64,000 bases of DNA from Chloroflexota bacterium (lineage in GTDB: Bacteria; Chloroflexota; Dehalococcoidia; UBA6926): the NCBI GenBank assembly GCA_026713485.1, contig JAPOOK010000051.1:914-64913 (forward strand), given 5' to 3'. The stretch's first letter is position 1. Every line of letters begins with the position of its first letter. This document shows, piece by piece, positions 1 through 64,000 of the stretch. A program made the translations under genes and the position numbers. The notes under the pieces were generated by a model. The model was not told the origin of the DNA and did not search any database. It was given only the letters and a program-made list of their open reading frames with translations.

Positions 1-498
1 CTGACCGGTGCCGCGCTTGGCAGCAGGCTCGGCACCATGAGCCTGCTGCTCTATCTGTTTGCGGGCATCGCTGGCCTCCCGGTCTACGCTGGATCCGTCG
101 GGGATATCCTGTCAGGAGAAGTCGCCTTTGGTGCAACTGATGGCAGTCTCTGGGGCGGTGCAACGTCCTTCTGGTCAATGCCGTCTTTCGGCTACATCAT
201 TGGATTCGTTATCGCCGCCACACTCATTGGCCGCCTGGCCGAGCGAGGATGGGACCGTAGTTTCCTTTACACAGCCTTGGCCATGCTGGCAGGAAGCGTT
301 GTGATCTACGCCTTCGGACTCCCGTGGCTCCACATGTCTTTCGACAACATGACAATAAGCCTTACTCTGGATTGGGGACTGTGGCCGTTCGTTCCCGGCG
401 ACATTCTCAAACTTCTCGTGGCGGCTGGCGCCCTACCAGGCGCGTGGGTACTCCTCCGCCGTGAGCCGAAGTTGAAAGAATCGGAGGATCAACTCTAG
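1..498 (+). CDS. bioY: BioY-family biotin transporter substrate-specific component (5' partial, N-terminus lies before the window)
   Basis: Reading frame is open from nt 1. Translation LTGAALGSRLGTMSLLLYLFAGIAGLPVYAGS...GYIIGFVIAATLIGRL matches the conserved BioY core, and the protein is a multi-helix hydrophobic product. Confidence 0.6.
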   Translation: MTGAALGSRLGTMSLLLYLFAGIAGLPVYAGSVGDILSGEVAFGATDGSLWGGATSFWSMPSFGYIIGFVIAATLIGRLAERGWDRSFLYTALAMLAGSVVIYAFGLPWLHMSFDNMTISLTLDWGLWPFVPGDILKLLVAAGALPGAWVLLRREPKLKESEDQL

Positions 499-500
499 AC

Positions 501-1214
501 GTGGACATTACCTATCTCGGTGGATCAGGCTTTCAACTGCGTGGTAGAGACGCATCTCTCTTTGTCGACCCGACGGCCTCGCCTGACCGCCGTGCCAACG
601 CGCGCGCCGTCCTCATGAGCGGCTATGGCCTGGAGCCCGCCGTCGACGTCGGTGATGCACGCGTCATCAGTCGCCCGGGCGAATACGAGGTCTCCGGCAT
701 CCTGATTCGCGCCATCCGCACAAGCAGAGCCTCTGCTGACGACGCCTCGCACCAGGGAGGCATGGCATATACGGTCTCAATTGATGGCGTAGGTATCTGC
801 CATCTCGGCCATCTGAGCCGCGCGCTCACCACCGCAGAAATCTCGGAACTCGGCGAGGCTGACGTTGTCCTGTTGCCGGTGGGCGGCGAGGAGACTCTTG
901 CTCCCAATCTTGCGGCACAGGTCGCTACGCAACTCGGTCCCAAGATCATCATTCCCATGCTCTGGCAGGGTGAAGTGGAGCGTTCGATCACCGAAGCCGT
1001 TACAGCTGCGCCCGCGCAGGACGAGGCCGAAGATGGGGCAGGTGACGCTGAGGAAGCCCCGCCGGCCCCCGTAGAGACCGTTAACGTCCCCTCTCTTGAG
1101 CCGTTTCTCCGGGAACTGGGCATCCGTTCCCTGACTCCACATGACCGACTCTCAGTCACACCCACTAACCAGCCACCCACCCAACAGGTCAGCCTGCTCC
1201 TGCCCCGCTCCTGA
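501..1214 (+). CDS. MBL-fold metal-dependent hydrolase (UPF0173-like), GTG start
   Basis: MDITYLGGSGFQLRG...VVLLPVGG pattern of beta-lactamase-fold hydrolases. Starts immediately after the bioY stop. Confidence 0.5.
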   Translation: MDITYLGGSGFQLRGRDASLFVDPTASPDRRANARAVLMSGYGLEPAVDVGDARVISRPGEYEVSGILIRAIRTSRASADDASHQGGMAYTVSIDGVGICHLGHLSRALTTAEISELGEADVVLLPVGGEETLAPNLAAQVATQLGPKIIIPMLWQGEVERSITEAVTAAPAQDEAEDGAGDAEEAPPAPVETVNVPSLEPFLRELGIRSLTPHDRLSVTPTNQPPTQQVSLLLPRS

Positions 1215-1313
1215 TTAGTCGCCTGGGCCGGGCGCCAATCGACGGCAGAAGCCTATCTCAATGACAATTCGGACAGCGTGACGTGCGCCTTCCGCGCAGC
1301 TGATTACATGCGG

Positions 1314-3044
1314 TCAGTCAGCCCGCTCCACGTGAACCGTGACAATATCAAGCCCGTAGTACTTGCTGTGGCGCACGGACGCCGCATAGTGACGCAAGAG
1401 ACGATAGGACAGCTCATTCTCATCCGTAATCTCTGGGGATTCCCCAAGGAGAGCAAGTCGATCCTCCAGGTTCCCTTCCGACGGCCCGGACACGAGCTCC
1501 AGTTCTGCTGATGTGCCCACCATTCTGATGGAAGCCATCGCTTTCCTGTCGTCATCTGAATCAGTGTCGCTTTCCGTAAGAAGCCCGGAAAGAGCCTCCT
1601 CACCTACCAGCGTCAGCCGGCCTGTTGCGTCCTCCGACCAATGGGTCCTTTGAGCGAAGTCCTGTAAAAAGTCCCGTAGTTGAGTGAACCCCGCCGTTCC
1701 GCCCTCCAGGCGAATTCGCTTCCGCCGTTGAGAGGTCAACTCAAGGAACAGCACCATGATGAGCGCCACAATCGCTCCGCCCGTCATGCCGTTCTCAAGA
1801 AGGAGACTCATGAATCCGTCCCCCAGTGATTCACCGAAGATCTGCGCGTTCGTAAAGCCCACGCCTGCCCAGAATGCCAGCCCGATGATGGCCGCCTTCC
1901 GGTGATCCACACCGTCATTAATGACAATCTTCATCCCCTGCACAAACAGCAACCCGATGAGCACAGTCATGTAAGCGCCGGCCACCGGCGACGGTATTGC
2001 CACCAGGATCGCCGTTATTTTAGGGAAGAACGCAAACAGGATGAAGGTCAGGCCAATCACCACTCCTACGCGCCGTGCCCCCACGCCGGTGATCTCCACC
2101 ATTGCTACGCTGCTGGAATACGTCGTGTTGGGTACCGTGCCGGAAAGTCCCGAAAGGAGATTCCCCACGCCGTCCGCATTGATTGCCCCCTGTGCCACAC
2201 GGAAATCCGGCGCGGGCGGGGTCCTTCGCGACACTCGTTGAATCGCTACTCCGTCTCCCAACGTTTCAATTGCGCCGACAGCTGTCACCATCGCAAAGGC
2301 GGGAAGCAGTGCCCAGAAATTCGCGCCAATATCCAACGATAGACCCGGCCATTCCTCGAACGGCGCGCCGATCCAGGCAGCCTCTGTGATGACGCTGGTG
2401 TCATACAGTCCGAACACCGCCGCCGTCGCGGTTCCCGCGGCGATGCCTATAACTGGTGACCACAGGCGCAGCGAAGGCGGCGCCCGAAGAACGAGACCGA
2501 CCGTTATCGCCAGTGTCACGGCGGCGGATGCCATCGCTCCCTCCACAGGTTGTCCGGGTTCCACAGCGTCTAGCAGCCCGAATGCGATGGGCATCACCGT
2601 CGCAGCGATGAGCATAATGACCGTGCCGGTCACCACGGGGACGAATATTCGCCTCGTGAGAGACAGTTTCATGCCAATCAGGAATTGCATGAGGGACGAT
2701 GCCACGATCAGCGAGGCCATCAGTGCCGGTCCGCCATTGGCAAGCGCGGCAACGCATGCGGCCAGGAATGCCCCTGATGTTCCCATGATGAGAATGTGAC
2801 CGGAGCCGAAACGCCAGAACCGGACTGCCTGCAAGACCGTCGTGGATCCGCTCACCAGAAGCGCCGCGAATACCGCCCAGGAAGTGTAGGACTGTGACTG
2901 GTCCCCAACGCGCATCACGATGACGACCCCCAGCACAACGGCGCCAACGATAATCATCGCGCCCTGTACCCCGGCCCCCAGGGTCATGAGAAGGGGTGGG
3001 TGCTCGTCAGGTTCGAATCGTACGTGTTGGTTGACTTGGGACAT
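1314..3044 (-). CDS. NCS2 (xanthine/uracil) family nucleobase:cation symporter with ~130-aa C-terminal cytoplasmic extension
   Basis: ~12-14 predicted TM helices with Gly-rich NCS2-type motifs (GAINADGVGNLLSGLSGT.PNTTYSS). Acidic, non-membrane C-terminal tail. Confidence 0.65.
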   Translation of the reverse strand: MSQVNQHVRFEPDEHPPLLMTLGAGVQGAMIIVGAVVLGVVIVMRVGDQSQSYTSWAVFAALLVSGSTTVLQAVRFWRFGSGHILIMGTSGAFLAACVAALANGGPALMASLIVASSLMQFLIGMKLSLTRRIFVPVVTGTVIMLIAATVMPIAFGLLDAVEPGQPVEGAMASAAVTLAITVGLVLRAPPSLRLWSPVIGIAAGTATAAVFGLYDTSVITEAAWIGAPFEEWPGLSLDIGANFWALLPAFAMVTAVGAIETLGDGVAIQRVSRRTPPAPDFRVAQGAINADGVGNLLSGLSGTVPNTTYSSSVAMVEITGVGARRVGVVIGLTFILFAFFPKITAILVAIPSPVAGAYMTVLIGLLFVQGMKIVINDGVDHRKAAIIGLAFWAGVGFTNAQIFGESLGDGFMSLLLENGMTGGAIVALIMVLFLELTSQRRKRIRLEGGTAGFTQLRDFLQDFAQRTHWSEDATGRLTLVGEEALSGLLTESDTDSDDDRKAMASIRMVGTSAELELVSGPSEGNLEDRLALLGESPEITDENELSYRLLRHYAASVRHSKYYGLDIVTVHVERAD

Positions 3045-3139
3045 TGTTAGATCCGATCCGGGTTTGTAGGAATTGAGGACGGGGGTGAATCATTCACCCC
3101 CGTCCTTTAGTTTCGCCTTATGGCTGATGCCATCAAGAT

Positions 3140-4714
3140 TTAGGCAGGATCCGTGATCGGCTCCGTGTACATCTGCTTCAAGTCCCGCTTCAGAACCTTG
3201 CCCAGCGGGTTGCGTGGGAGAGGCTCCTCGGAGAACACCACGTGCTCCGGCCTCTTGAAACTGGCCAGCCGTTGGCGTGAGTACTCGATCAACTCATCCT
3301 GTGATGCCGCCTGACCGGACTTGAGCACAACGACAGCTCGAACACGCTCCCCCCATTGTTCATCCGGGATGCCGATGATTGCCGCCTCGTCGACGGCGGG
3401 ATGGGACATCAGTGTCTGCTCTACCTCTTCAGGGGAAATCATCTCCCCCGCGCGCTTGATGAAGTCCTTGGCACGACCGGTGAGGAAGATGTAACCCTCA
3501 TCGTCCTGGTAGCCAAGGTCGCCCGTGAACAGCCAGCCGTTCTTGATCGTCTCCGCCGTCACGTCGTCCTGCTGCCAGTAGCCCTTCATGAGCTGCGGAC
3601 CGCTGGCGATGATCTCGCCTTGCTCGTTGGTGGGGACATCTGTGCCGTCCTCATCCACGATGCGGATCTCGACGCCCGGGAGCGGCTTGCCGATGGAACT
3701 GAGTCGCTCGAACTTCTTCTCGCGTTCCTCCTCGGACAGGCCCTTCACGTTGTGATCATCCGGCATCAGTGCCGTGATCGTCGCGGAGGCCTCGGTCTGG
3801 CCGAAAGCGTTGATGAACTGGGTGTCTTCCAGCTCGATAATAGCGCGCTTGATGACCTCCTTGGGCATGGGCGCAGCGCCATAGGTAAGCACATCCAGGC
3901 TGGAGAGGTCGTAGTTCGGGCGCGCCTCGTGGTCGAGGAGCATCTTGAGCATCGTCGGCACCATCATGGCGCGCGAAACCTTCTCATCCTGCACCAGCTT
4001 CATCCAGGACTCCGCCTCAAACTGGCGCTGGATGACAAGTGTGCGCATCCCGAATATCGCGGAGATAACGGCCTGCATCCCTGCCACGTGGTACAGCGGA
4101 ACGGTCAGGATGTTCTTTTCTACCTGGTCCGGCTCCACTGGCGTCACGTTGCTAAGGCTGTAGCTGCTGACGCCGCCGAAGGTCAGCATTACGCCCTTGG
4201 GCAGGCCTGTCGTGCCCGCTGTAAACATCAATATTGTCGTGTCGTCGTCGTCCACCTCAGTCGTGATGTCATCTGTCGGCTGTCCCGAAAGGACATCCTC
4301 GTACGCCTCCCAGCCGTCCGCCGTGCCCTCTAGCGAGACGTAGTGCTCGACCGTGTTCAGTGATGGCCGCAGCTCATCAACCATGCCCAGATATCGCGAG
4401 CCCGTGATAACCACCTTGGACTCCGAAGCGTTGACCATGTGGCGGATTTCCTCCGCCCGCCCCCGGAAGCTCAAGGGCACAAAGATCGCCCCGAGCTTGG
4501 CCGCCGCGAAGTAGGTCTCGATGACCTCATTGCAGTTCACCTGCATGATGCCGACGCGGTCTCCACTGCCGACTCCCCAGGACTGCATTCGGCTCGCCAG
4601 CTGGTTTGATCGCGCGTTCAACTCTGCATACGAAAGGCGCGTGTCTTCAAAAACAATCGCTTCCTTGTCAGGCGCAATCATGTTCGCAATTGACAAAAAT
4701 TCAGCAGTGTTCAT
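3140..4714 (-). CDS. AMP-dependent acyl-CoA synthetase/ligase (fatty-acid-CoA ligase family)
   Basis: AMP-binding motif region FTAGTTGLPKGVMLT and a C-terminal conserved lysine region. Start chosen at MNTAEF (ATG 4714) with GGGAGGGG RBS. The upstream Met of the ORF track lacks an RBS. Confidence 0.75.
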   Translation of the reverse strand: MNTAEFLSIANMIAPDKEAIVFEDTRLSYAELNARSNQLASRMQSWGVGSGDRVGIMQVNCNEVIETYFAAAKLGAIFVPLSFRGRAEEIRHMVNASESKVVITGSRYLGMVDELRPSLNTVEHYVSLEGTADGWEAYEDVLSGQPTDDITTEVDDDDTTILMFTAGTTGLPKGVMLTFGGVSSYSLSNVTPVEPDQVEKNILTVPLYHVAGMQAVISAIFGMRTLVIQRQFEAESWMKLVQDEKVSRAMMVPTMLKMLLDHEARPNYDLSSLDVLTYGAAPMPKEVIKRAIIELEDTQFINAFGQTEASATITALMPDDHNVKGLSEEEREKKFERLSSIGKPLPGVEIRIVDEDGTDVPTNEQGEIIASGPQLMKGYWQQDDVTAETIKNGWLFTGDLGYQDDEGYIFLTGRAKDFIKRAGEMISPEEVEQTLMSHPAVDEAAIIGIPDEQWGERVRAVVVLKSGQAASQDELIEYSRQRLASFKRPEHVVFSEEPLPRNPLGKVLKRDLKQMYTEPITDPA

Positions 4715-4925
4715 CCGTGATATCCCCTCCCGATTACTTTTTCCGGTTGAGTAACTCGCCATCGCGGCAATAGTGCCGTGATCGGCGAAACCCCCTCCCG
4801 ATCTGCCCTACCACGTGGGCCACTGTAGCTAGCAGATACTAGCAGAGCGACGCCTTATTGTCACCATTCTGAGGCATGTCAGGCGGCGCAAAATGCCACC
4901 TGACATGCACGTAGTCGTCAGCGCC

Positions 4926-5714
4926 TCAGCCGGCGGTTGGCGTCACCTCAGGCTGCCCTTGGCCGGCCTCACATGCCAGTGCAGCCGCAAACAGGTTTTG
5001 CATAGCCATTTCGGCTTGCGCCTCATCACTCAGCATGGCCAGAAGAGCCTCCTCGCCGCCAAGCTGTTCCTCAAGACATTGCAGTGCTGATGGCGGTGGC
5101 AATTCCATCCCCTGGCTTGCCGCCCAGGCTGCGGCCTCCTCATCGCTAAGGCACAGCTGGACTCGTACTGCTCCGGCGATGACCTCACCAAAACTCTCCG
5201 GTGGCGGCCCCATGCCAAGAACGCCGGGATTCTCAGCCGCGATCCCTGTTATGCAGCTGCGAGTCTCGGAACTCAGCCCACCTGCCTCCGCGGAGAGGTT
5301 CGCCACCACGAATCCGACTGTGCTTTCCGTCCCCAGGCACTGGATGGGGAAATCACCAACGCCTCCCTGAAGGCTCGCTACAGGAACATCCGCAATCAGA
5401 TTGAACGCGTCAGCCCCAATAGCCTCACGTATGCACGTTCCTTCTTCCTCTGAGAATGCAGCAACAACTTCGCGCACAGTTGTCGTTGCGGTTATATCCA
5501 GTTCATTGATGGAGACAGCGACCGGGACGGGAGTAGGCTCCGGCGTCGCTGTAGCCGTGGGAGTGGGCGGTATAGGTGTAGCGGTTGGGATCGGTGTTGG
5601 CGTCGGTTCAGATTCACACGCCCCTGCAAACAACAGAACCCCGGCAATCGCCGCAAGTGCCGCGCCGCTAACGACTAAACGTCCAAAATTCCGTGCCAAG
5701 ACCTTGCCTTTCAC
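4926..5714 (-). CDS. Secreted lipoprotein with Thr/Pro-rich linker and Cys-repeat C-terminal domain (paralog of 59133..59915)
   Basis: Signal peptide plus lipobox LFAGAC, then PTPTPIPTATPIPPTPTATATPEPTP linker, then repeated xxCLxx(E/D) units. Confidence 0.5.
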   Translation of the reverse strand: MKGKVLARNFGRLVVSGAALAAIAGVLLFAGACESEPTPTPIPTATPIPPTPTATATPEPTPVPVAVSINELDITATTTVREVVAAFSEEEGTCIREAIGADAFNLIADVPVASLQGGVGDFPIQCLGTESTVGFVVANLSAEAGGLSSETRSCITGIAAENPGVLGMGPPPESFGEVIAGAVRVQLCLSDEEAAAWAASQGMELPPPSALQCLEEQLGGEEALLAMLSDEAQAEMAMQNLFAAALACEAGQGQPEVTPTAG

Positions 5715-5833
5715 TCTCCAAATGCGGATGTCACATATCCAGTCTACGAGTCGACCAAGTTCTTGAGCAGGTAATAGCCGGTACTCGTCGGTACTAACCC
5801 GTTATCGAGAACCGCTGGATCAAGGGCGTCAAC

Positions 5834-6562
5834 CTAAAGAGTTGCTGCTAGCGCCGCCTCTATTCGCAAACCCTCTGCCAACGTGACGTCCGCCCCCCGC
5901 CGCAGTGCAGCCTTCGTCGCCGCCCGTGCCTCATGCGGCAGCCGACGTGTCTCAGCCAGCAAGGTATTTGTCATCTCTGCCAAGCGCTCCGCAGGTATAA
6001 CGCGGTGTATTACTCCCATCCGCAGAGCCTCTTCCGCATCGAACCAGCGGCTTGTCAGCAGCAGGTCCAACGCCTGTGCTCGCCCAATCACACGCGGTAG
6101 AGATTGGCTTCCCGTCGCGAACGGGATCATCCCCAGCGCCACCTCAGGCAGTCGGAACCGCGCATCATCCGTCGCGATGCGAAAATCGCAGCACAGGGCC
6201 ATTTCAAGGCCGGAACCGATAGAAAACCCGTGCATCGCCGCTACTGTTGGCACCGGCAGGGAGCGCAGCAGCGACCACACATCGCGCAGGTACCGTGCCT
6301 CACGAGCAATGACGCGTGATGGGGCGGTCCCGAACTCCGTCAGGTCCGCTCCCGAGCAAAATGCTCGCTCACCTGCGCCCGTAATCAGTACGGCGTCCAG
6401 GTCAGGATTCGCGTGCAGCTCTGTCAGGATGGCGAAAAGGTCATCCCGCATCTGAACGTTGAATGCGTTCAACTGATTAGGGCGATTGAGCGTGATGTGC
6501 GCGAGACCGGAATCATCCACCTCGCACAGAGCCGCCGGCTCGTTCTGTCCCGACTCCGTCAT
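5834..6562 (-). CDS. Enoyl-CoA hydratase/isomerase (crotonase fold)
   Basis: LNRPNQLNAF...ITGAGERAFCSGADL...GFSIGSGLEMALCCDFRIA crotonase oxyanion-hole motifs. Confidence 0.75.
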   Translation of the reverse strand: MTESGQNEPAALCEVDDSGLAHITLNRPNQLNAFNVQMRDDLFAILTELHANPDLDAVLITGAGERAFCSGADLTEFGTAPSRVIAREARYLRDVWSLLRSLPVPTVAAMHGFSIGSGLEMALCCDFRIATDDARFRLPEVALGMIPFATGSQSLPRVIGRAQALDLLLTSRWFDAEEALRMGVIHRVIPAERLAEMTNTLLAETRRLPHEARAATKAALRRGADVTLAEGLRIEAALAATL

Positions 6563-6566
6563 TAAT

Positions 6567-7040
6567 TCACCTGAAGAATGGAATCCACAGGATGTACCCG
6601 GGCGGATTACCGCTGCTGGCCCTCACCGCCGCCACTATCGTCCAGATAAGCCACAAAATGCCAAGGATCAGCATGAGGAACAAGGCAACAAGCAGGAGTA
6701 CAAGCGTCTCCCAGAACCCGCCGATAATCTCCTCCTGCTCTCCGGCGATTGTCCCGACGATGAAGAAGGGAATCATCAAAATGAACAGGACAATGAAGTA
6801 GATGAAGAAACTGATATGGAAATTGAGTGCCTTCTTGCCGTGGAAGTCGACCATGTCCGACCTGCCACGGAAGATGAGCCAAACAATCAGCGGGCCCAGT
6901 ATGCCCCCAACCCCGGACGTCAAGAGCGAACTCAGTGCAGAAAGGTGAATCAGCATCGACCAGTTACGCTCTTCCCGATGCCAGGTATCACCATAGACCG
7001 GCCCGGGTGGCCTCTCAGGCCGGGGTGATTCGTTCTCCAT
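6567..7040 (-). CDS. DUF4870-family small membrane protein (copy 1 of tandem pair)
   Basis: EERNWSMLIHLSAL...HGKKALNFHISF signature of DUF4870 with 3 TM segments. Start set at internal MENESP (ATG 7040) to avoid overlapping the upstream paralog. Confidence 0.5.
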   Translation of the reverse strand: MENESPRPERPPGPVYGDTWHREERNWSMLIHLSALSSLLTSGVGGILGPLIVWLIFRGRSDMVDFHGKKALNFHISFFIYFIVLFILMIPFFIVGTIAGEQEEIIGGFWETLVLLLVALFLMLILGILWLIWTIVAAVRASSGNPPGYILWIPFFR

Positions 7041-7068
7041 CGCGTCCTCCTGCCAGACCGAATCGACT

Positions 7069-7587
7069 CTACTTGAGGAATCCGATGGAGAGAATGTACC
7101 CGGGCGGATCCCCTCGACTTGCCCGCACTGCCGCAACAATCGTCCACACAATTGAAACGATGCTGAGCCCGATGACGAACGGGATGCCGATGAGCAAGAA
7201 AGAGAACAGGACGGCAATCACTATCCAGATGGTCATGCTGATCTGAAAGTTGAGCGCCCGCTTTCCGTGGAAGTCGAACATGTCTGAGCGCGCTCGGAAC
7301 ATGAGCCAGACAACCAGCGGAGCAATGATATTAGCGAAAGGGAAAAGCAGTTCGGCAAACGCGCTCAGATGCACCAGGAGCGACCAGTTGCGCTCCTCCG
7401 GGTTGCTCACCGGGCCGTAGTAGGCTTGGCTGCCCACGCCCGGAGAGGAGCTTGTTACCGCGGGATCGGCAGCTGAGCCCGGCACGTAATCCCCCTGCTG
7501 ACTTTCCTCAGCCTGGGGCTGCTGATCGCTATCGTCTGATTCGTCGTCCGGCCTGTCCTGCTCCGCCTGCGTCATCGCACACCTCAA
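7069..7587 (-). CDS. DUF4870-family small membrane protein (copy 2), acidic/Pro-rich N-terminal tail
   Basis: EERNWSLLVHLSAF...HGKRALNFQISM. About 45% identical to the downstream copy. Confidence 0.5.
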   Translation of the reverse strand: MRCAMTQAEQDRPDDESDDSDQQPQAEESQQGDYVPGSAADPAVTSSSPGVGSQAYYGPVSNPEERNWSLLVHLSAFAELLFPFANIIAPLVVWLMFRARSDMFDFHGKRALNFQISMTIWIVIAVLFSFLLIGIPFVIGLSIVSIVWTIVAAVRASRGDPPGYILSIGFLK

Positions 7588-7646
7588 TCCTGCCTATAAG
7601 ACGCCACCAATTGTAAACCTGGGGCGGGAAGGCGTCAAAGAACTTG

Positions 7647-8465
7647 CTACTCCCCTCTGAACTCCGGATCCCGCCGCTCAAGGAAAGATTGAATCCCCTC
7701 CTCGCGATCCTTCGTCGTTTGCAAGATCATCGTGAGGTCAGTCTCCAGCAGGATGCCCTGGTCAAGCGTCATCTCAGAGCCTGTCGAGATAACTTCTTTC
7801 GCGTAACGCGCCGCAATCGGCCCGCCGGCAAGTATCTGCGCTGCTATCTCCTGCGCCGTGGTCAGAACGTCGACGGGTGGCGCCACCCGATTGACCAGCC
7901 CCATACCCAGCGCCTCTTCGGCTCCTATGGTTCTGCCGGTCAGCAAGAGATCCGTCGCATGGGCAGGCCCCACGATGCGCGGCAGGCGCTGAGTCCCACC
8001 GTCCCAGGGAATGAGTCCTTGCAGCGCCTGACCCATCCGGAACTGGGCCGTTTCCGCGGCCACGCGGATATCTGCCGCCAGCGCCAACTCAAGCCCCTGG
8101 TCATAAGCGTCTCCATTAATGGCGGCGATAACGGGAAACGGTAGGGAGGCGACGGCGCTTGCGCATCGATAGCTGTCAAACAACGCTTGAGCCACGTGTC
8201 CCGATGCGGCCTCAGCAGATTCAGTAAGGAAAGACCGGCTTGCCCCTCGTGAGAAAGCAGCCGTATCGCCGCTGGGCCCATCCTTCGCCTGATCGACCCC
8301 GGTGACTATCAGCGCGTCAAACGGGCTGTCCTCCCGTAATGACGCGCACAGATCCCTCAACGCGAACGCCAATGCGCGGTCGATGAGATTGTCGGGAGGG
8401 CGGTTTAGGACGGCAATCAGCAGACGGCCCTCAGGCCGAAGTGTGATCGAATCGTTGGTGCTCAT
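7647..8465 (-). CDS. Enoyl-CoA hydratase/isomerase family protein
   Basis: Crotonase-fold motifs (AAINGDAYDQGLELALAADIRVAAETAQF). Start at MSTNDS (ATG 8465). Confidence 0.7.
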   Translation of the reverse strand: MSTNDSITLRPEGRLLIAVLNRPPDNLIDRALAFALRDLCASLREDSPFDALIVTGVDQAKDGPSGDTAAFSRGASRSFLTESAEAASGHVAQALFDSYRCASAVASLPFPVIAAINGDAYDQGLELALAADIRVAAETAQFRMGQALQGLIPWDGGTQRLPRIVGPAHATDLLLTGRTIGAEEALGMGLVNRVAPPVDVLTTAQEIAAQILAGGPIAARYAKEVISTGSEMTLDQGILLETDLTMILQTTKDREEGIQSFLERRDPEFRGE

Positions 8466-8600
8466 ATATGCTGCACGGCTGTCCTTGCCACGTAACACGA
8501 TTGTAACCCTCGTGTAACTGGCACGACACAGAACCGGCACAGCATTGGTGATGTTACGCGGGCAAAGCCGCGTCGTTTGGTGTTCTGGAAGGAGGACAGG

Positions 8601-9827
8601 ATGGGCGAGTTCAATAGCGGCGATACTGCCTGGATGTTGATGTCGACAGCACTTGTGCTGTTCATGACACCGGGCCTTGCTTTCTTCTATGGCGGACTGG
8701 TGCGTGGACGAAACGTCATCAGCACGATTTCACTCAGCTTCGTGTCGATGGCCGTGGCCAGCCTTGTCTGGGTGCTCTGGGGATACAGCCTGGCATTCGG
8801 CGACGGCGGAGACCTTAACGCATTTGTAGGCGATCTTTCCTACATAGGCCTCTCCGGCATCGGCATCAACGATGGAGGGAACATTCCTGATCTCCTCTTC
8901 GTTGCATTCCAGATGATGTTCGCCATCATCACACCCGCCCTGATAACGGGCGCAATCGTGGAGAGGTTCAAGTTCACCACGTACATCGTCTTCCTTGTCC
9001 TGTGGCTGACCCTCGTCTACGCCCCCATTTGTCACTGGGTCTGGGCCGAGGGCGGCTGGCTCTTTGAAATGGGTGCGCTTGATTTCGCGGGCGGCACAGT
9101 CGTCCACATCAACGCGGGCGTCGCGGCGCTCATCGCCGCTGTCCTAGTGGGACGCAGGCGCAGGCCGGCACTTGAGCCGCACAACGTCCCGTACGTCGTT
9201 CTAGGCGCGGGCATCCTCTGGTTCGGGTGGTTCGGCTTCAACGCCGGTTCCGGCCTGGCGGCCAACGGGCAGGATGCAAACGCTCTGCTCGTCACCAATA
9301 CGGCTGCGGCTGCAGCAGCGCTGACGTGGGGAATCCTTTCATACATCCAGACTGGTCGAATTAGCACTGTCGGCATTGCCACCGGCGCAGTGGCCGGCCT
9401 CGTGGCCATCACACCGGCTGCGGGATTCGTCAATGTCATGGGCGCTCTTGTGCTCGGAATAGGCGCAGGAATCATCCCGTACTTCTTCGTGCTCTATAGG
9501 CCGCGAATGGGTTTCGACGATGCGCTTGACGTCTTCGGCGTGCACGGCGTCGCAGGAATCTGGGGCGCGCTTGGTACCGGAGTCTTCGCCATTGAGGCTA
9601 TTGGCGGCACGGCGGGACTGCTTGAAGGCAACCCGGAGCAGATGGGAGTGCAGGTGGTCGGTGTTGTCGCAACCCTCGCCTACTCCGGCGTCGCCACATT
9701 CGTCATCCTCAAGGTGCTGGACTTGATCCCCGGCCTTGGACTGAGGGAACCGGAGCCTGCCGAAGATGAGGGTCTTGACTTGGCTGCGCACGGTGAGCGC
9801 GCGTATGTCGCGGACGGCGCAGACTAG
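8601..9827 (+). CDS. amt: Ammonium transporter (Amt/AmtB family)
   Basis: DTAWMLMSTALVLFMTPGLAFFYGG...GAIVERF...HGVAGIWGALGTGVF Amt signature. ATG 8601 is preceded by AGGAGG. Confidence 0.85.
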   Translation: MGEFNSGDTAWMLMSTALVLFMTPGLAFFYGGLVRGRNVISTISLSFVSMAVASLVWVLWGYSLAFGDGGDLNAFVGDLSYIGLSGIGINDGGNIPDLLFVAFQMMFAIITPALITGAIVERFKFTTYIVFLVLWLTLVYAPICHWVWAEGGWLFEMGALDFAGGTVVHINAGVAALIAAVLVGRRRRPALEPHNVPYVVLGAGILWFGWFGFNAGSGLAANGQDANALLVTNTAAAAAALTWGILSYIQTGRISTVGIATGAVAGLVAITPAAGFVNVMGALVLGIGAGIIPYFFVLYRPRMGFDDALDVFGVHGVAGIWGALGTGVFAIEAIGGTAGLLEGNPEQMGVQVVGVVATLAYSGVATFVILKVLDLIPGLGLREPEPAEDEGLDLAAHGERAYVADGAD

Positions 9828-9937
9828 ACCTGCTTCAAGGAATGACTACAATCGGGAGCAACGCGAGAGCGGGAACCGATCCCGCGGCCCGGCGGTCCAA
9901 CACCGCCGGGCCGCCCAGAAGGGAATAGGAGACGACG

Positions 9938-10291
9938 ATGCTGAGCATAGAGGCGATTATCAGGCCTGAAACAATTGAGGACGTGGTAGGAGAGTTGGAG
10001 GCCGTTGGCTGCCGCAAGTTCTACTACGCCAATGTCACCGGCACGGGCCGACAGGGCGGAGTTGAAGTGTTCGTCGGCCGCGCGGGGCAAATGACCCGCC
10101 GCCACGAACGCCCAAGGACGATTCTTCGGGCCGTCGTCGAAGACGGTATGAAAGATGACGTGATCAATGCCATCATCCGTGGCGCCCGTAGCCCGGGCGA
10201 CGGTGAGGTAGGCGATGGCAAGATCTTTGTTTCTAGTGTGGAGGATGTCATCCGCGTTAGGACTGGCGAATCGGGCGAGGCAGCCATCTGA
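9938..10291 (+). CDS. glnK: PII-family nitrogen regulatory protein (GlnK-like, divergent T-loop without Tyr51)
   Basis: 112-117 aa. C-terminal IGDGKIFVSSVEDVIRVRTGE..AAI matches the PII B/C-loop consensus. Sits immediately downstream of amt. T-loop reads GTGRQGGVEVFVGRAGQMTRRHE. Confidence 0.7.
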   Translation: MLSIEAIIRPETIEDVVGELEAVGCRKFYYANVTGTGRQGGVEVFVGRAGQMTRRHERPRTILRAVVEDGMKDDVINAIIRGARSPGDGEVGDGKIFVSSVEDVIRVRTGESGEAAI

Positions 10292-10314
10292 CGGGGAAAG
10301 GCGTGTGGGGGTCA

Positions 10315-10355
10315 TATCCGCGGCGGGCACTGCCTGCCGCGGATACGCTTTTTGG
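10315..10355 (+). terminator. Rho-independent terminator after the PII gene
   Basis: Perfect 10-bp stem TATCCGCGGC / GCCGCGGATA with 11-nt loop, followed by CGCTTTTTGG. Confidence 0.55.
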
Positions 10356-10439
10356 CGCGTCCCCCTATCACCAGGCTTCAAAATTCCCTATAGTTTGTAG
10401 GGACGGTGAATCCTTCTGGCGAATGGGAGACAGGCAACG

Positions 10440-10781
10440 ATGACATCTGCGGCAGAACCCTTTGAGCGAGTTGACATCGATAGAGCGCGAGAACTTATTG
10501 ATAGCGGCAGTGTTGCGCTGATTGATGTCCGCGAACAGGAAGAATGGGATGACGGTTACATTGATGGAGCAACCCGCATTTCTGTGAACGACATCATCAG
10601 CATGAGCGCCGTTGACGATCTACCCAAGGATCAACCCATCGTCTTCTACTGCGCCGCCGGCGTCCGCTCTGCCCTGGCTTCGGAACTTGCCGCCTCTGTC
10701 GGTGTCCCAGGCCCGCTCTACAGCATGGAGGGTGGCTTCGACGCCTGGAAAAAGGCCGGCCACCCCACTGCGCAGGACTAA
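10440..10781 (+). CDS. Rhodanese-domain sulfurtransferase (single domain)
   Basis: Active-site loop FYCAAGVRS with catalytic Cys, and a ~110-aa rhodanese fold pattern. Confidence 0.75.
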   Translation: MTSAAEPFERVDIDRARELIDSGSVALIDVREQEEWDDGYIDGATRISVNDIISMSAVDDLPKDQPIVFYCAAGVRSALASELAASVGVPGPLYSMEGGFDAWKKAGHPTAQD

Positions 10782-10795
10782 GCCTGCGCCTTCCG

Positions 10796-12409
10796 TTGAC
10801 TACTGACCCGTACGAAGCCCAGCGTCCCATTATTGACGCCCTTAGTTCCCCTGCAACATATCCGCCTCGCGACGGCGTAGACACCGTCGAAGTCCGCGAA
10901 ACCCACACCGCCGTTGTCTTCCTGGCCGGCAACCGCGCCTACAAGATGAAGAAGGCCGTCGACTACGGCTTCCTGGACTTCACCACCCTCCGAAAGCGCC
11001 GCCACTTCTGCTACCAGGAACTGTTTCTCAACCAGCGCGCCGCCCCGGACATCTACCGTGAAGTCCGCGCCGTTATTCCGAATGGACGGGGTGGCTACCG
11101 TATCGTCGCGGAAGAAAACCCCGCAGCCGTCGAGTACCTCGTCCAGATGGTTCGCCTCCCGGAAGACATGATGTTGGATGCGCGACTGGGGCGCGACGAA
11201 GTCACGCCGGAGATGATGGCTGAACTCGGGCGCATAGTCGCTAACGTCCACCATCATGCCGAGACAAGCGATAAGATTGCCGCTGCTGGTGATCTCGAAG
11301 GCGTCCGCTTCAATGTTGAAGAGAACTTTGAACAGACCGAGGCCTACATCGGCCGTACCATCCCGCAAGATACATATGACACCGTCTCCCAATACGCCCG
11401 CCGGTTTATGGAGCAGCGCGAGACACTGTTCCACTCCCGTTCACAAAACGGATTTGTCCGTGACACACACGGAGACCTCCACGCCCAGCAGATCTGTATC
11501 GAGGCCAATGGCCGCATCTCTGTCCTCGACTGCATCGATTTCAATGAGCGATTCCGCTACGGAGACGTTGCATGGGATGTCGGATTCATGGCCATGGACC
11601 TCGAAGCCCGCGGCCACCCGGACCTTGCCCGCGCCTTTGTCGACGGCTACCTGGATCAGGCTGATGATCCCGGGATGCCGGAACTCCTGAACTTCTACCA
11701 GTGCTACCGCGCGTACGTTCGCGGCAAGGTTGAGGGCTTTCGGCTGGATCAACCTGACCTGTCCGACAAGGAAGCCGCAGAAGTCAAGGAGCGGGCCGAG
11801 GCCTATTTCCGCCTTGCAGAGCAATACGCCCGCACCATGATTGGCCCCAACATCGTCCTCATAGGCGGTCTAATGGGAACCGGCAAGAGTACGCTGGCAG
11901 AAGGCCTCGCGCGGGAGCGGGGCCATACCTACCTTTCAAGCGACATCGTCCGCAAGAACCTCGCCGGCGTCCCTGCTGATGAACGCCACTTCGTTGAGTG
12001 GAATACTGAGATCTATTCACCTGAGATGACGGAGCGAACCTACGATGAACTCGCTCGTCTCGCCGGCGAAGCTCTGCAGGACGGCCGATCCGTCGTCATC
12101 GACGCCGCTTTCTCCAACGCCCAACAACGCAAGCGATTCTCAGACCTCTCAAACGCCGCAGGTGTCCCTCTCCTCATGGTCATCTGCGAACTCTCTGAAG
12201 AGGAAACTCGCCAACGCCTTGATGCCCGTGTTGAGGCAGGCGGCGTCCCCACGGATGGCCGCTGGGAAATCTACACAGCCCAACGCGACTCATTCCAACA
12301 GCCCGACGAACTTCCCGCCGATTCTGTCATCTGCCTTGACACCTCCGAATCACCCGAAGCTGTCACTGATACCCTCGTCTCGCGCCTGGACGCGGACACG
12401 ATAGAATAA
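10796..12409 (+). CDS. Bifunctional phosphotransferase-like (APH/ChoK fold) N-domain fused to P-loop kinase (AAA_33-like) C-domain
   Basis: N-domain carries HGDLHAQQICIE...DCIDF (HGD..N/D catalytic loop of APH-type kinases). C-domain carries GGLMGTGKSTLA (Walker A). Confidence 0.55.
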   Translation: MTTDPYEAQRPIIDALSSPATYPPRDGVDTVEVRETHTAVVFLAGNRAYKMKKAVDYGFLDFTTLRKRRHFCYQELFLNQRAAPDIYREVRAVIPNGRGGYRIVAEENPAAVEYLVQMVRLPEDMMLDARLGRDEVTPEMMAELGRIVANVHHHAETSDKIAAAGDLEGVRFNVEENFEQTEAYIGRTIPQDTYDTVSQYARRFMEQRETLFHSRSQNGFVRDTHGDLHAQQICIEANGRISVLDCIDFNERFRYGDVAWDVGFMAMDLEARGHPDLARAFVDGYLDQADDPGMPELLNFYQCYRAYVRGKVEGFRLDQPDLSDKEAAEVKERAEAYFRLAEQYARTMIGPNIVLIGGLMGTGKSTLAEGLARERGHTYLSSDIVRKNLAGVPADERHFVEWNTEIYSPEMTERTYDELARLAGEALQDGRSVVIDAAFSNAQQRKRFSDLSNAAGVPLLMVICELSEEETRQRLDARVEAGGVPTDGRWEIYTAQRDSFQQPDELPADSVICLDTSESPEAVTDTLVSRLDADTIE

Positions 12410-12447
12410 ACACTGTCCCCGCTGCCACCATCAATCAATAGGAGAAT

Positions 12448-13731
12448 GTGCCGAAGATGACCGTTACAGATATCGCCCATGACATAGCCAACCTGGCCCT
12501 GGCTGACGAGGGACAAAGGCGAATTGAATGGGCCGCGCGTGAAATGCCCGTCGTCAAACTGATACGGGATCGTTTCACCAAGGAACGCCCACTTGAAGGG
12601 CAGCGAATCGCCGCCTGCCTGCACGTCACATCTGAAACGGCCAACCTTATGCTCGCCCTCAAAGAGGGAGGCGCGGAGGTGCGCCTGTGCGCCTCCAACC
12701 CGCTCTCGACCCAAGACGATGTCGCCGCAGCGCTCGTCGCCAATCATGGCATCTCTGTCTTTGCAATCCACGGCGAGGACACGGAGTCGTACTACAAACA
12801 CATCAACCAGTCCCTTGACGGCAACCCCACCATCACGATGGATGACGGCGCAGACCTCGTCGCCACCATTCACGGGGAGCGCACGGATCTGATCGAGGGC
12901 CTCCGCGGCGGCAGTGAAGAGACCACTACCGGCGTCATCCGCCTCCGCAGCCTCGCGCAGCAAGGCATGCTCAAGTACCCCGTCATCGCCGTCAACGATG
13001 CTGACACCAAGCACCTCTTTGACAACCGCTACGGCACCGGCCAGTCTACGCTGGACGGCATCACACGCGCCACCAACATCCTTTGGGCCGGCAAGACGGT
13101 CCTCGTCGCAGGCTACGGCTGGTGCGGGCGCGGCGTCGCTATGCGGGCACGCGGAATGGGCGCGCAGGTCATCGTCAGTGAATTCGACCCCATTCGTGCC
13201 CTGGAAGCTCTGATGGACGGCAACCGCGTGATGACGACCGCGGAGGCCGTGCCGGAGGCCGATGTCATCATCACCGTTACAGGCGACATCCATGCCATCG
13301 GCCGCAACCATATCCCCCTTCTCAAGGACAACGTCGTACTGAGCAACTCCGGCCACTTCAATGTTGAGATTGACATCCCGGCCCTCGAAGAAGCCAGCAA
13401 CGGCTCCCGTGAGATGAGGTCCAATGTCGTTGCCTATGCAATGAAGGATGGTCGCACGGTCAATCTCCTGGCCGAAGGTCGCCTTATCAACTTGGCCGCC
13501 GCGGAAGGACACCCGTCCGCCGTCATGGATCTCTCCTTTGCGGACCAGGCGCTCGCCGCTGAGTATCTCTCCGGCGGTGAAGGTGCAGACCTTTCAAATG
13601 ATGTCCACACCCTCCCACGTGAACTTGATTCGGAAGTCGCACGACTCAAGCTCCATTCCGTTGGCATTTCGATTGACTCGCCAACTGAAGAACAGACCAA
13701 GTACCTCGGCAGTTGGGAGATGGGCACCTGA
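12448..13731 (+). CDS. ahcY: Adenosylhomocysteinase
   Basis: Highly conserved SAHH motifs: SNPLSTQDDVAAAL, GYGWCGRG (NAD-binding), HFNVEID. Confidence 0.9.
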   Translation: MPKMTVTDIAHDIANLALADEGQRRIEWAAREMPVVKLIRDRFTKERPLEGQRIAACLHVTSETANLMLALKEGGAEVRLCASNPLSTQDDVAAALVANHGISVFAIHGEDTESYYKHINQSLDGNPTITMDDGADLVATIHGERTDLIEGLRGGSEETTTGVIRLRSLAQQGMLKYPVIAVNDADTKHLFDNRYGTGQSTLDGITRATNILWAGKTVLVAGYGWCGRGVAMRARGMGAQVIVSEFDPIRALEALMDGNRVMTTAEAVPEADVIITVTGDIHAIGRNHIPLLKDNVVLSNSGHFNVEIDIPALEEASNGSREMRSNVVAYAMKDGRTVNLLAEGRLINLAAAEGHPSAVMDLSFADQALAAEYLSGGEGADLSNDVHTLPRELDSEVARLKLHSVGISIDSPTEEQTKYLGSWEMGT

Positions 13732-14273
13732 GTCGCCCAAACGCAATACAGGCAAACGCGTCCGACAGGTCCGAAGCCGTGTCGATTCGAGCAACCGCGA
13801 CCCTCGAGGAGCAGGAGCGATACGGCCATTGCTTCGCGTGCGGCGTCGCCAATGAATCCGGCCTCAACCTGGAATTCGAGGCAATTGAGGATGGCGGTGT
13901 CACCGCACTCTACGTTCCGCAGGAACGGCATCAGGGTTGGCCGAACGTCCTCCACGGCGGCATAGTGGCAACACTCCTCGATGAGGCTGCCGCCTATGTT
14001 GCATATGCGCGCGGCCAACACGCCGCCACCGCGCGGCTGAACGTACGCTACAGTCGCGCCGCGTCGCTTGACGCACCCCTGCGCGTGATCGCAACACTGG
14101 CAAAAGACACCCGGCGCATGCTTACTATAGAAGCCCGTGTAACAACCCTCGACGAAGAGAAAATCGCTAACGCGGAGGCCACACTCCTCCTCATGACGCC
14201 TAAACAGGAGCAGGAATACGGCCTGATCCCGCCGACCACCGAGCCGAACGACAATAGGCAGGGCAAAGCCTAG
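13713..14273 (+). CDS. Hotdog-fold thioesterase (PaaI/YbgC-like); true start uncertain, may be a downstream GTG
   Basis: Hotdog signature HGG..ATL.DEA. The ORF start overlaps the ahcY end by 19 nt. Confidence 0.45.
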   Translation: MGDGHLSRPNAIQANASDRSEAVSIRATATLEEQERYGHCFACGVANESGLNLEFEAIEDGGVTALYVPQERHQGWPNVLHGGIVATLLDEAAAYVAYARGQHAATARLNVRYSRAASLDAPLRVIATLAKDTRRMLTIEARVTTLDEEKIANAEATLLLMTPKQEQEYGLIPPTTEPNDNRQGKA

Positions 14274-14288
14274 GGAGGAAACTGATAG

Positions 14289-15557
14289 ATGACCACGTTC
14301 CTGCAAACGAGCGAATCAGTGACAGAAGGTCACCCGGACAAACTGTGTGATCAAATCTCCGACGCGGTTCTTGACGCAATCTTCGCAGATGATTCCACCG
14401 CCCGCGTCGCTTGTGAAACCCTCGTCACCAGGGGCCTTGTCTTCGTAACTGGCGAGATCACCACCAGCTCTTATGTTGATATCCAGGCCATCGTGCGGAA
14501 TACCGTCAGGGAAGTGGGCTATACCGATTCCGACTACGGCTTTGACGCAAATACTTGTGGGGTCATCGTCTCGATTAATGAGCAGTCGCCGGACATCAAG
14601 ACTGGCGTCGACGAAGCCGAAGAAATTCGTGGCGAGGGCGCTGCAGATGCTATTGCGAACCTCGGAGCGGGTGATCAGGGATCAATGGTTGGCTATGCTT
14701 GCCGCGAGACTGAAGATGCACTCGGAACCGAAAATGTCTTTATGCCCTTGCCCATTTATCTGTCACACCGATTGGCGGAGAAGCTGGCCGAAGTTCGCAA
14801 GAATGGTTCACTCCCCTATCTCAGGCCCGATGGGAAATCCCAGGTCACCGTCGAATACGAGGATGGCAAGGTTCGACGAATCGACAGCATCACGCTGGCT
14901 GCCCAACATGACCCTGAAGTAAGCAATGACACGCTCCGCCGAGACCTCAATGAATTGGTCATTCGGGAAGTTGTGCCGCACAACTTGATGGACAAGGAGA
15001 CGAAGTTCCATATCAACTCCTCCGGTCGTTTCGTGATTGGCGGGCCCATGGCGGACGCCGGGTTGACCGGCCGCAAGATTCTCGTTGACACCTACGGCGC
15101 TGGCTACAAGCATGGCGGAGGCGCCTTCTCCGGTAAGGATCCGACGAAGGTCGACCGCTCCGGCGCGTACTACGCCCGTTACGTGGCCAAGAATGTCGTC
15201 GCAGCCGGCCTCGCGGAGCGTTGTGAGGTCCAACTCGCATACGTCATTGGACGGCGCGAACCCGCGTCCGTGTCTGTTGAGACATTTGGCACTGGCACAA
15301 TCCCCAGTGACAGGATTGAAGAGCTGGTTCGCGCGAATTTCGATATGACTCCGGGTGCAATCATCACGCAACTGGACCTCATGAGCGCAGATGCCGGACG
15401 GCGGCCCCGATATCGTCGGGTTGCGGCGTATGGCCACTTCGGGCGGAACCATATCAATCGCACCGACGGAACTCACATTGAAGTCCCCTGGGAGCGCACG
15501 GATAAGGCTGATAATCTCCGCAAGGAAGCCGGCCTGCCCGACGAGCAAGACAGCTGA
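14289..15557 (+). CDS. metK: S-adenosylmethionine synthetase
   Basis: [29 protein letters not shown], and [21 protein letters not shown] motifs. AGGA RBS present. Confidence 0.92.
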
Positions 15558-15578
15558 CCGGCCCGGCTTGCGCGGCTC

Positions 15579-16631
15579 ATGTTGACCGGAGGCCTAACCG
15601 CAGTTGTCCTCGCCGGTGGTGAAGGCACACGCCTCCGTCCACTCACCAATGAACTGCCCAAACCGGTCCTGCCCGTCGCAAACCGCCCCTTCTTTGAGTA
15701 CATGCTGGATCACCTCAAAGAGGCCGGTGTCACGCGCGTCATCATGGCGCTCGGCTACCGTGCTGAGCCGCTAATCGAGAGTTTCGGTAACGGAAGTGCC
15801 TACGGCCTCCGCATTGACTATGAAGTCGAAGACCGGCCACTCGGCACGTCCGGCGCGGTTCGTGCCCTCCTGCCGGAACTCAAAGAGACCTTTCTTGTTC
15901 TCAACGGCGATTGCGTGACAGAGATCGACATCGCCGCCATGGTGGAACAACACGTGGAACGCCGTGAATACGCCACCCTCGCCGTCCACACCGTCGATGA
16001 CCCGTCACGCTACGGTGTCGTCGTCATCGACGGCATCGGCTACGTCAGCCGCTTCATTGAGAAGCCACCCGGCCCGCGTTTCCCCGCCAACACCGTTAAT
16101 AGCGGTGTCTATGCGCTGGAACCGGAGATGTTCAACTTCATCAGCGACGGCTTCACCATGTTTGAAAAAGACCTCTTCCCCACCGCCCTCATGGCCGGTG
16201 TTGAGATCGGCACGTTCCCGTGGGAGGGCTACTTCATGGACATGGGGACGCCGGCCAGCTTTCTGCAACTCAATCGTGATGTCCTGACGGGGATCGCCCC
16301 AACACGACGCGCCCTCTCTGAACCCGCCACCGCGCCCATCATCGAAGAGTCCGCCCGGCTCGACGGCCCTGTCAACTGCGGCAACGGGGTCACAATCGGC
16401 GCAAACGCCCGCATCATCGGCCCCGTCGTGCTTGGCGATGGTGTTGTTATCAGCGACTCAGCGCTCATCGAGGAAAGCGTCATTCTGGCCGGAGCGCACA
16501 TCAACACAGGTGCCACCATACGAGGCGCAATCGTTGCCCAAAACGCTGTCGTGTCGGACGGAGCCACAGTCGAGCCCGGCAGCGTGTTTGACGGCGACGC
16601 AGCAGCCACCGCAGACGCCACAAGCGTCTAG
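15579..16631 (+). CDS. NDP-sugar pyrophosphorylase (mannose-1-P guanylyltransferase / glucose-1-P thymidylyltransferase family) with C-terminal left-handed beta-helix
   Basis: N-terminal VVLAGGEGTRLRPLT nucleotidyltransferase motif. C-terminal hexapeptide-repeat region. Confidence 0.7.
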   Translation: MLTGGLTAVVLAGGEGTRLRPLTNELPKPVLPVANRPFFEYMLDHLKEAGVTRVIMALGYRAEPLIESFGNGSAYGLRIDYEVEDRPLGTSGAVRALLPELKETFLVLNGDCVTEIDIAAMVEQHVERREYATLAVHTVDDPSRYGVVVIDGIGYVSRFIEKPPGPRFPANTVNSGVYALEPEMFNFISDGFTMFEKDLFPTALMAGVEIGTFPWEGYFMDMGTPASFLQLNRDVLTGIAPTRRALSEPATAPIIEESARLDGPVNCGNGVTIGANARIIGPVVLGDGVVISDSALIEESVILAGAHINTGATIRGAIVAQNAVVSDGATVEPGSVFDGDAAATADATSV

Positions 16632-16639
16632 CCTGCGCC

Positions 16640-17896
16640 ATGGCAGCGCCCACTGACGGGCCCCCACAGGCATCCGTCCCCTCTTTTCTCGCGGGCCCGC
16701 TCCGCACGCTCCAATTCCGCGATTTCCGTATCCTTTGGGTCGCCACCATGGCCATGTCCATGGGCTTCTGGATGCAGCAGCTCACGTTGGGCTGGCTGGT
16801 GCTCGAGATCTCGGATTCAGCATTCTGGGTAGGCGCTGCCGAGGCTGCCCGCCTTGCCCCGTTCCTGCTCTTCGGCCTCGTTTCTGGCACCATCGCGGAT
16901 CGCCTGGAACGGCGCATCCTCCTTCGTGTCATCGTCAGCTGCAACATCGTGCTAAGCGTCGCGCTTGGAATGCTGGAATTGAATGGGATGCTCTCCGTAC
17001 CAGTCGCGATCGGCGGAGCATTCCTTTACGGCACGGTCAACGCCTTTCTCATGCCCACGCTCCAAGCCTATGTCCATGACATCGTTGGCAGTCGCTACAT
17101 CGTGAACGGCCTCGCCCTCAATCAGACGGCGCAGCGCCTCATGGGCGTCTTCGGAGGACTCCTGGGCGGCACCCTGCTGTTTGTCCTGGGAATCGGCGGC
17201 ACATTCCTTGTCATGGCGGTTGGCTATGCGATTGCGCTGGCCATATTGCTATTCACCCGCACGTCGTCCCGCCCCGGATTTGGCACGCCGGAACAGCCGT
17301 CAGTTCGCCAATCCTTTACAGAGGCGCTCGGTCTCGTCGGCCACAACCCATCCGTCCGCGCCCTCCTCCTGCTCTCCGTCGCAACGGAGATATTCGCCTT
17401 CTCGCACATCGTCATGATCTCAATCTTCGCCCGCGATGTGCTGGAGATCGGCCCGCAGGGATTCGGGATCATGGTCGCCGCCCGCGCTGTCGGCTCTGTT
17501 ATCGGTGTCGTCGCCCTTGCTTCTATCGGCGATAGACTCCCCAAGGGAAAGACGTTACTCGTTGCGAGTGCCCTGTTCGGCCTCAGCCTCGCCGCATTCG
17601 GCTCACAGCCGTGGATAGTTACCGCGCTGTTCTTCCTGGGTGTGGCCGGAATAATGGCCTCGATTTTCGACCTTCTCCAGCAGGCTTCTCTGCAGCTCGC
17701 AGTCGGCGAGGATCAACGGGGCAGGGCAATGGGCATCTGGGTCATGGGTGTGGGCGCAGGCCCTGTCGGTCACCTGGAGGTCGGCTTGCTCTCGGATTTC
17801 ACGAACCCGCAATTTGCAATAGTCTTCAACGGCCTAGTGCTGGTTGTCCTGGTCATCCTCGTCACGATGACCACCTCGCGCCTCCGCCGCATCTGA
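16640..17896 (+). CDS. MFS transporter (12 TM, EntS/enterobactin-exporter-like)
   Basis: FRILWVATMAMSMGFWM... and a 12-helix hydropathy pattern with an MFS D/R motif between TM2 and TM3. Confidence 0.65.
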   Translation: MAAPTDGPPQASVPSFLAGPLRTLQFRDFRILWVATMAMSMGFWMQQLTLGWLVLEISDSAFWVGAAEAARLAPFLLFGLVSGTIADRLERRILLRVIVSCNIVLSVALGMLELNGMLSVPVAIGGAFLYGTVNAFLMPTLQAYVHDIVGSRYIVNGLALNQTAQRLMGVFGGLLGGTLLFVLGIGGTFLVMAVGYAIALAILLFTRTSSRPGFGTPEQPSVRQSFTEALGLVGHNPSVRALLLLSVATEIFAFSHIVMISIFARDVLEIGPQGFGIMVAARAVGSVIGVVALASIGDRLPKGKTLLVASALFGLSLAAFGSQPWIVTALFFLGVAGIMASIFDLLQQASLQLAVGEDQRGRAMGIWVMGVGAGPVGHLEVGLLSDFTNPQFAIVFNGLVLVVLVILVTMTTSRLRRI

Positions 17897-17970
17897 CCTT
17901 CCAAGCTGGAACGCGGCTCGCCAATTCCCAAGCCACTCAGGCTGAATCGCGCACTTAACCCGTAGCGCAG

Positions 17971-18441
17971 CTACCCACTCGCCTCCTCCAGTTGCTCCCA
18001 CAACTGCCGTGTCAGCGCAACGTGCCCCAGGTGCTCCCCGAGATGCCGCAACATCAAAACAATTAGTCCGGCGCCCGTCGACTCATTCCCAACAAACTCC
18101 CGCTTACCGGCCAGCATCTCCTCTGTGATTGACGAAAGCGCTTGTTCAACCTTCGCCTGTGTTTCGTCGATGAGCCTTAGAAGATCCGTTGACTTCGTTC
18201 CCGCCGCCGCGAATTCCGCCGCGCGGTCACGCTGCGGCTCCTCGCCTTGAGCGATGGCGCACATCCCGCCCGCCATTCCCATCATGTGGGAAACGAGCAT
18301 GTAGATCGAACTGCTCTCATCGCCGACCGGACGCCAATTCAGGGCCTCGCCGTCCAGCCCGTCCAGCGCCTGCCTCAGATCGTTCAGCACCGTGTTGAAT
18401 TGAACCCGTACTCCGGCGATAGTCGCTTCCGTCAGTGTCAT
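17971..18441 (-). CDS. DinB/DUF664-family (metal-dependent four-helix-bundle) protein
   Basis: ~155 aa helical protein with the His pattern of DinB_2. Start at MTLTEAT (ATG 18441). Confidence 0.45.
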   Translation of the reverse strand: MTLTEATIAGVRVQFNTVLNDLRQALDGLDGEALNWRPVGDESSSIYMLVSHMMGMAGGMCAIAQGEEPQRDRAAEFAAAGTKSTDLLRLIDETQAKVEQALSSITEEMLAGKREFVGNESTGAGLIVLMLRHLGEHLGHVALTRQLWEQLEEASG

Positions 18442-18581
18442 ATTCGTAGTCACTTCCTGTTTGAGAATGTCTCTCACGCTATTGCCCTGCGTGGTGGGGA
18501 AATAAGTGTAGCGGATTGGACGGAGTGGGGCTATGGGGGTAGGCGGGTTCGTCTTGAGCCTGTCGAAGGACGAACAGGAGG

Positions 18582-19459
18582 TCATTCAGGCAGTTGAACC
18601 CGAACGACGCGTGGTATCCCGGCCAGATCAAGCGCCATGTCCACTACCGTCCCCGCGGGAAAGACCTCCTTGGCAACGTCCACCATCAACGGCGCTTGCC
18701 CGTAACCGATCTCCATCAGCAATCGCCCCCCCGGCCTCAGGTAGTCCGGCGCTCCGCGAACGAGCCTCTCGGCGATTGTCATACCGCCCTCGCCCCCGTC
18801 CACCGCGACGCGTGGTTCGTGGTCCCGTATCTCCGCTTGCAGAGTCGGAAGATTCTCCGCCGGGATGTAGGGTGGGTTGCCGATGATGATGTCCACTGGC
18901 CCCAGCAGCGGCTCAAGCAAGTCGCCAACCCCGAACGTGATTCGATCCGCCACCCCGTGCCGCTCTGCGTTGGCGCCCGCTACCTCCACCGCCTCTGCTG
19001 AAATGTCCGTGGCAATGAATCGCGCCTTGGTGAGCACCGTTGCCGTGGCCACGGCTATGCATCCTGAACCCGTGCCAATGTCGGCAATCAACAGCCCTGC
19101 GCCGTCCGCGTGAGCATCGCCCATGTCCTCCACGGCCGCGATGGCCTCTTCAACGAGAAGTTCAGTCTCCGGTCGCGGTATCAACGCCCGCGCGTCCACG
19201 TAGAAAGGCAGACCGTAGAACTCCCGCTCACCTGTGATATAGAAGAGTGGCTCGCGATTCAGCCGCCGACCAAGCGCCTCCCGAAACCGCAATTCTGCAT
19301 CAGCCGAAACTTCCTGATCTGGCTCTGCCAGCAGTGATTCGGGAACAACGTCGATTGCGTACGCCAACAACAGCCGCGCCTCAAGCGCCGCAGAATCGAC
19401 CCCGGCCGCCTGCAGCTCGGCGCGCGCCTCTGTGAGCAGTCCGCGGGCCGAAGCTGGAC

Positions 19460-19463
<4 letters not shown>
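18582..19463 (-). CDS. prmC: Release-factor glutamine N5-methyltransferase
   Basis: SAM-binding DIGTGSGCIA and catalytic IIGNPPY motif. Overlaps the prfA stop by 4 nt (coupled). Confidence 0.85.
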
Positions 19464-20572
<1,109 letters not shown>

Positions 20573-20670
20573 AGTTCTTGTCCGCGCAGCGCAACTACTA
20601 GCGCTCCGCCAGAAATAGTATAGACGCGAGAATTGGACCCGAAAGAATGGAAGAGGGGTAGGAGGCAGAC

Positions 20671-21504
20671 TTACTGTAGCATCCGGGCCCGCGCCACAAT
20701 CTCTCGCACCCTGTCTCGGTCGACGCGCCCCTCCGTCACACCGTCCACCTTGAGGGCTGTTCCGAGAATCGCTCCGTCCGAGAGCGGCAGCAGTTCGCCC
20801 GCGTTGCCTATATCAAGCCCGCTGCCTATCAGGATGGGCCTGTCGGGAACTGCAGTCCTCGCACGTCGCAGATCATCCGCTGATGTCGCCGCCCCCGTCT
20901 CGTCGCCAGTCACGATGAGCGCATCCGCCAAACCGCGATACGCCGTCGACCGCGCCTCCAACTCCATCACCACACCCGCACCGACAGGGTAAGCGTGCTT
21001 GCTCATCACGTCGGCAAAGATCGGGGTACCGCTGCCAAGAAGGCGTCGCTCCCGCAGCGCCTCATGCGCCTTTCCTTCGATAATTCCCTGGTCCGTCACC
21101 AAAGCACCCGTCAGGACGTTTGTGCGTACGAAAGACGCTCCGGTGGCCGACGCGATGGAAAGCGCAGAGATTACATCCGCCCGCAGCACGTTGATGCCCA
21201 CACGAATGCGCGATTCCGCGTCCACCTCCCGCACCACGCCGTGCACCGCCAGCACTCCGATGGTCATCGCGGCGACCGTCGCCGGATGAGCGCTGCCCGC
21301 CGCGTATGGCGTGTCGCCAAAGTTCTCGACGATGATCCCGTCGATGCCTTCCTCCGCCAGGATCCTGGCATCGTCCATCGCTCGCTTGATTACATCGTCG
21401 ATATTGCCCGCCCACCGCGGCGTGCCCGGCAAGGGCGCAAGGTGAACCATCCCGATTAGAGGGCGGGGAACGGGAAAGAGCTCAGCGTATTGCGTCATGT
21501 CCAT
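20671..21504 (-). CDS. BtpA/SgcQ-family TIM-barrel protein
   Basis: GMVHLAPLPGTP N-terminal signature of the BtpA family. ~275 aa. Confidence 0.6.
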   Translation of the reverse strand: MDMTQYAELFPVPRPLIGMVHLAPLPGTPRWAGNIDDVIKRAMDDARILAEEGIDGIIVENFGDTPYAAGSAHPATVAAMTIGVLAVHGVVREVDAESRIRVGINVLRADVISALSIASATGASFVRTNVLTGALVTDQGIIEGKAHEALRERRLLGSGTPIFADVMSKHAYPVGAGVVMELEARSTAYRGLADALIVTGDETGAATSADDLRRARTAVPDRPILIGSGLDIGNAGELLPLSDGAILGTALKVDGVTEGRVDRDRVREIVARARMLQ

Positions 21505-21576
21505 GTCGCTTTCAGTCTAGGGTTCGGCGGCGTGATGTCACAAGGCCAGACCTATGACCGCTACAATTGGTGAGAC

Positions 21577-21936
21577 ATGTCGAGAGCAGCGTTCATCGGC
21601 GTCGGTGTAGCCCTCCTGTGCTTCCTGCCTCCGATCCTCCACTTCATCACCGGGCCACTCAGTCCTGCCATCGGCGGCTTCGTGGCTGGGATGCAGCTGC
21701 CGGGCCGCAAACCGTCCCTATCCGCCATAGCGGGAATGGCCGGAGTGATGACGCTGGTGCTGACAATCACCATCACCGCCTTCACAGCCATCGGCCTCAC
21801 GGTCGCCGCCAATATAGGCGACGAGGAGAGAAACTTCGGTGTCGGAGTTCTCCTGTTAGTCGCGCTCTTCTCGGCCATCTACGTCTTCGGGATGTCGCTT
21901 GTCGGCGGCCTGATAGGTTCCTCGTTGCGAAAATGA
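21577..21936 (+). CDS. Hypothetical small membrane protein (3-4 TM)
   Basis: Hydrophobic ORF with GC3-rich codon usage typical of genes in this window. No recognisable family. Confidence 0.35.
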   Translation: MSRAAFIGVGVALLCFLPPILHFITGPLSPAIGGFVAGMQLPGRKPSLSAIAGMAGVMTLVLTITITAFTAIGLTVAANIGDEERNFGVGVLLLVALFSAIYVFGMSLVGGLIGSSLRK

Positions 21937-21961
21937 AACCCAACCCGACTGACACCGCGCT

Positions 21962-22660
21962 ATGACCACTCCCAAACCTGCCGACGCCAGCTTTGACATC
22001 GTCATCTTCGATCTCGATGGAACATTGATTGACTCCCGCATCGGCATCCATTCCTCCGTCGTTCACACACTCAAGGAGATGGGCGTCCCGGCCGTCGACC
22101 AGGAGTTGCTCTCCCAATTCATCGGCCCGCCACTCATTGATTCATTCCAGGGCATTGCCGGCATGAGCGAACCCGACGCTGAACGAGCCGTCGCTGTCTA
22201 CAAGGAATACTTCGCCGTGGAGGGCATCAAGGGCTTTGAGGTCTACGAGGGCGTGTCCGAGATGCTATGGCTGCTGCGCGCCAGCGGCGTCCGGATGGCC
22301 ATCGCCACCACAAAGGACGAGGTCTTTGCCCACGAAATCGCCCTCAACGCCGATTTCATGCCATTCCTTGAGGCCGTGATCGGCAGCGACCGTGAAGGCA
22401 CGATGGTCCGCAAACCGGAACTCGTCGCCGCCGCCCTAAGGGCCTTGAAGCTGCCCGCCCCACTCCCACAAGACACAGAAACGCCCCGCATAACGATGGT
22501 CGGCGACCACGCCCTCGACATCCTCGGCGCAAAGGCCAACAACATCGCCTCAATCGCCGTCACCTACGGCTTCGGCAACAACGAAGAACTGCAACAGGCT
22601 CAGCCTGACCATATGGCCAATTCAGTGATGGAACTGAGAAACCTCTTACTGGGGGTCTAG
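21962..22660 (+). CDS. HAD-superfamily hydrolase (phosphoglycolate phosphatase-like, subfamily IA)
   Basis: Motif I IVIFDLDGTLIDS and motif IV GDHALDI. Confidence 0.7.
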   Translation: MTTPKPADASFDIVIFDLDGTLIDSRIGIHSSVVHTLKEMGVPAVDQELLSQFIGPPLIDSFQGIAGMSEPDAERAVAVYKEYFAVEGIKGFEVYEGVSEMLWLLRASGVRMAIATTKDEVFAHEIALNADFMPFLEAVIGSDREGTMVRKPELVAAALRALKLPAPLPQDTETPRITMVGDHALDILGAKANNIASIAVTYGFGNNEELQQAQPDHMANSVMELRNLLLGV

Positions 22661-22673
22661 CGGCCAATCGAAT

Positions 22674-23033
22674 CTAGGCGTGCAGCAGTCCGCGAGGAAC
22701 GAGTTGTTCGCCCCTGGGATCCACCATCAACTCAAGACCCTCGAGCGCATAGGCGCCCAATAGAGGCTGAGCCTCCTCCACGCCAAAGGCCACGATAGTG
22801 GGTACGGACCTGCCGCCATTCAGAGCAACGAACGCGAACCCAATGTCCATTTCCTCGGTGCGCCCATCCGCAAACACGAACCGGGATTCTCCAACACGTT
22901 GGACGCCGATTCCATCAAGCACAGACGATGGCAGGATACTGTAAAACGCGCCAGTATCTACAAGCGCGCCAATCTCAACCTCACCCTGCCCCGAAAGGCT
23001 CGCCAACTGAATCGTCGTCTCGAAAGTACTCAT
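22674..23033 (-). CDS. Retropepsin-like (clan AA) aspartic peptidase domain protein
   Basis: LVDTGA catalytic motif in a ~119-aa single-lobe fold. Lies immediately downstream of the CoA-transferase array. Confidence 0.5.
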   Translation of the reverse strand: MSTFETTIQLASLSGQGEVEIGALVDTGAFYSILPSSVLDGIGVQRVGESRFVFADGRTEEMDIGFAFVALNGGRSVPTIVAFGVEEAQPLLGAYALEGLELMVDPRGEQLVPRGLLHA

Positions 23034-23059
23034 GTCTCGATTTTACACGCCGGATATTC

Positions 23060-24430
23060 CTACGGTATCGACGGATCGTAATCCATCCCGATGTGGCCCT
23101 TCTTGTCGAACTCCGCGTACTCCTCGTCTGAATAGCCCAACACCGACTTATAGATATATTCGTTGTCCTCGCCCAGACGTGGCGAGTGGCGACGGGGCCC
23201 AACCCCGGGATTGTTCATCGACTTGAACGGCGTCATTAGCGCCTTATGCGTCCCCGCCTCCGGGTGTGTCACCCGCGTGAAGAATCCACGATGCTCCAGA
23301 TGCCGGTCCTCGGTCGCGTCGCGTTCATTAATCACAGCGCCGGACGGTACCCCCACCAACTGAAGCTGTTCCATGATCCATGAGGCGTGCTTTTCTGCCG
23401 TCCACGCGCTGATGATGACGTCCAACTCCGCCCTGTTCTCAAACCGTGATTCGTTGTCCTTGAAGCGCGGATCATTCACAAGCTCCGGATGACGCATCCT
23501 CTCGCACAGCGCCTGCCACTGCTCCTCATTCCGGCACGCGATCGTCACCCACTGGTCTTCGCCCTGCGTTCGATACACGTTGTGCGGCGCCAGATAGAAA
23601 TGGTTGTTGCCCATCTGCGTCCACACGCGCCCGTTCATGCTGTAGTCCATCACGAAATCGCCAAGCAACGGCACAAAATTCTCCGCCGTCGGCGCTTCGA
23701 TAAGCAGCCCCTTGCCGGTGCGCTTGAGGTATCGCTTGCCCATCAGGAACGCAAGTGTCGCGCCGATGCCGCTCGCCGCGTCCGACGGCACGCCCGCCGG
23801 CGCATACTCCGGTGACAGGTCGGGATACGTCCGAATCAGCGGATGCCCTGAGATGGCCTCCATGTGATTGCCCCAGGAACGATAGCTCTTGTACGGCCCG
23901 TCCAGCCCGAACGCCGGCATCCGAATCATGATCAGCTTCGGGTTGATCTCAGAGAGCCGTTCCCATGTGATGCCCTGACGTTCCATGCTTTGCGGCAGAT
24001 TGTTCTCAACCAGCGCGTCTGAAACGGCAACGAGTCGCTCCAGTGCCTCCTGACCCTCTTCTGTCCGCAGATTCACGGTCATCGACAACTTGTTGCGGCC
24101 ATGCGCATTGAAAACGGCGCTGCGATTCCACGGGCGTTCCCCCGGCTCACTGTCCGGCATCCCCATGCCCATATTCGTCTGAGCCTGCACCGTCGCAAGC
24201 GCGGGGCGCGCCAGCATTCCCCGCGTCGTGGACGCAAAATGCGTCGTCGACTCCACCCGTATAATCTCCGCGCCCCAGTCCGCCAACTGCATCGTCCCGT
24301 ACGGACCGGCAAACACGACCGTGAAGTCGATAATGCGCATTCCGGCCAGCGGCAGGTCAGGATCGGGCTTCGTAGGGTTGCCCGGGTTCGGCGCCCCGAG
24401 ACTATTCACACTTGAGTTATCCGCTGTCAT
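23060..24430 (-). CDS. Family III CoA-transferase (CaiB/BaiF), B-type subunit, copy 1
   Basis: MRIIDFTVVFAGPYGTMQLADWGAEIIRVE N-terminal CoA-transferase III signature and conserved Asp region (IEAPTAENF). Confidence 0.8.
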   Translation of the reverse strand: MTADNSSVNSLGAPNPGNPTKPDPDLPLAGMRIIDFTVVFAGPYGTMQLADWGAEIIRVESTTHFASTTRGMLARPALATVQAQTNMGMGMPDSEPGERPWNRSAVFNAHGRNKLSMTVNLRTEEGQEALERLVAVSDALVENNLPQSMERQGITWERLSEINPKLIMIRMPAFGLDGPYKSYRSWGNHMEAISGHPLIRTYPDLSPEYAPAGVPSDAASGIGATLAFLMGKRYLKRTGKGLLIEAPTAENFVPLLGDFVMDYSMNGRVWTQMGNNHFYLAPHNVYRTQGEDQWVTIACRNEEQWQALCERMRHPELVNDPRFKDNESRFENRAELDVIISAWTAEKHASWIMEQLQLVGVPSGAVINERDATEDRHLEHRGFFTRVTHPEAGTHKALMTPFKSMNNPGVGPRRHSPRLGEDNEYIYKSVLGYSDEEYAEFDKKGHIGMDYDPSIP

Positions 24431-24447
24431 GGCTGTCTGCTCCGTTC

Positions 24448-25680
24448 CTAAACAACCCCATCCGCTCTCAGGCCGGCGATATCCTCGGCGCTCAGCCCAA
24501 GTTCCGTCAGAACCTCGCCCGTGTGCTCGCCCAGCAGTGGCGCCCGCCGCCTCTTCGGCATTTCCGCGCCCTCGCGGTGCAGCTTGTGGTGATATCCCGG
24601 GTACTTGATCGGCCCTGTTGTCGGGTGGTCGATCTCCTGGAAATAGTTGCGCGCCATGAACTGCGGATTGTTAATGAGATCTTCGATCGTGTTAAGGGGC
24701 CCGCCCAATACGGCAAACTCCTCGCACGCCGCCCGCACCTCTTCTTTGGAGCGCTCCAGCGTCCACGGCACGATGTACGCCAGAAACTCGTCGATGCGAT
24801 CCGGCTCCGCCCGGCCCTCCGCCGTCCCCCACTCCGGCGTCTCCAGCAACTCTTCCATACCGATCATCCGGATGATGTTGGGGATAAACCGAGGCCCGCC
24901 GGTCATAAGGAAATAGCCGTCGGAGCACGGATGCACGCCGCCGCCCACCGCCACCGCGCGCCCCGGTCGGGTCCCAAGATGCCCCGTGTATTGATAGCCC
25001 ATCAGGCGACCAAGCCGCATATCGATGGAGTGCATGGCCGTCTCAAAGACGCTAACGTCCATGTAATCGCCGTCTGCGTCACGGAACTCCACCTGGAACA
25101 GTCCCAACGCGGAGGCCAGCGCCGCTGCATACCCCGCGTGGTAGCTGACCATCCGGCCCGCCGTCTTCAGCGGTTCGTTATCAGCGTCGCCGGAACTGAT
25201 CATGCTCCCGCCCATCGCGTACAGGTTTAGCTCGATGCCGATGTAGTCCCGGTACGGCCCGTCCTGCCCATAGTTTGAGACGGACGTCATCACCAGCTTG
25301 GGGTTGATCTTCTTCAGGTCCTCATACCCCAGCCCAAGCGCCTCCATCGTCCCGGGGGAAAAACTCTCCACCACAATCTGCGCGCCCTTAACAAGCTCCT
25401 TCACGATCTCACGGCCCCGCTCCGACTTGAGATCGAGCGTGACGGACCGCTTGTTGGTGTTCAGGAACATGAACAGGCCGCTGCGCTCAAGCCCAGGCAC
25501 GTCCTTATAGAACGGAGGCATGGATCGCGTGGGATCGCCTGTCTCAGGCCTCTCGATCTTGATGACATCCCCGCCGTAGTCGCCAAGGATACGGGTACCG
25601 AAAGGGCCGGCCGTCATATGCGTCAGATCGATAATGCGCACATCATCCAGCGGCATGATTGGCGTCCCGGGTGTCGTCAT
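24448..25680 (-). CDS. Family III CoA-transferase (CaiB/BaiF), A-type subunit, copy 1
   Basis: VRIIDLTHMTAGPFGTRILGDYGGDVIKIE. ~57% identical to 27047..28336. Confidence 0.8.
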   Translation of the reverse strand: MTTPGTPIMPLDDVRIIDLTHMTAGPFGTRILGDYGGDVIKIERPETGDPTRSMPPFYKDVPGLERSGLFMFLNTNKRSVTLDLKSERGREIVKELVKGAQIVVESFSPGTMEALGLGYEDLKKINPKLVMTSVSNYGQDGPYRDYIGIELNLYAMGGSMISSGDADNEPLKTAGRMVSYHAGYAAALASALGLFQVEFRDADGDYMDVSVFETAMHSIDMRLGRLMGYQYTGHLGTRPGRAVAVGGGVHPCSDGYFLMTGGPRFIPNIIRMIGMEELLETPEWGTAEGRAEPDRIDEFLAYIVPWTLERSKEEVRAACEEFAVLGGPLNTIEDLINNPQFMARNYFQEIDHPTTGPIKYPGYHHKLHREGAEMPKRRRAPLLGEHTGEVLTELGLSAEDIAGLRADGVV

Positions 25681-25724
25681 CCTCTTCTCCCCGTTCCCTC
25701 TAGATAACGCCTCAGTCCCTTCGC

Positions 25725-27044
25725 CTAATCGGCAGGGTCGAGGTCGTAATCCATGCCGATATGACCGGCTGCTTCGTACTCGGCGTAGTCCTTATCGGAA
25801 AAGCCCAGCAACTCCTTGTACACATACTCGTTGTCCTCGCCGAGGCGCGGCGGTCCCCACCGATGCCGACGCGGCGTATTCTTCGCCTTCCAGAGCGTGC
25901 TCGTGTACAGGTGCGTTCCGACCTCCGGGGCCGTCAACTCCTCCCAGAAACCGATTTCCTTCATATGTGGGTCTGCGTAGGCGTCCGACTCGGCCATCAC
26001 CGTGCCTGCTGCGATGCCGTTCGCCTGCAGCACGTTCATCGCCTCGATGGCGTCCTGTGTTACCGTCCAGGTCAACAGCTCGACATCCAGCTCGTCGTGA
26101 TGTTCCTGCCTCCCAGCGAGCGTCGCAAAGCGGCTGTCCGCCGCCAGGTCGGGCCGCTGCATGACAGTCCCGGCCACCGCCCGCCACGCCTCATCCGACT
26201 GCACACTGATGGCGATCCATCGATCATCCCCCACGCACGGGTACACGCCCTGCGGCGCATAGATCGGGTCTCGATTCCCCTGGTGCTCGGTTCGCAGACC
26301 GTTCATGGAGTAGTCCATGAACTGATCTCCCAGGTACGTCATGAAATTCTCGGCAGTTGAAAGCTCGATGAACAGCCCCTCGCCGGTCTTATCCCGGTGG
26401 CGGAGCCCCGCCGAAAACGCCAACGCCCCCGCCGCTCCGCCCGCCGCGTCCGCCGTCAACGTGTTCCCCGTCAGGCTCGGGTCCTCGCCCCGGTACCCCA
26501 TGAACGAGTAGTGGCCGACGACCGCCGCCATGTGGCTGCCGAACGTTCGGTAGTTCTTGTACGGGCCGTCGATGCCGAAAGCCGGCTGGCGGATCATGAT
26601 GGCGCGTGGATTCACCTTGTGAACACGCTCCCACGTGACGTTCACGCGCTCCATGCTGATGGGCACGTTGTTTTCCATGATCCCGTCGGATATCTGCAGC
26701 AGCCGATCAAATACCTCTTGCCCCTCAGGACGTCGCAGATCGACGGTCATGCTCCGCTTGTTGCGAGCGTGCGCGTTGAATGAGGCCCATCGATTCCACG
26801 GCCTCTCACCGGGCTCATGATCCGGGAACTGCGCCGATCCGCCTCCCAAACTCGGCATACCTCTATCGGGCCGCGGCATCATGCCCCGCGTCGTAGGCGG
26901 GAAGTGCTTGATCGATTCAATGCGAATGATCTCCGCGCCCCAATCCGCCAGCATCTGCGTGCCATAAGGCCCCGCCCAAACGACCGTGATATCGAGAATC
27001 CGCACACCCTCAAGGGGCAGCCGACGTGATCCGGTGCTGACCAT
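25725..27044 (-). CDS. Family III CoA-transferase, B-type subunit, copy 2
   Basis: VRILDITVVWAGPYGTQMLADWGAEIIRIE. Paralog of 23060..24430. Confidence 0.8.
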   Translation of the reverse strand: MVSTGSRRLPLEGVRILDITVVWAGPYGTQMLADWGAEIIRIESIKHFPPTTRGMMPRPDRGMPSLGGGSAQFPDHEPGERPWNRWASFNAHARNKRSMTVDLRRPEGQEVFDRLLQISDGIMENNVPISMERVNVTWERVHKVNPRAIMIRQPAFGIDGPYKNYRTFGSHMAAVVGHYSFMGYRGEDPSLTGNTLTADAAGGAAGALAFSAGLRHRDKTGEGLFIELSTAENFMTYLGDQFMDYSMNGLRTEHQGNRDPIYAPQGVYPCVGDDRWIAISVQSDEAWRAVAGTVMQRPDLAADSRFATLAGRQEHHDELDVELLTWTVTQDAIEAMNVLQANGIAAGTVMAESDAYADPHMKEIGFWEELTAPEVGTHLYTSTLWKAKNTPRRHRWGPPRLGEDNEYVYKELLGFSDKDYAEYEAAGHIGMDYDLDPAD

Positions 27045-27046
27045 TC

Positions 27047-28336
27047 CTACACCACCCCTTCCGACCGAAGACCGGCAATCTCCGCCTCGTCGCGTCCCAA
27101 CACATCGCGCAGAATCTCATCTGTATGCTCTCCCAGCAGAGGAGCGCGTTTACGGGCGGGCAGCCCGCTGCCGTCCACAAAATGCAGCTTCACGTGATAG
27201 CCGGGGTAGGCGATAGGCCCGGTTGTCGGATGATCGATCTCCTGGAAGAACTGCGTATGCTGCAGTTGCTCATCGTTGTGCAGGTCTTCGAACGAGTTGA
27301 TCGGCCCGCCCAGCACGCCAAACTCTTGGCACTCCGCGCGGATCTCCTTCTTGGTGCGCTCCAGCATCCACGGCACAATCACAGCCAACGACTCATCGAG
27401 CCGCTCCGGCGCCGATCGCGCCATCGGCGTCGACCACTCTGGCGTCTGTAGCAGGTCGCCCATGCCCACCATCTGCATGAAGCGCGGGAACATCGCCGGC
27501 CCCGCCGTCGTCATGAAATAACCGTCCTGGCAGATCCACGTCCCGGAACCGATAGCCCCTGCCGGCCACGGTCGTGTTGAATTGCCCCCGCCGTACTGGT
27601 ACCCCATCAGGTAGCTCTGGCGACGGTCGATGGCGCCCATCCACACCGGGAGCGCTCCCACGTCCAGGTGATCGCCTTCGCCGCTTGCCTCGACGCTCAG
27701 CAAGTGGATGGACGTGGCTGCCGCCGCAACCGCCCCCACCTGGTACGCCGCCACGCGGCCCCCGAAGTTCAGCGGTTCCCGCTCCGGGTGGCCGGTATTG
27801 ATCATCGCCCCGCCCATCGCGTAGGAGGTTATTTCCGTCGCCTCCCAGTCGCGATACGGCCCCGTCTGGCCGTAGTTGCTGATGGACGTCATGATCAGGC
27901 GCGGGTTCACAGCGCGCAGCGTCTCGTAGTCCAGCCCCAACGACGGCATCACGCGCGGCCGAAAACTCTCAACCAGCACGTCCGCGTCTTTCACCAGGTC
28001 GAGAACGATCTGCCGCCCGCGCTCCGACTTGAGGTCCAACGTCATGGAGCGCTTGCCAAGATTGGTGTACATAAACAATCCGCTGCGCTCAAGGCCCGGC
28101 TGATCCTCGTAGAACGGCGGAATATCCCGCCCCGGATCGCCCACACCGGGCCGCTCGATCTTGATCACGTCAGCGCCCCAATCCGCGAGACGACGCGTCC
28201 CAAACGGCCCCGCAACGTGCCACGTCAGGTCAATGACCCGAAGGCCGCTAAATGGCAAGACCGCTGCGTCCTGCCGCTCCCCTTGTTGTTGGCTTGCCAT
28301 AGACATGCCACCCATCCTCCCCAATGGATGCCGCAT
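27047..28336 (-). CDS. Family III CoA-transferase, A-type subunit, copy 2
   Basis: LRVIDLTWHVAGPFGTRRLADWGADVIKIE. Its stop overlaps the start of the downstream B-type gene (ATGA). Confidence 0.8.
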   Translation of the reverse strand: MRHPLGRMGGMSMASQQQGERQDAAVLPFSGLRVIDLTWHVAGPFGTRRLADWGADVIKIERPGVGDPGRDIPPFYEDQPGLERSGLFMYTNLGKRSMTLDLKSERGRQIVLDLVKDADVLVESFRPRVMPSLGLDYETLRAVNPRLIMTSISNYGQTGPYRDWEATEITSYAMGGAMINTGHPEREPLNFGGRVAAYQVGAVAAAATSIHLLSVEASGEGDHLDVGALPVWMGAIDRRQSYLMGYQYGGGNSTRPWPAGAIGSGTWICQDGYFMTTAGPAMFPRFMQMVGMGDLLQTPEWSTPMARSAPERLDESLAVIVPWMLERTKKEIRAECQEFGVLGGPINSFEDLHNDEQLQHTQFFQEIDHPTTGPIAYPGYHVKLHFVDGSGLPARKRAPLLGEHTDEILRDVLGRDEAEIAGLRSEGVV

Positions 28337-28395
28337 TATGGCACTTGCCGCCCCGCCGCGAAAGGGTAGAGCGCCCCATTATTCCGCACAATCAA

Positions 28396-28434
28396 TATGG
28401 GTTGTATGGGTGCAGGAGTATGGGTAGTATGGGT
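28396..28434 (+). promoter_or_regulatory. Four direct repeats of TATGGGT (spacing 9/14/9) immediately upstream of vapB; putative antitoxin operator
   Basis: TATGGGTtgTATGGGTgcaggagTATGGGTagTATGGGTctATG read directly from the sequence. Confidence 0.4.
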
Positions 28435-28436
28435 CT

Positions 28437-28700
28437 ATGAAGACGACTCTCGAAATCCACGATGAACTCCTACGCCGTGCAAAGCTGCACGCGAAGAAAA
28501 AGGGACGCACACTGCGCTCAGTGGTGGAGGATGGGCTTCGTCGCGCTCTCGACGACGAGCAACCGCCCAACCGGTACAAAATGCCGGACATGAGGGTCGG
28601 AGACCCCAACGGGGAAAACCCGCTCGAAAAGTACACGTGGGCGGAACTCCGGGACATGATCTACGAGAGGCCCGAATACGGAGAGTCAGAACCTGAGTGA
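28437..28700 (+). CDS. vapB: Type II antitoxin (VapB-like, RHH/DNA-binding N-terminus)
   Basis: 87-aa basic N-terminus. Overlaps the downstream PIN toxin gene by 4 nt (ATGA). Confidence 0.6.
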   Translation: MKTTLEIHDELLRRAKLHAKKKGRTLRSVVEDGLRRALDDEQPPNRYKMPDMRVGDPNGENPLEKYTWAELRDMIYERPEYGESEPE

Positions 28701-29137
28701 TAGCTGTCGATTCGAACCTGCTCGTCTATGCCCACCGCTGGGAAGCCACTGAAGACTATGAAGCCTTTGCGCTGATCCAGTCCCTGGTGGATGGCGACGA
28801 TGCCTGGGCCATTCCGTGGCCATGCATCTACGAGTTCTTCGGAGTCGTAACGAACCGCCGTATCTGGCGAGACAGTGCCACCACACCGGAACAGGCATGG
28901 TTGCAGATATCCGCATGGGCCGCCTCACCATCCCTGCGCCTACTGGGCGAAACAGACGGGTTTCTGGAAATCCTGGGACGCTTTGCTCAGCGACCGCGCG
29001 TCAGGGGCGGTGTCATCCACGACGCGCGGATAGCCGCGATTTGTGTGGCCCATGGTGTGAATACGTTGCTTACCAGGGATCGCGACTTCGCCCTCTTCCC
29101 CGAACTTCCAACCCGTGATCCCTTCTCAGCCCGGTAA
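28697..29137 (+). CDS. vapC: PIN-domain ribonuclease toxin VapC
   Basis: MIAVDSNLLVYA (Asp5), followed by conserved acidic residues (TRDRDF). Confidence 0.7.
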   Translation: MIAVDSNLLVYAHRWEATEDYEAFALIQSLVDGDDAWAIPWPCIYEFFGVVTNRRIWRDSATTPEQAWLQISAWAASPSLRLLGETDGFLEILGRFAQRPRVRGGVIHDARIAAICVAHGVNTLLTRDRDFALFPELPTRDPFSAR

Positions 29138-29149
29138 TCGTCCCGTCCC

Positions 29150-29926
29150 CTACCGCTCCAAATCCCAAAGCCCCCGGCCGCCCGCGTCCACGCCGCCGTC
29201 AACGGAAAGCACTTGTCCCGTCACCCACGACGATTCGTCGGACGCAAAATAGAGCGCCGCGTGCGCGATGTCTGACACATGCCCCCGCCGACCTAGCGCC
29301 TGCTCTGGCACATCAATGCCGTCCGCATCAGCGCCAAGCCGCTGGCGAATCAACCCCGGCGCAACCACGTTCACCCGGATATTGTCCTGCCACAGTTCCC
29401 GCGCCAAGTTGCGCGCCAGTCCGATAACACCTGCTTTTGCAGCGCCATACGCGACATTGGAGCCGCGCTGAACGCTCTCGCTTGCCGTGATGAAGATGAT
29501 CGATCCGCCGCCCTGCTGTTTCATCACCGGCTGCATGGCCCGCGCCAGGTTTGACGGCCCCTCCATCGTGTTCCCGATAGCCTGACGCCAAAATCCCGGC
29601 TCCACATCGCTCAACGTCACGGATGGATCGAAGAAGCCGCCCCCGCCGCTGTAGAGGACATCTACACGTCCCCCGCCGGCGTCACGCGCCGCATAAACGA
29701 TTCGCTCCGCGTCCGCCGCATCCGCCACATCCCCCTGAATTGCTTGCGCTCTTTCTGAAGCCGGTGTTCCCAACCGCCGAACAACACCCAGCGTTTCCTC
29801 TAGGTGCTCCGCGCCCCGCGCAACAAGGATGACCGTCGCCCCCTCCTGCGCGCATAGCAGGGCAGTGGCCCGCCCCATCCCAGGCCCCGCCCCAGATACC
29901 AGAACCGTCTTCCCCTCAAGCCTCAT
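29150..29926 (-). CDS. SDR-family oxidoreductase
   Basis: TGAGPGMGRA Rossmann motif and YGAAKAG catalytic YxxxK. Confidence 0.8.
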   Translation of the reverse strand: MRLEGKTVLVSGAGPGMGRATALLCAQEGATVILVARGAEHLEETLGVVRRLGTPASERAQAIQGDVADAADAERIVYAARDAGGGRVDVLYSGGGGFFDPSVTLSDVEPGFWRQAIGNTMEGPSNLARAMQPVMKQQGGGSIIFITASESVQRGSNVAYGAAKAGVIGLARNLARELWQDNIRVNVVAPGLIRQRLGADADGIDVPEQALGRRGHVSDIAHAALYFASDESSWVTGQVLSVDGGVDAGGRGLWDLER

Positions 29927-30027
29927 GTGAGCGTTCTCCTTTGGCGGTCAAATACTTGGCAATGCTGTCTGTGGAGTGATTGTGTCGGAGCGCCGTGAAT
30001 CGTGACAAGTGGCCTAACTGCCCCTAA

Positions 30028-30450
30028 TCACACCGGGATGACGTAGAAATCCACTCGCCTGTCGCCGGGCTCGACAGTGAACGTAGTGTCGTTGATGAAA
30101 ATCAGCGCGCCATCACTATCGTAGAATCGCGCGCCGACCGAGTATTCGTTCCTGTCGCTGAGTGGCTCATCCCATTCCAACTCATACTCAAGCGGCAGCG
30201 TTGTTACGTTGTCATATTCGCGACTCGCAATCTCTATCGACGATGCATCGGCCAACGACACATCCCGCAGCTGCACGACAACCCGCGACGAGGGTATGTG
30301 CGACAACTCATCCGCCCCCTCAAGAGTGATCTCGCCCCGGAGCGAGGTCCCCCCGCCACACCCACTGACGACAAGCATCAACGCCGCCAACCCCAACAGA
30401 CAGGCCGACAATAGCGCTAACCGCCGCGGTCCTAAACGTTCACTCCTCAT
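30028..30450 (-). CDS. YbaY/YscW-like lipoprotein
   Basis: Signal peptide plus LVVSGC lipobox. ITLP..LEYELEWDE...YSVGARFYDSDGALIF pattern of YbaY-type lipoproteins. The start may instead be ATG 30480. Confidence 0.4.
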   Translation of the reverse strand: MRSERLGPRRLALLSACLLGLAALMLVVSGCGGGTSLRGEITLEGADELSHIPSSRVVVQLRDVSLADASSIEIASREYDNVTTLPLEYELEWDEPLSDRNEYSVGARFYDSDGALIFINDTTFTVEPGDRRVDFYVIPV

Positions 30451-30526
30451 CGCCGTTCGCCCCCTTGGCTCGCGACTCATTCACAAAGATAACCCGTCTC
30501 CACCCCATCCGTGCCATAGTTACACC

Positions 30527-31327
30527 ATGGACGAAATCCTCCTCGCCCTCATGCCGGTTCTCGGCTTTCTCGCCGGAACAATCGGTGCTCTCATCGGCGC
30601 AGGCGGAGGATTCATCGCCGTCCCCATCCTCCTCATTGTCCTCCCTGACGAATCGCCCGGCATCATCACCGGCATGTCGCAATCAATGGTGCTGATGACA
30701 TCCCTCTCCTCCACGGTCGCCTATATCCGCCAGAAGCGCATCGAGTACCGCTGGGCCGCTGTCATGGCGGTGACCGGCCTGTTCGGTATGGCCATCGGGG
30801 CGTACATCGTTGAGCAGCTTGAGCGCGGCGCGTTCCAGACCGTATTTGGCATTGCCGCCCTCATCCTCATGTCGTACTTGTTAATCAGACCGATCCGTGG
30901 CCGTGGCGCTGCCCGCACGCTTGAAGAGGCTGAGGATGCTCGTGTCCCCCTGACCCGCCGGCGCGCCATCATGCTCGGCGTTGTTGGCCTCGCGACGGGT
31001 ACGATGGGCGGCCTCCTTGGCGTCGGTGGCGGCATCGCCATGGTTCCCATCATCGTGCAGGCATTCGTATTCCCCGCACACCTGGCCACGGCAACCTCCC
31101 AACTCGTCATCCTCATCACCAGCCCCGCCGCCATTGCCGTCCACCTGGTCGAATCACCGCTGCTGGACAAGATCCTGCCAATCGTCCTGCTCGGTATCGG
31201 CGCGATCATTGGCGCGCAGGTCGGCGCGCGGGTATCCCGCAAAATCTCTGCGCCATGGATCGTCCGTATCCTGGCAATTGGCCTCGGCATCGTCGGCGTG
31301 CGCCTGATCCTCAGCGGCCTGGCATAG
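30527..31327 (+). CDS. TauE/SafE (DUF81) family anion exporter
   Basis: Two internal repeats with GxGGG motifs (GALIGAGGGFIAVPILL / GGLLGVGGGIAMVPII). Start at MDEILL (ATG 30527). The ORF-track N-terminal extension overlaps the divergent gene. Confidence 0.7.
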   Translation: MDEILLALMPVLGFLAGTIGALIGAGGGFIAVPILLIVLPDESPGIITGMSQSMVLMTSLSSTVAYIRQKRIEYRWAAVMAVTGLFGMAIGAYIVEQLERGAFQTVFGIAALILMSYLLIRPIRGRGAARTLEEAEDARVPLTRRRAIMLGVVGLATGTMGGLLGVGGGIAMVPIIVQAFVFPAHLATATSQLVILITSPAAIAVHLVESPLLDKILPIVLLGIGAIIGAQVGARVSRKISAPWIVRILAIGLGIVGVRLILSGLA

Positions 31328-31397
31328 CCCTACGCGCCGATTGCGGGTACGGGCGTACAATCAATCGGATAAAGATTCGATTCTGAGGGGGTGGGGA

Positions 31398-32261
31398 ATG
31401 GAGCATCAATACATCAAGGTCGATAGAGACGATCTCGGCGTTGTCACGATTGCGTTCAACGTGCCCGAAGCGCTGAACCCGTGGCTGATTCCGCTCATGG
31501 AGGAGATGACCGTCGAACTCGATCTCATTGCCGCCAACCCTGATGACCGAGTTGTCATCTTCACTGGCACCGGACGCTCATTCTCAGCTGGGGGCGATGT
31601 CGGCCCCATGGCGGGCGCGGGCGGCGACCGCCCCATGCCGCACTTCATGAAAGAGAAAGAGAACCGCCAGCGCGGCGGCTGGAACATCCCCACAATGTCC
31701 GCCACGGAGCGAATGAAGAACGAGATGCTCAACGGACGCCGCATCCACATGCAGGTCTGGGAACTGGACAAGCCCACCATCGCCGCCGTCAACGGCGTCG
31801 CGGCTGGCGCAGGCTGCGACCTCGCCCTCGCCTGCGATATCCGCCTCGCCAGCACCAACGCCCGCTTCATCGAGGTCTACGTGCGACGCAGCCTGGTTCC
31901 CCTTGATGGCGGAGCGTACTGGGCCCCCTATCTGCTGCCACACGGCATCGCGATGGAGATGCTCCTCGCCGGAGAGGCCCTCAGCGCCGAAGACGCGCAT
32001 CGTTTCGGCCTCGTCAACCGCGTCTATGAACCGGACGAGTTGATGCCCGCCGCGCAGGAGCTTGGCCGCAAGATGGCGCAGGGCCCCGCCGTCACCCAGC
32101 AGCTCGTCAAGCACATGGTGCGAGAGATTCACACCAAGGGCTACGAAGAGCACTGGAAGTACATCGACGCCGCGCACCAACACACACGAGAAACCCACGA
32201 CTACAACGAGGGCGTCCGCTCCTTCGTCGAAAAGCGCCCCCCCGAATTCAAAGGCTACTAG
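31398..32261 (+). CDS. Enoyl-CoA hydratase/isomerase family protein
   Basis: Crotonase motifs (FTGTGRSFSAGGD, AAVNGVAAGAGCDLALACDIRLA). Start MEHQYI with GGGGG RBS. Confidence 0.7.
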   Translation: MEHQYIKVDRDDLGVVTIAFNVPEALNPWLIPLMEEMTVELDLIAANPDDRVVIFTGTGRSFSAGGDVGPMAGAGGDRPMPHFMKEKENRQRGGWNIPTMSATERMKNEMLNGRRIHMQVWELDKPTIAAVNGVAAGAGCDLALACDIRLASTNARFIEVYVRRSLVPLDGGAYWAPYLLPHGIAMEMLLAGEALSAEDAHRFGLVNRVYEPDELMPAAQELGRKMAQGPAVTQQLVKHMVREIHTKGYEEHWKYIDAAHQHTRETHDYNEGVRSFVEKRPPEFKGY

Positions 32262-32276
32262 CGGCACTACACACAT

Positions 32277-32317
32277 CCCCTCCCCCCCTTGGTGGGGGAG
32301 GGCTAGGGTGGGGGTGA
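32277..32317 (+). repeat. Type-A palindromic repeat (CCCCTCCCCC...GGGGGAGGG + TAGGGTGGGGGTGA); terminator-like hairpin with G-quadruplex-like tail
   Basis: Same element at 39853..39892, 56798..56840 and 59988..60024. Each lies within ~20 nt after a stop codon. Confidence 0.6.
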
Positions 32318-32354
32318 CAACGCCAAACAGTGCAAGGCGTACAATAGGGGCGTC

Positions 32355-33440
32355 ATGTCTGCAAGTACGAACCAAGCCCCGCCCATCGTCGCCATCACTC
32401 TTGGCGATCCGGCGGGCATCGGCCCGGAAGTCGTCGTCAAGGCGCTTGCCGCCAACGATGACCTGCGCCTCGGCCTCTGCAGGCCCCTGATCGTCGGCAG
32501 CTACGCAGTGGCGGAGATGTCCGCCCAACGCTTTGCCGGTGGTCTCCCGCTCATCCATGTTGATTCCCGTGAGCAGCTTGCAGACGTGGAATGGGACGGC
32601 GAAACGGTGCCCGTCTGGAACATCGATACACCCGGCGCGAGCGAAATCCCCTACGGAGAGCCCACCATCGCTGGTGGCGTCGTGTCCATCACCTCAATTG
32701 AACTCGCTGCCACGCTCGCCCTTGAAAACCGCATTCAGGCCATCTCCACCGCGCCCATCAACAAAGAAGCCGTGCATATGGCCGGCTACCAGGAGATCGG
32801 CCACCAGGAGGTTCTGGCGCGCATGGCGAACATCACGGAGATTGCGACCATGCTCATGGCGCATCGTCTCCGAGCCGTCCACCTCACCACCCACGTTCCG
32901 TTCCGGGATGCCTACAAGCACGTCACGAAAGAACGAATCTTGGCACGTCTGCGATTAACGGACAAGAATTTCAGAAAATGGGGCGTCGCTGAGCCACGCA
33001 TCGCCGTCGCCGCTCTCAATCCGCACGGCGGTGACAGCGGCCTGCTTGGTCGAGAGGAGATCGAGGAGATCGCCCCCGCCGTCGAGCAGGCCGTCTCAGA
33101 GGGCATCGTGGCCGAAGGGCCGCTGCCCGCCGACTCCGTATTCCTTTCCGCCGCTGCCGGAAACTATGATGCCGTCATTGCCCTCTACCACGATCAGGGA
33201 CACATCGCAGTGAAGATGCACGACTTCCATGGCAGCGTCAGCGTCAATCTGGGCCTGCCGTTTGTGCGCACGTCGGTCGATCACGGAACGGCGTACGATA
33301 TTGCCGGTACGGGCGCGGCGGAGGCCGTCAGCATGAGCGCCGCCATCCGCACCGCCGCTCTGCTCGCGACCGGACGCGGCCTGGACACCGCCAACATCGA
33401 GCAGGATGCGCGGCAGGCGCCCGCTCGCGTCTACGGATAA
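32355..33440 (+). CDS. pdxA: PdxA-family NAD-dependent 4-phospho-hydroxyacid dehydrogenase (PdxA/PdxA2)
   Basis: IAITLGDPAGIGPE N-terminus and TSVDHGTAYDIAG metal-site motif. Confidence 0.75.
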   Translation: MSASTNQAPPIVAITLGDPAGIGPEVVVKALAANDDLRLGLCRPLIVGSYAVAEMSAQRFAGGLPLIHVDSREQLADVEWDGETVPVWNIDTPGASEIPYGEPTIAGGVVSITSIELAATLALENRIQAISTAPINKEAVHMAGYQEIGHQEVLARMANITEIATMLMAHRLRAVHLTTHVPFRDAYKHVTKERILARLRLTDKNFRKWGVAEPRIAVAALNPHGGDSGLLGREEIEEIAPAVEQAVSEGIVAEGPLPADSVFLSAAAGNYDAVIALYHDQGHIAVKMHDFHGSVSVNLGLPFVRTSVDHGTAYDIAGTGAAEAVSMSAAIRTAALLATGRGLDTANIEQDARQAPARVYG

Positions 33441-33453
33441 GGGGGAAATAGCT

Positions 33454-33615
33454 ATGTGGGCCATTCCGACGGTGGTAGCCCTGATGATTCTTGGGCCGAT
33501 GGTCCTGCTGGGCTTTGTTGTGGTTCTCGTCGTGCCGACGCTCTACGTTGCTATGCACAGCAAGATTCGTCAGCCGGAGGGTATGCCCGGCTCCGAGTCC
33601 ACCGAGGGCAGTTAG
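33454..33615 (+). CDS. Small hydrophobic protein (53 aa, one TM helix)
   Basis: ATG preceded by GGGGGAAA RBS. Fills the pdxA-adh gap exactly. Confidence 0.3.
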   Translation: MWAIPTVVALMILGPMVLLGFVVVLVVPTLYVAMHSKIRQPEGMPGSESTEGS

Positions 33616-33633
33616 CCCTAAGGGGGAGCGGCC

Positions 33634-34671
33634 ATGAAAGCCGTCTATATCGAGGAACGCGGCGGGCCTGAGAACCTCATTTACGGCGACATGCCGGATC
33701 CGGAGATGGCCGACGACCAGGTCCTCATCCGCGTCCGTGCCGCCTCCGTCAACCGCTTCGATCTGAACGCCCGCGCCGGCGAGAACGGCGTCATGGTCAA
33801 CCTCCCGCGCATCCTCGGCCTTGATTTGGCAGGAGAGGTCGAGGACGTGGGCATGGTGGCCATTGAAGCGGGAATCGTGCCCGGTATGCGTGTCGTCGCT
33901 GACCCGCGCCTCCCATGCCAGCTGTGCCATTACTGCCGACTTGGACGTGACGAAGACTGCATGAACCGCTATGACCTCGGCTCGCGTCTGCATGGCACCT
34001 ACGCCGAGAAGATTGCCGTCCCCACTCGCGCAGTTCACGTCATTCCCGACGAGTTGTCATTTGAAGAAGCCGCCGCCATGCCCATCGTCTACAAGACCGC
34101 GTGGCGCATGCTGACCGCCAAGGCGCGTGTTCAGCCTGGCGAGACTGTGCTCATCCACGCCATCGGCAGCGGTGTTGGAACCGCGGCCCTCCAGATAGCA
34201 AAACTCCTCGGCTGCCGTGTCATCGCTACTGCCGGCTCCGACTGGAAACTCGACCGCGCCCGTGAGATGGGAGCCGACGAAACCGTCAGCTACGAGGATG
34301 GCGAAACATGGCCTGAAATTGTCATGGCCCTCACCGAGAACGAGGGTGTCGACGCCGTCATCGACAACGTCGGCGCGCCGCTTTGGGATGGCAGCTTCCG
34401 AGTCATGGCGCGGCAGGGACGATTCGTCACCTGCGGAGTTACCGCCGGCCATCGGGTCTCTCTCCACCTCGGCCAAGTCTTCCTCCGAGGACTGGAGGTC
34501 ATGGGCATCGGCGGATTCAGGACGTCCGACTTCGAACGAATCATTCAGCTCACACACCAGGGAAAACTCAAGGGCACGGTTGGGCGCGTATTCCCGTTGT
34601 CCGAGACAGCGGACGCCCACCGCCTGATGGAATCACGTGATTTCTTCGGCAAGATCATCCTGACTACCTAG
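33634..34671 (+). CDS. Zinc-dependent MDR alcohol dehydrogenase / quinone oxidoreductase-like
   Basis: Structural-zinc motif C..C..C......C (CQLCHYCRLGRDEDC) and GxGxxG-type cofactor site (IGSGVGTAA). Confidence 0.75.
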   Translation: MKAVYIEERGGPENLIYGDMPDPEMADDQVLIRVRAASVNRFDLNARAGENGVMVNLPRILGLDLAGEVEDVGMVAIEAGIVPGMRVVADPRLPCQLCHYCRLGRDEDCMNRYDLGSRLHGTYAEKIAVPTRAVHVIPDELSFEEAAAMPIVYKTAWRMLTAKARVQPGETVLIHAIGSGVGTAALQIAKLLGCRVIATAGSDWKLDRAREMGADETVSYEDGETWPEIVMALTENEGVDAVIDNVGAPLWDGSFRVMARQGRFVTCGVTAGHRVSLHLGQVFLRGLEVMGIGGFRTSDFERIIQLTHQGKLKGTVGRVFPLSETADAHRLMESRDFFGKIILTT

Positions 34672-34692
34672 GAAGGAGCCTGGGAGGCGGCT

Positions 34693-35430
34693 GTGCAGAT
34701 ACCGGAGATCGTCAAGCTTTCACTGGCTGAGACATTTGGAGCCTTCGTCCTGCTCCTGATGGGCGCAGGGTCGATCCTGACCGCAACAGCAACCAATCCC
34801 GGCGGCGACAACCTGATTGTCATTGCCTTCGCCCACGGCCTCGCCATCTTCATCGGCGTTTCTGCTGTCGGCCACGTCTCCGGCGCCCACTTCAACCCCG
34901 CCGTTACGTTCGCCTTCCTCATCACCGGCAAGATTCAGCCGCTCACCGCCCTCGCTTATTGGGGTTCCCAACTGCTCGGCGGCATCATAGGCGTGCTCAT
35001 CCTCAGCGCCGTCTTCTCCGGCGCGGGCGACTTGACTGACATGTCCAACGCTGCTGAGGCGACCAACCTCGGCGCGACGGCCCTCCACGGCGATGTCTCA
35101 CCCGCCGCCGGCATCTTTATCGAGGTTGCCCTGACGTTCATCCTCGTATTCGTTATCTTCCAGGTCGCCGTCGACGAGAAGGGCCCCGGCATGATTGCGC
35201 CGTTGGCCATCGGCATGACCATCACCCTCGCCGCGCTGATGGGAGGTCCACTGACCGGAGCGGCGCTCAACCCGGCCCGCGCCTTCGCCCCGGCCCTCAT
35301 CGCCGGCTATTGGACGAACCACTTCGTTTACTGGATCGGCCCGTTGCTCGGCGGTGGCCTCGGCGCCCTCGCCGCCGCCTACCTCATGCAAGGCATGAAA
35401 CTCCGGCTCCCTGGCCGCAAGGGGGACTAA
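34693..35430 (+). CDS. Aquaporin / MIP family channel
   Basis: Two NPA boxes (SGAHFNPAVTF; ALNPARAF) and six TM helices. Confidence 0.85.
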   Translation: MQIPEIVKLSLAETFGAFVLLLMGAGSILTATATNPGGDNLIVIAFAHGLAIFIGVSAVGHVSGAHFNPAVTFAFLITGKIQPLTALAYWGSQLLGGIIGVLILSAVFSGAGDLTDMSNAAEATNLGATALHGDVSPAAGIFIEVALTFILVFVIFQVAVDEKGPGMIAPLAIGMTITLAALMGGPLTGAALNPARAFAPALIAGYWTNHFVYWIGPLLGGGLGALAAAYLMQGMKLRLPGRKGD

Positions 35431-35466
35431 ACACGTGAATTTTCTGTGAGAAAGTAGAGGCAGAGA

Positions 35467-37164
35467 ATGACGCAAGGCACTTTCGAGGCTGGCGAGGTCG
35501 TACTGGCAAAGTTGTTTAGCGACGACTATCTCTTTCGCATGCCATTCTACCAACGTCCCTACTCATGGACTAAGGAAGAAGTGGGAGAACTGCTAAACGA
35601 CCTTCTAGGCGCAATGGATGGGGAATCAGATCCAGAGCCCTACTTCTTAGGTAGCATTGTCCTAATAAGCCACTCTGGATCATCTGAACATGAGGTCATA
35701 GACGGGCAGCAGAGACTGACTACGTTGACAATGTTATTCTGTGTCCTTCGCGAGCTAACGGAAGACCCGGACGATTATGGTAGCCTCGACCAGAGAGTAC
35801 GAGAGAGACCCGACAAATATGCCGGCAGCAAGAATCGATTTAGGCTCCAACTTAGGGACAAAGATGAGGAGTTCTTCCGTGCCAATGTGCAAGAATCTGG
35901 GGGTATAGCCCGGTTCTTGTCCATAGAAACCAAGTATCCGTCAGACCCGCAGGAGTTAATTCTCGAAAATACAAGGCTCCTATGGAACGAACTGTCTAAG
36001 CTGAGCCAAGCGGAGCGTGACAATTTAGCTAGTTTCGTAATCGGGAATTGCTACCTGGTGTCTGTGAAGGCGTATGACCCAGACTCTGCTCATAGAATAT
36101 TCTCAGTATTGAACGCTAGAGGTCTTGATCTAACACCCACGGATGTCCTGAAAGCCGAGGTCATTGGGGATATCCCTGCCAATGAGGGTGAACGCTACAC
36201 ACAAGCATGGGAAGACATTGAAGATGAACTGGGACGAGACAGATTCCGAGAGTTATTCGGGCATATTTTCGTTATCGAAACCGGAGATCGATTTCACCGA
36301 GAATTGGCGAAGGCATTCAGCGAGGAGGTTCTTACCCAGTACAATGGTTCCCAGTCTATTGATAAGACTTTAGGCAGATATGCAGAGGCATTTCAGATAG
36401 TTACTTCTGCCTCGTACGAAAGCGCCCGTCTCGCTGAAGATATCAACCGACATCTCGTTTACCTCCAACGGCTCGGAGACCACCCTGACTGGGTGCCAGT
36501 CGCCATGGTGATGTACGATCGGTTCGGGCTGGAGCCGGAGATATTGTTGGAACTCTTGAAGGGGCTCGATAGGCTCGCGTATGTCATGTTCATTAATGGC
36601 ATCAGGAGGGATGCTAGAATCAGCCGTTATGACCCAGCCATAAAGGCGGCTAAAGACAAGAATAAGGACGCTAGAGAAGTGTTGGCATGCCTGCAACTCA
36701 CTGAGGACGAGCAAGCCGAAGTCGTCCGCTCCCTAAATGGTCCGATTTATGGTACTCGTACAGTTGGAAGGTTCGTGCGACCACTCCTATTGCGACTTGA
36801 CAGTATGCTTGCCGATGCGGGAGCGAAATATGACCCCAAGATTATCACTGTAGAACACGTCCTCCCACAGTCTCCCGAAAAAGACTCTGAGTGGACTAAA
36901 GTCTTCCCTGATGAAGATGAGAGACGCGACTGGACAAACCGGCTTGCCAACTTGGTTCTATTGTCACGAAGCAAAAACTCGCGCGCCCAGAACTACGAGT
37001 TCGACCGCAAAAAGCGTGAGTATTTTCAGAAAGACAGTTCCACGGTATTTGCTTTGACGACGCAGGTCATTGGCGAAGAAAAATGGACCCCACGAGTCCT
37101 TGCCCGCCGGCAAAAGGGCTTGGTTGATGCGTTCCTGAAGGAGTGGGGTATTTCAAACTCCTGA
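35467..37164 (+). CDS. DUF262 (ParB/Srx-like, DGQQR) + DUF1524 (His-Me finger) protein; GmrSD/SspE-family modification-dependent nuclease; lies in a low-GC island
   Basis: N-terminal motifs FYQRPYSW and VIDGQQRLTTL. C-terminal motif EHVLPQS...NRLANLVLLSRSKNSRAQN. Local GC ~50% versus ~65% in flanks. Confidence 0.8.
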   Translation: MTQGTFEAGEVVLAKLFSDDYLFRMPFYQRPYSWTKEEVGELLNDLLGAMDGESDPEPYFLGSIVLISHSGSSEHEVIDGQQRLTTLTMLFCVLRELTEDPDDYGSLDQRVRERPDKYAGSKNRFRLQLRDKDEEFFRANVQESGGIARFLSIETKYPSDPQELILENTRLLWNELSKLSQAERDNLASFVIGNCYLVSVKAYDPDSAHRIFSVLNARGLDLTPTDVLKAEVIGDIPANEGERYTQAWEDIEDELGRDRFRELFGHIFVIETGDRFHRELAKAFSEEVLTQYNGSQSIDKTLGRYAEAFQIVTSASYESARLAEDINRHLVYLQRLGDHPDWVPVAMVMYDRFGLEPEILLELLKGLDRLAYVMFINGIRRDARISRYDPAIKAAKDKNKDAREVLACLQLTEDEQAEVVRSLNGPIYGTRTVGRFVRPLLLRLDSMLADAGAKYDPKIITVEHVLPQSPEKDSEWTKVFPDEDERRDWTNRLANLVLLSRSKNSRAQNYEFDRKKREYFQKDSSTVFALTTQVIGEEKWTPRVLARRQKGLVDAFLKEWGISNS

Positions 37165-37222
37165 TCGAGCTCGGCACCGGAACCGAAGCTGGATCGCGAA
37201 CCGAGAGCTCTAACGCAGTTAG

Positions 37223-38524
37223 TTACCGTTGGTTGATTGGCACGTACTGCCGCTCGTCCGCGCCCACGTAGATCTGCCGCGGACGCACAATGCGCTGCTC
37301 CCGATCAGTCACACCTTCATTCCATTGCGCCATCCAGCCCGCCGTGCGCGGCACTGCGAACAACACAGGGAACATCTCCACCGGGAACCCCATTGCCTGG
37401 TAGATCAGGCCCGAATAGAAATCCACGTTGGGGTAAAGCTGCCGCGAGACGAAGAAATCGTCCTCGAGCGCAATCCGTTCCAGTTCCAGCGCAATCTCAA
37501 GTAGGGGATTGACGCCCGTGACCTCAAACACCTTTTCCGCCATCGTCTTGATGATGCGGGCGCGCGGGTCATAGTTCTTGTAAACGCGATGCCCGAACCC
37601 CATTAGGCGGCCGCTCACACCGTCCTTCACGTTCTTAATGAACTCCGGCACGTTGTCCTTCGTGCCGATGTGCTGCAGCATCCGGATCACCGCCTCGTTC
37701 GCCCCGCCGTGCAGCGGACCGGACAACGAGCCGATAGCGCCGGCTAGGGCCGAGTACGGATCGGCCTGCGAGCTTGCGATTGCGCGCATCGCGTTCGCGC
37801 TCGCGTTCTGCTCGTGGTCGGCGTGCAGGATGAACAGCACGTCGATGGCCCGCTCGATGACGGGATTCGGAACGTACTTCGATTCCACCATGCGGAACAG
37901 CATGTTGAGGAAATTACCGGTGTACGTCAGGTCGTTGTCGGGATAGATGAACGGATAGCTCAACGTGTGCCGGTAGCACCACGCGGCCACCGTGGCGACC
38001 TTGCTGATTGCGCGCACCGTCTGAATCTTGCGCGACTCCGGATCCGTGACGTCTCTGGCCGCAGGATAGTACGTGCTCATCGTGGCCATCGACCCGATCA
38101 GCATTCCCATCGGATGCGCGTCATACCGATAGGTCTCCATCTGCTCCCGCACCGTCTCAAGCACCATCGTGCGGTAGCGGACGTCTTCCTCGAAGTCGAG
38201 CAACTGATCCGCGTCGGGAAGCTCACCGTTCAGGAGCAGGTAAACGACCTCCAGGTACGTTGAATACTCCGCCAACTGCTCGATTGGATAGCCGCGGTAA
38301 CGCAATATACCGGCATCGCCATCGATGTACGTGACGGCACTGCGGACGGTGGCGGTATTCAACAAGGAGGGGTCATAGCTCAGGAGGCCGAAATCGTCGT
38401 CTGACGTCTTGATCTGCCTCAGATCGGCTGCTCGGACTGCCCCGTCAGCAATCGGCAACTCATACTGCTTGCCGGTCCTGTTATCCGTGATGCTCAAAGA
38501 ATCCGGGGCCATCGCCGCCTCCAC
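37223..38524 (-). CDS. gltA: Citrate synthase
   Basis: GFGHRVYKNYDPRA catalytic-His motif and overall type-II citrate synthase conservation. Confidence 0.9.
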   Translation of the reverse strand: MEAAMAPDSLSITDNRTGKQYELPIADGAVRAADLRQIKTSDDDFGLLSYDPSLLNTATVRSAVTYIDGDAGILRYRGYPIEQLAEYSTYLEVVYLLLNGELPDADQLLDFEEDVRYRTMVLETVREQMETYRYDAHPMGMLIGSMATMSTYYPAARDVTDPESRKIQTVRAISKVATVAAWCYRHTLSYPFIYPDNDLTYTGNFLNMLFRMVESKYVPNPVIERAIDVLFILHADHEQNASANAMRAIASSQADPYSALAGAIGSLSGPLHGGANEAVIRMLQHIGTKDNVPEFIKNVKDGVSGRLMGFGHRVYKNYDPRARIIKTMAEKVFEVTGVNPLLEIALELERIALEDDFFVSRQLYPNVDFYSGLIYQAMGFPVEMFPVLFAVPRTAGWMAQWNEGVTDREQRIVRPRQIYVGADERQYVPINQR

Positions 38525-38594
38525 GCCAGTTTGACGCTATTGCAGTGCGTCTAATCTCAGTGTACAACCTGTACTGCGAGAGCAGTAGGGGACG

Positions 38595-39353
38595 CTAACG
38601 AACCGCCAGCGGGTTCAGATTCGTCGACTCGTCGTACACGTCGATGCCCTCCTGTTTCTTGAGGAATGTTACGACGGCGTAGGTGAACGGCGTGGCGACC
38701 GTCTCATAGACCACCTTCGTGAACCACTCGACGAAGAAGATCCGCCACACGTCGCCCGTCGAGAGCACCCCAAGAAACGCAATAAACGTGAAGAAGAACG
38801 AGTCCAGCGCCTGCCCGCCAACCGTTGAAGAGATGGTCCGAAGCCACAACATCCGCCCCTTCGTCATCACTTTCAGGCGAGCCAGGATGATGGCATTCGT
38901 GAACGAGCCGATCACATAAGCAATGAAAGAGGCCACCAGCAGCCGTCCCGTGAATCCCAGGATGGTATCGTACGCCGCCTGGTCCCCCCATTCGCTTGCC
39001 GCCGGCAGCAGTCCCCCCAGGTAGATCGCGATGACCATCACGAGATTCGCGCCGAACCCGGCCCAAATAACGCGTCGAGCCACGGCATATCCGTATACCT
39101 CTGTCAGCACGTCTCCAACGATGTAACTCAGGGGAAAGACAACGATTGCCGACGTGACAAGCAGTTCTCCGAAAACGGGCGCATCGCCCAACGTCACAAT
39201 CCGAACCGCAATGATGTTTGAGGTCAACAGTGCTGCGATAAATGCGGCGACCACCGCCAGGAACCATCGCGACCCGGCTCGCGCCGCCCCCGCCTCTTCG
39301 TTGTGGGCCGAAACATCGGATCCGGACAAGACGGCGCAACCCCTCCATTGCAT
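38595..39353 (-). CDS. yhhQ: YhhQ/Vut-family queuosine-precursor (preQ0/preQ1) transporter
   Basis: FPLSYIVGDVLTEVYGY and GQALDS motifs of DUF165/YhhQ. Start at MQWRG (ATG 39353). The ORF-track extension overlaps the divergent gene. Confidence 0.65.
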   Translation of the reverse strand: MQWRGCAVLSGSDVSAHNEEAGAARAGSRWFLAVVAAFIAALLTSNIIAVRIVTLGDAPVFGELLVTSAIVVFPLSYIVGDVLTEVYGYAVARRVIWAGFGANLVMVIAIYLGGLLPAASEWGDQAAYDTILGFTGRLLVASFIAYVIGSFTNAIILARLKVMTKGRMLWLRTISSTVGGQALDSFFFTFIAFLGVLSTGDVWRIFFVEWFTKVVYETVATPFTYAVVTFLKKQEGIDVYDESTNLNPLAVR

Positions 39354-39500
39354 TTGTGAACTGAAAACTGTCGCAAGCATAGCCCACACACTGCGCGCGG
39401 CGGAATGCCCTCCGATACGGTACGATGACGGCAGACTCGGATGCCCGGAACACATTGGACACCCACTCAACTTATGGCCGAGACAGGAGGCAATTGCGCT

Positions 39501-39839
39501 ATGGCACTGCTTTGTTTCGATGTTGACGGAACTCTCGACACCGGTGACGGACCCATTCCCGCGTCTGTCCTCCACGATCTGGAGGGCATGGGCCACAAGG
39601 TCGTCATCGTCTCTCCGTCCCCCCTGCGGCCCAAAGACGCCGGCTTTCCTGAGTTTCTGAGTGTCGACCGCAAGAAGAACCTTCTTGATGCCCTTGAGGC
39701 CCACCCGGATGATCGGCCCGTCTACATCAGCGACAACGATGGGGATGACAAGCTCTCTGAGGAAGTCAACTTCGAGTACGTCCACCCACTCTTTTGGACA
39801 CCCTTCTACACGCGTCTAACCTCTGACGGCGCCAACTAG
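39501..39839 (+). CDS. Minimal HAD-like phosphatase (112 aa)
   Basis: Motif I LCFDVDGTL and motif IV ISDNDGDD. AGGAGG RBS 9 nt upstream. Confidence 0.45.
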   Translation: MALLCFDVDGTLDTGDGPIPASVLHDLEGMGHKVVIVSPSPLRPKDAGFPEFLSVDRKKNLLDALEAHPDDRPVYISDNDGDDKLSEEVNFEYVHPLFWTPFYTRLTSDGAN

Positions 39840-39852
39840 CCATCCACAGAAT

Positions 39853-40075
39853 CCCCTCCCCCTTGATGGGGGAGGGTTAGGGTGGGGGTGATCTTCCCCG
39901 CTCACCCTGAGCTTGTCGAAGGACACCCCTCCGTCATTCCCGCGAAAGCGGGAATCTTAAACCAGGAGCGCATACAACCTCGCCCCCTATTCACCCTGAG
40001 CTCCGGCTCATCCGCTCATCCTGAGCTCGTCGAAGGGCGCGCCGCGCCCCAATTCCTCACGCAACTTGACAAGCT
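39853..40075 (+). repeat. Cluster of intergenic repeat modules: type A (39853..39892), B (CACCCTGAGCTTGTCGAAGG, 39903..39925, plus degenerate copies near 39990 and 40015), C (GTCATTCCCGCGAAAGCGGGAATC, 39933..39957)
   Basis: Same modules recur at 43217, 45972, 56846..57010, 57688..57760, 58938..59050 and 63868..63925. Confidence 0.6.
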
Positions 40076-40319
40076 TTATTCCGCCAGTTAACGCCATAGA
40101 CAGCAAAATGCCGGTCTCCTGTTGCATTAAAGAACCATTAATCCTGCATGTTGCGAAGCATATGCGTTCTGGCAGCTTTGAAACAGACATAAAGTGCGCT
40201 TATGCCGAATACGTCAATCTCCTGCTCCTCTAAACCCCTAGCCCTCGTGATGCGCGTTCCTGTTGCCCGTGCCCACGCGCCTCGTCTCACGCTATCGCGT
40301 AGGCGCGGCGTAGATAGGC

Positions 40320-40348
40320 TTGTTGAAGGGTTGACATTATGGTAGTAT
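40320..40348 (+). promoter_or_regulatory. Putative sigma-70-type promoter of the HU gene (-35 TTGTTG, 17-nt spacer, -10 TAGTAT)
   Basis: Hexamers read from sequence ~65 nt upstream of the hup ATG. No experimental support. Confidence 0.3.
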
Positions 40349-40415
40349 GGCGCTCGACACACCATGACGTGCGTGGCGGACGAGGGTAGGTCGCCGCGCA
40401 AATAGGAGGTGCATT

Positions 40416-40721
40416 ATGACGCAGACTCTGCACAAGGGTGACTTGGCCGGAATTGTGGCGCAGCGCATAGGCGGAACCCGGTCGAATGGTGAAGCCGCAC
40501 TGAATGCCGTCACTGGCGCTATTCAGGAATCCCTGACCCGCGGCGATCGCGTGGTCATCACCGGCTTCGGCAGCTTTGAGGTTCGCCAGATCAAGGAGCG
40601 CACCGTGCGCCCCCTTCGCGGCCCCAACGCTGGCACGCCGACCAAGGTTGCGGCACACGACCGCGTTGGGTTCTCCCCGGGTACGGAACTCGCTAAGGCC
40701 GTCAAGCGAAACGGCGCCTAA
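40416..40721 (+). CDS. hup: HU/IHF-family nucleoid-associated DNA-binding protein
   Basis: GFGSFEVRQIKERTVRPLRGPNAGTPTKVAAHDRVGFSPG arm region. AGGAGG RBS. Confidence 0.85.
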   Translation: MTQTLHKGDLAGIVAQRIGGTRSNGEAALNAVTGAIQESLTRGDRVVITGFGSFEVRQIKERTVRPLRGPNAGTPTKVAAHDRVGFSPGTELAKAVKRNGA

Positions 40722-40725
40722 TCTG

Positions 40726-40768
40726 AAGGCGCGGCGCGCTTCGGCCGCGCGCCGCGCCTTTCCTTTCA
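40726..40768 (+). terminator. Rho-independent terminator of hup
   Basis: GC-only 14-bp stem (AAGGCGCGGCGCGC...GCGCGCCGCGCCTT) followed by TTCCTTTC. Confidence 0.6.
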
Positions 40769-40806
40769 CACACTGGAAACGATTGCCCCTCTCCGTCGAG
40801 AGAGGT

Positions 40807-41297
40807 TTAATCTGGTCGCGTTGACTCTATTCGCGTGACCAGTCCGGCCATTTCAAGCGCGCCCGCAGCCGCGTCATAGCCCCGGTTGCTCCCCGGCCCT
40901 CCTGAGCGCGCCAGCGCCTGCTCCATCGTGTCCGTCGTAAGCACCCCAAACATGCAAGGCACGCCCGTATCCAGCGAGACACGCGTGACAGACTGCGTCA
41001 CTGCCATCGAAACATAGTCAAAATGCGCAGTCTCGCCACGGATCACTGCGCCGATGCAGATGACCGCCGCATAACGTCCCGTCTCTGCCATTGCTTGCGC
41101 CGCCGAGCCAATCTCAAACGACCCTGGCACATAGGCCAGGTCAATGGAATCGTCCGGCACGCCATTCTCGCTCAGAGCGGAAAGCGCGCCCTCAAGCATC
41201 CGGTTCGTGATCAGCTCGTTGAAGCGTGCGACAACGATGCCGATGCGCGCGCTGTCCGGCTCCCGCCCCTCGTTCCAGGGCAGTGGCTCAATGGGGT
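40807..41297 (-). CDS. ribH: 6,7-dimethyl-8-ribityllumazine synthase
   Basis: RIGIVVARFN...YVPGSFEI...IGAVIRGETAHFDYV motifs. No in-frame ATG is available, so a GTG start (41297) is proposed with GGAGAA 10 nt upstream. Confidence 0.75.
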
Positions 41298-41323
41298 TTG
41301 GCGACACGCTGGGTATTCTCCGC

Positions 41324-42574
41324 TCAGGACTGCCGCTCTGTATCGACGGCTGACTCGTCCTCGGAGGCTCCCTCCATCCCCGTGAGGATGTGCCCCATCT
41401 TGTCGCGCTTCGTCTGCAGATAGCGGCGGTTGTGGTCGTTTGGCTGCACCTCGATCGGCACGCGTTCTGTAAGCTCAAGACCGAAGGCGTCAAGCCCCAC
41501 AACTTTGCGGGGGTTATTCGTCATGAGCTTGAGCTTCCGCACGCCCAGGTCCACGAGGATCTGTGCGCCGATGCCGTATTCCCGGAGATCCGGAGGGAAG
41601 CCCATCTGCACGTTGGCCTCAACCGTATCGAGCCCCGTGTCCTGCAGCGCATACGCCCGCAGCTTGTTGTGCAGGCCCACGCCGCGTCCCTCCTGTCTCA
41701 TGTAGAGAAAGACGCCGGAACCCTCCGCGGCGATGTGCTGCAGCGCAAGGTCCAGTTGCTCGCCGCAGTCGCACCGCATTGAACTGAAGACGTCGCCCGT
41801 CACGCATTCGCTGTGGACGCGCGTTAGCACAGGCTCTTCGGAATTGATGTCGCCCATTACCAGCGCGACGTGTTCCTTTGCGTCGATGGAGCTCGAGTAG
41901 CCATACGCCCGGAACACACCGTGCCGGGTTGGCATGTCCGCCACACCGCGCCGTTCGACCATCGTCTCTCGCTGACGGCGGTACTCGATGATATCCGCGA
42001 TAGTGACGATAGGGATGTCCCACTTGGCGGACATCTCCTCTAGTTGCGGCATCCGCGCCATGGTGCCGTCCTCGTTCATGATTTCGCAGATAACTCCGGC
42101 CGGATACAGCCCTGCCGCCCGTGCGAGGTCAATGACTGCCTCCGTGTGCCCGGCGCGAACGAGCACCCCCCCCTCGCGGTACCGCAGCGGAAACATGTGG
42201 CCCGGACGCATCAGGTCCCCTGAACGCGTTTCCGGATGCACGAGCGCGCGGATCGTTGCTGAACGGTCACCCGCTGATATACCTGTCGTTACGCCCGACT
42301 TGGCATCCACGGACTCCGTGAACGCCGTGGTCAGCGGCGACGTGTTCTTCTGCGCCATCATTGGAATATTCAACTCATCAAGTCGCTCTCCAAGAAGAGG
42401 CACGCAGACCAGGCCCCGCGCGTTCATCGCCATGAAGTTGATCTTCTCCGGCGTCACCAGGTCCGCCGCGATTGCGAGGTCCCCCTCGTTCTCCCGATCG
42501 GCGTCGTCAACGATGATGACAAACTCACCCCGTCGCATCCGGCCTGCGGCGCTCTCGACGTCGATGATGCTCAT
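41324..42574 (-). CDS. ribBA: Bifunctional DHBP synthase / GTP cyclohydrolase II
   Basis: RENEGDL (DHBP synthase) and CDCG...Zn site plus RDY motifs of GCH II. Confidence 0.9.
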   Translation of the reverse strand: MSIIDVESAAGRMRRGEFVIIVDDADRENEGDLAIAADLVTPEKINFMAMNARGLVCVPLLGERLDELNIPMMAQKNTSPLTTAFTESVDAKSGVTTGISAGDRSATIRALVHPETRSGDLMRPGHMFPLRYREGGVLVRAGHTEAVIDLARAAGLYPAGVICEIMNEDGTMARMPQLEEMSAKWDIPIVTIADIIEYRRQRETMVERRGVADMPTRHGVFRAYGYSSSIDAKEHVALVMGDINSEEPVLTRVHSECVTGDVFSSMRCDCGEQLDLALQHIAAEGSGVFLYMRQEGRGVGLHNKLRAYALQDTGLDTVEANVQMGFPPDLREYGIGAQILVDLGVRKLKLMTNNPRKVVGLDAFGLELTERVPIEVQPNDHNRRYLQTKRDKMGHILTGMEGASEDESAVDTERQS

Positions 42575-43194
42575 TAGCTTGCCTCCACGCCCTCACTGAG
42601 GGCGCTTATCCCCTCGCGGTCCCCCTGCAGCAGCTTCTCCGCGTACTTGGCAAAGATATCCGTTTCTAGATTCACCGGCATCCCCACGTACGCCTCGCCA
42701 AGATCAGTATTCTCATACGTGTGCCGCACCAGCGACACACTGAACGATTCGTCGTCCAGCCCCATGACCGTCAGGCTGATGCCATTCACCGTGATGAATG
42801 CCTTTTCGACGAGATACTTCATTACCTCCGGCGGCGCAGTGATCCGTACAAGCCGCGCGTCTCCCTCAGGGGTGATCTCCGCCACCGTGCCCGTGCCGTC
42901 TACGTGCCCCTGCACCAGGTGACCGCCAAGACGACTGTTGAACGTGACGGCCCGTTCCAGGTTGATTGGGCTACCGGGCTTGAGCACGTTCATCGCCGTC
43001 CGCCTCAGCGTCTCCGGCATGACGTCAAAACTCACCCGGCTGTCCGTCATATCCGTCACCGTCAGGCACGCGCCATTGACGGACAAGCTGTCACCGATGC
43101 GCGTTTCGCCCAGCGTCACGTCGGCCTCGACTATCAGGCCGCCCTCGCCAACGGCGACAATCCGCCCCACCTCTTCAACGATCCCCGTAAACAT
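42574..43194 (-). CDS. ribE: Riboflavin synthase
   Basis: MFTGIVEE...SLSVNGACLTV with an internal duplicated half. Stop overlaps the ribBA ATG (TAATG). Confidence 0.85.
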   Translation of the reverse strand: MFTGIVEEVGRIVAVGEGGLIVEADVTLGETRIGDSLSVNGACLTVTDMTDSRVSFDVMPETLRRTAMNVLKPGSPINLERAVTFNSRLGGHLVQGHVDGTGTVAEITPEGDARLVRITAPPEVMKYLVEKAFITVNGISLTVMGLDDESFSVSLVRHTYENTDLGEAYVGMPVNLETDIFAKYAEKLLQGDREGISALSEGVEAS

Positions 43195-43216
43195 CTTCGT
43201 CCTGACGCCTACCCGG

Positions 43217-43240
43217 CCTTGGTCATTCCCGCGAAAGCGA
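43217..43240 (+). repeat. Type-C repeat module (GTCATTCCCGCGAAAGCGAGGAAC) in the ribE-ribD intergenic gap
   Basis: Matches copies at 39933, 56986 and 63868. Confidence 0.5.
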
Positions 43241-43291
43241 GGAACCACCGTTTATCCCTTCTTGATGCCCCTGATTATACGCCCGAGCTGC

Positions 43292-44410
43292 TTAGTCCGC
43301 GCCGCCTTGCCAATACCGCAGGATGCCGCGCACAACGATATCCTCTCCCACGAGGTCAACATCCATCCTCACGAATCGATGCGCATCCTTCACATACTCC
43401 ACGCCATCGCCGCCTACGGGCCCCGGCGCTTCACCTCCGCCGATGATCACCGGAGCGACGGAAATCTCCGCCTGATCAACGAGTCCGTCGTCAAAGAACG
43501 CGCCAAGCAGCTGCTCCCCGGCCTCTGTCATCACCTGCACCGCTCCGAGATGCCCAAGGTGTTGCAACAGTGCCGTCAGATCCACGCGCCCGCCTTCGGA
43601 TGGGAAAGCCGCCGCTGTCACGCTGTCACCCAGGTCTTGGAACGGCGCGCACACCGCCGCCGATGCCGTCGCCACCAATGTCTTGCCCGGCTCGCTGAAC
43701 AACCGGGCCGAGGGCGGCGTCCGCCCGTTGCTGTCCGCGATAACGCGCATTGGTTGGCGGGACAGCGCATTGCCCTCGCCGTCTCGCGCCGTCAGTTGTG
43801 GGTCATCGGAAATCACCGTCCCTGCCGCCGTGATGATCGCGTCAACGTGCGAACGAAGCTCGTGGACACGGCCCCGCGCCGCCTCTCCCGTGATCCATCG
43901 CGAATCCCCCGTACGACTCGCTATCTTGCCGTCGAGGCTCATCGCGTACTTCGCGATGACCAGCGGCATCCCTGTCTCCTCGCGCTTGAAATACCCCTGG
44001 AAGTGCAGCGTTGCTTCCTCAGCGCAATCACCGACGCTTGTCGAAACGCCGTGCTCCTCCAATAGACGCCGTCCGGAGCCGTTAACCGGCGGATGCGGGT
44101 CCAACACCGCGATCTCCACCGACGTAACCCCTGCGGCAATCATCGCCTCCGCGCATGGCGGCGTACGACCGTGGTGCGAACACGGCTCCAGCGTCGTGTA
44201 CATAGTCGCGCCACGCGCCTTTTCACCTGCCTGTTCCAGCGCGACGATTTCGGCGTGCGGGCCGCCGGGCGGCTGCGTGAAGCCCTCTCCGACGATCTCC
44301 CCCTCGCGCACGATAACCGCGCCAACTGCAGGATTGGGACTTGAGAATCCGAGCGCCTGACGTCCCAATTCCAGGGCGCGGGCCATGGGCGTGGTGGCCC
44401 CGTGCGTCAC
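43292..44410 (-). CDS. ribD: Bifunctional riboflavin-biosynthesis deaminase/reductase
   Basis: CMP/dCMP deaminase zinc motifs HAE...[11 protein letters not shown] plus a C-terminal reductase domain. GTG start overlaps the dcd stop (GTGA). Confidence 0.9.
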
Positions 44411-44979
44411 TGTCGGGCCTGGAAATCGCGGAACGCGCGGCTCGGCGTCGGCTCAGACTGCCCCTGGTACTTGCTGCCGAGCCGCTCGGAGCCGTAAGGC
44501 CGCTGCGCCGGCCCGGACAGCCGTGTAAAGGAGATCTGGCCGATGGGCATTCCGCTGTAAAGAGTAATAGGCAGATTGTTCACGTTGCTCAGTTCAAGGG
44601 TCAGACGTCCGCGCCAGCCGGGATCCACGTACCCCGCCGTCGAGTGGATCAGCAGCCCGATGCGCCCAAGGGAACTCTTGCCCTCTAGCCGCGCCACCAG
44701 GTCGTCCGGCAGGCCGATGTCCTCAATCGTGCTGCCCAGCACAAACTCGCCGGGGTGCAGGATGAACGGCGCGTCGTCGCGTATTTCCACCATCTCCGTC
44801 AGATCGCTCACATCCTGCCGGATATCGATATATGGCCGGCGGGAGTTCCGGAAAACGAGAACCTTGTCGCTCAAATGCACGTCGACACTTGCCGGCTGCA
44901 CGTCCCCCAGATCCAGCGGGTCGATGATTATGCGGCCGTTCTCAATTTCAGCGTGGATTTCGCCGTCGTTAAGGACCAT
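44407..44979 (-). CDS. dcd: dCTP deaminase
   Basis: PASVDVHL and [10 protein letters not shown] motifs. Start MVLNDGEI (ATG 44979) with GGGGGAGGGG RBS. Confidence 0.85.
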
Positions 44980-45067
44980 GTGATGGCCCCTCCCCCAATA
45001 CAACTACAGTGCAGTTACTATAGCGCAAATCCCACGCGCCCCACCCCGAACCTTAGCCGTAGCGCAG

Positions 45068-45871
45068 CTACACTATCGCGTACCCCACACGCACATGGAT
45101 GACAACTTCATTCTCGCCTGCCAGGATCGGCGTGGACGCCATCTCATCGTCCGCGAATGCCGAGGTGGTACGCATCATCTCAGGCGTGTCCTGCGAAAGG
45201 GGTGCCGCCCCCGACTCCGAGACATAGAACGGCTCGCCCAACTCAACTTCTGCCAACGAAGCTAGTTGCGTCGCATGGGAGAGCGCTATATGCATCGCCA
45301 ACTCTCGTGCCTCTCGTTCCGCCTCTATCCTGTCATCGATGTCGAATGAAAGGCCATCCACACGAGCGTTATCGCCGCCTGCGTTTACAGCCCCGTCAAT
45401 CACGTCCGCAATCGTGTCCAGTGCCCGAACCGTCGCGCGAACGGTGTTTGTCACCGTGAACCCCACCATCTCGCTGCGGCGTAACGTATCGTTCCACTCA
45501 TACTGCGTCGATACATTGAACGTCAGCGTCTGGATGTCGTCCTCACTGATTCCGGAGGCCGTCAGGCTGTCGACAACCGCGTGCATGGAGCTAGCGGCCT
45601 CAGACATCGCCGCGCCCACCGTCTCGCCGCTAGTCTCCACGCCGATCCGCAGAGTGGCAATGTCCGGCGTCACGGAAACCCGCCCCGCCCCTGTTACCCA
45701 GATTCCGTCCGTCGACCGATCCAGAATAACCGTGGCCCCATTGTCGTCATCCGATTCAGCGTCGTCCTCATTCGCCGCGCACGCCGCAGTCGCGATCACC
45801 GCGATGGCCAGCAGAACAAGCATCAGTGCCGCCGGGCCGCGGATTCCCTGGAAGATGTGAGTGAAAGTCAT
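45068..45871 (-). CDS. SIMPL/DUF541-domain lipoprotein
   Basis: Signal peptide plus IATAAC lipobox (start ATG 45871). DUF541-like pattern over the C-terminal ~220 aa. Confidence 0.55.
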   Translation of the reverse strand: MTFTHIFQGIRGPAALMLVLLAIAVIATAACAANEDDAESDDDNGATVILDRSTDGIWVTGAGRVSVTPDIATLRIGVETSGETVGAAMSEAASSMHAVVDSLTASGISEDDIQTLTFNVSTQYEWNDTLRRSEMVGFTVTNTVRATVRALDTIADVIDGAVNAGGDNARVDGLSFDIDDRIEAEREARELAMHIALSHATQLASLAEVELGEPFYVSESGAAPLSQDTPEMMRTTSAFADDEMASTPILAGENEVVIHVRVGYAIV

Positions 45872-45971
45872 GTGCGTCCCCCTCGGGCTGTCATTCCGCG
45901 CCCCCCTTGAGACGCTGTCTGTCCATGATGCAGGAAACGCACCGTCGGCGCAGAGGGATAGCACCATTCCC

Positions 45972-45996
45972 GTTCGCCCTGAGCTTGTCGAAGGGT
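45972..45996 (+). repeat. Type-B repeat module (CGCCCTGAGCTTGTCGAAGGG)
   Basis: Lies in the divergent intergenic region between the SIMPL lipoprotein gene and lepB. Confidence 0.5.
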
Positions 45997-46053
45997 GAAC
46001 CCCGTCGCGGACCGGGCTACAAACGAATCCGAAACTATAATGGACGGACACTC

Positions 46054-46749
46054 ATGAGATACGTGCCGGTAACTCCCACTGATGACCCGCAGGACGACTA
46101 CCTGCCGGAGGGAGTTCTTGCGCTTCCGGATGAGCACCCCGCCCGACGATTCGTCCTGGACATAGCGGAAACGCTTGGCCTTGCGGTACTCCTCTTCTTC
46201 GTGGTGCAGTTGCTTGTCCAGAACTACGTCGTCACCGGCGGCAGCATGGAGCCGTCTATCGATGACAACGAACTCATCATCGTCAACAAGGCTGTGTATT
46301 TCAGCCTCAATAGAGAAACAGTCGATGACCTGATTCCCTTCTTCGACCTGCCGGACGGGGATGACGTCTACCTGTTCCATGCGCCGCAGAGAGGCGAGGT
46401 GATCGTCCTAAACTCACCGGAGGGCGACAATCTCGACCTTATCAAGCGCATCATCGGACTCCCGGGAGACACCATCGTGTTTGACAGTCGCGGCGGCACA
46501 ATCAACGTCAATGGCGTCGAGATTGAGGAAACATGGCTGTCCGACGACCAACGGACGAGAGGATGGGATGTCACGCTAGGTGAAGACGAATACTTTGTGA
46601 TGGGTGACAACCGCCGTTCCAGCCAGGATTCCCGCCAGTGGGGAACGATCGGACGGGATGAGATTGTAGGCAAATCCCTGCTGACATACTGGCCACCGGA
46701 GAAGGTCGGCGCTTCCCCCCACCAAACAGAAGCCTACACCACCGCCTGA
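46054..46749 (+). CDS. lepB: Signal peptidase I
   Basis: TGGSMEPS (Ser box), VMGDNRRSSQDSR (Lys/Arg box region), and a single N-terminal TM. ATG 46054. Confidence 0.8.
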   Translation: MRYVPVTPTDDPQDDYLPEGVLALPDEHPARRFVLDIAETLGLAVLLFFVVQLLVQNYVVTGGSMEPSIDDNELIIVNKAVYFSLNRETVDDLIPFFDLPDGDDVYLFHAPQRGEVIVLNSPEGDNLDLIKRIIGLPGDTIVFDSRGGTINVNGVEIEETWLSDDQRTRGWDVTLGEDEYFVMGDNRRSSQDSRQWGTIGRDEIVGKSLLTYWPPEKVGASPHQTEAYTTA

Positions 46750-46779
46750 CCTCTGCCCGTATCATGAACAAACATACGA

Positions 46780-46855
<76 letters not shown>

Positions 46856-46923
46856 CCATGAATTCGTTACTCCACCTCCGGAAAAGAGACTCGACCACAC
46901 CATTCTCAAGGACGAAACACCAC

Positions 46924-48333
46924 TCACTCACTTACCGGAAGGCGAATGGTCACCGTCACGCCCTGTCCCGGACCATCGCTCGCGACATCAACCGTGCCTC
47001 CATGCGCCTCGATAATCGCTCGGGTGATGGCCAATCCCAGCCCCGTCCCGCCGACCCCTCGATTGCGGGACTGGTCGGTACGGTAGAAGCGATCAAAGAC
47101 GTGAGGAATGTCCGCAGCGTCGATGCCAATTCCGTCGTCGGTGATTGAAACAACCAGCGCCTCGTCGCCTTCTTGTCTGACCTTGAGCTGGATACTTCCT
47201 CCGGCCTCGGTGCAATGAATAGCGTTGTTGATAATGTTTCCCAGGGCCTGGCTCATGCGCATGCGATCAACATCCATGCTCGGAAGGTCAGGGGACAGAT
47301 CCAGCGACAGCGCAACTTGCCCGGCCTCACATTGGGGCTGCCACCGGTTCACTTCTGCCGTGAACAACTCATAAACCGATGTTGCTTCCCGTGCGAGCCG
47401 AAGCTCTCCATGATCGGTCTCCGCAAGCCAGTCCAGGTCAGTCACGATGCCGCCCAGCCTGTCCACCTCCTGGATGATGTGGTCCGAGGCGCTCTCAGGG
47501 GACTGAAGTCCATCCCGCAGCCCCTTCGCCTCCAGCTTGATAACACTCAGCGGGGTGTTCAGCTCGTGTGAGACGTCGTTTATCAGACGCCTGCGAAGCT
47601 CACGTTGGGTCTCCAGGGCGGAGGTCATCCGGTTGAACGCTTCGCTCATACGGCCCAACTCGTCTGAGGATGTGACCGGAAGCCGCGTCGCGTCCCCCTG
47701 GGCAATCGACTGGGTCGCCTCGGTCAAAGCCTTCACGGGCGCTGTGATCCGCCTGGACAACCAGAAAGCCACCAGGATGGCAATACCAATCGTCAGCGCC
47801 CCGCCAATTGCGGTGATGTAAAGAAGTGTATTCAGGAACCCATGTGTCTCGGTGGACAAGTATTCCTGGTTCACGTCCACGTAGACGTAACCCACCGGCT
47901 GGTCATTAGCCAGGTCGAACACGGTCTCCTGCCGCCCCTCCAGCTCGGACGTGATGTCTTCCGGAGAGAGCACGGACAGGTTGTCCATCACGACACGCCC
48001 ATCGAGCCCGGTAATCACGACTCTCACCTGGTCTTGATGGAATAGTTCCGAAGAGCCTTCCTCCCCCTCCCGGTGATTCTCCCCCTCCCGAGGACTGTCG
48101 TAAATGTATCCGGCCTCGGAAAGTGCCCGGTCCACGGTTGCCCAGCCACCGGCGGCGGTATATTCCCGGCTTATGTCTCTGGCAAGCTGAGCCGCCTCCT
48201 CAGTGCCGATCCGGTCCACGAACACACCTAGTCGGGCTTGCGTCGCGTAGTAGCCAACCGCGACGCTTGCCAGGACAGTAAGAAGGACGACCAGAACGGT
48301 CGCACCCATGATTCGCCAGTGCAGAGACATCAC
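46924..48333 (-). CDS. Sensor histidine kinase (periplasmic sensor + HAMP + HisKA + HATPase_c)
   Basis: H-box SHELNTPLS, and N/G1/G2 boxes (NNAIHCTEAGG, DDGIGI, GGTGLGLAI). Confidence 0.8.
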   Translation of the reverse strand: MMSLHWRIMGATVLVVLLTVLASVAVGYYATQARLGVFVDRIGTEEAAQLARDISREYTAAGGWATVDRALSEAGYIYDSPREGENHREGEEGSSELFHQDQVRVVITGLDGRVVMDNLSVLSPEDITSELEGRQETVFDLANDQPVGYVYVDVNQEYLSTETHGFLNTLLYITAIGGALTIGIAILVAFWLSRRITAPVKALTEATQSIAQGDATRLPVTSSDELGRMSEAFNRMTSALETQRELRRRLINDVSHELNTPLSVIKLEAKGLRDGLQSPESASDHIIQEVDRLGGIVTDLDWLAETDHGELRLAREATSVYELFTAEVNRWQPQCEAGQVALSLDLSPDLPSMDVDRMRMSQALGNIINNAIHCTEAGGSIQLKVRQEGDEALVVSITDDGIGIDAADIPHVFDRFYRTDQSRNRGVGGTGLGLAITRAIIEAHGGTVDVASDGPGQGVTVTIRLPVSE

Positions 48334-49007
48334 TCGTCCTCTACCACGAACCTGTAGCCCGCCCCGTACACGGTCTGAATCGGTGTATTGCCATCCTGGT
48401 TAATCTGCCTTCGCAGACGGGCAACCTGGCTGTCGATGGCACGGTCAAACCCTTCAAACTCATCGTTGAAGGCCAGGGCGATCAGCCGGTCCCGCGAGAG
48501 CACCTGGTTGGGGTGACGCATGAACGTCGAGAGCAAGGCTATCTGCGCCTGGCTCAGCGTCACGGGTTCTTCGTTGACCGTCACGACACTCGTGGTCTCG
48601 TTCAGCATGATGTTGCCGCGTATCAGAACCTGCTGGACTTTGTCCTTCACGCGGCGAAGCACGGCCGTTGCTCGGGCAATAACCTCATCCGGATCGAATG
48701 GCTTGACGATGTAGTCGTCGGCTCCAATGTCGAGTCCCATGATGCGCTCGGCAGGCGCTTCCCTGGCTGTCAGCATGATGATTGCAACGTCCGATTCCCT
48801 GCGTAGGATCTTGCACAACTCCACTCCGTCGAGGCGGGGAAGCATCAGATCAAGGATTATCAGGTCGGGAGCCAGCTCGCGGGCCAGTGCCAGACCGGCC
48901 TCGCCATCATGAGCAACCTCAGCGGAGAATCCGGCACGTTCGAAATACACCCTGACCCAGTTTGCGATCCGGGTATCGTCTTCAACTATTAGTACCGTGT
49001 CGCTCAT
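48330..49007 (-). CDS. OmpR-family response regulator
   Basis: Receiver domain (DD...D54-equivalent LDLMLP...K) and winged-helix C-terminus (GAGYRF). Overlaps the kinase gene by 4 nt. Confidence 0.85.
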   Translation of the reverse strand: MSDTVLIVEDDTRIANWVRVYFERAGFSAEVAHDGEAGLALARELAPDLIILDLMLPRLDGVELCKILRRESDVAIIMLTAREAPAERIMGLDIGADDYIVKPFDPDEVIARATAVLRRVKDKVQQVLIRGNIMLNETTSVVTVNEEPVTLSQAQIALLSTFMRHPNQVLSRDRLIALAFNDEFEGFDRAIDSQVARLRRQINQDGNTPIQTVYGAGYRFVVEDE

Positions 49008-49141
49008 CGTCGATCCCTGGGGAATGTCTCTGGGAGCGGTGCCTCAACTGAGGCACCGCTCCCACTTTCGCATGCGCTAGAGTCCATCATCTTACTTGAA
49101 GCGGCGGTGTGATAGTTCACTCTCGCCGATTCTGATCGGCC

Positions 49142-50710
49142 CTAGCCTCGTCCGCGTTCACCACCGGAGCCGTGCTCACCGCCGGACTCACTGCCGGAGC
49201 CATGCTCACCACCACCTTCACTGCCGCTGCCGTGCTCGCCGCCGGACTCACCGCCGCCGACTTCGGCATGGGCGACCCATCCGGTGAACGGCGCCTGCGT
49301 GGAGGGCATGTTGACTCTGGCCACCCAGCCCGGACCCAGGTTGACGGGATTCGTCGGCCCGAGCTCGGTTCCGTTCGACAGGTGCACCTCGATCCTGACT
49401 CGATTCAAGATGCTCCTCGTCGTATTCTCCACGGTGCCCTTGAACGAATTACTGGAAGCGTCATAGCCCAGGATCAGCCGCGCGCCACTGCGGATCTCGT
49501 CGAAGGTCTGGTCAGGCGCCAGCTGATTGGCCCCGCTGCCCTCTTCGCTGCCGGACTCTCCACTACGTTCACTGCCGGACTCGGCGCCGCTGCCTTCAGC
49601 ACTGTTGCTTCCGGAGCCTTCGCTGCCGCCTTCACCACCGGGCCCGTGGCCCTCGCCACCGGAACCCTCGCCGCCACCGCCTTCGCCTGAGCCTTCGCCG
49701 CCGCCACTTCCCTCAGTGCTCTGTCCCGGCATGTGAGGCACAGGTCCGGTGCCGCCGCAGTCGAACACTTCCAGGTGCACGACGTACCCGTCAAAGGAAA
49801 CTCCTGCGAGGCTCGGCTCGCTGGCCAGCGGCACGCTCGTCGCGGCCGATTGTCCGGGACTCAGGTGTCCCAGTACATCGGGGCCAAGCTCGCCAACAGT
49901 CGTCGTGCCCGACTTCAGGTGCGGTTCGGCCTGCACGTAGCAGAGCACCTGCGGGAGCGTGTTTGTGACCAGTGACTGGACCGATTGAGTTGCCGGATCG
50001 AACCGCGCAACGACGTCCAGTCCGCCAAGGTTGCCCGCCCAGGTATCACTGAGTGGAATGATGGGGCTGGACATCTCGGCTTCACCGGCCTCAGCACCCA
50101 TGCCGCCGCTCTCAGTGCCCTCGGGCCCCTCATTACCGCCCTCGCTGCCGCTGCCCTCGCCGCCGGACTCGCCACCGCCTTCACCGCTGCCAACTTCGGC
50201 ATGAGGTGTCCATCCGGTGAACGGTTCCACGGTTGAGGGCAGGTTGACCGGCAACACCTGACCCGGTGCCAGGTCGACAGGCGTCGTCGGCCCGAGCTCT
50301 GTGCCGTTGTCGAGGTGCACTTCGATCCTGACCCGCGTCAGGGTGTTATTGGTTGTGTTCTCCACCGTGCCTGTGAAGGCATTGCTCCCGGCGTCGTAGT
50401 TCAGGATCAAGCGCGCGCCGCTGCGAACCGTGTCGAAGGTCTCGTCAGGCGCCAACTGGTTTGCGCCGCTGCCCTCTTCACTGCCGGACTCGGAGCCTTC
50501 ACCGCCGGATTCTCCACCGGATTCACCGCCGGAGCTGTGCTCGCCGCCGCTCTCTCCGCCGGAACTCTCCTGGCTCGTGCCCTCGCTCCCGGACTCCGGA
50601 CCTTCGCTGGATTCGTTGTTGCTTGTGCAGCCGCTGAGGATCACCACCAGGAATAGCGCCCCCACCGCAACTACCAGGAACATACTTCTCATCAGCTTCT
50701 TGATAATCAT
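49142..50710 (-). CDS. Lipoprotein with an internally duplicated ~100-aa domain, Gly/Glu/Ser-rich acidic linkers and a His-containing (GGEHGSGSE)n tail
   Basis: LSGC lipobox. Two domain copies GANQLAPD(E/Q)TFD..RSGARLIL.YDA..N.F.GTVENTT...L.RVRIEVHL.NGTELGPT.PV.L.PG are >75% identical at protein and DNA level. Confidence 0.5.
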   Translation of the reverse strand: MIIKKLMRSMFLVVAVGALFLVVILSGCTSNNESSEGPESGSEGTSQESSGGESGGEHSSGGESGGESGGEGSESGSEEGSGANQLAPDETFDTVRSGARLILNYDAGSNAFTGTVENTTNNTLTRVRIEVHLDNGTELGPTTPVDLAPGQVLPVNLPSTVEPFTGWTPHAEVGSGEGGGESGGEGSGSEGGNEGPEGTESGGMGAEAGEAEMSSPIIPLSDTWAGNLGGLDVVARFDPATQSVQSLVTNTLPQVLCYVQAEPHLKSGTTTVGELGPDVLGHLSPGQSAATSVPLASEPSLAGVSFDGYVVHLEVFDCGGTGPVPHMPGQSTEGSGGGEGSGEGGGGEGSGGEGHGPGGEGGSEGSGSNSAEGSGAESGSERSGESGSEEGSGANQLAPDQTFDEIRSGARLILGYDASSNSFKGTVENTTRSILNRVRIEVHLSNGTELGPTNPVNLGPGWVARVNMPSTQAPFTGWVAHAEVGGGESGGEHGSGSEGGGEHGSGSESGGEHGSGGERGRG

Positions 50711-50896
50711 CGCCCACTCCTTTCATGTGGTCTTCGCGACGTCACCACGATAGGAGCGAAATGTCGCAGAAATATGTCGCCTGCCGACACTGTGCAAAAC
50801 CGGACGAGGGAGAGGCGAAACCGCCTCTCCCTCGTCTTCACACTATCTCTCCGGTTGGGGCCCTAAAGCCGAAACGGAGGGTGCAATCATGTCCCT

Positions 50897-51898
50897 TTAT
50901 GGAATCCAGGCTCTCCACACAGACTCGTTGGCATCAACCCACTCTTGTGCGGCCAGGCGCACCGTGAGGTCGTTCGCAGTCAGGTTGAGCACAATTTCGT
51001 TCTGTTGTGCGTTGGTCATCTGGAAGTTGTTGAGGAACTCGTATGCCTCCGGAAACTCCTCCTGAAGACCAGGCCAGATCAGCTTGGTGACAGGATCCGT
51101 TGGGTAGCCGCAGTCAAACCTCTCGCCATCCGGATAGCAATCTGAAGTCCATTCCGGCATCTCAATCGGGATAAGGTCGTACTTGGCGTGTGCCCAGTGA
51201 GGCTCCCACAGGTACGTGATAATCGGGTCGCCTCGCTGGAAAGCAGCATCCAGCTCGGCAAGCGCCGCGCCCTCATACCCGGCGAATACCACTTGGAAGT
51301 CGATACCAAACGCTTCGAGGCGTTCCTCCGGCCTCGTGTCCCACGCAGGCGTGAATTCAAGGAGCCTGCCGCTCGTGCCCGTGTCGCTCGTGGCAAAGAC
51401 GGACTTGTACTGGTCCATGTCGGCAACGCTGCGGAGATTGGGGGCGACGGCCTCTATGCCTCGCTCAGGGTCGCCGTTGACGATGTAGGAAGGCACATAC
51501 CAGCCCGTCTCTCCCGATATTCCTACCGGACCCATGCGATCCACCGTGGCCTCTTCGCCGTCTACGTATTCACCAAGGAGATCAGCGCTGTATGACGGCC
51601 AGTTGCAGCAAACGAAGTGAAAGTCGCCATTTTCGAGCCCGAGGAAGAGCGGTGCCGAATCGGCGGGCGCGAACTTGGTCGCGACCGTGTGGCCCATCTC
51701 TTGCTCCAACAGGATCTGCGCCACAGCCGTCGTGACGAGCTGCCCGTTCCAGTCCTGGTCGACGAGATAGAGTGTGCCTCTCTCGTCGTCTGACTCCATT
51801 TCCTCGTCGGCTTGTTCACAGGCCACCCCAACTGCAAGGCCAAGGGCCAACAGGCCTGCCAATAGGATTCCGATCCACTTGTTCTTCACTATGCTCAT
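50897..51898 (-). CDS. ABC transporter substrate-binding lipoprotein, glycine betaine/proline (OpuAC/ProX) family
   Basis: Signal peptide plus lipobox VAC. Trp-rich aromatic-box residues typical of betaine-binding proteins (GWYVP, WEPHW). Confidence 0.7.
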   Translation of the reverse strand: MSIVKNKWIGILLAGLLALGLAVGVACEQADEEMESDDERGTLYLVDQDWNGQLVTTAVAQILLEQEMGHTVATKFAPADSAPLFLGLENGDFHFVCCNWPSYSADLLGEYVDGEEATVDRMGPVGISGETGWYVPSYIVNGDPERGIEAVAPNLRSVADMDQYKSVFATSDTGTSGRLLEFTPAWDTRPEERLEAFGIDFQVVFAGYEGAALAELDAAFQRGDPIITYLWEPHWAHAKYDLIPIEMPEWTSDCYPDGERFDCGYPTDPVTKLIWPGLQEEFPEAYEFLNNFQMTNAQQNEIVLNLTANDLTVRLAAQEWVDANESVWRAWIP

Positions 51899-52019
51899 TA
51901 CTCTCCCCTCTCTGGACTAGTGGCGCAAAAGGCAAACCTTGGTCGTTTGCCTCATTGTGCGTCGTCACATAAGCATTCCTCCTTACAGGGTTTGCGGGCT
52001 CTTATTCTGAGTAGCCCCA

Positions 52020-54005
52020 TCACAATGCTCCGGCTGACATCGCAGCCGTCTGCTTTCTTTGAGTCATTCGATCAAACACCATTGCCATGAAAACGATGGT
52101 CATCCCCGCGACCAGGCCGTGGCCCATCTCAAGCCGGATGGAGTTGATAAAAACTTCCTGCCCCAGGCCGGCGCCGCCCACCAGGCCGGCGATGATCACC
52201 ATGGCCAACACCATGATGATGGTCTGGTTGAGGCCCATCATGATTCTCGGCAGGGCCAGCGGTATCTTGACCTGGAGCATTGTCTGGAAGCCTGTGGAGC
52301 CATGGGACTGCGCTGTCTCGATCGCCTCGTTCGGAACTTCCTTTAACCCCAGTGAGGTCATGCGGATCACAGGAGGCAACGCATACACCGCTGTGGCGAT
52401 GATGCCGACCAACGGCCCAATGCCCCAGAGCATGATCACCGGTATCAAGTAGACGAAGATTGGCATCGTCTGCATGGTGTCTAGGATGGGACGCAGGATC
52501 GACTCGAACGTCCTGCTCTGCGAAGCCAGGGCGCCGAGTGTGACACCAACGACTACCGTGAACACTCCGGCCGTCAGCACCTGGCTCAGTGTGACAACGG
52601 TCACGTCCCAAAGCCCGCCGATGCCCGCGAACAAGAGCCCCATAACTGCAAGTAAGGCCACGCGCCATCCCGCGGCAAAATAAGCGGCAACGGCGGCAAT
52701 CACCATCAGCGCCGGCCAGGGAAGCCAGAGCAAGAACGTATTAATGGGTGAATACCCTAGCTCACGGAACAAGGTATCGCGTATCCAGCTTGTCACACCG
52801 TAGAAATTGATAGCCATCCAGTTGAAGACGCTATTAATCTGGTCCGACATTGTAAAGGTCAACTCGTCTGGGAAATCCCTCAGAGGAGCGATGAACGCGC
52901 CAAGAAGCGCAAGGACGCCCATCAGTACGATGCCGCCCACAAGAAACGGGTTCTGAGAAGCCATGTTGCGGATGGTCTTGCCGGCTGTCCCCTCGCCGGA
53001 GGGCTTGGTCGATGAGGCGGCCGCAGTAGCTCGCGGACCGGACTGTGCAAGGGCGTAACTGAACCTGTCCAGGATGATAGCCAACAGCACGATAGCGATG
53101 CCGCTCTGCAGCCCATCCCCGGCGTCCACCTCCCTCAGCGAGAGCCAGACATCCCGGCCGAGGCCCTCCACGCCGACCAGCGCGGTAATGATCACCATGG
53201 CAACCGCCATCATGATGGTCTGGTTGACGCCCATCATGATTGAGCTCTTGGCCAACGGAATCTGAACGTGAAATAGCGTCTGGGTGGGTGTTGATCCATG
53301 AGACTGGGCTGTTTCGACAACTTCCTGTGGAACCTGGCGGATTCCAAGGTTAGTCAGCCTGATGACGGGTGCAATGGAATAAACGACAGTCAGGAAAACG
53401 CCCTGCGCCCCGGCCACCCCAAACAGGACCAGCGCCGGAATGAGGTACACAAATGCGGGCAGCACCTGCATCGTGTCAAGAATCGGGCGGACCATCGCCT
53501 CGAATCGATTGCTGAATGCCGCCAATATGCCAATAGGAACCCCGATTCCGACGGCGATAAGCACGGAAAGTCCGACCATGCTTAGAGTGACCATCGCGGA
53601 GTCCCAGAAACCAATGAGACCGGTGAACAGCGCGGCCACGCCGCTAAACACTCCCAGCCATTTGCCGCCGAGCCGGAAACCCACAAGTGAAACCCCTGCC
53701 ACCACAAGCGGCCATGGGAGCCACAGCAACAGGGCATCAATTCCGGCTATGCCTGCGTCAAGCACGTCGGCGATAGGATTGAAGAACCAGGCGAACGTAT
53801 CGCCGACCCACTCAAAACTCGTGTCGATGACCCCTTGGATGGGCAGTTCCCAGCTGCGCGGCCAGTTGCCAAAATCGGTGTTTGCCTGATTCGTCGCGAG
53901 TGTATAGGCCAGGAGATAGGTAAAGGCAACAATTACCGCCCACAGGAGCCACCGGAATCGTGACTCTCGGAGAAACTGGAGTTGCAGTGTATCCGTACGG
54001 ATCAC
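52020..54005 (-). CDS. Fused tandem ABC permease (two OpuAB/ProW-like membrane domains in one polypeptide)
   Basis: Two copies of the EAA-loop region ([20 protein letters not shown]...IMMG.NQTI) in 661 aa. Confidence 0.75.
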
Positions 54006-55381
54006 GCTACACCCTCGTCACTCACCAGGGCGGCCATCGCCTCAACCCGGGTTATTGTGCCGATGCATCGGCCGTCGTCCAGGACGGCGATGGGTGCGTC
54101 ATTGTCGATGACGAGGGGAATAAGCTGTTCTAGACGGGTATCTGCTTCAGTAACGGGGCATGAGTCCTGCATCGTGGATGCCACGCTCGTGTGCGCTGCC
54201 GCGCCATTCCTTGGTACATCGTCCAGGTGCACGGTTCCAATGAACAAACCTTCCCCGTCCACCACCACTGCGCATTCGCATTCCTGCGCGGCCATTGCGC
54301 TCATCACGTCGGCCACCGACTGATCCGCCGTCACGTAGACGGAGGGCTCTGTCATCACGGATCGGGCGGTGAGGACCTTTGAACGCGGCACGTCTCGTGT
54401 GAAGTCACGCACGTAGTCGTCAATGGGATTGGAGACCAACTCTTCAGGTGTGCCTACCTGGACGAACTCTCCGTCCTTCATGATGGCAACCCGGTCTCCC
54501 ACTTTGATGGCCTCCAGGAAATCGTGTGTGATGAAGACCATCGTCTTCTTGACCATTTCCTGGAGCCCGATCAGCTGATCCTGCATATCCCGACGGATGA
54601 GAGGATCAAGAGCGCTGAACGGCTCATCGAAAAGAAGGATCTCGGGGTCGACGGCTAGGGCGCGTGCCAACCCGATACGTTGCTGCATGCCCCCGCTCAG
54701 CTCATGAGGATATCGCTGCTCCCAACCTGACAAGCCCACCAGGTCAATGACTTCCTCCGCGCGATGAAGCTGCGTGGCCTTGTCGATGCCCTGGACCTGC
54801 AGGCCGTACACGACGTTATCTAGGACCCGCTTGTGGGGGAAGTTGCCGAAGTGCTGGAAGACCATGCCCATCTTGTGACGACGGACATCCCTCAGCTGCT
54901 GCTTGCTCATCGCGAGCAAGTCCTCACCGTCTACGTGGACATGTCCGAGAGTCGGCTCGATGAGCCTGCTCAAACAGCGGACAAGCGTGGACTTGCCACT
55001 GCCGGAAAGACCCATGATGACAAAGGTCTCTCCGTCAGATACATCGAACGAGACGTCCCGCACGGCGAGAACGCTCCCGGTCTCGGCCAGAACGTCTTCC
55101 CGGGTCTGGCCGGGCTCTACAGAATCGGCAAGCTCCTCGGCTCCGTCTCCAAAGACCTTCCAGAGGTTTTCGCAGACAAGTCGGGTCTCGACCTCTAAGC
55201 CGGGTTCGTCGGCAGGTCGCGAAAGATCGGCAGCATTGAGCGCTGCGGCATGATTATCGATATGGCACACCCCCCCACGGTGTTTCTCCACTCGGATATG
55301 AGCAGGGCTGACAGGAGGCATCGTCTCCGGCGCCACCCACCGCCTTGTGGTACAGCGGTGAGATTTAGACGCTTCGGCCAA
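54002..55381 (-). CDS. ABC transporter ATP-binding protein (OpuAA/ProV-like) with C-terminal tandem CBS domains; true start probably downstream of the ORF-track start
   Basis: Walker [10 protein letters not shown], signature LSGGMQQR, Walker B LLFDEP. CBS pair in the C-terminal ~120 aa. Confidence 0.8.
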
Positions 55382-55596
55382 TCTGGACGCGTGTCGTCCA
55401 GCCCGCCCCCTGGTATTCCTTGGTCTAGCCCCCCCAAATTTGAGATTCGTCGCAGTGTACAGGAAATCGGCGCGTTGAGTAAACTTTTGGTTAAAATCGC
55501 AAAATTTCCCGTCGACACGTGGAATCTGGTGCAGCGACCGGCCTCGTGCGCACGGATGCTAAAAGGGCCCGCCAACCCGATGCCGCAGGAAGAAAT

Positions 55597-56220
55597 ATGA
55601 GCACAAGAATGAAACTGGACAGTGACGGTGTGGAGATTCCCTCCACGCCGGTCAGTGTCTATGAGGCAATCTATTGGCGGCGACACGTGAAGGAATTCAC
55701 GTCCGACGCCGTTACCCGTGAGACTCTGGAACGACTCTTCTCCGCCGCAGTCTGGGCGCCCAATCACCGCCTTACTGAGCCAACTCGCTTCTTCGCCGTC
55801 CAAAAAGACAGCCCCATCAGGACGAAGATCGCCGATATCGCCTGGCAATCAGCGTACGACGGCGTGACCAACCCCAACCCCGAGCAGAAGCAGCGTTCCG
55901 CAGATGATCTGCGGGACAGGGTAATAACCGCTCCCGCCATGGTCTACATCTATAGCGTCAGGGGTCTGATCGAAGAGATCAGTCGTGAGAACTACGCCGC
56001 ATCCTGCATCGCCGTTCACAACATGGCCCTCGCCGCCGTAGCGGAAGGCCTCAGCCTTGGATGGAGCACAGGACGACTCACCAAGCTCCCCGGCTTGGCG
56101 GACATCCTGGGCGCGAACGAGGAATGGATGATGGTAGGTGTCGTGTTCATCGGCAAAGCCGCAGAAGACCCCGCAACACAGCGCACGCCGCACTCTGAAC
56201 ACGTCACGTGGCTTGAGTGA
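55597..56220 (+). CDS. Nitroreductase-family protein
   Basis: Nitroreductase fold pattern (RRHVKEFT...LLAAQ-like dimer helices). ATG 55597 with AGGAAG RBS. Confidence 0.6.
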   Translation: MSTRMKLDSDGVEIPSTPVSVYEAIYWRRHVKEFTSDAVTRETLERLFSAAVWAPNHRLTEPTRFFAVQKDSPIRTKIADIAWQSAYDGVTNPNPEQKQRSADDLRDRVITAPAMVYIYSVRGLIEEISRENYAASCIAVHNMALAAVAEGLSLGWSTGRLTKLPGLADILGANEEWMMVGVVFIGKAAEDPATQRTPHSEHVTWLE

Positions 56221-56297
56221 CAAGCCCCCATTCCGGTGCGTTGACTTTCCCGGCTGTCGCTGGCAAGTTCGATTCTGAGATTCCTGAACCGGAGTGA

Positions 56298-56783
56298 ATG
56301 GGAATGGTCGACAAAACGACAAGGCCGTCTCGCAGAGCAGCGAGGCCTGCGAAAGAGTCCGCCCTCAAGCCCGCTGCCAACGGCATCGTCTACCTCTCCG
56401 GAGGCAACCCCCAGATCGCCAAGGGCGATGGCGATGCGCCCGTGCAGGCCTACATCGACGCCATGCCGGAATGGAAGAGCGATATTGGCCGACGGCTAGA
56501 TGACCTCATCGTCCGCGCCGTGCCCAACGTCCGTAAGGCCGTCCGATGGAACTCACCCTTCTACGGCACGGAAGAGCACGGTTGGTTCGTGAGCTACCAC
56601 GTCTTCGCCAAATACATCAAGCTGACGTTCATGAACGGGGCAGGGCTAGACCCCATCCCCCCCGGCGGCGGCAAGGACCCGGACGCCCGCTGGATCGACC
56701 TCTACGAAGGCGACTTCGACGAATCCCAACTAACAAACTGGATCCAACAATCCGCCACCCTCCCCGCCTGGAAAGGCTTCTAA
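56298..56783 (+). CDS. DUF1801 (YdhG-like) domain protein
   Basis: AYIDAMPEWK...RWNSPFYG...IKLTF pattern characteristic of DUF1801. Confidence 0.55.
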   Translation: MGMVDKTTRPSRRAARPAKESALKPAANGIVYLSGGNPQIAKGDGDAPVQAYIDAMPEWKSDIGRRLDDLIVRAVPNVRKAVRWNSPFYGTEEHGWFVSYHVFAKYIKLTFMNGAGLDPIPPGGGKDPDARWIDLYEGDFDESQLTNWIQQSATLPAWKGF

Positions 56784-56797
56784 ACAACCACAACAGT

Positions 56798-57010
56798 CCC
56801 CTCCCCCCCTCGTGAGGGAGGGTTAGGGTGGGGAGGGAGATGCCCCCCGTTCACCCAGAGCTTGTCCAAGAGCACACCGCCGCCCAACCCTGTCATTCCG
56901 AGCGCAGCCGAGGAATCTAAAATCGTGATTAGAAAGCCCCCACTCACCCTGCGCTCATCAAAAAATGGACCCCGCACCCCACCCGTCATTCCCACGAAAG
57001 CGGGAATCCA
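56798..57010 (+). repeat. Repeat cluster: type A (56798..56840), B (56849..56872), D (GTCATTCCGAGCGCAGCCGAGGAATCTAAAATCGTGATTAGAAAGCCC, 56893..56940), B-like (56947..56965), C (56986..57010)
   Basis: Module order and sequence match the other clusters. Read directly from the sequence. Confidence 0.6.
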
Positions 57011-57077
57011 GTACCCAGATCAGAATAGGTTAGGGTAGTGGCAGTGTCAGCATGAGCTGCTGGTCTGATACTACGGA

Positions 57078-57647
57078 TTGAACATGAACGAAGAATCCCC
57101 GCTTTGGTTAATCGTTACCGGCCCTCCGGCAGCCGGCAAGACAACCCTGGCCAGACATATTGCGCCGGATCTGGGCCTCCCCCTATTTGAAAAGGACGTC
57201 TTCAAAGACAACCTCTACGCAGACTTGGGCTTTGGGGACAAGGACTGGTCTCGACGAATCGGCATAAGCGCGATCAACTTGCTGCTACTCACTGCGGATC
57301 GAATGCTGCAGGCTGGCGCCTCCCTTATCACTGAAAGCAATTTCTATCGCCAGTTTTCCTCGCAACAAGTCAGGGAAATTGCAGACGGCACTAAGGCTAA
57401 AGTCATCCAGGTTCATTGCTCCGCATCTCCGGATGTCTTGATTGCGAGGAATGCCGCCCGGCTTGACCAGAATCAACAGCGCATTGGCCACCACGTCATG
57501 CCCAACGAAGAACTGTTGAAAGGACTCAGAAATGGGACATGGGAGCCCCTGGACATTCCCTCAGAGATAATTCGTGTCGATACTTCCAGCGGATTCGATT
57601 ATGCAGATGTGGCAGGGCATATTCGACGTCTCTACGCCGACGACTAA
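57078..57647 (+). CDS. Stand-alone P-loop kinase (AAA_33/zeta-toxin-like NTP-binding) protein
   Basis: Walker A GPPAAGKTTLA. Resembles the C-domain of 10796..12409. Flanked on both sides by repeat clusters. Confidence 0.5.
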   Translation: MNMNEESPLWLIVTGPPAAGKTTLARHIAPDLGLPLFEKDVFKDNLYADLGFGDKDWSRRIGISAINLLLLTADRMLQAGASLITESNFYRQFSSQQVREIADGTKAKVIQVHCSASPDVLIARNAARLDQNQQRIGHHVMPNEELLKGLRNGTWEPLDIPSEIIRVDTSSGFDYADVAGHIRRLYADD

Positions 57648-57687
57648 TCTGCTACTGCCCTCATTTCCACAGTTCCCCGCACCCCAC

Positions 57688-57760
57688 CCGTCATTCCGCG
57701 CGCAGCCAAGGAATCTAAAATCGTAACTAGAAAGCCCCCCCGTTCACCCTGATCCCCGCC
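57688..57760 (+). repeat. Repeat modules D (57688..57735) and B (57742..57760)
   Basis: GTCATTCCGCGCGCAGCCAAGGAATCTAAAATCGTAACTAGAAAGCCCCC followed by CGTTCACCCTGATCC. Confidence 0.55.
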
Positions 57761-57778
57761 GCAAGCTGACTCCCGCCC

Positions 57779-58174
57779 CTAGCTCTCCCGCTCTTTCCGC
57801 CCCGTAATCGCCGCAACAAGCAACATCAGCGCCGATGGCAGGCAGAAGATGCCGATCGACCACACGGCGAGTACGCAGAAACCCAACAACAATACAAACG
57901 GTATCCAGAGCAGCGGGCCGCGTACCCGCTTAGTCCTGTCTGTGAATCGAAGAGTCACCACCGGGATAACGGTCAATACAACGGGAACCATCAACGGCAC
58001 AAAGATATAAGCGCCATTTACCTCCAACCCACTTCGCTGTGTGGCCATCATTCCACCATCAGAGCTTGACGAGTAGCCGGAGTAAACCGGCCCAAAAGCA
58101 AAGAAAAGTAGCACAGCCCACGTCAACAGATGAGCGACTACCGCCAACGTGATCGCTAGTCTAGGCCGTCTCAT
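57779..58174 (-). CDS. Hypothetical integral membrane protein (4 TM)
   Basis: Hydrophobic ORF with codon usage consistent with the window. No recognisable family. Confidence 0.35.
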   Translation of the reverse strand: MRRPRLAITLAVVAHLLTWAVLLFFAFGPVYSGYSSSSDGGMMATQRSGLEVNGAYIFVPLMVPVVLTVIPVVTLRFTDRTKRVRGPLLWIPFVLLLGFCVLAVWSIGIFCLPSALMLLVAAITGRKERES

Positions 58175-58214
58175 GAGGCCATCCCTTTCCTACGTCGCCA
58201 CCATGCAAGAGTAG

Positions 58215-58916
58215 TCAATGGGTGGGAACCGAGAGGTGATTAAGCGTTCGCCGCCCCACCTCCACCCCCAGTACCACGTCCAACATCTCCAGAATCGCCT
58301 GTGTTGGCACGCGATCTCCGATGTTTATACCGACGTACCCCCACACCACACCGCCGTCCGGTCGGATGACAAACGTCGCGGGCGCGGCCACACCGTCCCC
58401 CAGCAGATTGAACACCCCGTAGCTCTTCGACACGTCCTCGCTCGTGTCCGCCAGGATCGGGAACTCCGCCCCCGCCATCACCTCCATCCGCTCGGCATCG
58501 ACCAACAAGTCCGTGCTGATCGCCGCGAGGCCGACGTTCCGGTTCTCAAACTCGTCGTAGAAACTCTGCAACTCGACCAGTTGCTGCTGGCAGATGCCTC
58601 AACCGTAGCTGCGATAGAAGACCACCACGAGCGCATCGCGCCCCGCCAACAGATCATCCAACGAGTGCCTCTCGCCAGTGCCCGTAGACAGTGAGAAATC
58701 CGGCGCTTGTGGCGCTTCGGGCTCCGGAGTCTCTGTTGGAACCGCGGTGGGCGAAGGCAAAGGCGTGTCCGTCGGGGACGGCGTTACGGTTGGAGAGGGC
58801 GCGAGAGTTGGAGCGGGTGTTGGAGATTCCTCCGAGCAACCCGCGAGCACGACGCTCAGCGCCAGCATGGCCACCACCAACAACAATTGGAAGGGCACGA
58901 AACGACGGGTAATCAC
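58215..58916 (-). CDS. Lipoprotein Prx-like/AhpC-TSA-family redoxin interrupted by an in-frame TGA (58599..58601) at the first Cys of the CxxC motif; selenoprotein candidate (UGIC) or pseudogene
   Basis: ORFs 58599..58916 and 58215..58571 are in the same frame. The joined product reads ...LVVVFYRSYG-[TGA]-GICQQQLVEL..., matching the family motif FRGxW-CPxC-RRHL. N-terminus has an LAGC lipobox and a TP-rich linker. Confidence 0.45.
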
Positions 58917-58937
58917 CCCTCCATACTAATCGGCCTC

Positions 58938-59050
58938 AGCTCCTCCTGAGCCGGTCGAAGGGCGACGAATACTGTCATTCCGAGCGCAGCCGAGGAATCT
59001 AAAGCCGTGATTGGGAAGCCCTCTCGCTCACCTTGAGCTTGTCGAAGGGC
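58938..59050 (+). repeat. Repeat modules B (58938..58962), D (58970..59020), B (59025..59050)
   Basis: CTCCTGAGCCGGTCGAAGGG / GTCATTCCGAGCGCAGCCGAGGAATCTAAAGCCGTGATTGGGAAGCCC / CTCACCTTGAGCTTGTCGAAGGG. Confidence 0.55.
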
Positions 59051-59132
59051 TCCCCGCTCCGGGATTCAGACACCTACTTGTTCCCTCAGCGATACTTAAA
59101 CGATATGAAAGATCGGAGGATTTGGTAATCGA

Positions 59133-59915
59133 ATGGACTTTACGCGAACTCTAAACCCACTCCTTGTTTTCCTGGTTGCCGCGCTAACTGCGCTTGCGCT
59201 CGCCTGCGGCACGGCGGCAGAGCCGACGGCAACAGCCACGCCCGTTCCTCCCGCGCCAACGGCCACCCCAACACCCACACCAGAGCCAACAGCGACCCCT
59301 GAGTCAATGTCCGACTCCATGCCCACTCTAGGAGCAAATTCTACGTGGCAGGACGTGGTTGGTGCTCTCTTTACCGACGAAGAATCCGCCTGCGTGCGTG
59401 ACACCGTAGGAGAAGAGACATATACCGCCATGCTGAATCAGCCATTCATGGATCAATCCCTGGAAAGCAATGCAAACGCAGTGGCTCACTGCCTTTCACA
59501 GGAATCTCAGGTGGATCTGTACTTGGCGGCCATGTCCGGCGCAGCCGGTGGCGGCATCAGCACTGAGAGTCTGGCGTGTCTGAAGGCAGGCCTAATCGAC
59601 ACCGGTGAGGACTTCTTCGCAGATGAGATCCAACCGGCGGTCGCGGTGGTCTTTCTGAACTGCCTGTCCGAGGATGAATTGGCCGCGCTGGCGGCCTCGT
59701 CTGCGTTGGAACCGGCCGGGGAGACATCCGAAACGACTCCGCTGGAGTTGCTGCGCGCCCAGGCCGGACTTGATCCGAACGTCCAGGCCCTGTTTGATTG
59801 CCTTGATCAGAACGCCACCCAACGTGAGTTGGAGGCGTACTTCAATGAGAACTCCCAGACACTCCCCTCAGCGGCAATGGAGTGCTTCGTGCTGCACCCG
59901 TTAGCGGGTGGATAG
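59133..59915 (+). CDS. Secreted lipoprotein with Thr/Pro-rich linker and Cys-repeat domain (paralog of 4926..5714)
   Basis: LALAC lipobox, ATATPVPPAPTATPTPTPEPTATP linker, five xxC(L/V)xx repeats. Confidence 0.5.
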   Translation: MDFTRTLNPLLVFLVAALTALALACGTAAEPTATATPVPPAPTATPTPTPEPTATPESMSDSMPTLGANSTWQDVVGALFTDEESACVRDTVGEETYTAMLNQPFMDQSLESNANAVAHCLSQESQVDLYLAAMSGAAGGGISTESLACLKAGLIDTGEDFFADEIQPAVAVVFLNCLSEDELAALAASSALEPAGETSETTPLELLRAQAGLDPNVQALFDCLDQNATQRELEAYFNENSQTLPSAAMECFVLHPLAGG

Positions 59916-59979
59916 TCGTTCCCAAACTGCCCGGGCGAGCGAACCCAGTCCATAACCCGTAGAAAATCCTCGCCCAGTC

Positions 59980-60024
59980 AAAAAAATCCCTCCCCCCTGT
60001 GTGGGGGAGGGTGGTGGCGGGGAG
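59980..60024. terminator. Bidirectional intrinsic terminator (type-A hairpin) between convergent lipoprotein gene and rplT
   Basis: A7 + CCCTCCCCCC-TGTGT-GGGGGAGGG. On the minus strand the hairpin is followed by UUUUUUU just after the rplT stop. On the plus strand it follows the lipoprotein stop. Confidence 0.6.
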
Positions 60025-60038
60025 ATTGAGCTAAGGCC

Positions 60039-60413
60039 CTACGCCGCAGCCCTCTCCGCTTCCAGGGCTTCCTTCGCCGCCTCGGCAATCCGCGCAAACG
60101 CTTGCGGGTCCCGCACGGCCAGATCGGCCAGCATCTTGCGGTCGACAGCCACGTTCGCCAGCTTCAGGCCGTGGATAAGATTCCCGTACGTGATGTCATT
60201 CATCCGCGCCGCGGCGTTGATCCGCGTGATCCACAGTCGCCGAAAGTCGCCCTTGCGCTCTCGCCGGTGCTCATAGGCGTACTGCCAAGAGTGCAGCAGG
60301 GACTCCTGCGCCCGGCGAAACAGCTTGTGCCGGGAGCCCCATTGCCCCTTCATCAGGTTGATGACTTCCTTGTGGCGGCGACGCGTTCGAGGCCCGCCCT
60401 TGATTCGGGTCAT
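60039..60413 (-). CDS. rplT: 50S ribosomal protein L20
   Basis: MTRIKGGPRTRRRHK...RLWITRINAAAR conserved L20 sequence. Confidence 0.95.
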   Translation of the reverse strand: MTRIKGGPRTRRRHKEVINLMKGQWGSRHKLFRRAQESLLHSWQYAYEHRRERKGDFRRLWITRINAAARMNDITYGNLIHGLKLANVAVDRKMLADLAVRDPQAFARIAEAAKEALEAERAAA

Positions 60414-60457
60414 AGCTTGTATTCCTCTCCGTAGTGTCCGAAAGGAGAAATGTGCCC

Positions 60458-60664
60458 TTACGGGCCGTAAGGCAGCAGTCGCTGTACGCGACGCCTGTCC
60501 GCCGGGCTCAGGGGATGCTCATCGCCGTAAAGGCGCTTAACGTCCTTGGGCTTACGGCGGCGCAGGTGGCTCTGATGCCCCTTGCGCTTGGTCAGCTTGC
60601 CGGAGCCGGTCATGCCGATCCGTTTCTGAGTGCCCTTATGCGTCTTGAGTTTGTACTTTGCCAT
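60458..60664 (-). CDS. rpmI: 50S ribosomal protein L35
   Basis: MAKYKLKTHKGTQKRI...GHQSHLRRRK conserved L35 sequence. Confidence 0.95.
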   Translation of the reverse strand: MAKYKLKTHKGTQKRIGMTGSGKLTKRKGHQSHLRRRKPKDVKRLYGDEHPLSPADRRRVQRLLPYGP

Positions 60665-60701
60665 GGTGATTCCTGTCCCCGCGCTTGCTGACTATCTAAT
60701 T

Positions 60702-61337
60702 CTACGCCTGATCGGTTGAAGCCGCGACGACAGGTGTCTCTTCAGCCTGCTCATCCGGAACTGCAGCCGGCTCATCCAAAGAAGCCTCTAACGGGGCCTC
60801 AACCTGCTTCGCCGGCGCGGCATGCTTGCGCTTCAGGGGGGCCAGAATCATGCTCATGCCCCGTCCCTCCAGCTGCGGCGCAACATCAATGCCCGCTATG
60901 TCTTCCACCTGTTCAGATACCTTCTTAAGCAGATTGATCGCCAACTCGGGATGCGTCGCCTCCCGGCCTCTGAAAATGACCGAGACCTTGACCTTATCCC
61001 CGCCGTCAATCAGCTTGCGTACCGTCCTCGTCTTGAAGTCGATATCGTGCTGACCAATCTTGGGGCGGAGCCGCACCTCGCCGAGTTCCTGCGTGTGCTG
61101 TCCCTTGCGGAGCTCCCGCTCCTTCTTGGACTGCTCGTAGCGATAGCGGCCGTAATCAAGTATGCGGCAAACAGGGGGCTGGGCGCCCGGGGCAACCTCA
61201 ACCAGGTCAAGGCCCCGATCCTGCGCCAGCTGAATGGCGTCTGCCGTATGCATCACCCCAACCCGTTCCCCCGTGTCGGTCACCACAAGGACTTCTGACA
61301 CGGTTATGCGTTGGTTGACGCGGTAATCTCTCGGTAT
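60702..61337 (-). CDS. infC: Translation initiation factor IF-3; proposed non-canonical ATA/ATT-class start at 61337 (the ORF-track Met 61301 truncates the conserved N-terminus)
   Basis: Upstream in-frame codons encode ...PRDYRVNQRITVSEVLVV, matching the IF-3 N-terminal RINEEIRA.EVRLI region. Conserved C-domain VIFRGRE. infC-rpmI-rplT gene order. Confidence 0.8.
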   Translation of the reverse strand: MPRDYRVNQRITVSEVLVVTDTGERVGVMHTADAIQLAQDRGLDLVEVAPGAQPPVCRILDYGRYRYEQSKKERELRKGQHTQELGEVRLRPKIGQHDIDFKTRTVRKLIDGGDKVKVSVIFRGREATHPELAINLLKKVSEQVEDIAGIDVAPQLEGRGMSMILAPLKRKHAAPAKQVEAPLEASLDEPAAVPDEQAEETPVVAASTDQA

Positions 61338-61445
61338 GTCTACTCCCTCGCTTTGTATCTGTCAGCCGTATCGCTCAAGCACGTACTCTACAATCCGCCT
61401 ATTTACCCCGTCAAGAACGAAGAGACGCCCTGCACCGTCAGCGGC

Positions 61446-63857
61446 CTACCTGAGCACGCCACTCTCAGTCCCCTTTGATATTTCCTCGTCGGACAAGCCG
61501 AGCACGCTCCTGAACACATACTCATTATCCTCACCGATCCATGGCGCACGGTTCGCCGCAGTTGCCCTGGATAGGGAAGGAACGGCCGGCAGTCCGTGAT
61601 GGGAGAGCGTCCCCCACGTCGTGTGCGTCGACCGCACGATGTGTCCGCGCTCTCTCAGATGCGGATCGTTGTACAGGTCCTCGCTGTTCATCGCCACGCC
61701 GGCCGGCACCCCGACCTTCTGCAACATGTGAAGAACCTGGTGCGACGTGAACGCCTTGGCCCACTCGCTTATCTCATGGTCGATTTCGTCGCGATTCGCC
61801 CGTCGTCCCTCCCTGTCCGCAAAACGTGGGTCGTCCGCCCAGTGTGGCGCGCCCATCGCCGTCGACAGCGCCCGCCATTGCTCGTCCGTCTCGCACGCGA
61901 TGACGATCCACGTATCCGGGTACAGGCACGCGTACGCCCCGTAGGGCGCGTAATGGGCCGCCAACGGCTCGTCATAGCCCACGCTGCCCCAGATGTTCCC
62001 GTTGATCGTGTAGTCCAGGATGGCCGGGCCCATCATCGATCCCTGCCCGTCCACCTGCGCAATCTCAATGAATTGCCCGCGACCCGTCACGTCGCGGAAC
62101 TCAAGCGCCGCCGCCGTCGAAAGCGCAACGAACGCCGCTCCCACATAGTCCGGTATGACACCCTTCGCGTGGTTCTGCATCGGCGAGTCCGGGTGCCCCC
62201 ACAACAGCGACAGCCCCGTCACCGCCTGCAGGTTGTTGCCATACGTTACCCAGTTGTTCAGCGGCCCGTCTGATCCCATACCCGGCATCCCGATCTGGAT
62301 GATGCCCGGGTTGATCTTCGTCAGATCGTCGTAGCCCAGCCCAAGCCGCTTCATCACCGTCGCGCTGAAGTTGTCAACGACCACATCGCTGTCTTTAGCG
62401 AGCCGACGGAACAGCTCCTTGCCCTCATCCGAGCGGAGATCGACTGTGCAGCTCAGCTTGTTGCGGTTCATGTCAGGGAACAGCGGGCGCGTCGGCTCGC
62501 GATTCGCCTCAAGGCTTGCAGACTCCACCTTGATGACCTCCGCGCCATAGAACCCCAGGAACATGGTCCCGATGGGCCCGGCAAACGCCCGCGTGATGTC
62601 CGCTACGCGGATGCCGTCCAACAGCGCCGCATCTGGCGCCTTCCCATTCGTCGGTGCAGGGTACGTCTCGCGTCGCGGGGAAACCGTCTCGATCTCTGCC
62701 AACACCTCATCCCGATGCTGATCCAGCAGCGGGGCAGGGCGAGTCTGGTTCCACGGCGTCGCCGACATGATGAACGGCTGACCCGGCGTCTCATACTCGC
62801 CAACGACAGGATGCGTCACCTTCTGGAACCACCCGCGCTGCCTCATATGGTCATCCGTCACGAAATCCTCGAACGTATTGACCGGGCAGCACGCGAGGCC
62901 GCGCTTCTGCGCCTCCTCCACGAACTCATCGCGGTCGAACTGTTCCACGAACGACTGAATCAGTATCTGTGCGAGGTCCTCGTTGTCCGTCCGGTACTGC
63001 GATGAATCCCAGTCATCGTCGGACAGCACCGCGTCCTCCATCCACTGCCGGGACAGGACGCGCCAATGGCCGGTCATAAAGATCGCAATCTGGACGTACT
63101 TGTCATCCTTTGTTCGATAGATATTGGCGGGACCGCCGCGGGGGCCCTGCCGCGTCACGATCTCGCTCCGCTGGCTGTACCGTGCAATCGTGCCGACCGT
63201 CGCGAACGTCAGCGCCTCCTGCAGCGAAAGGTCGATGCGCTGCCCGCGCCCCGTCGCCCGCCGGTGCCGAACGGCATTGATCGCCAGGTACGCTCCGTGG
63301 ACGGCCGCGAGCTGCGACCCAATCTGGCACGGCAGAACGACGGGTGAGCGCTCATCATCGCCCTGGCTCATCATCACGCCGGACATGGCGGAGATGATCG
63401 CCTCATTGGCCGCAAAGTGGCTGAACGGCCCCGTCTGCCCGAATGGCGTCAGCGAGACCGTCACAAGACCCGGATTCAAAGCCTCCAGCCGTGCATCATC
63501 AATCCCCAACGCCGCCAGCTGGCCGGGCGTCGTGCACTCCACAAAGACATCCGCGCGCTCGATGAGCTTCTCAAGCGTCTCCCGCCCGCCGGAGTCATCA
63601 ATATCCAGCACGATACTGCGACGATTCAGATTGGCGTTCAGGAACTTGATCCCGCGCTCCGGGTCTGCGATGTCCCCCGCGAAGGGCCCATGCATCCGGT
63701 TTGGATCGCCCCCCGGCGGCTCCACCTTGATGACGTCCGCGCCGAGCCCCGCGAGATACCCCGCGCAATACGCCGCCGGAATCTCCCCAATCTCTACAAC
63801 CCGCAGATGCCCCAGCGCCGAATCCGTTTCCCCGTTAGTCATAGCCATTCTCCCCAC
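61446..63857 (-). CDS. Fused two-domain family III CoA-transferase (A-type domain followed by B-type domain, 803 aa)
   Basis: Two complete CaiB/BaiF domains: LRVVEIGEIPAAYCAGYLAGLGADVIKVE... and IRVADITRAFAGPIGTMFLGFYGAEVIKVE.... The domains match the A and B subunit types of the 23060..28336 array respectively. Confidence 0.8.
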   Translation of the reverse strand: MGRMAMTNGETDSALGHLRVVEIGEIPAAYCAGYLAGLGADVIKVEPPGGDPNRMHGPFAGDIADPERGIKFLNANLNRRSIVLDIDDSGGRETLEKLIERADVFVECTTPGQLAALGIDDARLEALNPGLVTVSLTPFGQTGPFSHFAANEAIISAMSGVMMSQGDDERSPVVLPCQIGSQLAAVHGAYLAINAVRHRRATGRGQRIDLSLQEALTFATVGTIARYSQRSEIVTRQGPRGGPANIYRTKDDKYVQIAIFMTGHWRVLSRQWMEDAVLSDDDWDSSQYRTDNEDLAQILIQSFVEQFDRDEFVEEAQKRGLACCPVNTFEDFVTDDHMRQRGWFQKVTHPVVGEYETPGQPFIMSATPWNQTRPAPLLDQHRDEVLAEIETVSPRRETYPAPTNGKAPDAALLDGIRVADITRAFAGPIGTMFLGFYGAEVIKVESASLEANREPTRPLFPDMNRNKLSCTVDLRSDEGKELFRRLAKDSDVVVDNFSATVMKRLGLGYDDLTKINPGIIQIGMPGMGSDGPLNNWVTYGNNLQAVTGLSLLWGHPDSPMQNHAKGVIPDYVGAAFVALSTAAALEFRDVTGRGQFIEIAQVDGQGSMMGPAILDYTINGNIWGSVGYDEPLAAHYAPYGAYACLYPDTWIVIACETDEQWRALSTAMGAPHWADDPRFADREGRRANRDEIDHEISEWAKAFTSHQVLHMLQKVGVPAGVAMNSEDLYNDPHLRERGHIVRSTHTTWGTLSHHGLPAVPSLSRATAANRAPWIGEDNEYVFRSVLGLSDEEISKGTESGVLR

Positions 63858-63867
63858 CGATTAGGCG

Positions 63868-63925
63868 CATTCGTCATTCCCGCGAAAGCATGCCCCGTAC
63901 TCCGATACGGGGCGGGAACCCAGAA
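63868..63925 (+). repeat. Type-C repeat module split by a nested 24-nt palindromic insert
   Basis: GTCATTCCCGCGAAAGC-[ATGCCCCGTACTCCGATACGGGGC]-GGGAAC. The insert is itself a hairpin (GCCCCGTA...TACGGGGC). Confidence 0.45.
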
Positions 63926-64000
63926 CACCCTCTCCCAATCTGCGAGTACGATAGGCGTCCCACCCTTAAAGGGTCAAGAACAAACCACCCCCGCTCACGA

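Follow-up and report, generated by a model that had tools for sequence, protein, structure and literature searches.

What are the short palindromes that recur in shifting order between the genes of this Chloroflexota genome, and what decides where they settle and which way they face? Our window, the whole 64,000-nucleotide stretch analyzed here, had been described from its sequence as carrying four modules, A–D, of a mosaic and possibly mobile repeat family, with module A cast as a G-quadruplex-forming terminator or mRNA stabilizer at gene ends. We find that the arrays are probably co-oriented clusters of non-coding, non-autonomous REP-type repeats whose spread or retention is strand-specific and coupled to single-stranded DNA or replication; family identity, stem covariation, co-orientation, the link to GC skew and turnover between relatives are directly established.

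The predicted recurrence of modules A–D at their listed positions was borne out. Pattern searches of both strands, allowing up to three mismatches and using shuffles as the chance control, recovered module A three times (32294, 39868 and 56814), B five times (39903, 40017, 45975, 56852 and 59029), C three times (39933, 43222 and 56985) plus an interrupted copy at 63873, and D three times (56892, 57690 and 58974), with zero copies of each expected by chance. A repeat-finding search returned the same families and added two weak copies, a B at 58936 and an A at 59988. A covariance model whose source copies came mainly from other genomes was run over both strands of the window with filters off and gave 11 matches with E < 0.5, all 11 on the + strand. 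One B-type copy with a longer stem (18546–18573, +; GTTCGTCTT-GAGCCTGTCGA-AGGACGAAC), where two − strand ORFs meet, was found by this model and is absent from the original prediction.

The other units described in this paragraph are likewise on the + strand, and the arrays read A-B-C-B'-B, A-B-D-B'-C, D-B' and B-D-B. Module A at 32277–32317, a hairpin CCCCTCCCCC(CC)-TTGGT-GGGGGAGGG followed by the tail CTAGGGTGGGGGTGA, lies 16 nt past the stop of an enoyl-CoA hydratase (ECH) gene. The array at 39853–40040 opens with an A (39853–39891) 14 nt past the stop of a HAD-like ORF (39441–39839) and continues with a B (39899–39925; tag GCTC, stem ACCCT/AGGA, interior GAGCTTGTCGA), a C of the CGTC-1 REP type (39931–39957; CCGTC-ATTCCCGC-GAAA-GCGGGAAT-C) and a truncated left half of B (39990–40003, TTCACCCTGAGCTC), a 'stutter' preceding the full B at 40013–40040 (CTCATCCTGAGCTCGTCGAAGGG). 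A degenerate C (43220–43247) sits between ribD and ribE and is antisense to the rib transcript, because this riboflavin operon is on the − strand. Beyond it lie a truncated C/D left half (45890–45901, GTCATTCCGCGC) that runs into a C-rich linker, and a B (45971–45998) in the divergent spacer between a SIMPL gene (−) and a signal peptidase gene (+). The array at 56798–57009 starts with a variant A (56798–56837) 15 nt past the DUF1801 stop, followed by a degenerate B (56848–56874), a D (56890–56939; CTGTC-ATTCC-GAGCGCAGCCGA-GGAAT-C plus the tail TAAAATCGTGATTAGAAAGCCC), a B fragment (56943–56959, CTCACCCTGCGCTCATC) and a C with one mismatch and the tail CCA (56983–57009). A D with two mismatches and its tail (57688–57737), in the convergent spacer downstream of a P-loop kinase gene, precedes a truncated left half of B (57740–57752, CCGTTCACCCTGA). 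A weak B (58936–58961, CTCCTCCTGAGCCGGTCGAAGGGCG) in the divergent spacer between a redoxin gene (−) and the ORF at 59133 (+) is followed by a D with an exact core and tail (58972–59021) and a B (59025–59052). The nested insertion predicted for the last copy, a C with the tail CCA (63871–63922), is real: a 24-nt insert interrupts its 3′ arm and carries the palindrome E, GCCCCGTA-CTCCGA-TACGGGGC (63892–63913). GC content is 53–56% across 56.9–58.3 kb versus 60% for the window, consistent with the accessory patch proposed there.

The modules recur, as claimed, but they are not all separate: B, C and D form one superfamily, in which an unpaired tag, (C/T)GTC or, in B, GCTC, is followed by a stem that starts A-T. 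Module C pairs perfectly over an 8-bp stem capped by a GAAA loop (−9.0 kcal/mol, z −5.1, for the copy at 39933); the copy at 56985 has one mismatch, and that at 43222 is degenerate. Its tag reads CCGTC at 39931 and 56983, TCGTC at 63871 and GGTC at 43220, and its 3′ tail is CCA at 57009, at 63920 and in loci L068, L084 and L086 of relatives, and CTT at 39957. Modules D and B consist of a 5-bp covarying Watson–Crick stem around a conserved interior of 11–12 nt, GAGC-(GNAG[Y] or YTGY)-CGA, whose inner pairing requires G.A mismatches and a bulge; D is preceded by CTGTC or CCGTC in the window and mostly by TGTC or CGTC across loci. The template TCA-N4-GAGC-N3-6-CGA-N4 drew 236 matches with 11 different stem sequences, and the stem is fully complementary in 205. 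Counting covariation in this stem gave 37 compensatory cells, against 12.6±3.3 in shuffles (0 of 500) and much lower values in slid controls. G-T pairs account for 16 of the 29 paired cells of the inner stem. By a nearest-neighbour DNA model the hairpins are weak (−1.9 kcal/mol for D, which does no better than shuffles, and −4.5 for B), and top and bottom strands show no asymmetry in stability. Two more small palindromes travel in these arrays: A, whose 9–10-bp G/C hairpin is followed by a G-rich tail, and E (GCCCCGTA...TACGGGGC).

On sequence, module C fits the published CGTC-1 REP family and is of the same type as Neisseria dRS3, matching at 24 of 24 positions the N. gonorrhoeae dRS3-type sequence printed in PMC7593972. 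Like them, it combines a CGTC tag (variants GGTC and TGTC), an 8-bp stem starting A-T/T-A, a 4-nt loop and a CCA tail, which is the plan (tag, stem of 8, loop of 4, tail CCA) by which Di Nocera et al. 2013 (BMC Genomics 14:522) defined CGTC-1 and equated it with dRS3. Modules D and B share TGTC/CGTC/CCTC-like tags and the AT start with CGTC-1, but the published families 1–4 have a perfect 8–9-bp stem and a 4–5-nt loop, whereas D and B have a 5-bp stem and an 11–12-nt interior. That survey reported CGTC repeats in Proteobacteria, Chlorobi, Bacteroidetes, Spirochaetes and Thermotogae, did not list Chloroflexi and did not cover any bias of strand with respect to replication. Most of its repeats are head-to-head dimers, with a negligible share head-to-tail, whereas ours are head-to-tail singlets. 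The arrays also resemble Neisseria intergenic mosaic elements (NIMEs) and E. coli BIMEs in being intergenic clusters of REP hairpins, interleaved in variable order with other short modules, at sites of gene-content variation. The description of REP-like intergenic palindromes in mosaic order is upheld. E. coli BIMEs, however, alternate REP orientation, whereas here all units point the same way, as set by replication-type skew. NIME units are bracketed by inverted dRS3. We rejected a CRISPR array, given the irregular spacing and the several different modules, and integron attC sites, as the sequences read hold no GTTRRRY cores.

A property absent from the original prediction proved the most informative. 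All array copies in the window, 11 or more units, are co-oriented on the + strand, and none is on the − strand even though 32 of 55 genes are. The + strand of the window has negative GC skew in + and − genes alike, with coding bases split 50:50 between the strands. Every unit within each array lies on one strand, and across Dehalococcoidia 39 of 45 loci have the C-rich strand as their net module strand (p=5e-7, rho −0.76); module C, though a perfect palindrome, is equally strand-locked. The same bias toward the C-rich strand appears in Planctomycetota (12:4), Verrucomicrobiota (4:0) and Firmicutes/Actinobacteria (9:0). In locus L006, pdxA is inverted relative to the window and D is still on the C-rich strand. 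Copies lie antisense within the rib operon and in three divergent spacers of the window, 16 of 69 arrays in relatives occupy divergent spacers, and co-directional contexts comprise 22 sense and 9 antisense cases. Module strand thus tracks local, replication-type GC skew. It does not track the orientation of genes, and this suggests a strand-specific process at the DNA level, presumably on single-stranded DNA at the replication fork.

Leading- and lagging-strand assignments here derive from 8-kb GC skew alone. The C-rich strand is conventionally taken to be the template of the leading strand, whereas the top strand of IS608 is found on the lagging-strand template. Should the GTCA strand be the one that folds and is active, the placement of that strand on the C-rich strand would run opposite to the IS608 rule, a point against the reading favored below. 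The tie between orientation and replication direction recalls IS200/IS605 'peel and paste' elements, whose subterminal hairpins are recognized on one strand; unlike those elements, our units have neither a transposase nor defined left and right ends.

The repeats extend far beyond the window. Other Dehalococcoidia genomes carry the same modules at 47 loci, co-oriented and in varying order (for example, B-C-A-D, B-A-E-D, B-C-B-C-D and C-B-D). The exact 26-nt D core is present in at least 119 stretches; the titles of their records span 12 phyla, the taxon labels being as deposited, since most records outside Hymenobacter are MAGs. Copies of D in Hymenobacter form inverted doublets (20 of 27 have a partner within 200 nt), as they do in some other taxa, whereas the Dehalococcoidia loci hold 25 single and 2 paired copies. 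Arrays differ among relatives at orthologous sites and are located at synteny breakpoints. For example, the end of the orthologous ECH gene is followed by one set of modules in the window and by another in locus L115, the two being 84–90% identical, and an array present in L002 is absent from L068 and L086. Locus L006 has a similar nested palindrome inside a D arm, together with a degenerate inverted A remnant, and the window, like many loci, repeats truncated left halves with their linker ahead of full copies. These nested and variable arrays show turnover, in keeping with the suggestion that the elements are mobile or recombining. No neighbour gene is conserved across the 119 loci, and genes for integrases or transposases do not recur next to the repeats. 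Among 2.9 million viral contigs, none matches the exact D core, which occurs on one plasmid only, a Hymenobacter megaplasmid.

Do the modules instead work in RNA, as had been proposed for A? Module A, and perhaps other hairpins, could be co-transcribed with the upstream gene as factor-independent terminators or 3′ stabilizers, with G5-A-G3-NNA-G3-T-G5 folding into a G-quadruplex. The three good window copies do lie 13–16 nt past + strand stops (at 32261, 39839 and 56783) and, like canonical G3+N1-3 quadruplex motifs, have four G-tracts of at least three with loops of 1–3 nt (G5-A-G3-YTA-G3-T-G5 at 32294 and 39868; G3-A-G3-TTA-G3-T-G4 at 56816). The ViennaRNA G4 model predicts a quadruplex of about −25 to −27 kcal/mol that competes with a hairpin of −27 to −30 kcal/mol. 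The placement claimed to be invariably within ~20 nt of a stop holds for these copies but not in relatives, where A lies 44–122 nt from a stop or behind another module. Similarly, the telomere-like core GGGTTAGGG is present in two of the three copies, but reads CTAGGG at 32303 and CCAGGG in relatives, so the telomeric identity is incidental. A resembles intrinsic terminators in being a GC-rich hairpin just past stops, but it has no T-tract, and a terminator scan of the window called none of the three copies. What the scan lists is solely the A-like hairpin at 59988–60011; that candidate (59988–60021, −), with a hairpin followed by ATTTTTTT downstream of rplT, was rejected as an array member, being an ordinary intrinsic rplT terminator on the other strand. 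The motif predicted for A is therefore present in sequence, whereas the role assigned to it fits poorly with the skew-set orientation, the antisense and divergent contexts, the missing T-tract and the variable stop distance; a main role of A in termination or as a quadruplex is weakly supported, and these points argue against it. The G-T inner pairs of B and D and the excess of sense contexts leave room for a role at the RNA level, and Di Nocera et al. make a case for the transcription of many REPs. The absence of Rfam matches to the repeats adds to the points against, and we regard a primarily RNA-level function for the modules as unlikely.

Among DNA-level alternatives, the modules could be REP singlets left over from inverted doublets that a single-copy RAYT (a Y1 HUH transposase) mobilizes from elsewhere in the genome. 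REPIN–RAYT systems likewise comprise short, tagged, multicopy, non-autonomous hairpins whose single-stranded form is the presumed substrate (Bertels & Rainey; Nunvar et al.; Ton-Hoang et al. 2012), and in the scheme of Bertels & Rainey the Neisseria repeat ATTCCCGCGCAGGCGGGAATC belongs with a Group 2 RAYT. The Hymenobacter D doublets are REPIN-like, and one RAYT per genome is easily missed in 8-kb samples. However, the cognate RAYT that had been suggested as a check turned up neither in the window nor in 934 kb of loci bearing the repeats (119 loci, searched with a profile of 108 representatives). Eighty E. coli-like RAYT loci sampled from metagenomes carry GTAG hairpins (63 perfect) rather than the (C/T)GTC or GCTC tags seen here; they hold no B/D-type repeats, and none is flanked by module repeats, the single stray CGTC-type repeat lying 2.8 kb away from its RAYT gene. 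In the survey of Di Nocera et al. 2013, no gene for a tyrosine transposase had CGTC repeats at its flanks, and these repeats 'apparently lack a dedicated transposase'; the window repeats are similarly without an adjacent transposase gene. Inverted pairs that would form a long hairpin are absent from the window, and co-oriented singlets dominate in Dehalococcoidia. A classical RAYT origin is improbable in our judgement. The Hymenobacter doublets also resemble 26-nt TIRs around a 40–60-nt MITE core, but neither a target-site duplication, a parent IS nor a recurrent neighbour gene was seen for these doublets and loci. Strand bias could equally arise from biased retention instead of biased insertion. 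Units might multiply locally by replication slippage or gene conversion, as the stutters would suggest, and survive only where the better-folding strand, with tandem G.A pairs, a GNA loop and a G4 tail, avoids the single-stranded lagging-strand template. That the GTCA strand, with its G-T and G.A pairs, is the C-rich strand, and that the inverted A in L006 has decayed, favor this reading; it leaves unexplained the dispersal to hundreds of unrelated spacers and the nucleotide-level identity between phyla, and must contend with the equal predicted stability of both strands and the strand-locking of palindromic C. Retention with no dedicated enzyme seems to us unlikely. Least probable of all is that the hairpins persist mainly as targets for other mobile DNA, with arrays as scars at gene-exchange hot spots. 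Neisseria dRS3 is an established phage and IS target (IS110-family elements and phage insert into it), and small palindromes would likewise enter loops; the nested palindromes in C and in the L006 D arm, and arrays at synteny breakpoints bracketing the lower-GC patch, fit this picture. The lack of recurrent integrases or transposases and the near-absence of the D core from viral contigs and plasmids do not, and both co-orientation and the skew link would go unexplained.

In the model that we favor, of strand-specific, replication-coupled spread or retention, units would build up head-to-tail in intergenic spacers at which gene content differs among relatives, their orientation being set by replication-type GC skew and not by flanking genes. 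The spreading or keeping process would act on one DNA strand while it is single-stranded at the fork, and a putative trans-acting enzyme could carry it out; transcript effects of a hairpin a few nucleotides past a stop, or of a possible G4, would be secondary. More speculatively, and with considerable doubt on our part, the GTCA/CGTC hairpins (C and D/B) may constitute one pan-bacterial, strand-specific ssDNA family, conserved at the nucleotide level in at least 12 phyla, oriented by the fork and spread by a putative non-RAYT enzyme, in which the co-oriented singlet arrays of Dehalococcoidia would be the primary insertion product and the inverted doublets of Neisseria and Hymenobacter derived forms.

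CGTC-tagged REPs, including the long-known Neisseria dRS3, are abundant despite their apparent lack of a dedicated transposase. The skew-tracking strand is a new property and hints at the way in which this orphan family is propagated. Because the strand of the repeats is strictly tied to skew, and this in several phyla, the search can concentrate on processes that are strand-specific and probably based on ssDNA, and the switch of repeat strand expected at origin and terminus offers a simple genome-wide test. Conservation of a 26-mer nucleotide for nucleotide between phyla, together with stem covariation, makes a conserved recognition partner worth seeking. From a practical standpoint, the repeats flag synteny breakpoints in MAGs. 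They also create spurious ORFs, with peptides such as FDKLRVSG, PELVEG, VIPAKAGI and IPAFAGMT.

The repeats in the window belong to the CGTC-tagged REP superfamily and represent a variant of it in their D and B modules and in their arrangement, which takes the form of NIME/BIME-like mosaics. As originally predicted, modules A-D recur in intergenic DNA. Searching each module on both strands with up to 3 mismatches gave three copies of D (56892, 57690 and 58974), three of C (39933, 43222 and 56985; one more, at 63873, is interrupted), five of B and three of A, compared with zero copies of every module in dinucleotide-preserving shuffles. All of these copies lie on the + strand, a feature absent from the original description. 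Separate repeat finding recovered the same families, with one additional weak copy each of B (58936) and A (59988). A covariance model trained mostly on copies from other genomes, and run with filters off on both strands, also placed its 11 best window matches (E<0.5) on the + strand and added a B-type copy at 18546-18573 (+). Octamers GTCATTCC at 34039 (+) and 9846 (-), which lack a hairpin, were rejected as chance matches; anatomy ruled out CRISPR, integron attC and hammerhead-like cores.

Published CGTC repeats carry the tag CGTC, or TGTC or CCTC, an 8-9 bp stem nearly always opening with complementary A-T residues, a loop of 4-5 nt and a CCA tail (Di Nocera et al. 2013, PMC3733652). Module C has this tag, stem and loop and, in some copies, the tail, whereas D and B have the same tag and AT start without a perfect stem. 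Neisseria dRS3 is CGTC-1 in this scheme, and Neisseria copies are grouped in mosaic intergenic regions (PMC3733652). Module C, used as a text query, is present letter for letter (24/24) in intergenic DNA of Neisseria gonorrhoeae (PMC7593972), and its close variant ATTCCCGCGCAGGCGGGAATC is the Neisseria REPIN master sequence (bioRxiv 10.1101/2021.07.10.451892). In literature text searches, C-type strings matched Neisseria papers; D and B strings and the peptide translations gave no relevant match. Rfam assigned no family at gathering threshold to the window modules or to ten loci from several phyla, and at E<10 only noise overlapped the modules. Di Nocera et al. list Chloroflexi for GTAG repeats only, describe CGTC repeats mainly as head-to-head dimers and leave leading versus lagging strand outside their scope (PMC3733652). 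New here, then, are CGTC-type repeats in Dehalococcoidia as co-oriented singlet arrays, a covarying GAGC...CGA subclass kept across phyla, and a repeat strand tied to replication-type skew. REPs in a MAG are ordinary; the value of these lies in the clue they give to how CGTC repeats spread.

Modules B, C and D form a single family. In the window and 119 fetched loci of other genomes carrying the exact D core, the template [GCT]TCA-N4-GAGC-N3-6-CGA-N4 matched 236 times, mostly with a G-N-A-G-Y loop, and its 4-nt stem was fully complementary in 205 matches through 11 different sequences, including TTCC/GGAA, CCCT/AGGG, TCCT/AGGA and TGCT/AGCA. Among 34 distinct variants picked without regard to pairing, changes on both sides of a pair numbered 37 cells, against 12.6+-3.3 in shuffles (0/500), four of five outer pairs covaried, and slid-register controls dropped to a quarter of the covariation score. 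Directly 5' of the hairpin, most copies have TGTC or CGTC, with GCTC in B. Given this shared tag and the covarying AT-initiated stem, D and B are set apart from C only by what the stem encloses. A nearest-neighbour DNA model makes D and B weak hairpins and C a strong one, so that covariation, not energy, is the evidence for D and B pairing.

The strand of the repeats follows local base composition. We compared 8-kb GC skew with the net strand of B, C and D copies at 45 informative Dehalococcoidia loci, the window included. The repeat strand was locally C-rich in 39 and G-rich in 6 (binomial p=5e-7; Spearman rho -0.76 between skew and net strand), and module A is co-oriented with the other three. 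Singlets elsewhere show the same polarity, with C-rich to G-rich counts of 12:4 in Planctomycetota, 4:0 in Verrucomicrobiota and 9:0 in Firmicutes/Actinobacteria. One fetched locus, L006, supplies a natural experiment that supports the link: around pdxA it shares the window's synteny in inverted orientation, and the D copy upstream of pdxA once more lies on the C-rich strand, antisense to that gene. Within the window, + strand skew is negative in 15 of 16 4-kb bins and in + and - genes alike (-0.066 and -0.116, respectively), and is therefore of replication type, not a by-product of gene orientation. The window probably sits inside one replichore with the - strand leading. Across the loci, the repeat strand and its complement carry nearly equal shares of the coding bases (49.6:50.4), and array contexts relative to repeat orientation (++ 22, +- 22, -+ 16, -- 9) show a mild preference for sense orientation and no rule. 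As a separate observation, third codon positions on the window + strand are very strongly skewed (-0.29 for + genes, -0.135 for - genes); the - strand holds 32 of the 55 window genes, translation genes among them.

Gene contexts in the window, assigned from Pfam and ORF reading, are varied. Between two + genes lie the A at 32277, 16 nt past the enoyl-CoA hydratase stop and ahead of pdxA; the array at 39853-40040, which begins 14 nt past a HAD-like ORF and precedes an HU gene; and the array at 56798-57009, after DUF1801 and before a P-loop kinase. The C at 43220 is antisense in the 43-nt ribD-ribE spacer of a - strand riboflavin operon, and the D at 57688 occupies a convergent spacer. Divergent spacers hold the B at 45971, between SIMPL (-) and signal peptidase (+), and the B-D-B at 58936-59052, between a redoxin gene (-) and ORF 59133 (+), and the C at 63871 is upstream of a CoA-transferase gene (-). 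The weak A at 59988 was rejected as a fourth copy: it was grouped with A because its hairpin resembles that module, and on the - strand it is the rplT terminator with a T-run. This intrinsic terminator (59988-60021, -) reads CCCTCCCCC-ACACAG-GGGGGAGGG then ATTTTTTT, 18 nt past rplT in the infC-rpmI-rplT operon.

These contexts bear on an RNA-level reading, in which the hairpins or the G-quadruplex would act as terminators or stabilisers. The motif is indeed canonical, and its modelled energy is comparable to that of a hairpin using the same two G-tracts. As a primary role, however, this part of the original prediction sits poorly with repeats whose orientation is not tied to genes, with their antisense and divergent contexts, and with the lack of a T-tract in module A. 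Moreover, the proposed placement of A always within ~20 nt of a stop codon holds for the three good window copies (13-16 nt from + strand stops) but is not kept in relatives, where A lies 44-122 nt from the stop or after another module. An RNA-level role may exist as a side effect. Plain selection for or against hairpins cannot orient the repeats, because the hairpin is symmetric; the asymmetric parts (tag, loop and tail) must be read on one strand. The best-supported explanation is a DNA-level, single-strand-specific process coupled to the replication fork, acting at insertion or via differential survival. By the usual skew convention, and with leading and lagging assigned from local skew alone, the GTCA strand, which bears the tag, would be the leading-strand template, a polarity opposite to the IS608 rule. 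G-T and tandem G.A pairs sit on the GTCA strand, and sheared G.A pairs and GNA triloops offer a possible source of strand asymmetry; the nearest-neighbour DNA model gave no difference in folding between top and bottom strands.

A REP-associated Y1 tyrosine transposase (RAYT) had been proposed as partner enzyme. Neither the window nor 934 kb of repeat-bearing sequence from the 119 loci yielded a Y1 transposase in searches by tblastn with E. coli RayT, by a regular expression for the HUH...Y motif and with an HMM of 108 diverse representatives; a weak tblastn match in L049, one of these loci, falls in an unrelated 295-aa ORF. The best 120 homologues of E. coli RayT are all from Enterobacteriaceae, with none from Chloroflexi. 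Conversely, 80 metagenome RAYT loci, 46-97% identical to RayT, contained 63 perfect GTAG-tagged hairpins, no B/D-type repeats and one stray CGTC type far from the gene. With RAYT loci free of B/D repeats and repeat loci free of Y1 genes, an E. coli-like RAYT partner is not supported. A divergent Y1 transposase, or an enzyme of another kind, encoded elsewhere in these genomes may still spread the repeats. All-versus-all ORF clustering of the 119 loci yielded no recurrent neighbour gene, only generic large families in common with the 64-kb window.

More broadly, the modules are not unique to the window. Other Dehalococcoidia loci carry modules A-E (E being a fifth small palindrome, nested in one C copy) in variable order and always co-oriented, and a scan of one genome per species found the exact D core in at least 119 stretches. 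Among the matches listed, record titles place 47 Dehalococcoidia/Chloroflexi loci in Chloroflexota; the others include Bacteroidota (Hymenobacter isolates and others), Planctomycetota, Verrucomicrobiota, Acidobacteriota, Bacillota, Actinomycetota, Armatimonadota, Gemmatimonadota, Nitrospirota, Pseudomonadota and Patescibacteria. Dehalococcoidia, Planctomycetota and Firmicutes carry the 26-mer as singlets followed by a semi-conserved 3' tail; Hymenobacter and some other taxa instead have it as the left arm of a REPIN-like doublet, a long inverted repeat. In Hymenobacter (L003, L030, L055, L079, L081, L095, L103 and plasmid NZ_CP095062.1), the D core lies in near-perfect palindromes of ~100 nt, GAAC-GTCATTCCGAGCGCAGCCGAGGAATC-TCGCGTGCTGA...TCAGCACGCGA-GATTCC...GAATGAC, and eight copies are found on a 330-kb plasmid of H. 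volaticus. Querying PLSDB with the D doublet returned one Hymenobacter megaplasmid and nothing else, and the exact D core had 0 matches in the 2.9 million viral contigs of IMG/VR. In a Salinisphaeraceae MAG (L099; 3798 and 5370, -), two D doublets ~1.57 kb apart share an identical left flank of ~50 nt and could bound a larger duplicated or mobile unit.

Comparison of related loci reveals turnover. Locus L115 matches window 25789-32254 at 84-90% identity, and synteny ends exactly at the hydratase stop codon; past this point the window continues into A and then pdxA, and L115 into C, D and unrelated DNA. L002, L068 and L086 have flanking genes in common (83-92% identity) and a variable segment of 3.4-3.9 kb between the same conserved genes; L002 holds a 230-nt array where L068 and L086 have 60-120 nt without modules. 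The predicted small palindrome inside the interrupted C copy (63873) was confirmed (63892), and a second nested case occurs in L006 (5506-5640), where CCCGCGCTAGCGCG splits the right arm of a D doublet; upstream of pdxA, L006 also retains a degenerate remnant of module A (5360-5395) in the orthologous place. A full copy is often preceded by one to three truncated left halves, each with a C-rich linker of 7-11 nt (window 39990 and 45890; L002 450-700, L011, L029, L076, L119), as in GTCATTCCC-ACCCCAACTCC / GTCATTCCCGC-CCCAACTCC / full C. The 3' tail of a unit again contains the linker CCCAACTCCGT.

Several further features of the window were noted. GC content is 53-56% at 56.9-58.3 kb versus 60% for the whole window, which fits an accessory insert flanked by arrays. 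The AhpC/TSA-redoxin ORF at 58215-58916 (-) has one in-frame TGA (58599-58601), reading ...FYRSYG-U-GICQQQ; because its Pfam match (profile positions 40-122) begins directly past the TGA, selenocysteine at the peroxidatic position is likely. On both strands of 39816-40190, the arrays yield spurious ORFs with the stereotyped peptides MSFDKLRVSG, HPELVEG, VIPAKAGI, IPAFAGMT and PFDELRMSG, and such ORFs are likely annotated as hypothetical proteins in MAGs. Four tandem paralogues of 410-456 aa lie at 23060-28336 (-), their repeated DNA 72-82% identical with a period of 1.3 kb. The 522-aa ORF at 49142-50710 (-), with internal 30-nt periodic repeats and two duplicated blocks of ~300 nt, contains a low-complexity Gly/Ser-rich coding repeat. 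The only RNA gene found in the window by Rfam and ARAGORN is a tRNA-Lys (anticodon TTT) at 46780-46855 (+).

Follow-up and report, generated by a model that had tools for sequence, protein, structure and literature searches.

An in-frame TGA in the gene for a predicted peroxiredoxin-like lipoprotein of a marine Dehalococcoidia bacterium is almost certainly a selenocysteine codon

Comparative analysis of the window (the whole 64-kb stretch of DNA considered here) indicates that an in-frame TGA at 58599..58601 on the minus strand is almost certainly a genuine selenocysteine (Sec) codon, in the gene for a putative membrane-anchored, peroxiredoxin-like redox protein of a marine Dehalococcoidia (SAR202-type) bacterium. 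In the reading that we regard as very probable, a single gene here encodes a Sec-containing, lipid-anchored thiol/selenol oxidoreductase of peroxiredoxin (Prx) fold, with the UGA read by means of a SECIS hairpin. During translation, the hairpin at 58568..58584, whose loop starts with GGU, would recruit SelB-GTP-Sec-tRNA(Sec) to the ribosome and the UGA would be read as Sec. After export and lipidation at Cys27, the product would sit outside the cytoplasmic membrane on a tether rich in Thr and Pro. The U106-G-I-C109 motif of the product, at the N-terminus of helix 1 in a thioredoxin-type fold, may then cycle between a selenol/thiol form and a selenenylsulfide, reducing disulfides (possibly peroxides) on extracytoplasmic substrates. 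We infer Sec insertion in the window organism, the export and lipidation of the product, and its redox chemistry and substrate.

The whole gene occupies 58215..58916 on the minus strand, where translation from 58916 to 58215 gives 234 codons with one internal stop, the TGA at 58601..58599; read as one gene, these are 233 sense codons including the Sec-UGA, plus a terminal TGA stop. The original prediction that two minus-strand ORFs in one shared frame are parted by a single TGA was thereby reproduced, the ORFs being 58599..58916 (105 residues) and 58215..58571 (118 residues). The earliest start codon of the frame is a GTG at 58916, the true start being uncertain, and the product read from it has the N-terminus VITRRFVPFQLLLVVAMLALSVVLAGC, which contains an L-A-G-C lipobox after a charged n-region and a hydrophobic h-region. 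Under the lipoprotein pattern that we applied (a signal peptide, then [LVI][ASTVI][GAS]C), the signal peptide and lipobox lie at 58836..58916 on the minus strand and Cys27 (58836..58838, minus strand) would be lipidated and become the N-terminal residue after processing, an assignment made by sequence inspection and subject to the uncertain start codon. Lipobox-type N-termini are also seen in relatives, namely IIAGC and VTGC in P0003 and P0004 and SAC in L003, and ends of this type (GC, AC or SC) are likewise present in forms with Cys in place of Sec. A Thr/Pro-rich linker follows at residues 28-69 (58710..58835, minus strand), with comparable low-complexity linkers in relatives, and residues 70-191 (58344..58709, minus strand) form an AhpC/TSA (peroxiredoxin-fold) domain that matches Pfam PF00578 across residue 106 (E 3.2e-25; 88.9 bits, with the cut-off at 26). 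The tripartite architecture proposed earlier, an LAGC lipobox, a TP-rich linker and an AhpC/TSA fold, was thus recovered, the first two parts by inspection and the third by Pfam. For the closest Cys homologue, the structural model has a pLDDT of 97 and superimposes on Bcp4 and AhpE with TM scores of 0.88-0.89.

The TGA, codon 106, opens a UxxC redox motif in the context VVVFYRSYG-TGA-GICQQQLVEL, in which the second residue of the motif, Cys109 (58590..58592, minus strand), is the predicted selenenylsulfide partner of Sec106 and stands in a column invariant in the family. Whether relatives carry TGA or a Cys codon here was a check suggested together with the original prediction: among the 80 best relatives, drawn from one-genome-per-species records and almost all from Dehalococcoidia, SAR202 or other Chloroflexota, 78 carry TGA at the corresponding codon, TGC and TGT do not occur there, and the remaining two are 5'-truncated fragments. 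A sequencing or assembly error over a true TGC is a general possibility in metagenome assemblies and nothing more speaks for it; since the gene is identical at 702/702 positions, TGA included, in two independent assemblies from different projects (ENA ERZ27241797 and JGI 3300027386) and all orthologues agree, we consider its probability negligible. The contigs found to share this locus are all short (1.3-4.4 kb). A lone in-frame stop at a Cys position is also what would be left if a TGC-to-TGA nonsense mutation had inactivated the gene of a Cys-type Prx-like lipoprotein, and the frameshifts found around the TGA site in two relatives (TARA scaffold L010 and P0002) mean that decay does occur in this selenoprotein family or in its assemblies. 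However, a pseudogene is hard to reconcile with one and the same TGA retained across so many species, with flanks conserved as protein on both sides of it (45-97% identity among relatives), with several tandem two-domain proteins in which each domain has its own TGA, and with a structured element specific to the TGA forms 3' of the codon. Conservation of the TGA across species, conservation of the flanks and the form-specific hairpin effectively refute this explanation, to which we give only a very slight chance.

In homologues, Cys takes the place of Sec. It stands opposite the TGA in P0016, which is 50% identical to the window protein over 147 residues in an ungapped alignment, as well as in a large FYRGxWCPxC group of full-length, more distant homologues; the earlier alignment of the TGA with the Cys of an F-R-G-x-W-C-P-x-C motif was therefore correct. 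The database proteins of this family as called stop precisely at the TGA codon, and gene callers annotate the split form in every public assembly examined, as if there were two products, a 105-residue lipoprotein fragment that ends at the TGA and a 118-residue C-terminal part translated from an internal TTG at 58571. Against such a split, the TGA lies inside both the Pfam domain and the Prx fold, so that neither half would hold a complete fold, and the CxxC-equivalent motif would be cut off from its positioning strands. Nor is the internal start conserved, the called C-terminal fragments starting at differing residues, and we find it highly improbable that the annotated halves are the real products.

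A candidate bacterial SECIS element lies just 3' of the UGA, within the codons of Q-Q-L-V-E-L-Q. The hairpin GCAACU-GGUCG-AGUUGC (58568..58584, minus strand) has a 6-bp stem and a 5-nt apical loop at 58574..58578; counting the U of UGA as 1, the pairs are G18-C34, C19-G33, A20-U32, A21-U31, C22-G30 and U23-A29, and the loop is G24 G25 U26 C27 G28. This is the hairpin originally drawn, with one pair more, and the GGU that had been placed at about +24 to +26 is found there. The stem starts 14 nt and the apical loop 20 nt after the UGA, and the folding energy is -8.0 kcal/mol for the hairpin alone and -12.1 kcal/mol from the UGA to +45. A published bSECIS model (PMC13188914, Fig. 2A) describes an apical loop of 3-9 nt with a G in its first two positions, an upper stem of 4-16 bp, a UGA-loop distance of 16-37 nt and an MFE of at most -7.5 kcal/mol, and on these four criteria the window hairpin passes throughout, with its loop GGUCG of 5 nt, its stem of 6 bp, its spacing of 20 nt and its energy of -8.0 kcal/mol. 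It is nevertheless short (6 bp, -8 kcal/mol) and comes without a conserved lower stem.

When the window sequence was folded singly over 65 nt, it was no more stable than its shuffles (z -0.53) and preferred a different, non-conserved MFE structure; in place of such single folds, relatives were compared and a 48-nt window was folded. The hairpin is conserved across 86 distinct sequences of the Sec form: RNAalifold predicted this helix as the sole consensus structure, the apical loop begins with G in all 86, and 92.5% of cells are paired in the hairpin register, as compared with 12-39% in controls that shift the partner by 1-3 columns. Covariation is seen at the column pair 33-43 (GC 53, AU 27, GU 5, other 1) and at 34-42 (CG 80, AU 6), the AU at the latter corresponding to a QIVDL variant. 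The Q-L-x-E-L protein motif is common to Sec and Cys forms and its codons are partly self-complementary, giving some pairing for free, and therefore the case for the hairpin depends on synonymous positions and on a control set of Cys forms. At the synonymous sites, the codon at the second Leu is YUG in 85 of 86 Sec forms (background 63%), that at Glu is GAG in 71/71 (background 76%), and that at the first Leu is CUC in 51 of 80 (background 18.5%). In the control, which consisted of 77 Cys-form genes whose source taxa and codon usage differ from those of the Sec forms, 1-6 of the seven pairs scored in the hairpin register formed and none of the 77 had a hairpin of -7.5 kcal/mol or below, whereas the Sec forms have 5-7 pairs and 72 of the 86 fall at or below this threshold; the mean local hairpin energy is -9.0 kcal/mol in Sec forms and -1.7 kcal/mol in Cys forms. 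Taken as comparative evidence, these patterns argue that the hairpin is under RNA-level selection.

The original prediction had likened the hairpin to the SECIS of E. coli fdhF, in which G23 and U24 lie in the loop, U17 is bulged and the minimal helix starts 11 nt after the UGA. The likeness holds approximately, both being coding-region hairpins just after the UGA with GGUC in the apical loop, but the finer geometry does not: in the window the GU is at +25/+26 instead of +23/+24, the stem starts 14 instead of 11 nt after the UGA, and the bulged U and the long lower helix of fdhF are absent. Rfam gave no match to a SECIS family, either across the whole window at gathering thresholds or in 58400..58750 at E<=10, and we rejected assignment to the fdhF type.

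Searches of the 64-kb window with tblastn and ARAGORN found no selA, selB, selD or tRNA-Sec gene, as the original prediction had noted. ARAGORN detected no tRNA-Sec in the window plus 60 loci, and when the E. coli SelA, SelB and SelD proteins served as tblastn queries on the window together with related loci (775 kb), the sole match was a SelB fragment in the Dehalococcoidia genome L068. In L068 a member of this family is preceded by the SelB gene, which is 2.5 kb upstream. The N-terminal part of this SelB is 53% identical to the E. coli protein and reaches 199.7 bits with the TIGR00475 model, for which EF-Tu gives 99; NCBI labels many of its close matches as a Dehalococcoidia or Chloroflexi selenocysteine-specific elongation factor. 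Two Dehalococcoidia MAGs are among the ten largest bacterial selenoproteomes in BSepDB (PMC13326102). The Sec machinery thus exists in the lineage of the window organism.

These data also bear on the idea that an amino acid other than Sec is inserted at the UGA, whether by near-cognate or suppressor read-through, by a variant tRNA that inserts Cys or Trp, or in a lineage where TGA is a sense codon. Two database proteins, P0023 and P0053, do have W at the TGA position, which we take most simply to be code-4 translation by the annotation pipeline, and the searches of the window gave no gene of the Sec machinery. Yet about 25 of the 64 long ORFs picked in the window end with TGA, so that it is not generally a sense codon here, the position, loop G and size of the hairpin match SelB-binding bSECIS elements, and SelB is encoded by a genome that bears the family. 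We also considered UGA-to-Cys recoding, and a limited literature check found no statement on UGA in Dehalococcoidia. Non-Sec translation is accordingly judged very unlikely. A scan of the window for further TGA-interrupted genes was too noisy for use at 60% GC.

With the UGA read as Sec, the register of the active site can be assigned by alignment with M. tuberculosis AhpE (E 1e-9), which sets FFPLAF-T-GIC against FYRSYGUGIC. The original prediction had put the TGA at the peroxidatic Cys; in this alignment it falls opposite the active-site Thr, and it is the downstream Cys109 that aligns with the peroxidatic Cys of AhpE and of peroxiredoxins generally. The motif is therefore UxxC rather than TxxU, U-G-I-C being in register with T-G-I-C of AhpE. 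The window protein failed the test for the canonical peroxiredoxin PxxxTxxC motif, where Pro is replaced by Arg and Thr by Sec, and also that for the catalytic Arg: the Arg of AhpE (R116, in ANRGTF) stands opposite a Pro (in AAPATF) that is invariant in the selenoprotein family. Since Sec stands opposite Thr, Cys109 opposite the peroxidatic Cys and the Arg is replaced, we read the site as a thioredoxin-like UxxC on a Prx scaffold. Two named families were tried and rejected. The Sec-peroxiredoxin PrxU model (NCBIfam NF040737, TxxU) gave 27.9 bits against a cut-off of 270. The SelL-related redox protein model (NF040769), related to eukaryotic SelL of Prx-like2 type, is the best NCBIfam match and shares a Prx-like scaffold with a CxxC/UxxC/UxxU motif, but the window protein and four family members scored 52-90 bits, below its cut-off of 120, and are therefore non-members by NCBI's criterion.

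Reading the locus as one selenoprotein would correct an annotation of two hypothetical ORFs in the window and in at least 78 genomes of Dehalococcoidia, SAR202 and other Chloroflexota, and would add to the picture of heavy selenium use by an abundant ocean lineage. The putative SECIS shares its nucleotides with the codons for a helix motif (Q-L-x-E-L) that the protein structure requires, and some of its compensatory changes alter amino acids, as in QIVDL. General knowledge of Sec decoding and of Prx-like selenoproteins is unchanged by the window gene.

Among known proteins, ResA, TlpA, CcmG and StoA resemble the predicted product in having a CxxC-type motif on a thioredoxin fold anchored outside the membrane, and their sequence matches are weaker but significant; the window protein differs in having Sec for Cys and a Prx-type rather than a TlpA-type scaffold. 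In eight related loci the gene abuts one for a CopC-CopD-cytochrome c fusion, a linkage absent from the window, and this neighbourhood recalls the role of TlpA in copper-protein maturation. One may speculate that the proteins form a distinct, nearly Chloroflexota-only clade without an NCBIfam model, lipid-anchored, extracytoplasmic and almost always with Sec; the neighbourhood hints that, rather than removing peroxide, they might act like TlpA and reduce paired cysteines of exported proteins that handle copper or cytochromes. We hold this proposal to be unlikely; if true, no earlier selenoenzyme would have been linked to the maturation of extracytoplasmic metalloproteins. A literature search on selenoproteins in SAR202 and on lipobox selenoproteins found nothing relevant.

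The closest solved sequences and folds are the 1-Cys peroxiredoxin AhpE (Rv2238c, PDB 1xxu/1xvw) and archaeal Bcp4 (3hjp), in which the Prx active-site Pro, Thr and Arg correspond to Arg, Sec and Pro of the window protein; AhpE itself is cytoplasmic and has no CxxC motif. The nearest described selenoproteins are the 'Prx-like protein' group (PF00578, UxxC) of Kryukov & Gladyshev 2004 and Zhang et al. 2005 and 'Prx-like 1' (pfam00578, UxxC), with 225 sequences in the GOS selenoproteome (PMC2398784; for the group also PMC1088965, PMC13188914), so UxxC redoxins are, as first supposed, an established class of bacterial selenoproteins. The window clade shares with them an AhpC/TSA domain, a thioredoxin-like UxxC motif that opens with Sec (in contrast to TxxU of the Sec-peroxiredoxins), a bSECIS right after the UGA, a marine metagenomic origin and the existence of Cys homologues. 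It differs in being a predicted lipobox lipoprotein with a Thr/Pro linker, in its near confinement to Chloroflexota (Dehalococcoidia, SAR202, Anaerolineae), and in having essentially always Sec among the 80 closest relatives, some with two Sec domains. The window gene is thus a Prx-like UxxC selenoprotein of a kind already described, and the published sets may include the exact sequences of this clade.

The minus-strand gene at 58916..58215 comprises 234 codons and contains a single internal stop, the TGA at 58601..58599 (residue 106), with another TGA as its terminal codon. The mechanical ORF list holds it as two minus-strand pieces in a common frame, an N-terminal half (58599..58916, 105 aa) and a C-terminal half (58215..58571, 118 aa). 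The product begins with VITRRFVPFQLLLVVAMLALSVVLAGC, which resembles a signal peptide and has the lipobox LAGC at its end; a Thr/Pro-rich linker of about 40 residues follows, and then an AhpC/TSA domain (Pfam, residues 70-191, E 3.2e-25; Redoxin also matched). The AhpC/TSA match runs uninterrupted across the TGA, around which the sequence reads VVVFYRSYG-TGA-GICQQQLVEL. The ORF layout, the three parts of the product and the local motif are all present as described in the original prediction, which read the TGA as a selenocysteine (Sec) codon.

An exact-sequence look-up with the neighbouring 260-aa protein retrieved short contigs carrying the same locus from independent projects. Because the gene is identical at 702/702 positions, TGA included, in two of these (ENA ERZ27241797 and JGI 3300027386), an assembly error as the source of the TGA is excluded. 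Genome-wide reassignment of the codon is ruled out as well, since TGA serves as a normal stop in the window, ending about 25 of the 64 long ORFs picked there. In the protein search, called products of relatives ended precisely at the TGA codon (…VFYRSYG, …VFFRAWW, …VFYRAFW), and some began within one domain, in its C-terminal half, and stopped at the TGA of a second; the DNA behind these truncated products carried TGA every time. A scan of one genome per species gave 306 relatives, and among the best 80 of them the homologous codon was TGA in 78 and TGC or TGT in none, the other 2 being 5'-truncated fragments; the comparison of orthologues that the original prediction had proposed, Cys against TGA, therefore came out for TGA. 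The hosts of these 80 are nearly all MAGs of Dehalococcoidia, SAR202 and other Chloroflexota; a few are Anaerolineae and one is a Latescibacterota. Identity to the window protein ranges from 97% down to about 44%, and therefore the TGA is not a shared recent mutation.

When the part after the TGA was used as the query in an exhaustive HMMER search, most matches were C-terminal fragments of about 100 residues, that is, additional split genes, but full-length homologues with Cys at the Sec position were also matched, which gives the classical Sec/Cys pairing. One of these proteins, P0016, reads FYRGFFCGICRGQLVEL and shares 50% identity with the window protein across a gap-free alignment of 147 residues; Cys also occupies the site in P0034, P0030 and P0028 and in a large FYRGxWCPxCxxQLxEL group, many members of which have a lipobox. 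In the AlphaFold model of P0016 (pLDDT 97.4), the Sec-equivalent Cys37 directly precedes a helix (38-49), and the best PDB matches of the model are Bcp4 and AhpE (TM 0.88-0.89). By sequence, the nearest protein of known structure is M. tuberculosis AhpE, in which FFPLAF-T-GIC lies opposite FYRSYG-U-GIC and ANRGTF opposite AAPATF. The original alignment holds in placing a Cys opposite the TGA, but the assignment of Sec to the peroxidatic Cys does not: Sec stands at the active-site Thr position of peroxiredoxins, the Cys that follows it stands at the peroxidatic position, and the Prx Pro and Arg are absent. On this alignment, the redox motif is of the thioredoxin-like UxxC type and is carried by a Prx scaffold, the same arrangement by which the "Prx-like" selenoprotein family of the Sargasso Sea study was characterised (PMC1088965).

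The predicted SECIS hairpin was found at 58584..58568 (-) as originally drawn, plus one extra pair. With the U of UGA numbered 1, the stem consists of G18-C34, C19-G33, A20-U32, A21-U31, C22-G30 and U23-A29, and the apical loop is G24-G25-U26-C27-G28. The hairpin alone has an energy of -8.0 kcal/mol and lies within the MFE structure (-12.1) of the 48 nt from the UGA, while a 65-nt fold gave another structure that pairs with window-specific downstream sequence and is no better than shuffles. The published bSECIS model specifies an apical loop of 3-9 nt with G in its first two positions, an upper stem of 4-16 bp, a UGA-to-loop distance of 16-37 nt and an MFE of -7.5 kcal/mol or lower (PMC13188914). 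The window hairpin conforms to this model in all four respects, with a UGA-loop distance of 20 nt. It resembles the E. coli fdhF element only loosely, and no Rfam model matched it in an Rfam search. The 48-nt structure also showed a mini-hairpin directly 3' of the UGA (GGC-AUCU-GCC, 58589..58598 (-)), which the Gly codon forms with the UGC-C from the Cys and Gln codons and which is probably incidental to them.

In a gap-free alignment of 86 distinct Sec-form sequences, RNAalifold predicted the hairpin helix and no other. In its seven-pair version 92.5% of cells are paired, compared with 12-39% after a shift of the 3' partner by 1-3 columns, and the covariation score exceeded 500/500 shuffles. 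Pair 33-43, formed by the synonymous Gln third base and Leu first base, is G-C in 53 sequences, A-U in 27, G-U in 5 and mismatched in 1; pair 34-42 changes from C-G (80) to A-U (6), with the peptide changing from QL.EL to QI.DL. At pair 36-40, 57 sequences have C-G, 7 have G-C (QLVQL) and 22, the window included, are open, giving a loop of 3 nt when closed or 5 nt when open, and the initial base of the loop is G in every aligned sequence.

The Q-L-x-E-L motif is common to Sec and Cys forms, and the idea that the hairpin is a by-product of this motif was tested by codon choice, with the same genes as background, and by comparison with 77 distinct Cys-form genes from metagenomes in the same register. 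Sec forms use YUG for the second Leu in 85/86 (background 63%), GAG for Glu in 71/71 (76%) and CUC for the first Leu in 51/80 (18.5%), whereas the ten Cys forms encoding QLxEL have mixed codons, with GAA in 5/10 and six different codons for the first Leu. Sec forms make 5-7 of the 7 pairs and Cys forms 1-6 (mode 4); mean local hairpin energies are -9.0 and -1.7 kcal/mol, and hairpins of -7.5 kcal/mol or lower occur in 72/86 and 0/77, respectively. Because the Cys forms come from other taxa, codon usage could give part of this contrast, but given the effect size it is unlikely to explain it fully.

As the original prediction had noted, the window itself holds no SelA, SelB or SelD (tblastn with the E. 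coli proteins), and its only tRNA gene is tRNA-Lys. Extended to the 775 kb of fetched loci, this search gave a single match, a GTPase N-terminus of 168 residues that lies at the edge of a locus from a 2.17-Mb Dehalococcoidia MAG contig (L068:2-505 (-)). This fragment, the start of a selB gene inside which the locus ends, lies 2.5 kb upstream of the family member in that genome; it is 53% identical to E. coli SelB, its score against TIGR00475, the selB equivalog, is 199.7 bits (positions 2-164) versus 99 bits for EF-Tu, and its closest database relatives include Dehalococcoidia and Chloroflexi proteins named selenocysteine-specific elongation factor by NCBI/JGI. BSepDB is restricted to genomes that have the Sec pathway, and its ten richest bacteria include two Dehalococcoidia MAGs, with 49 and 46 selenoprotein genes (PMC13326102). 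The best 120 SelB matches ranged from just 158 to 294 residues, including those on contigs of 170-510 kb; in the single case inspected (L176:6001-7862 (+), an 8x long-read contig), a frameshift close to a GC-rich run (…CGCGCCGGGC…), probably an assembly indel, splits selB.

Some relatives contain tandem Prx-like domains with one TGA per domain, and gene callers split these genes into three pieces. Such single lipoproteins occur at L003:9512-11056 (+) and in L004 (TGAs starting at 9362 and 9953), L008 (1784 and 2309), L071 (2998 and 3523) and L090 (2369 and 2998); each TGA is followed by a hairpin of its own, and all five are predicted to be two-Sec proteins. In two full-length homologues available as protein records only, P0023 and P0053, the Sec position is occupied by Trp (…GHFWGICRAQL…); the simplest explanation is a TGA that an annotation pipeline translated with a code-4-type table, a true TGG being the alternative. 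In two close relatives, on a 333,929-bp TARA scaffold (L010:9800-10420 (+)) and in protein P0002, the TGA and hairpin are kept with frameshifts on one or both sides, reflecting either decaying copies or assembly indels.

The infC-rpmI-rplT genes adjoin the selenoprotein gene in the window and its closest relatives, a neighbourhood that is uninformative about function. A gene for a 260-aa predicted lipoprotein (59133..59915 (+), …LALACGT…), with a similar Thr/Pro linker and no Pfam match, separates the selenoprotein gene from rplT; the insertion is limited to this clade (present in L011, L012 and L017, absent from L001 and L002). In eight more distant loci, a CopC-CopD-cytochrome c fusion gene comes immediately after the selenoprotein gene (L028:3251-5686 (+); L068:3251-5659 (+), where the two overlap; and six others), and recurrent unannotated His-rich or membrane proteins without Pfam match lie up- and downstream. 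This is a hint, no more, of a link to copper-protein handling.

Other ORFs of the window were also inspected. The gene at 49142..50710 (-) encodes a 522-aa predicted lipoprotein (…LSGCTS…) without Pfam match, whose two halves are near-duplicates, with long Gly/Ser/Glu-rich runs (GESGGE repeats) between and around them. At 23060..28336 (-), four ORFs in a row, each of about 410-456 aa, have similar N-termini, and one ORF at 61446..63857 (-) contains two CoA-transferase family III domains (Pfam, run on this ORF alone); this paralogue array fits a SAR202-type genome. Two long ORFs, either of which may be the coding one, overlap on opposite strands at 42647..44065 (+) and 43292..44593 (-), each crossing an in-frame TGA (42920 + and 44455 -).

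Taken together, the reading of the in-frame TGA gene as a real selenoprotein feature is supported, with one correction, concerning which residue Sec replaces. With a Prx-fold domain, a UxxC motif and a lipobox N-terminus, and without the Prx catalytic Thr and Arg, the product would be an extracytoplasmic, membrane-tethered selenol/thiol oxidoreductase cycling via a selenenylsulfide, a mode nearer to ResA/TlpA than to a peroxidase. Prx-like UxxC selenoproteins of PF00578 have been predicted since 2004-2005 and rank with the most frequent selenoprotein families of the sea (PMC1088965; PMC2398784, Table 2; PMC13188914, family table), and the window gene fits this kind in each tested feature; a specialist would not be surprised by it, and no open question depends on it. 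No NCBIfam model captures the window protein or four other members tested, the best being SelL-related redox protein (52-90 bits against a cut-off of 120), with PrxU, WAxxUGC, TUGYCR and Rcas_1661 scoring far lower; they therefore represent an uncurated clade, not a new kind. The lipid anchor likewise has precedent, because a thioredoxin-like "(seleno)lipoprotein" family from a Chloroflexi genome is already listed by name in NCBIfam.
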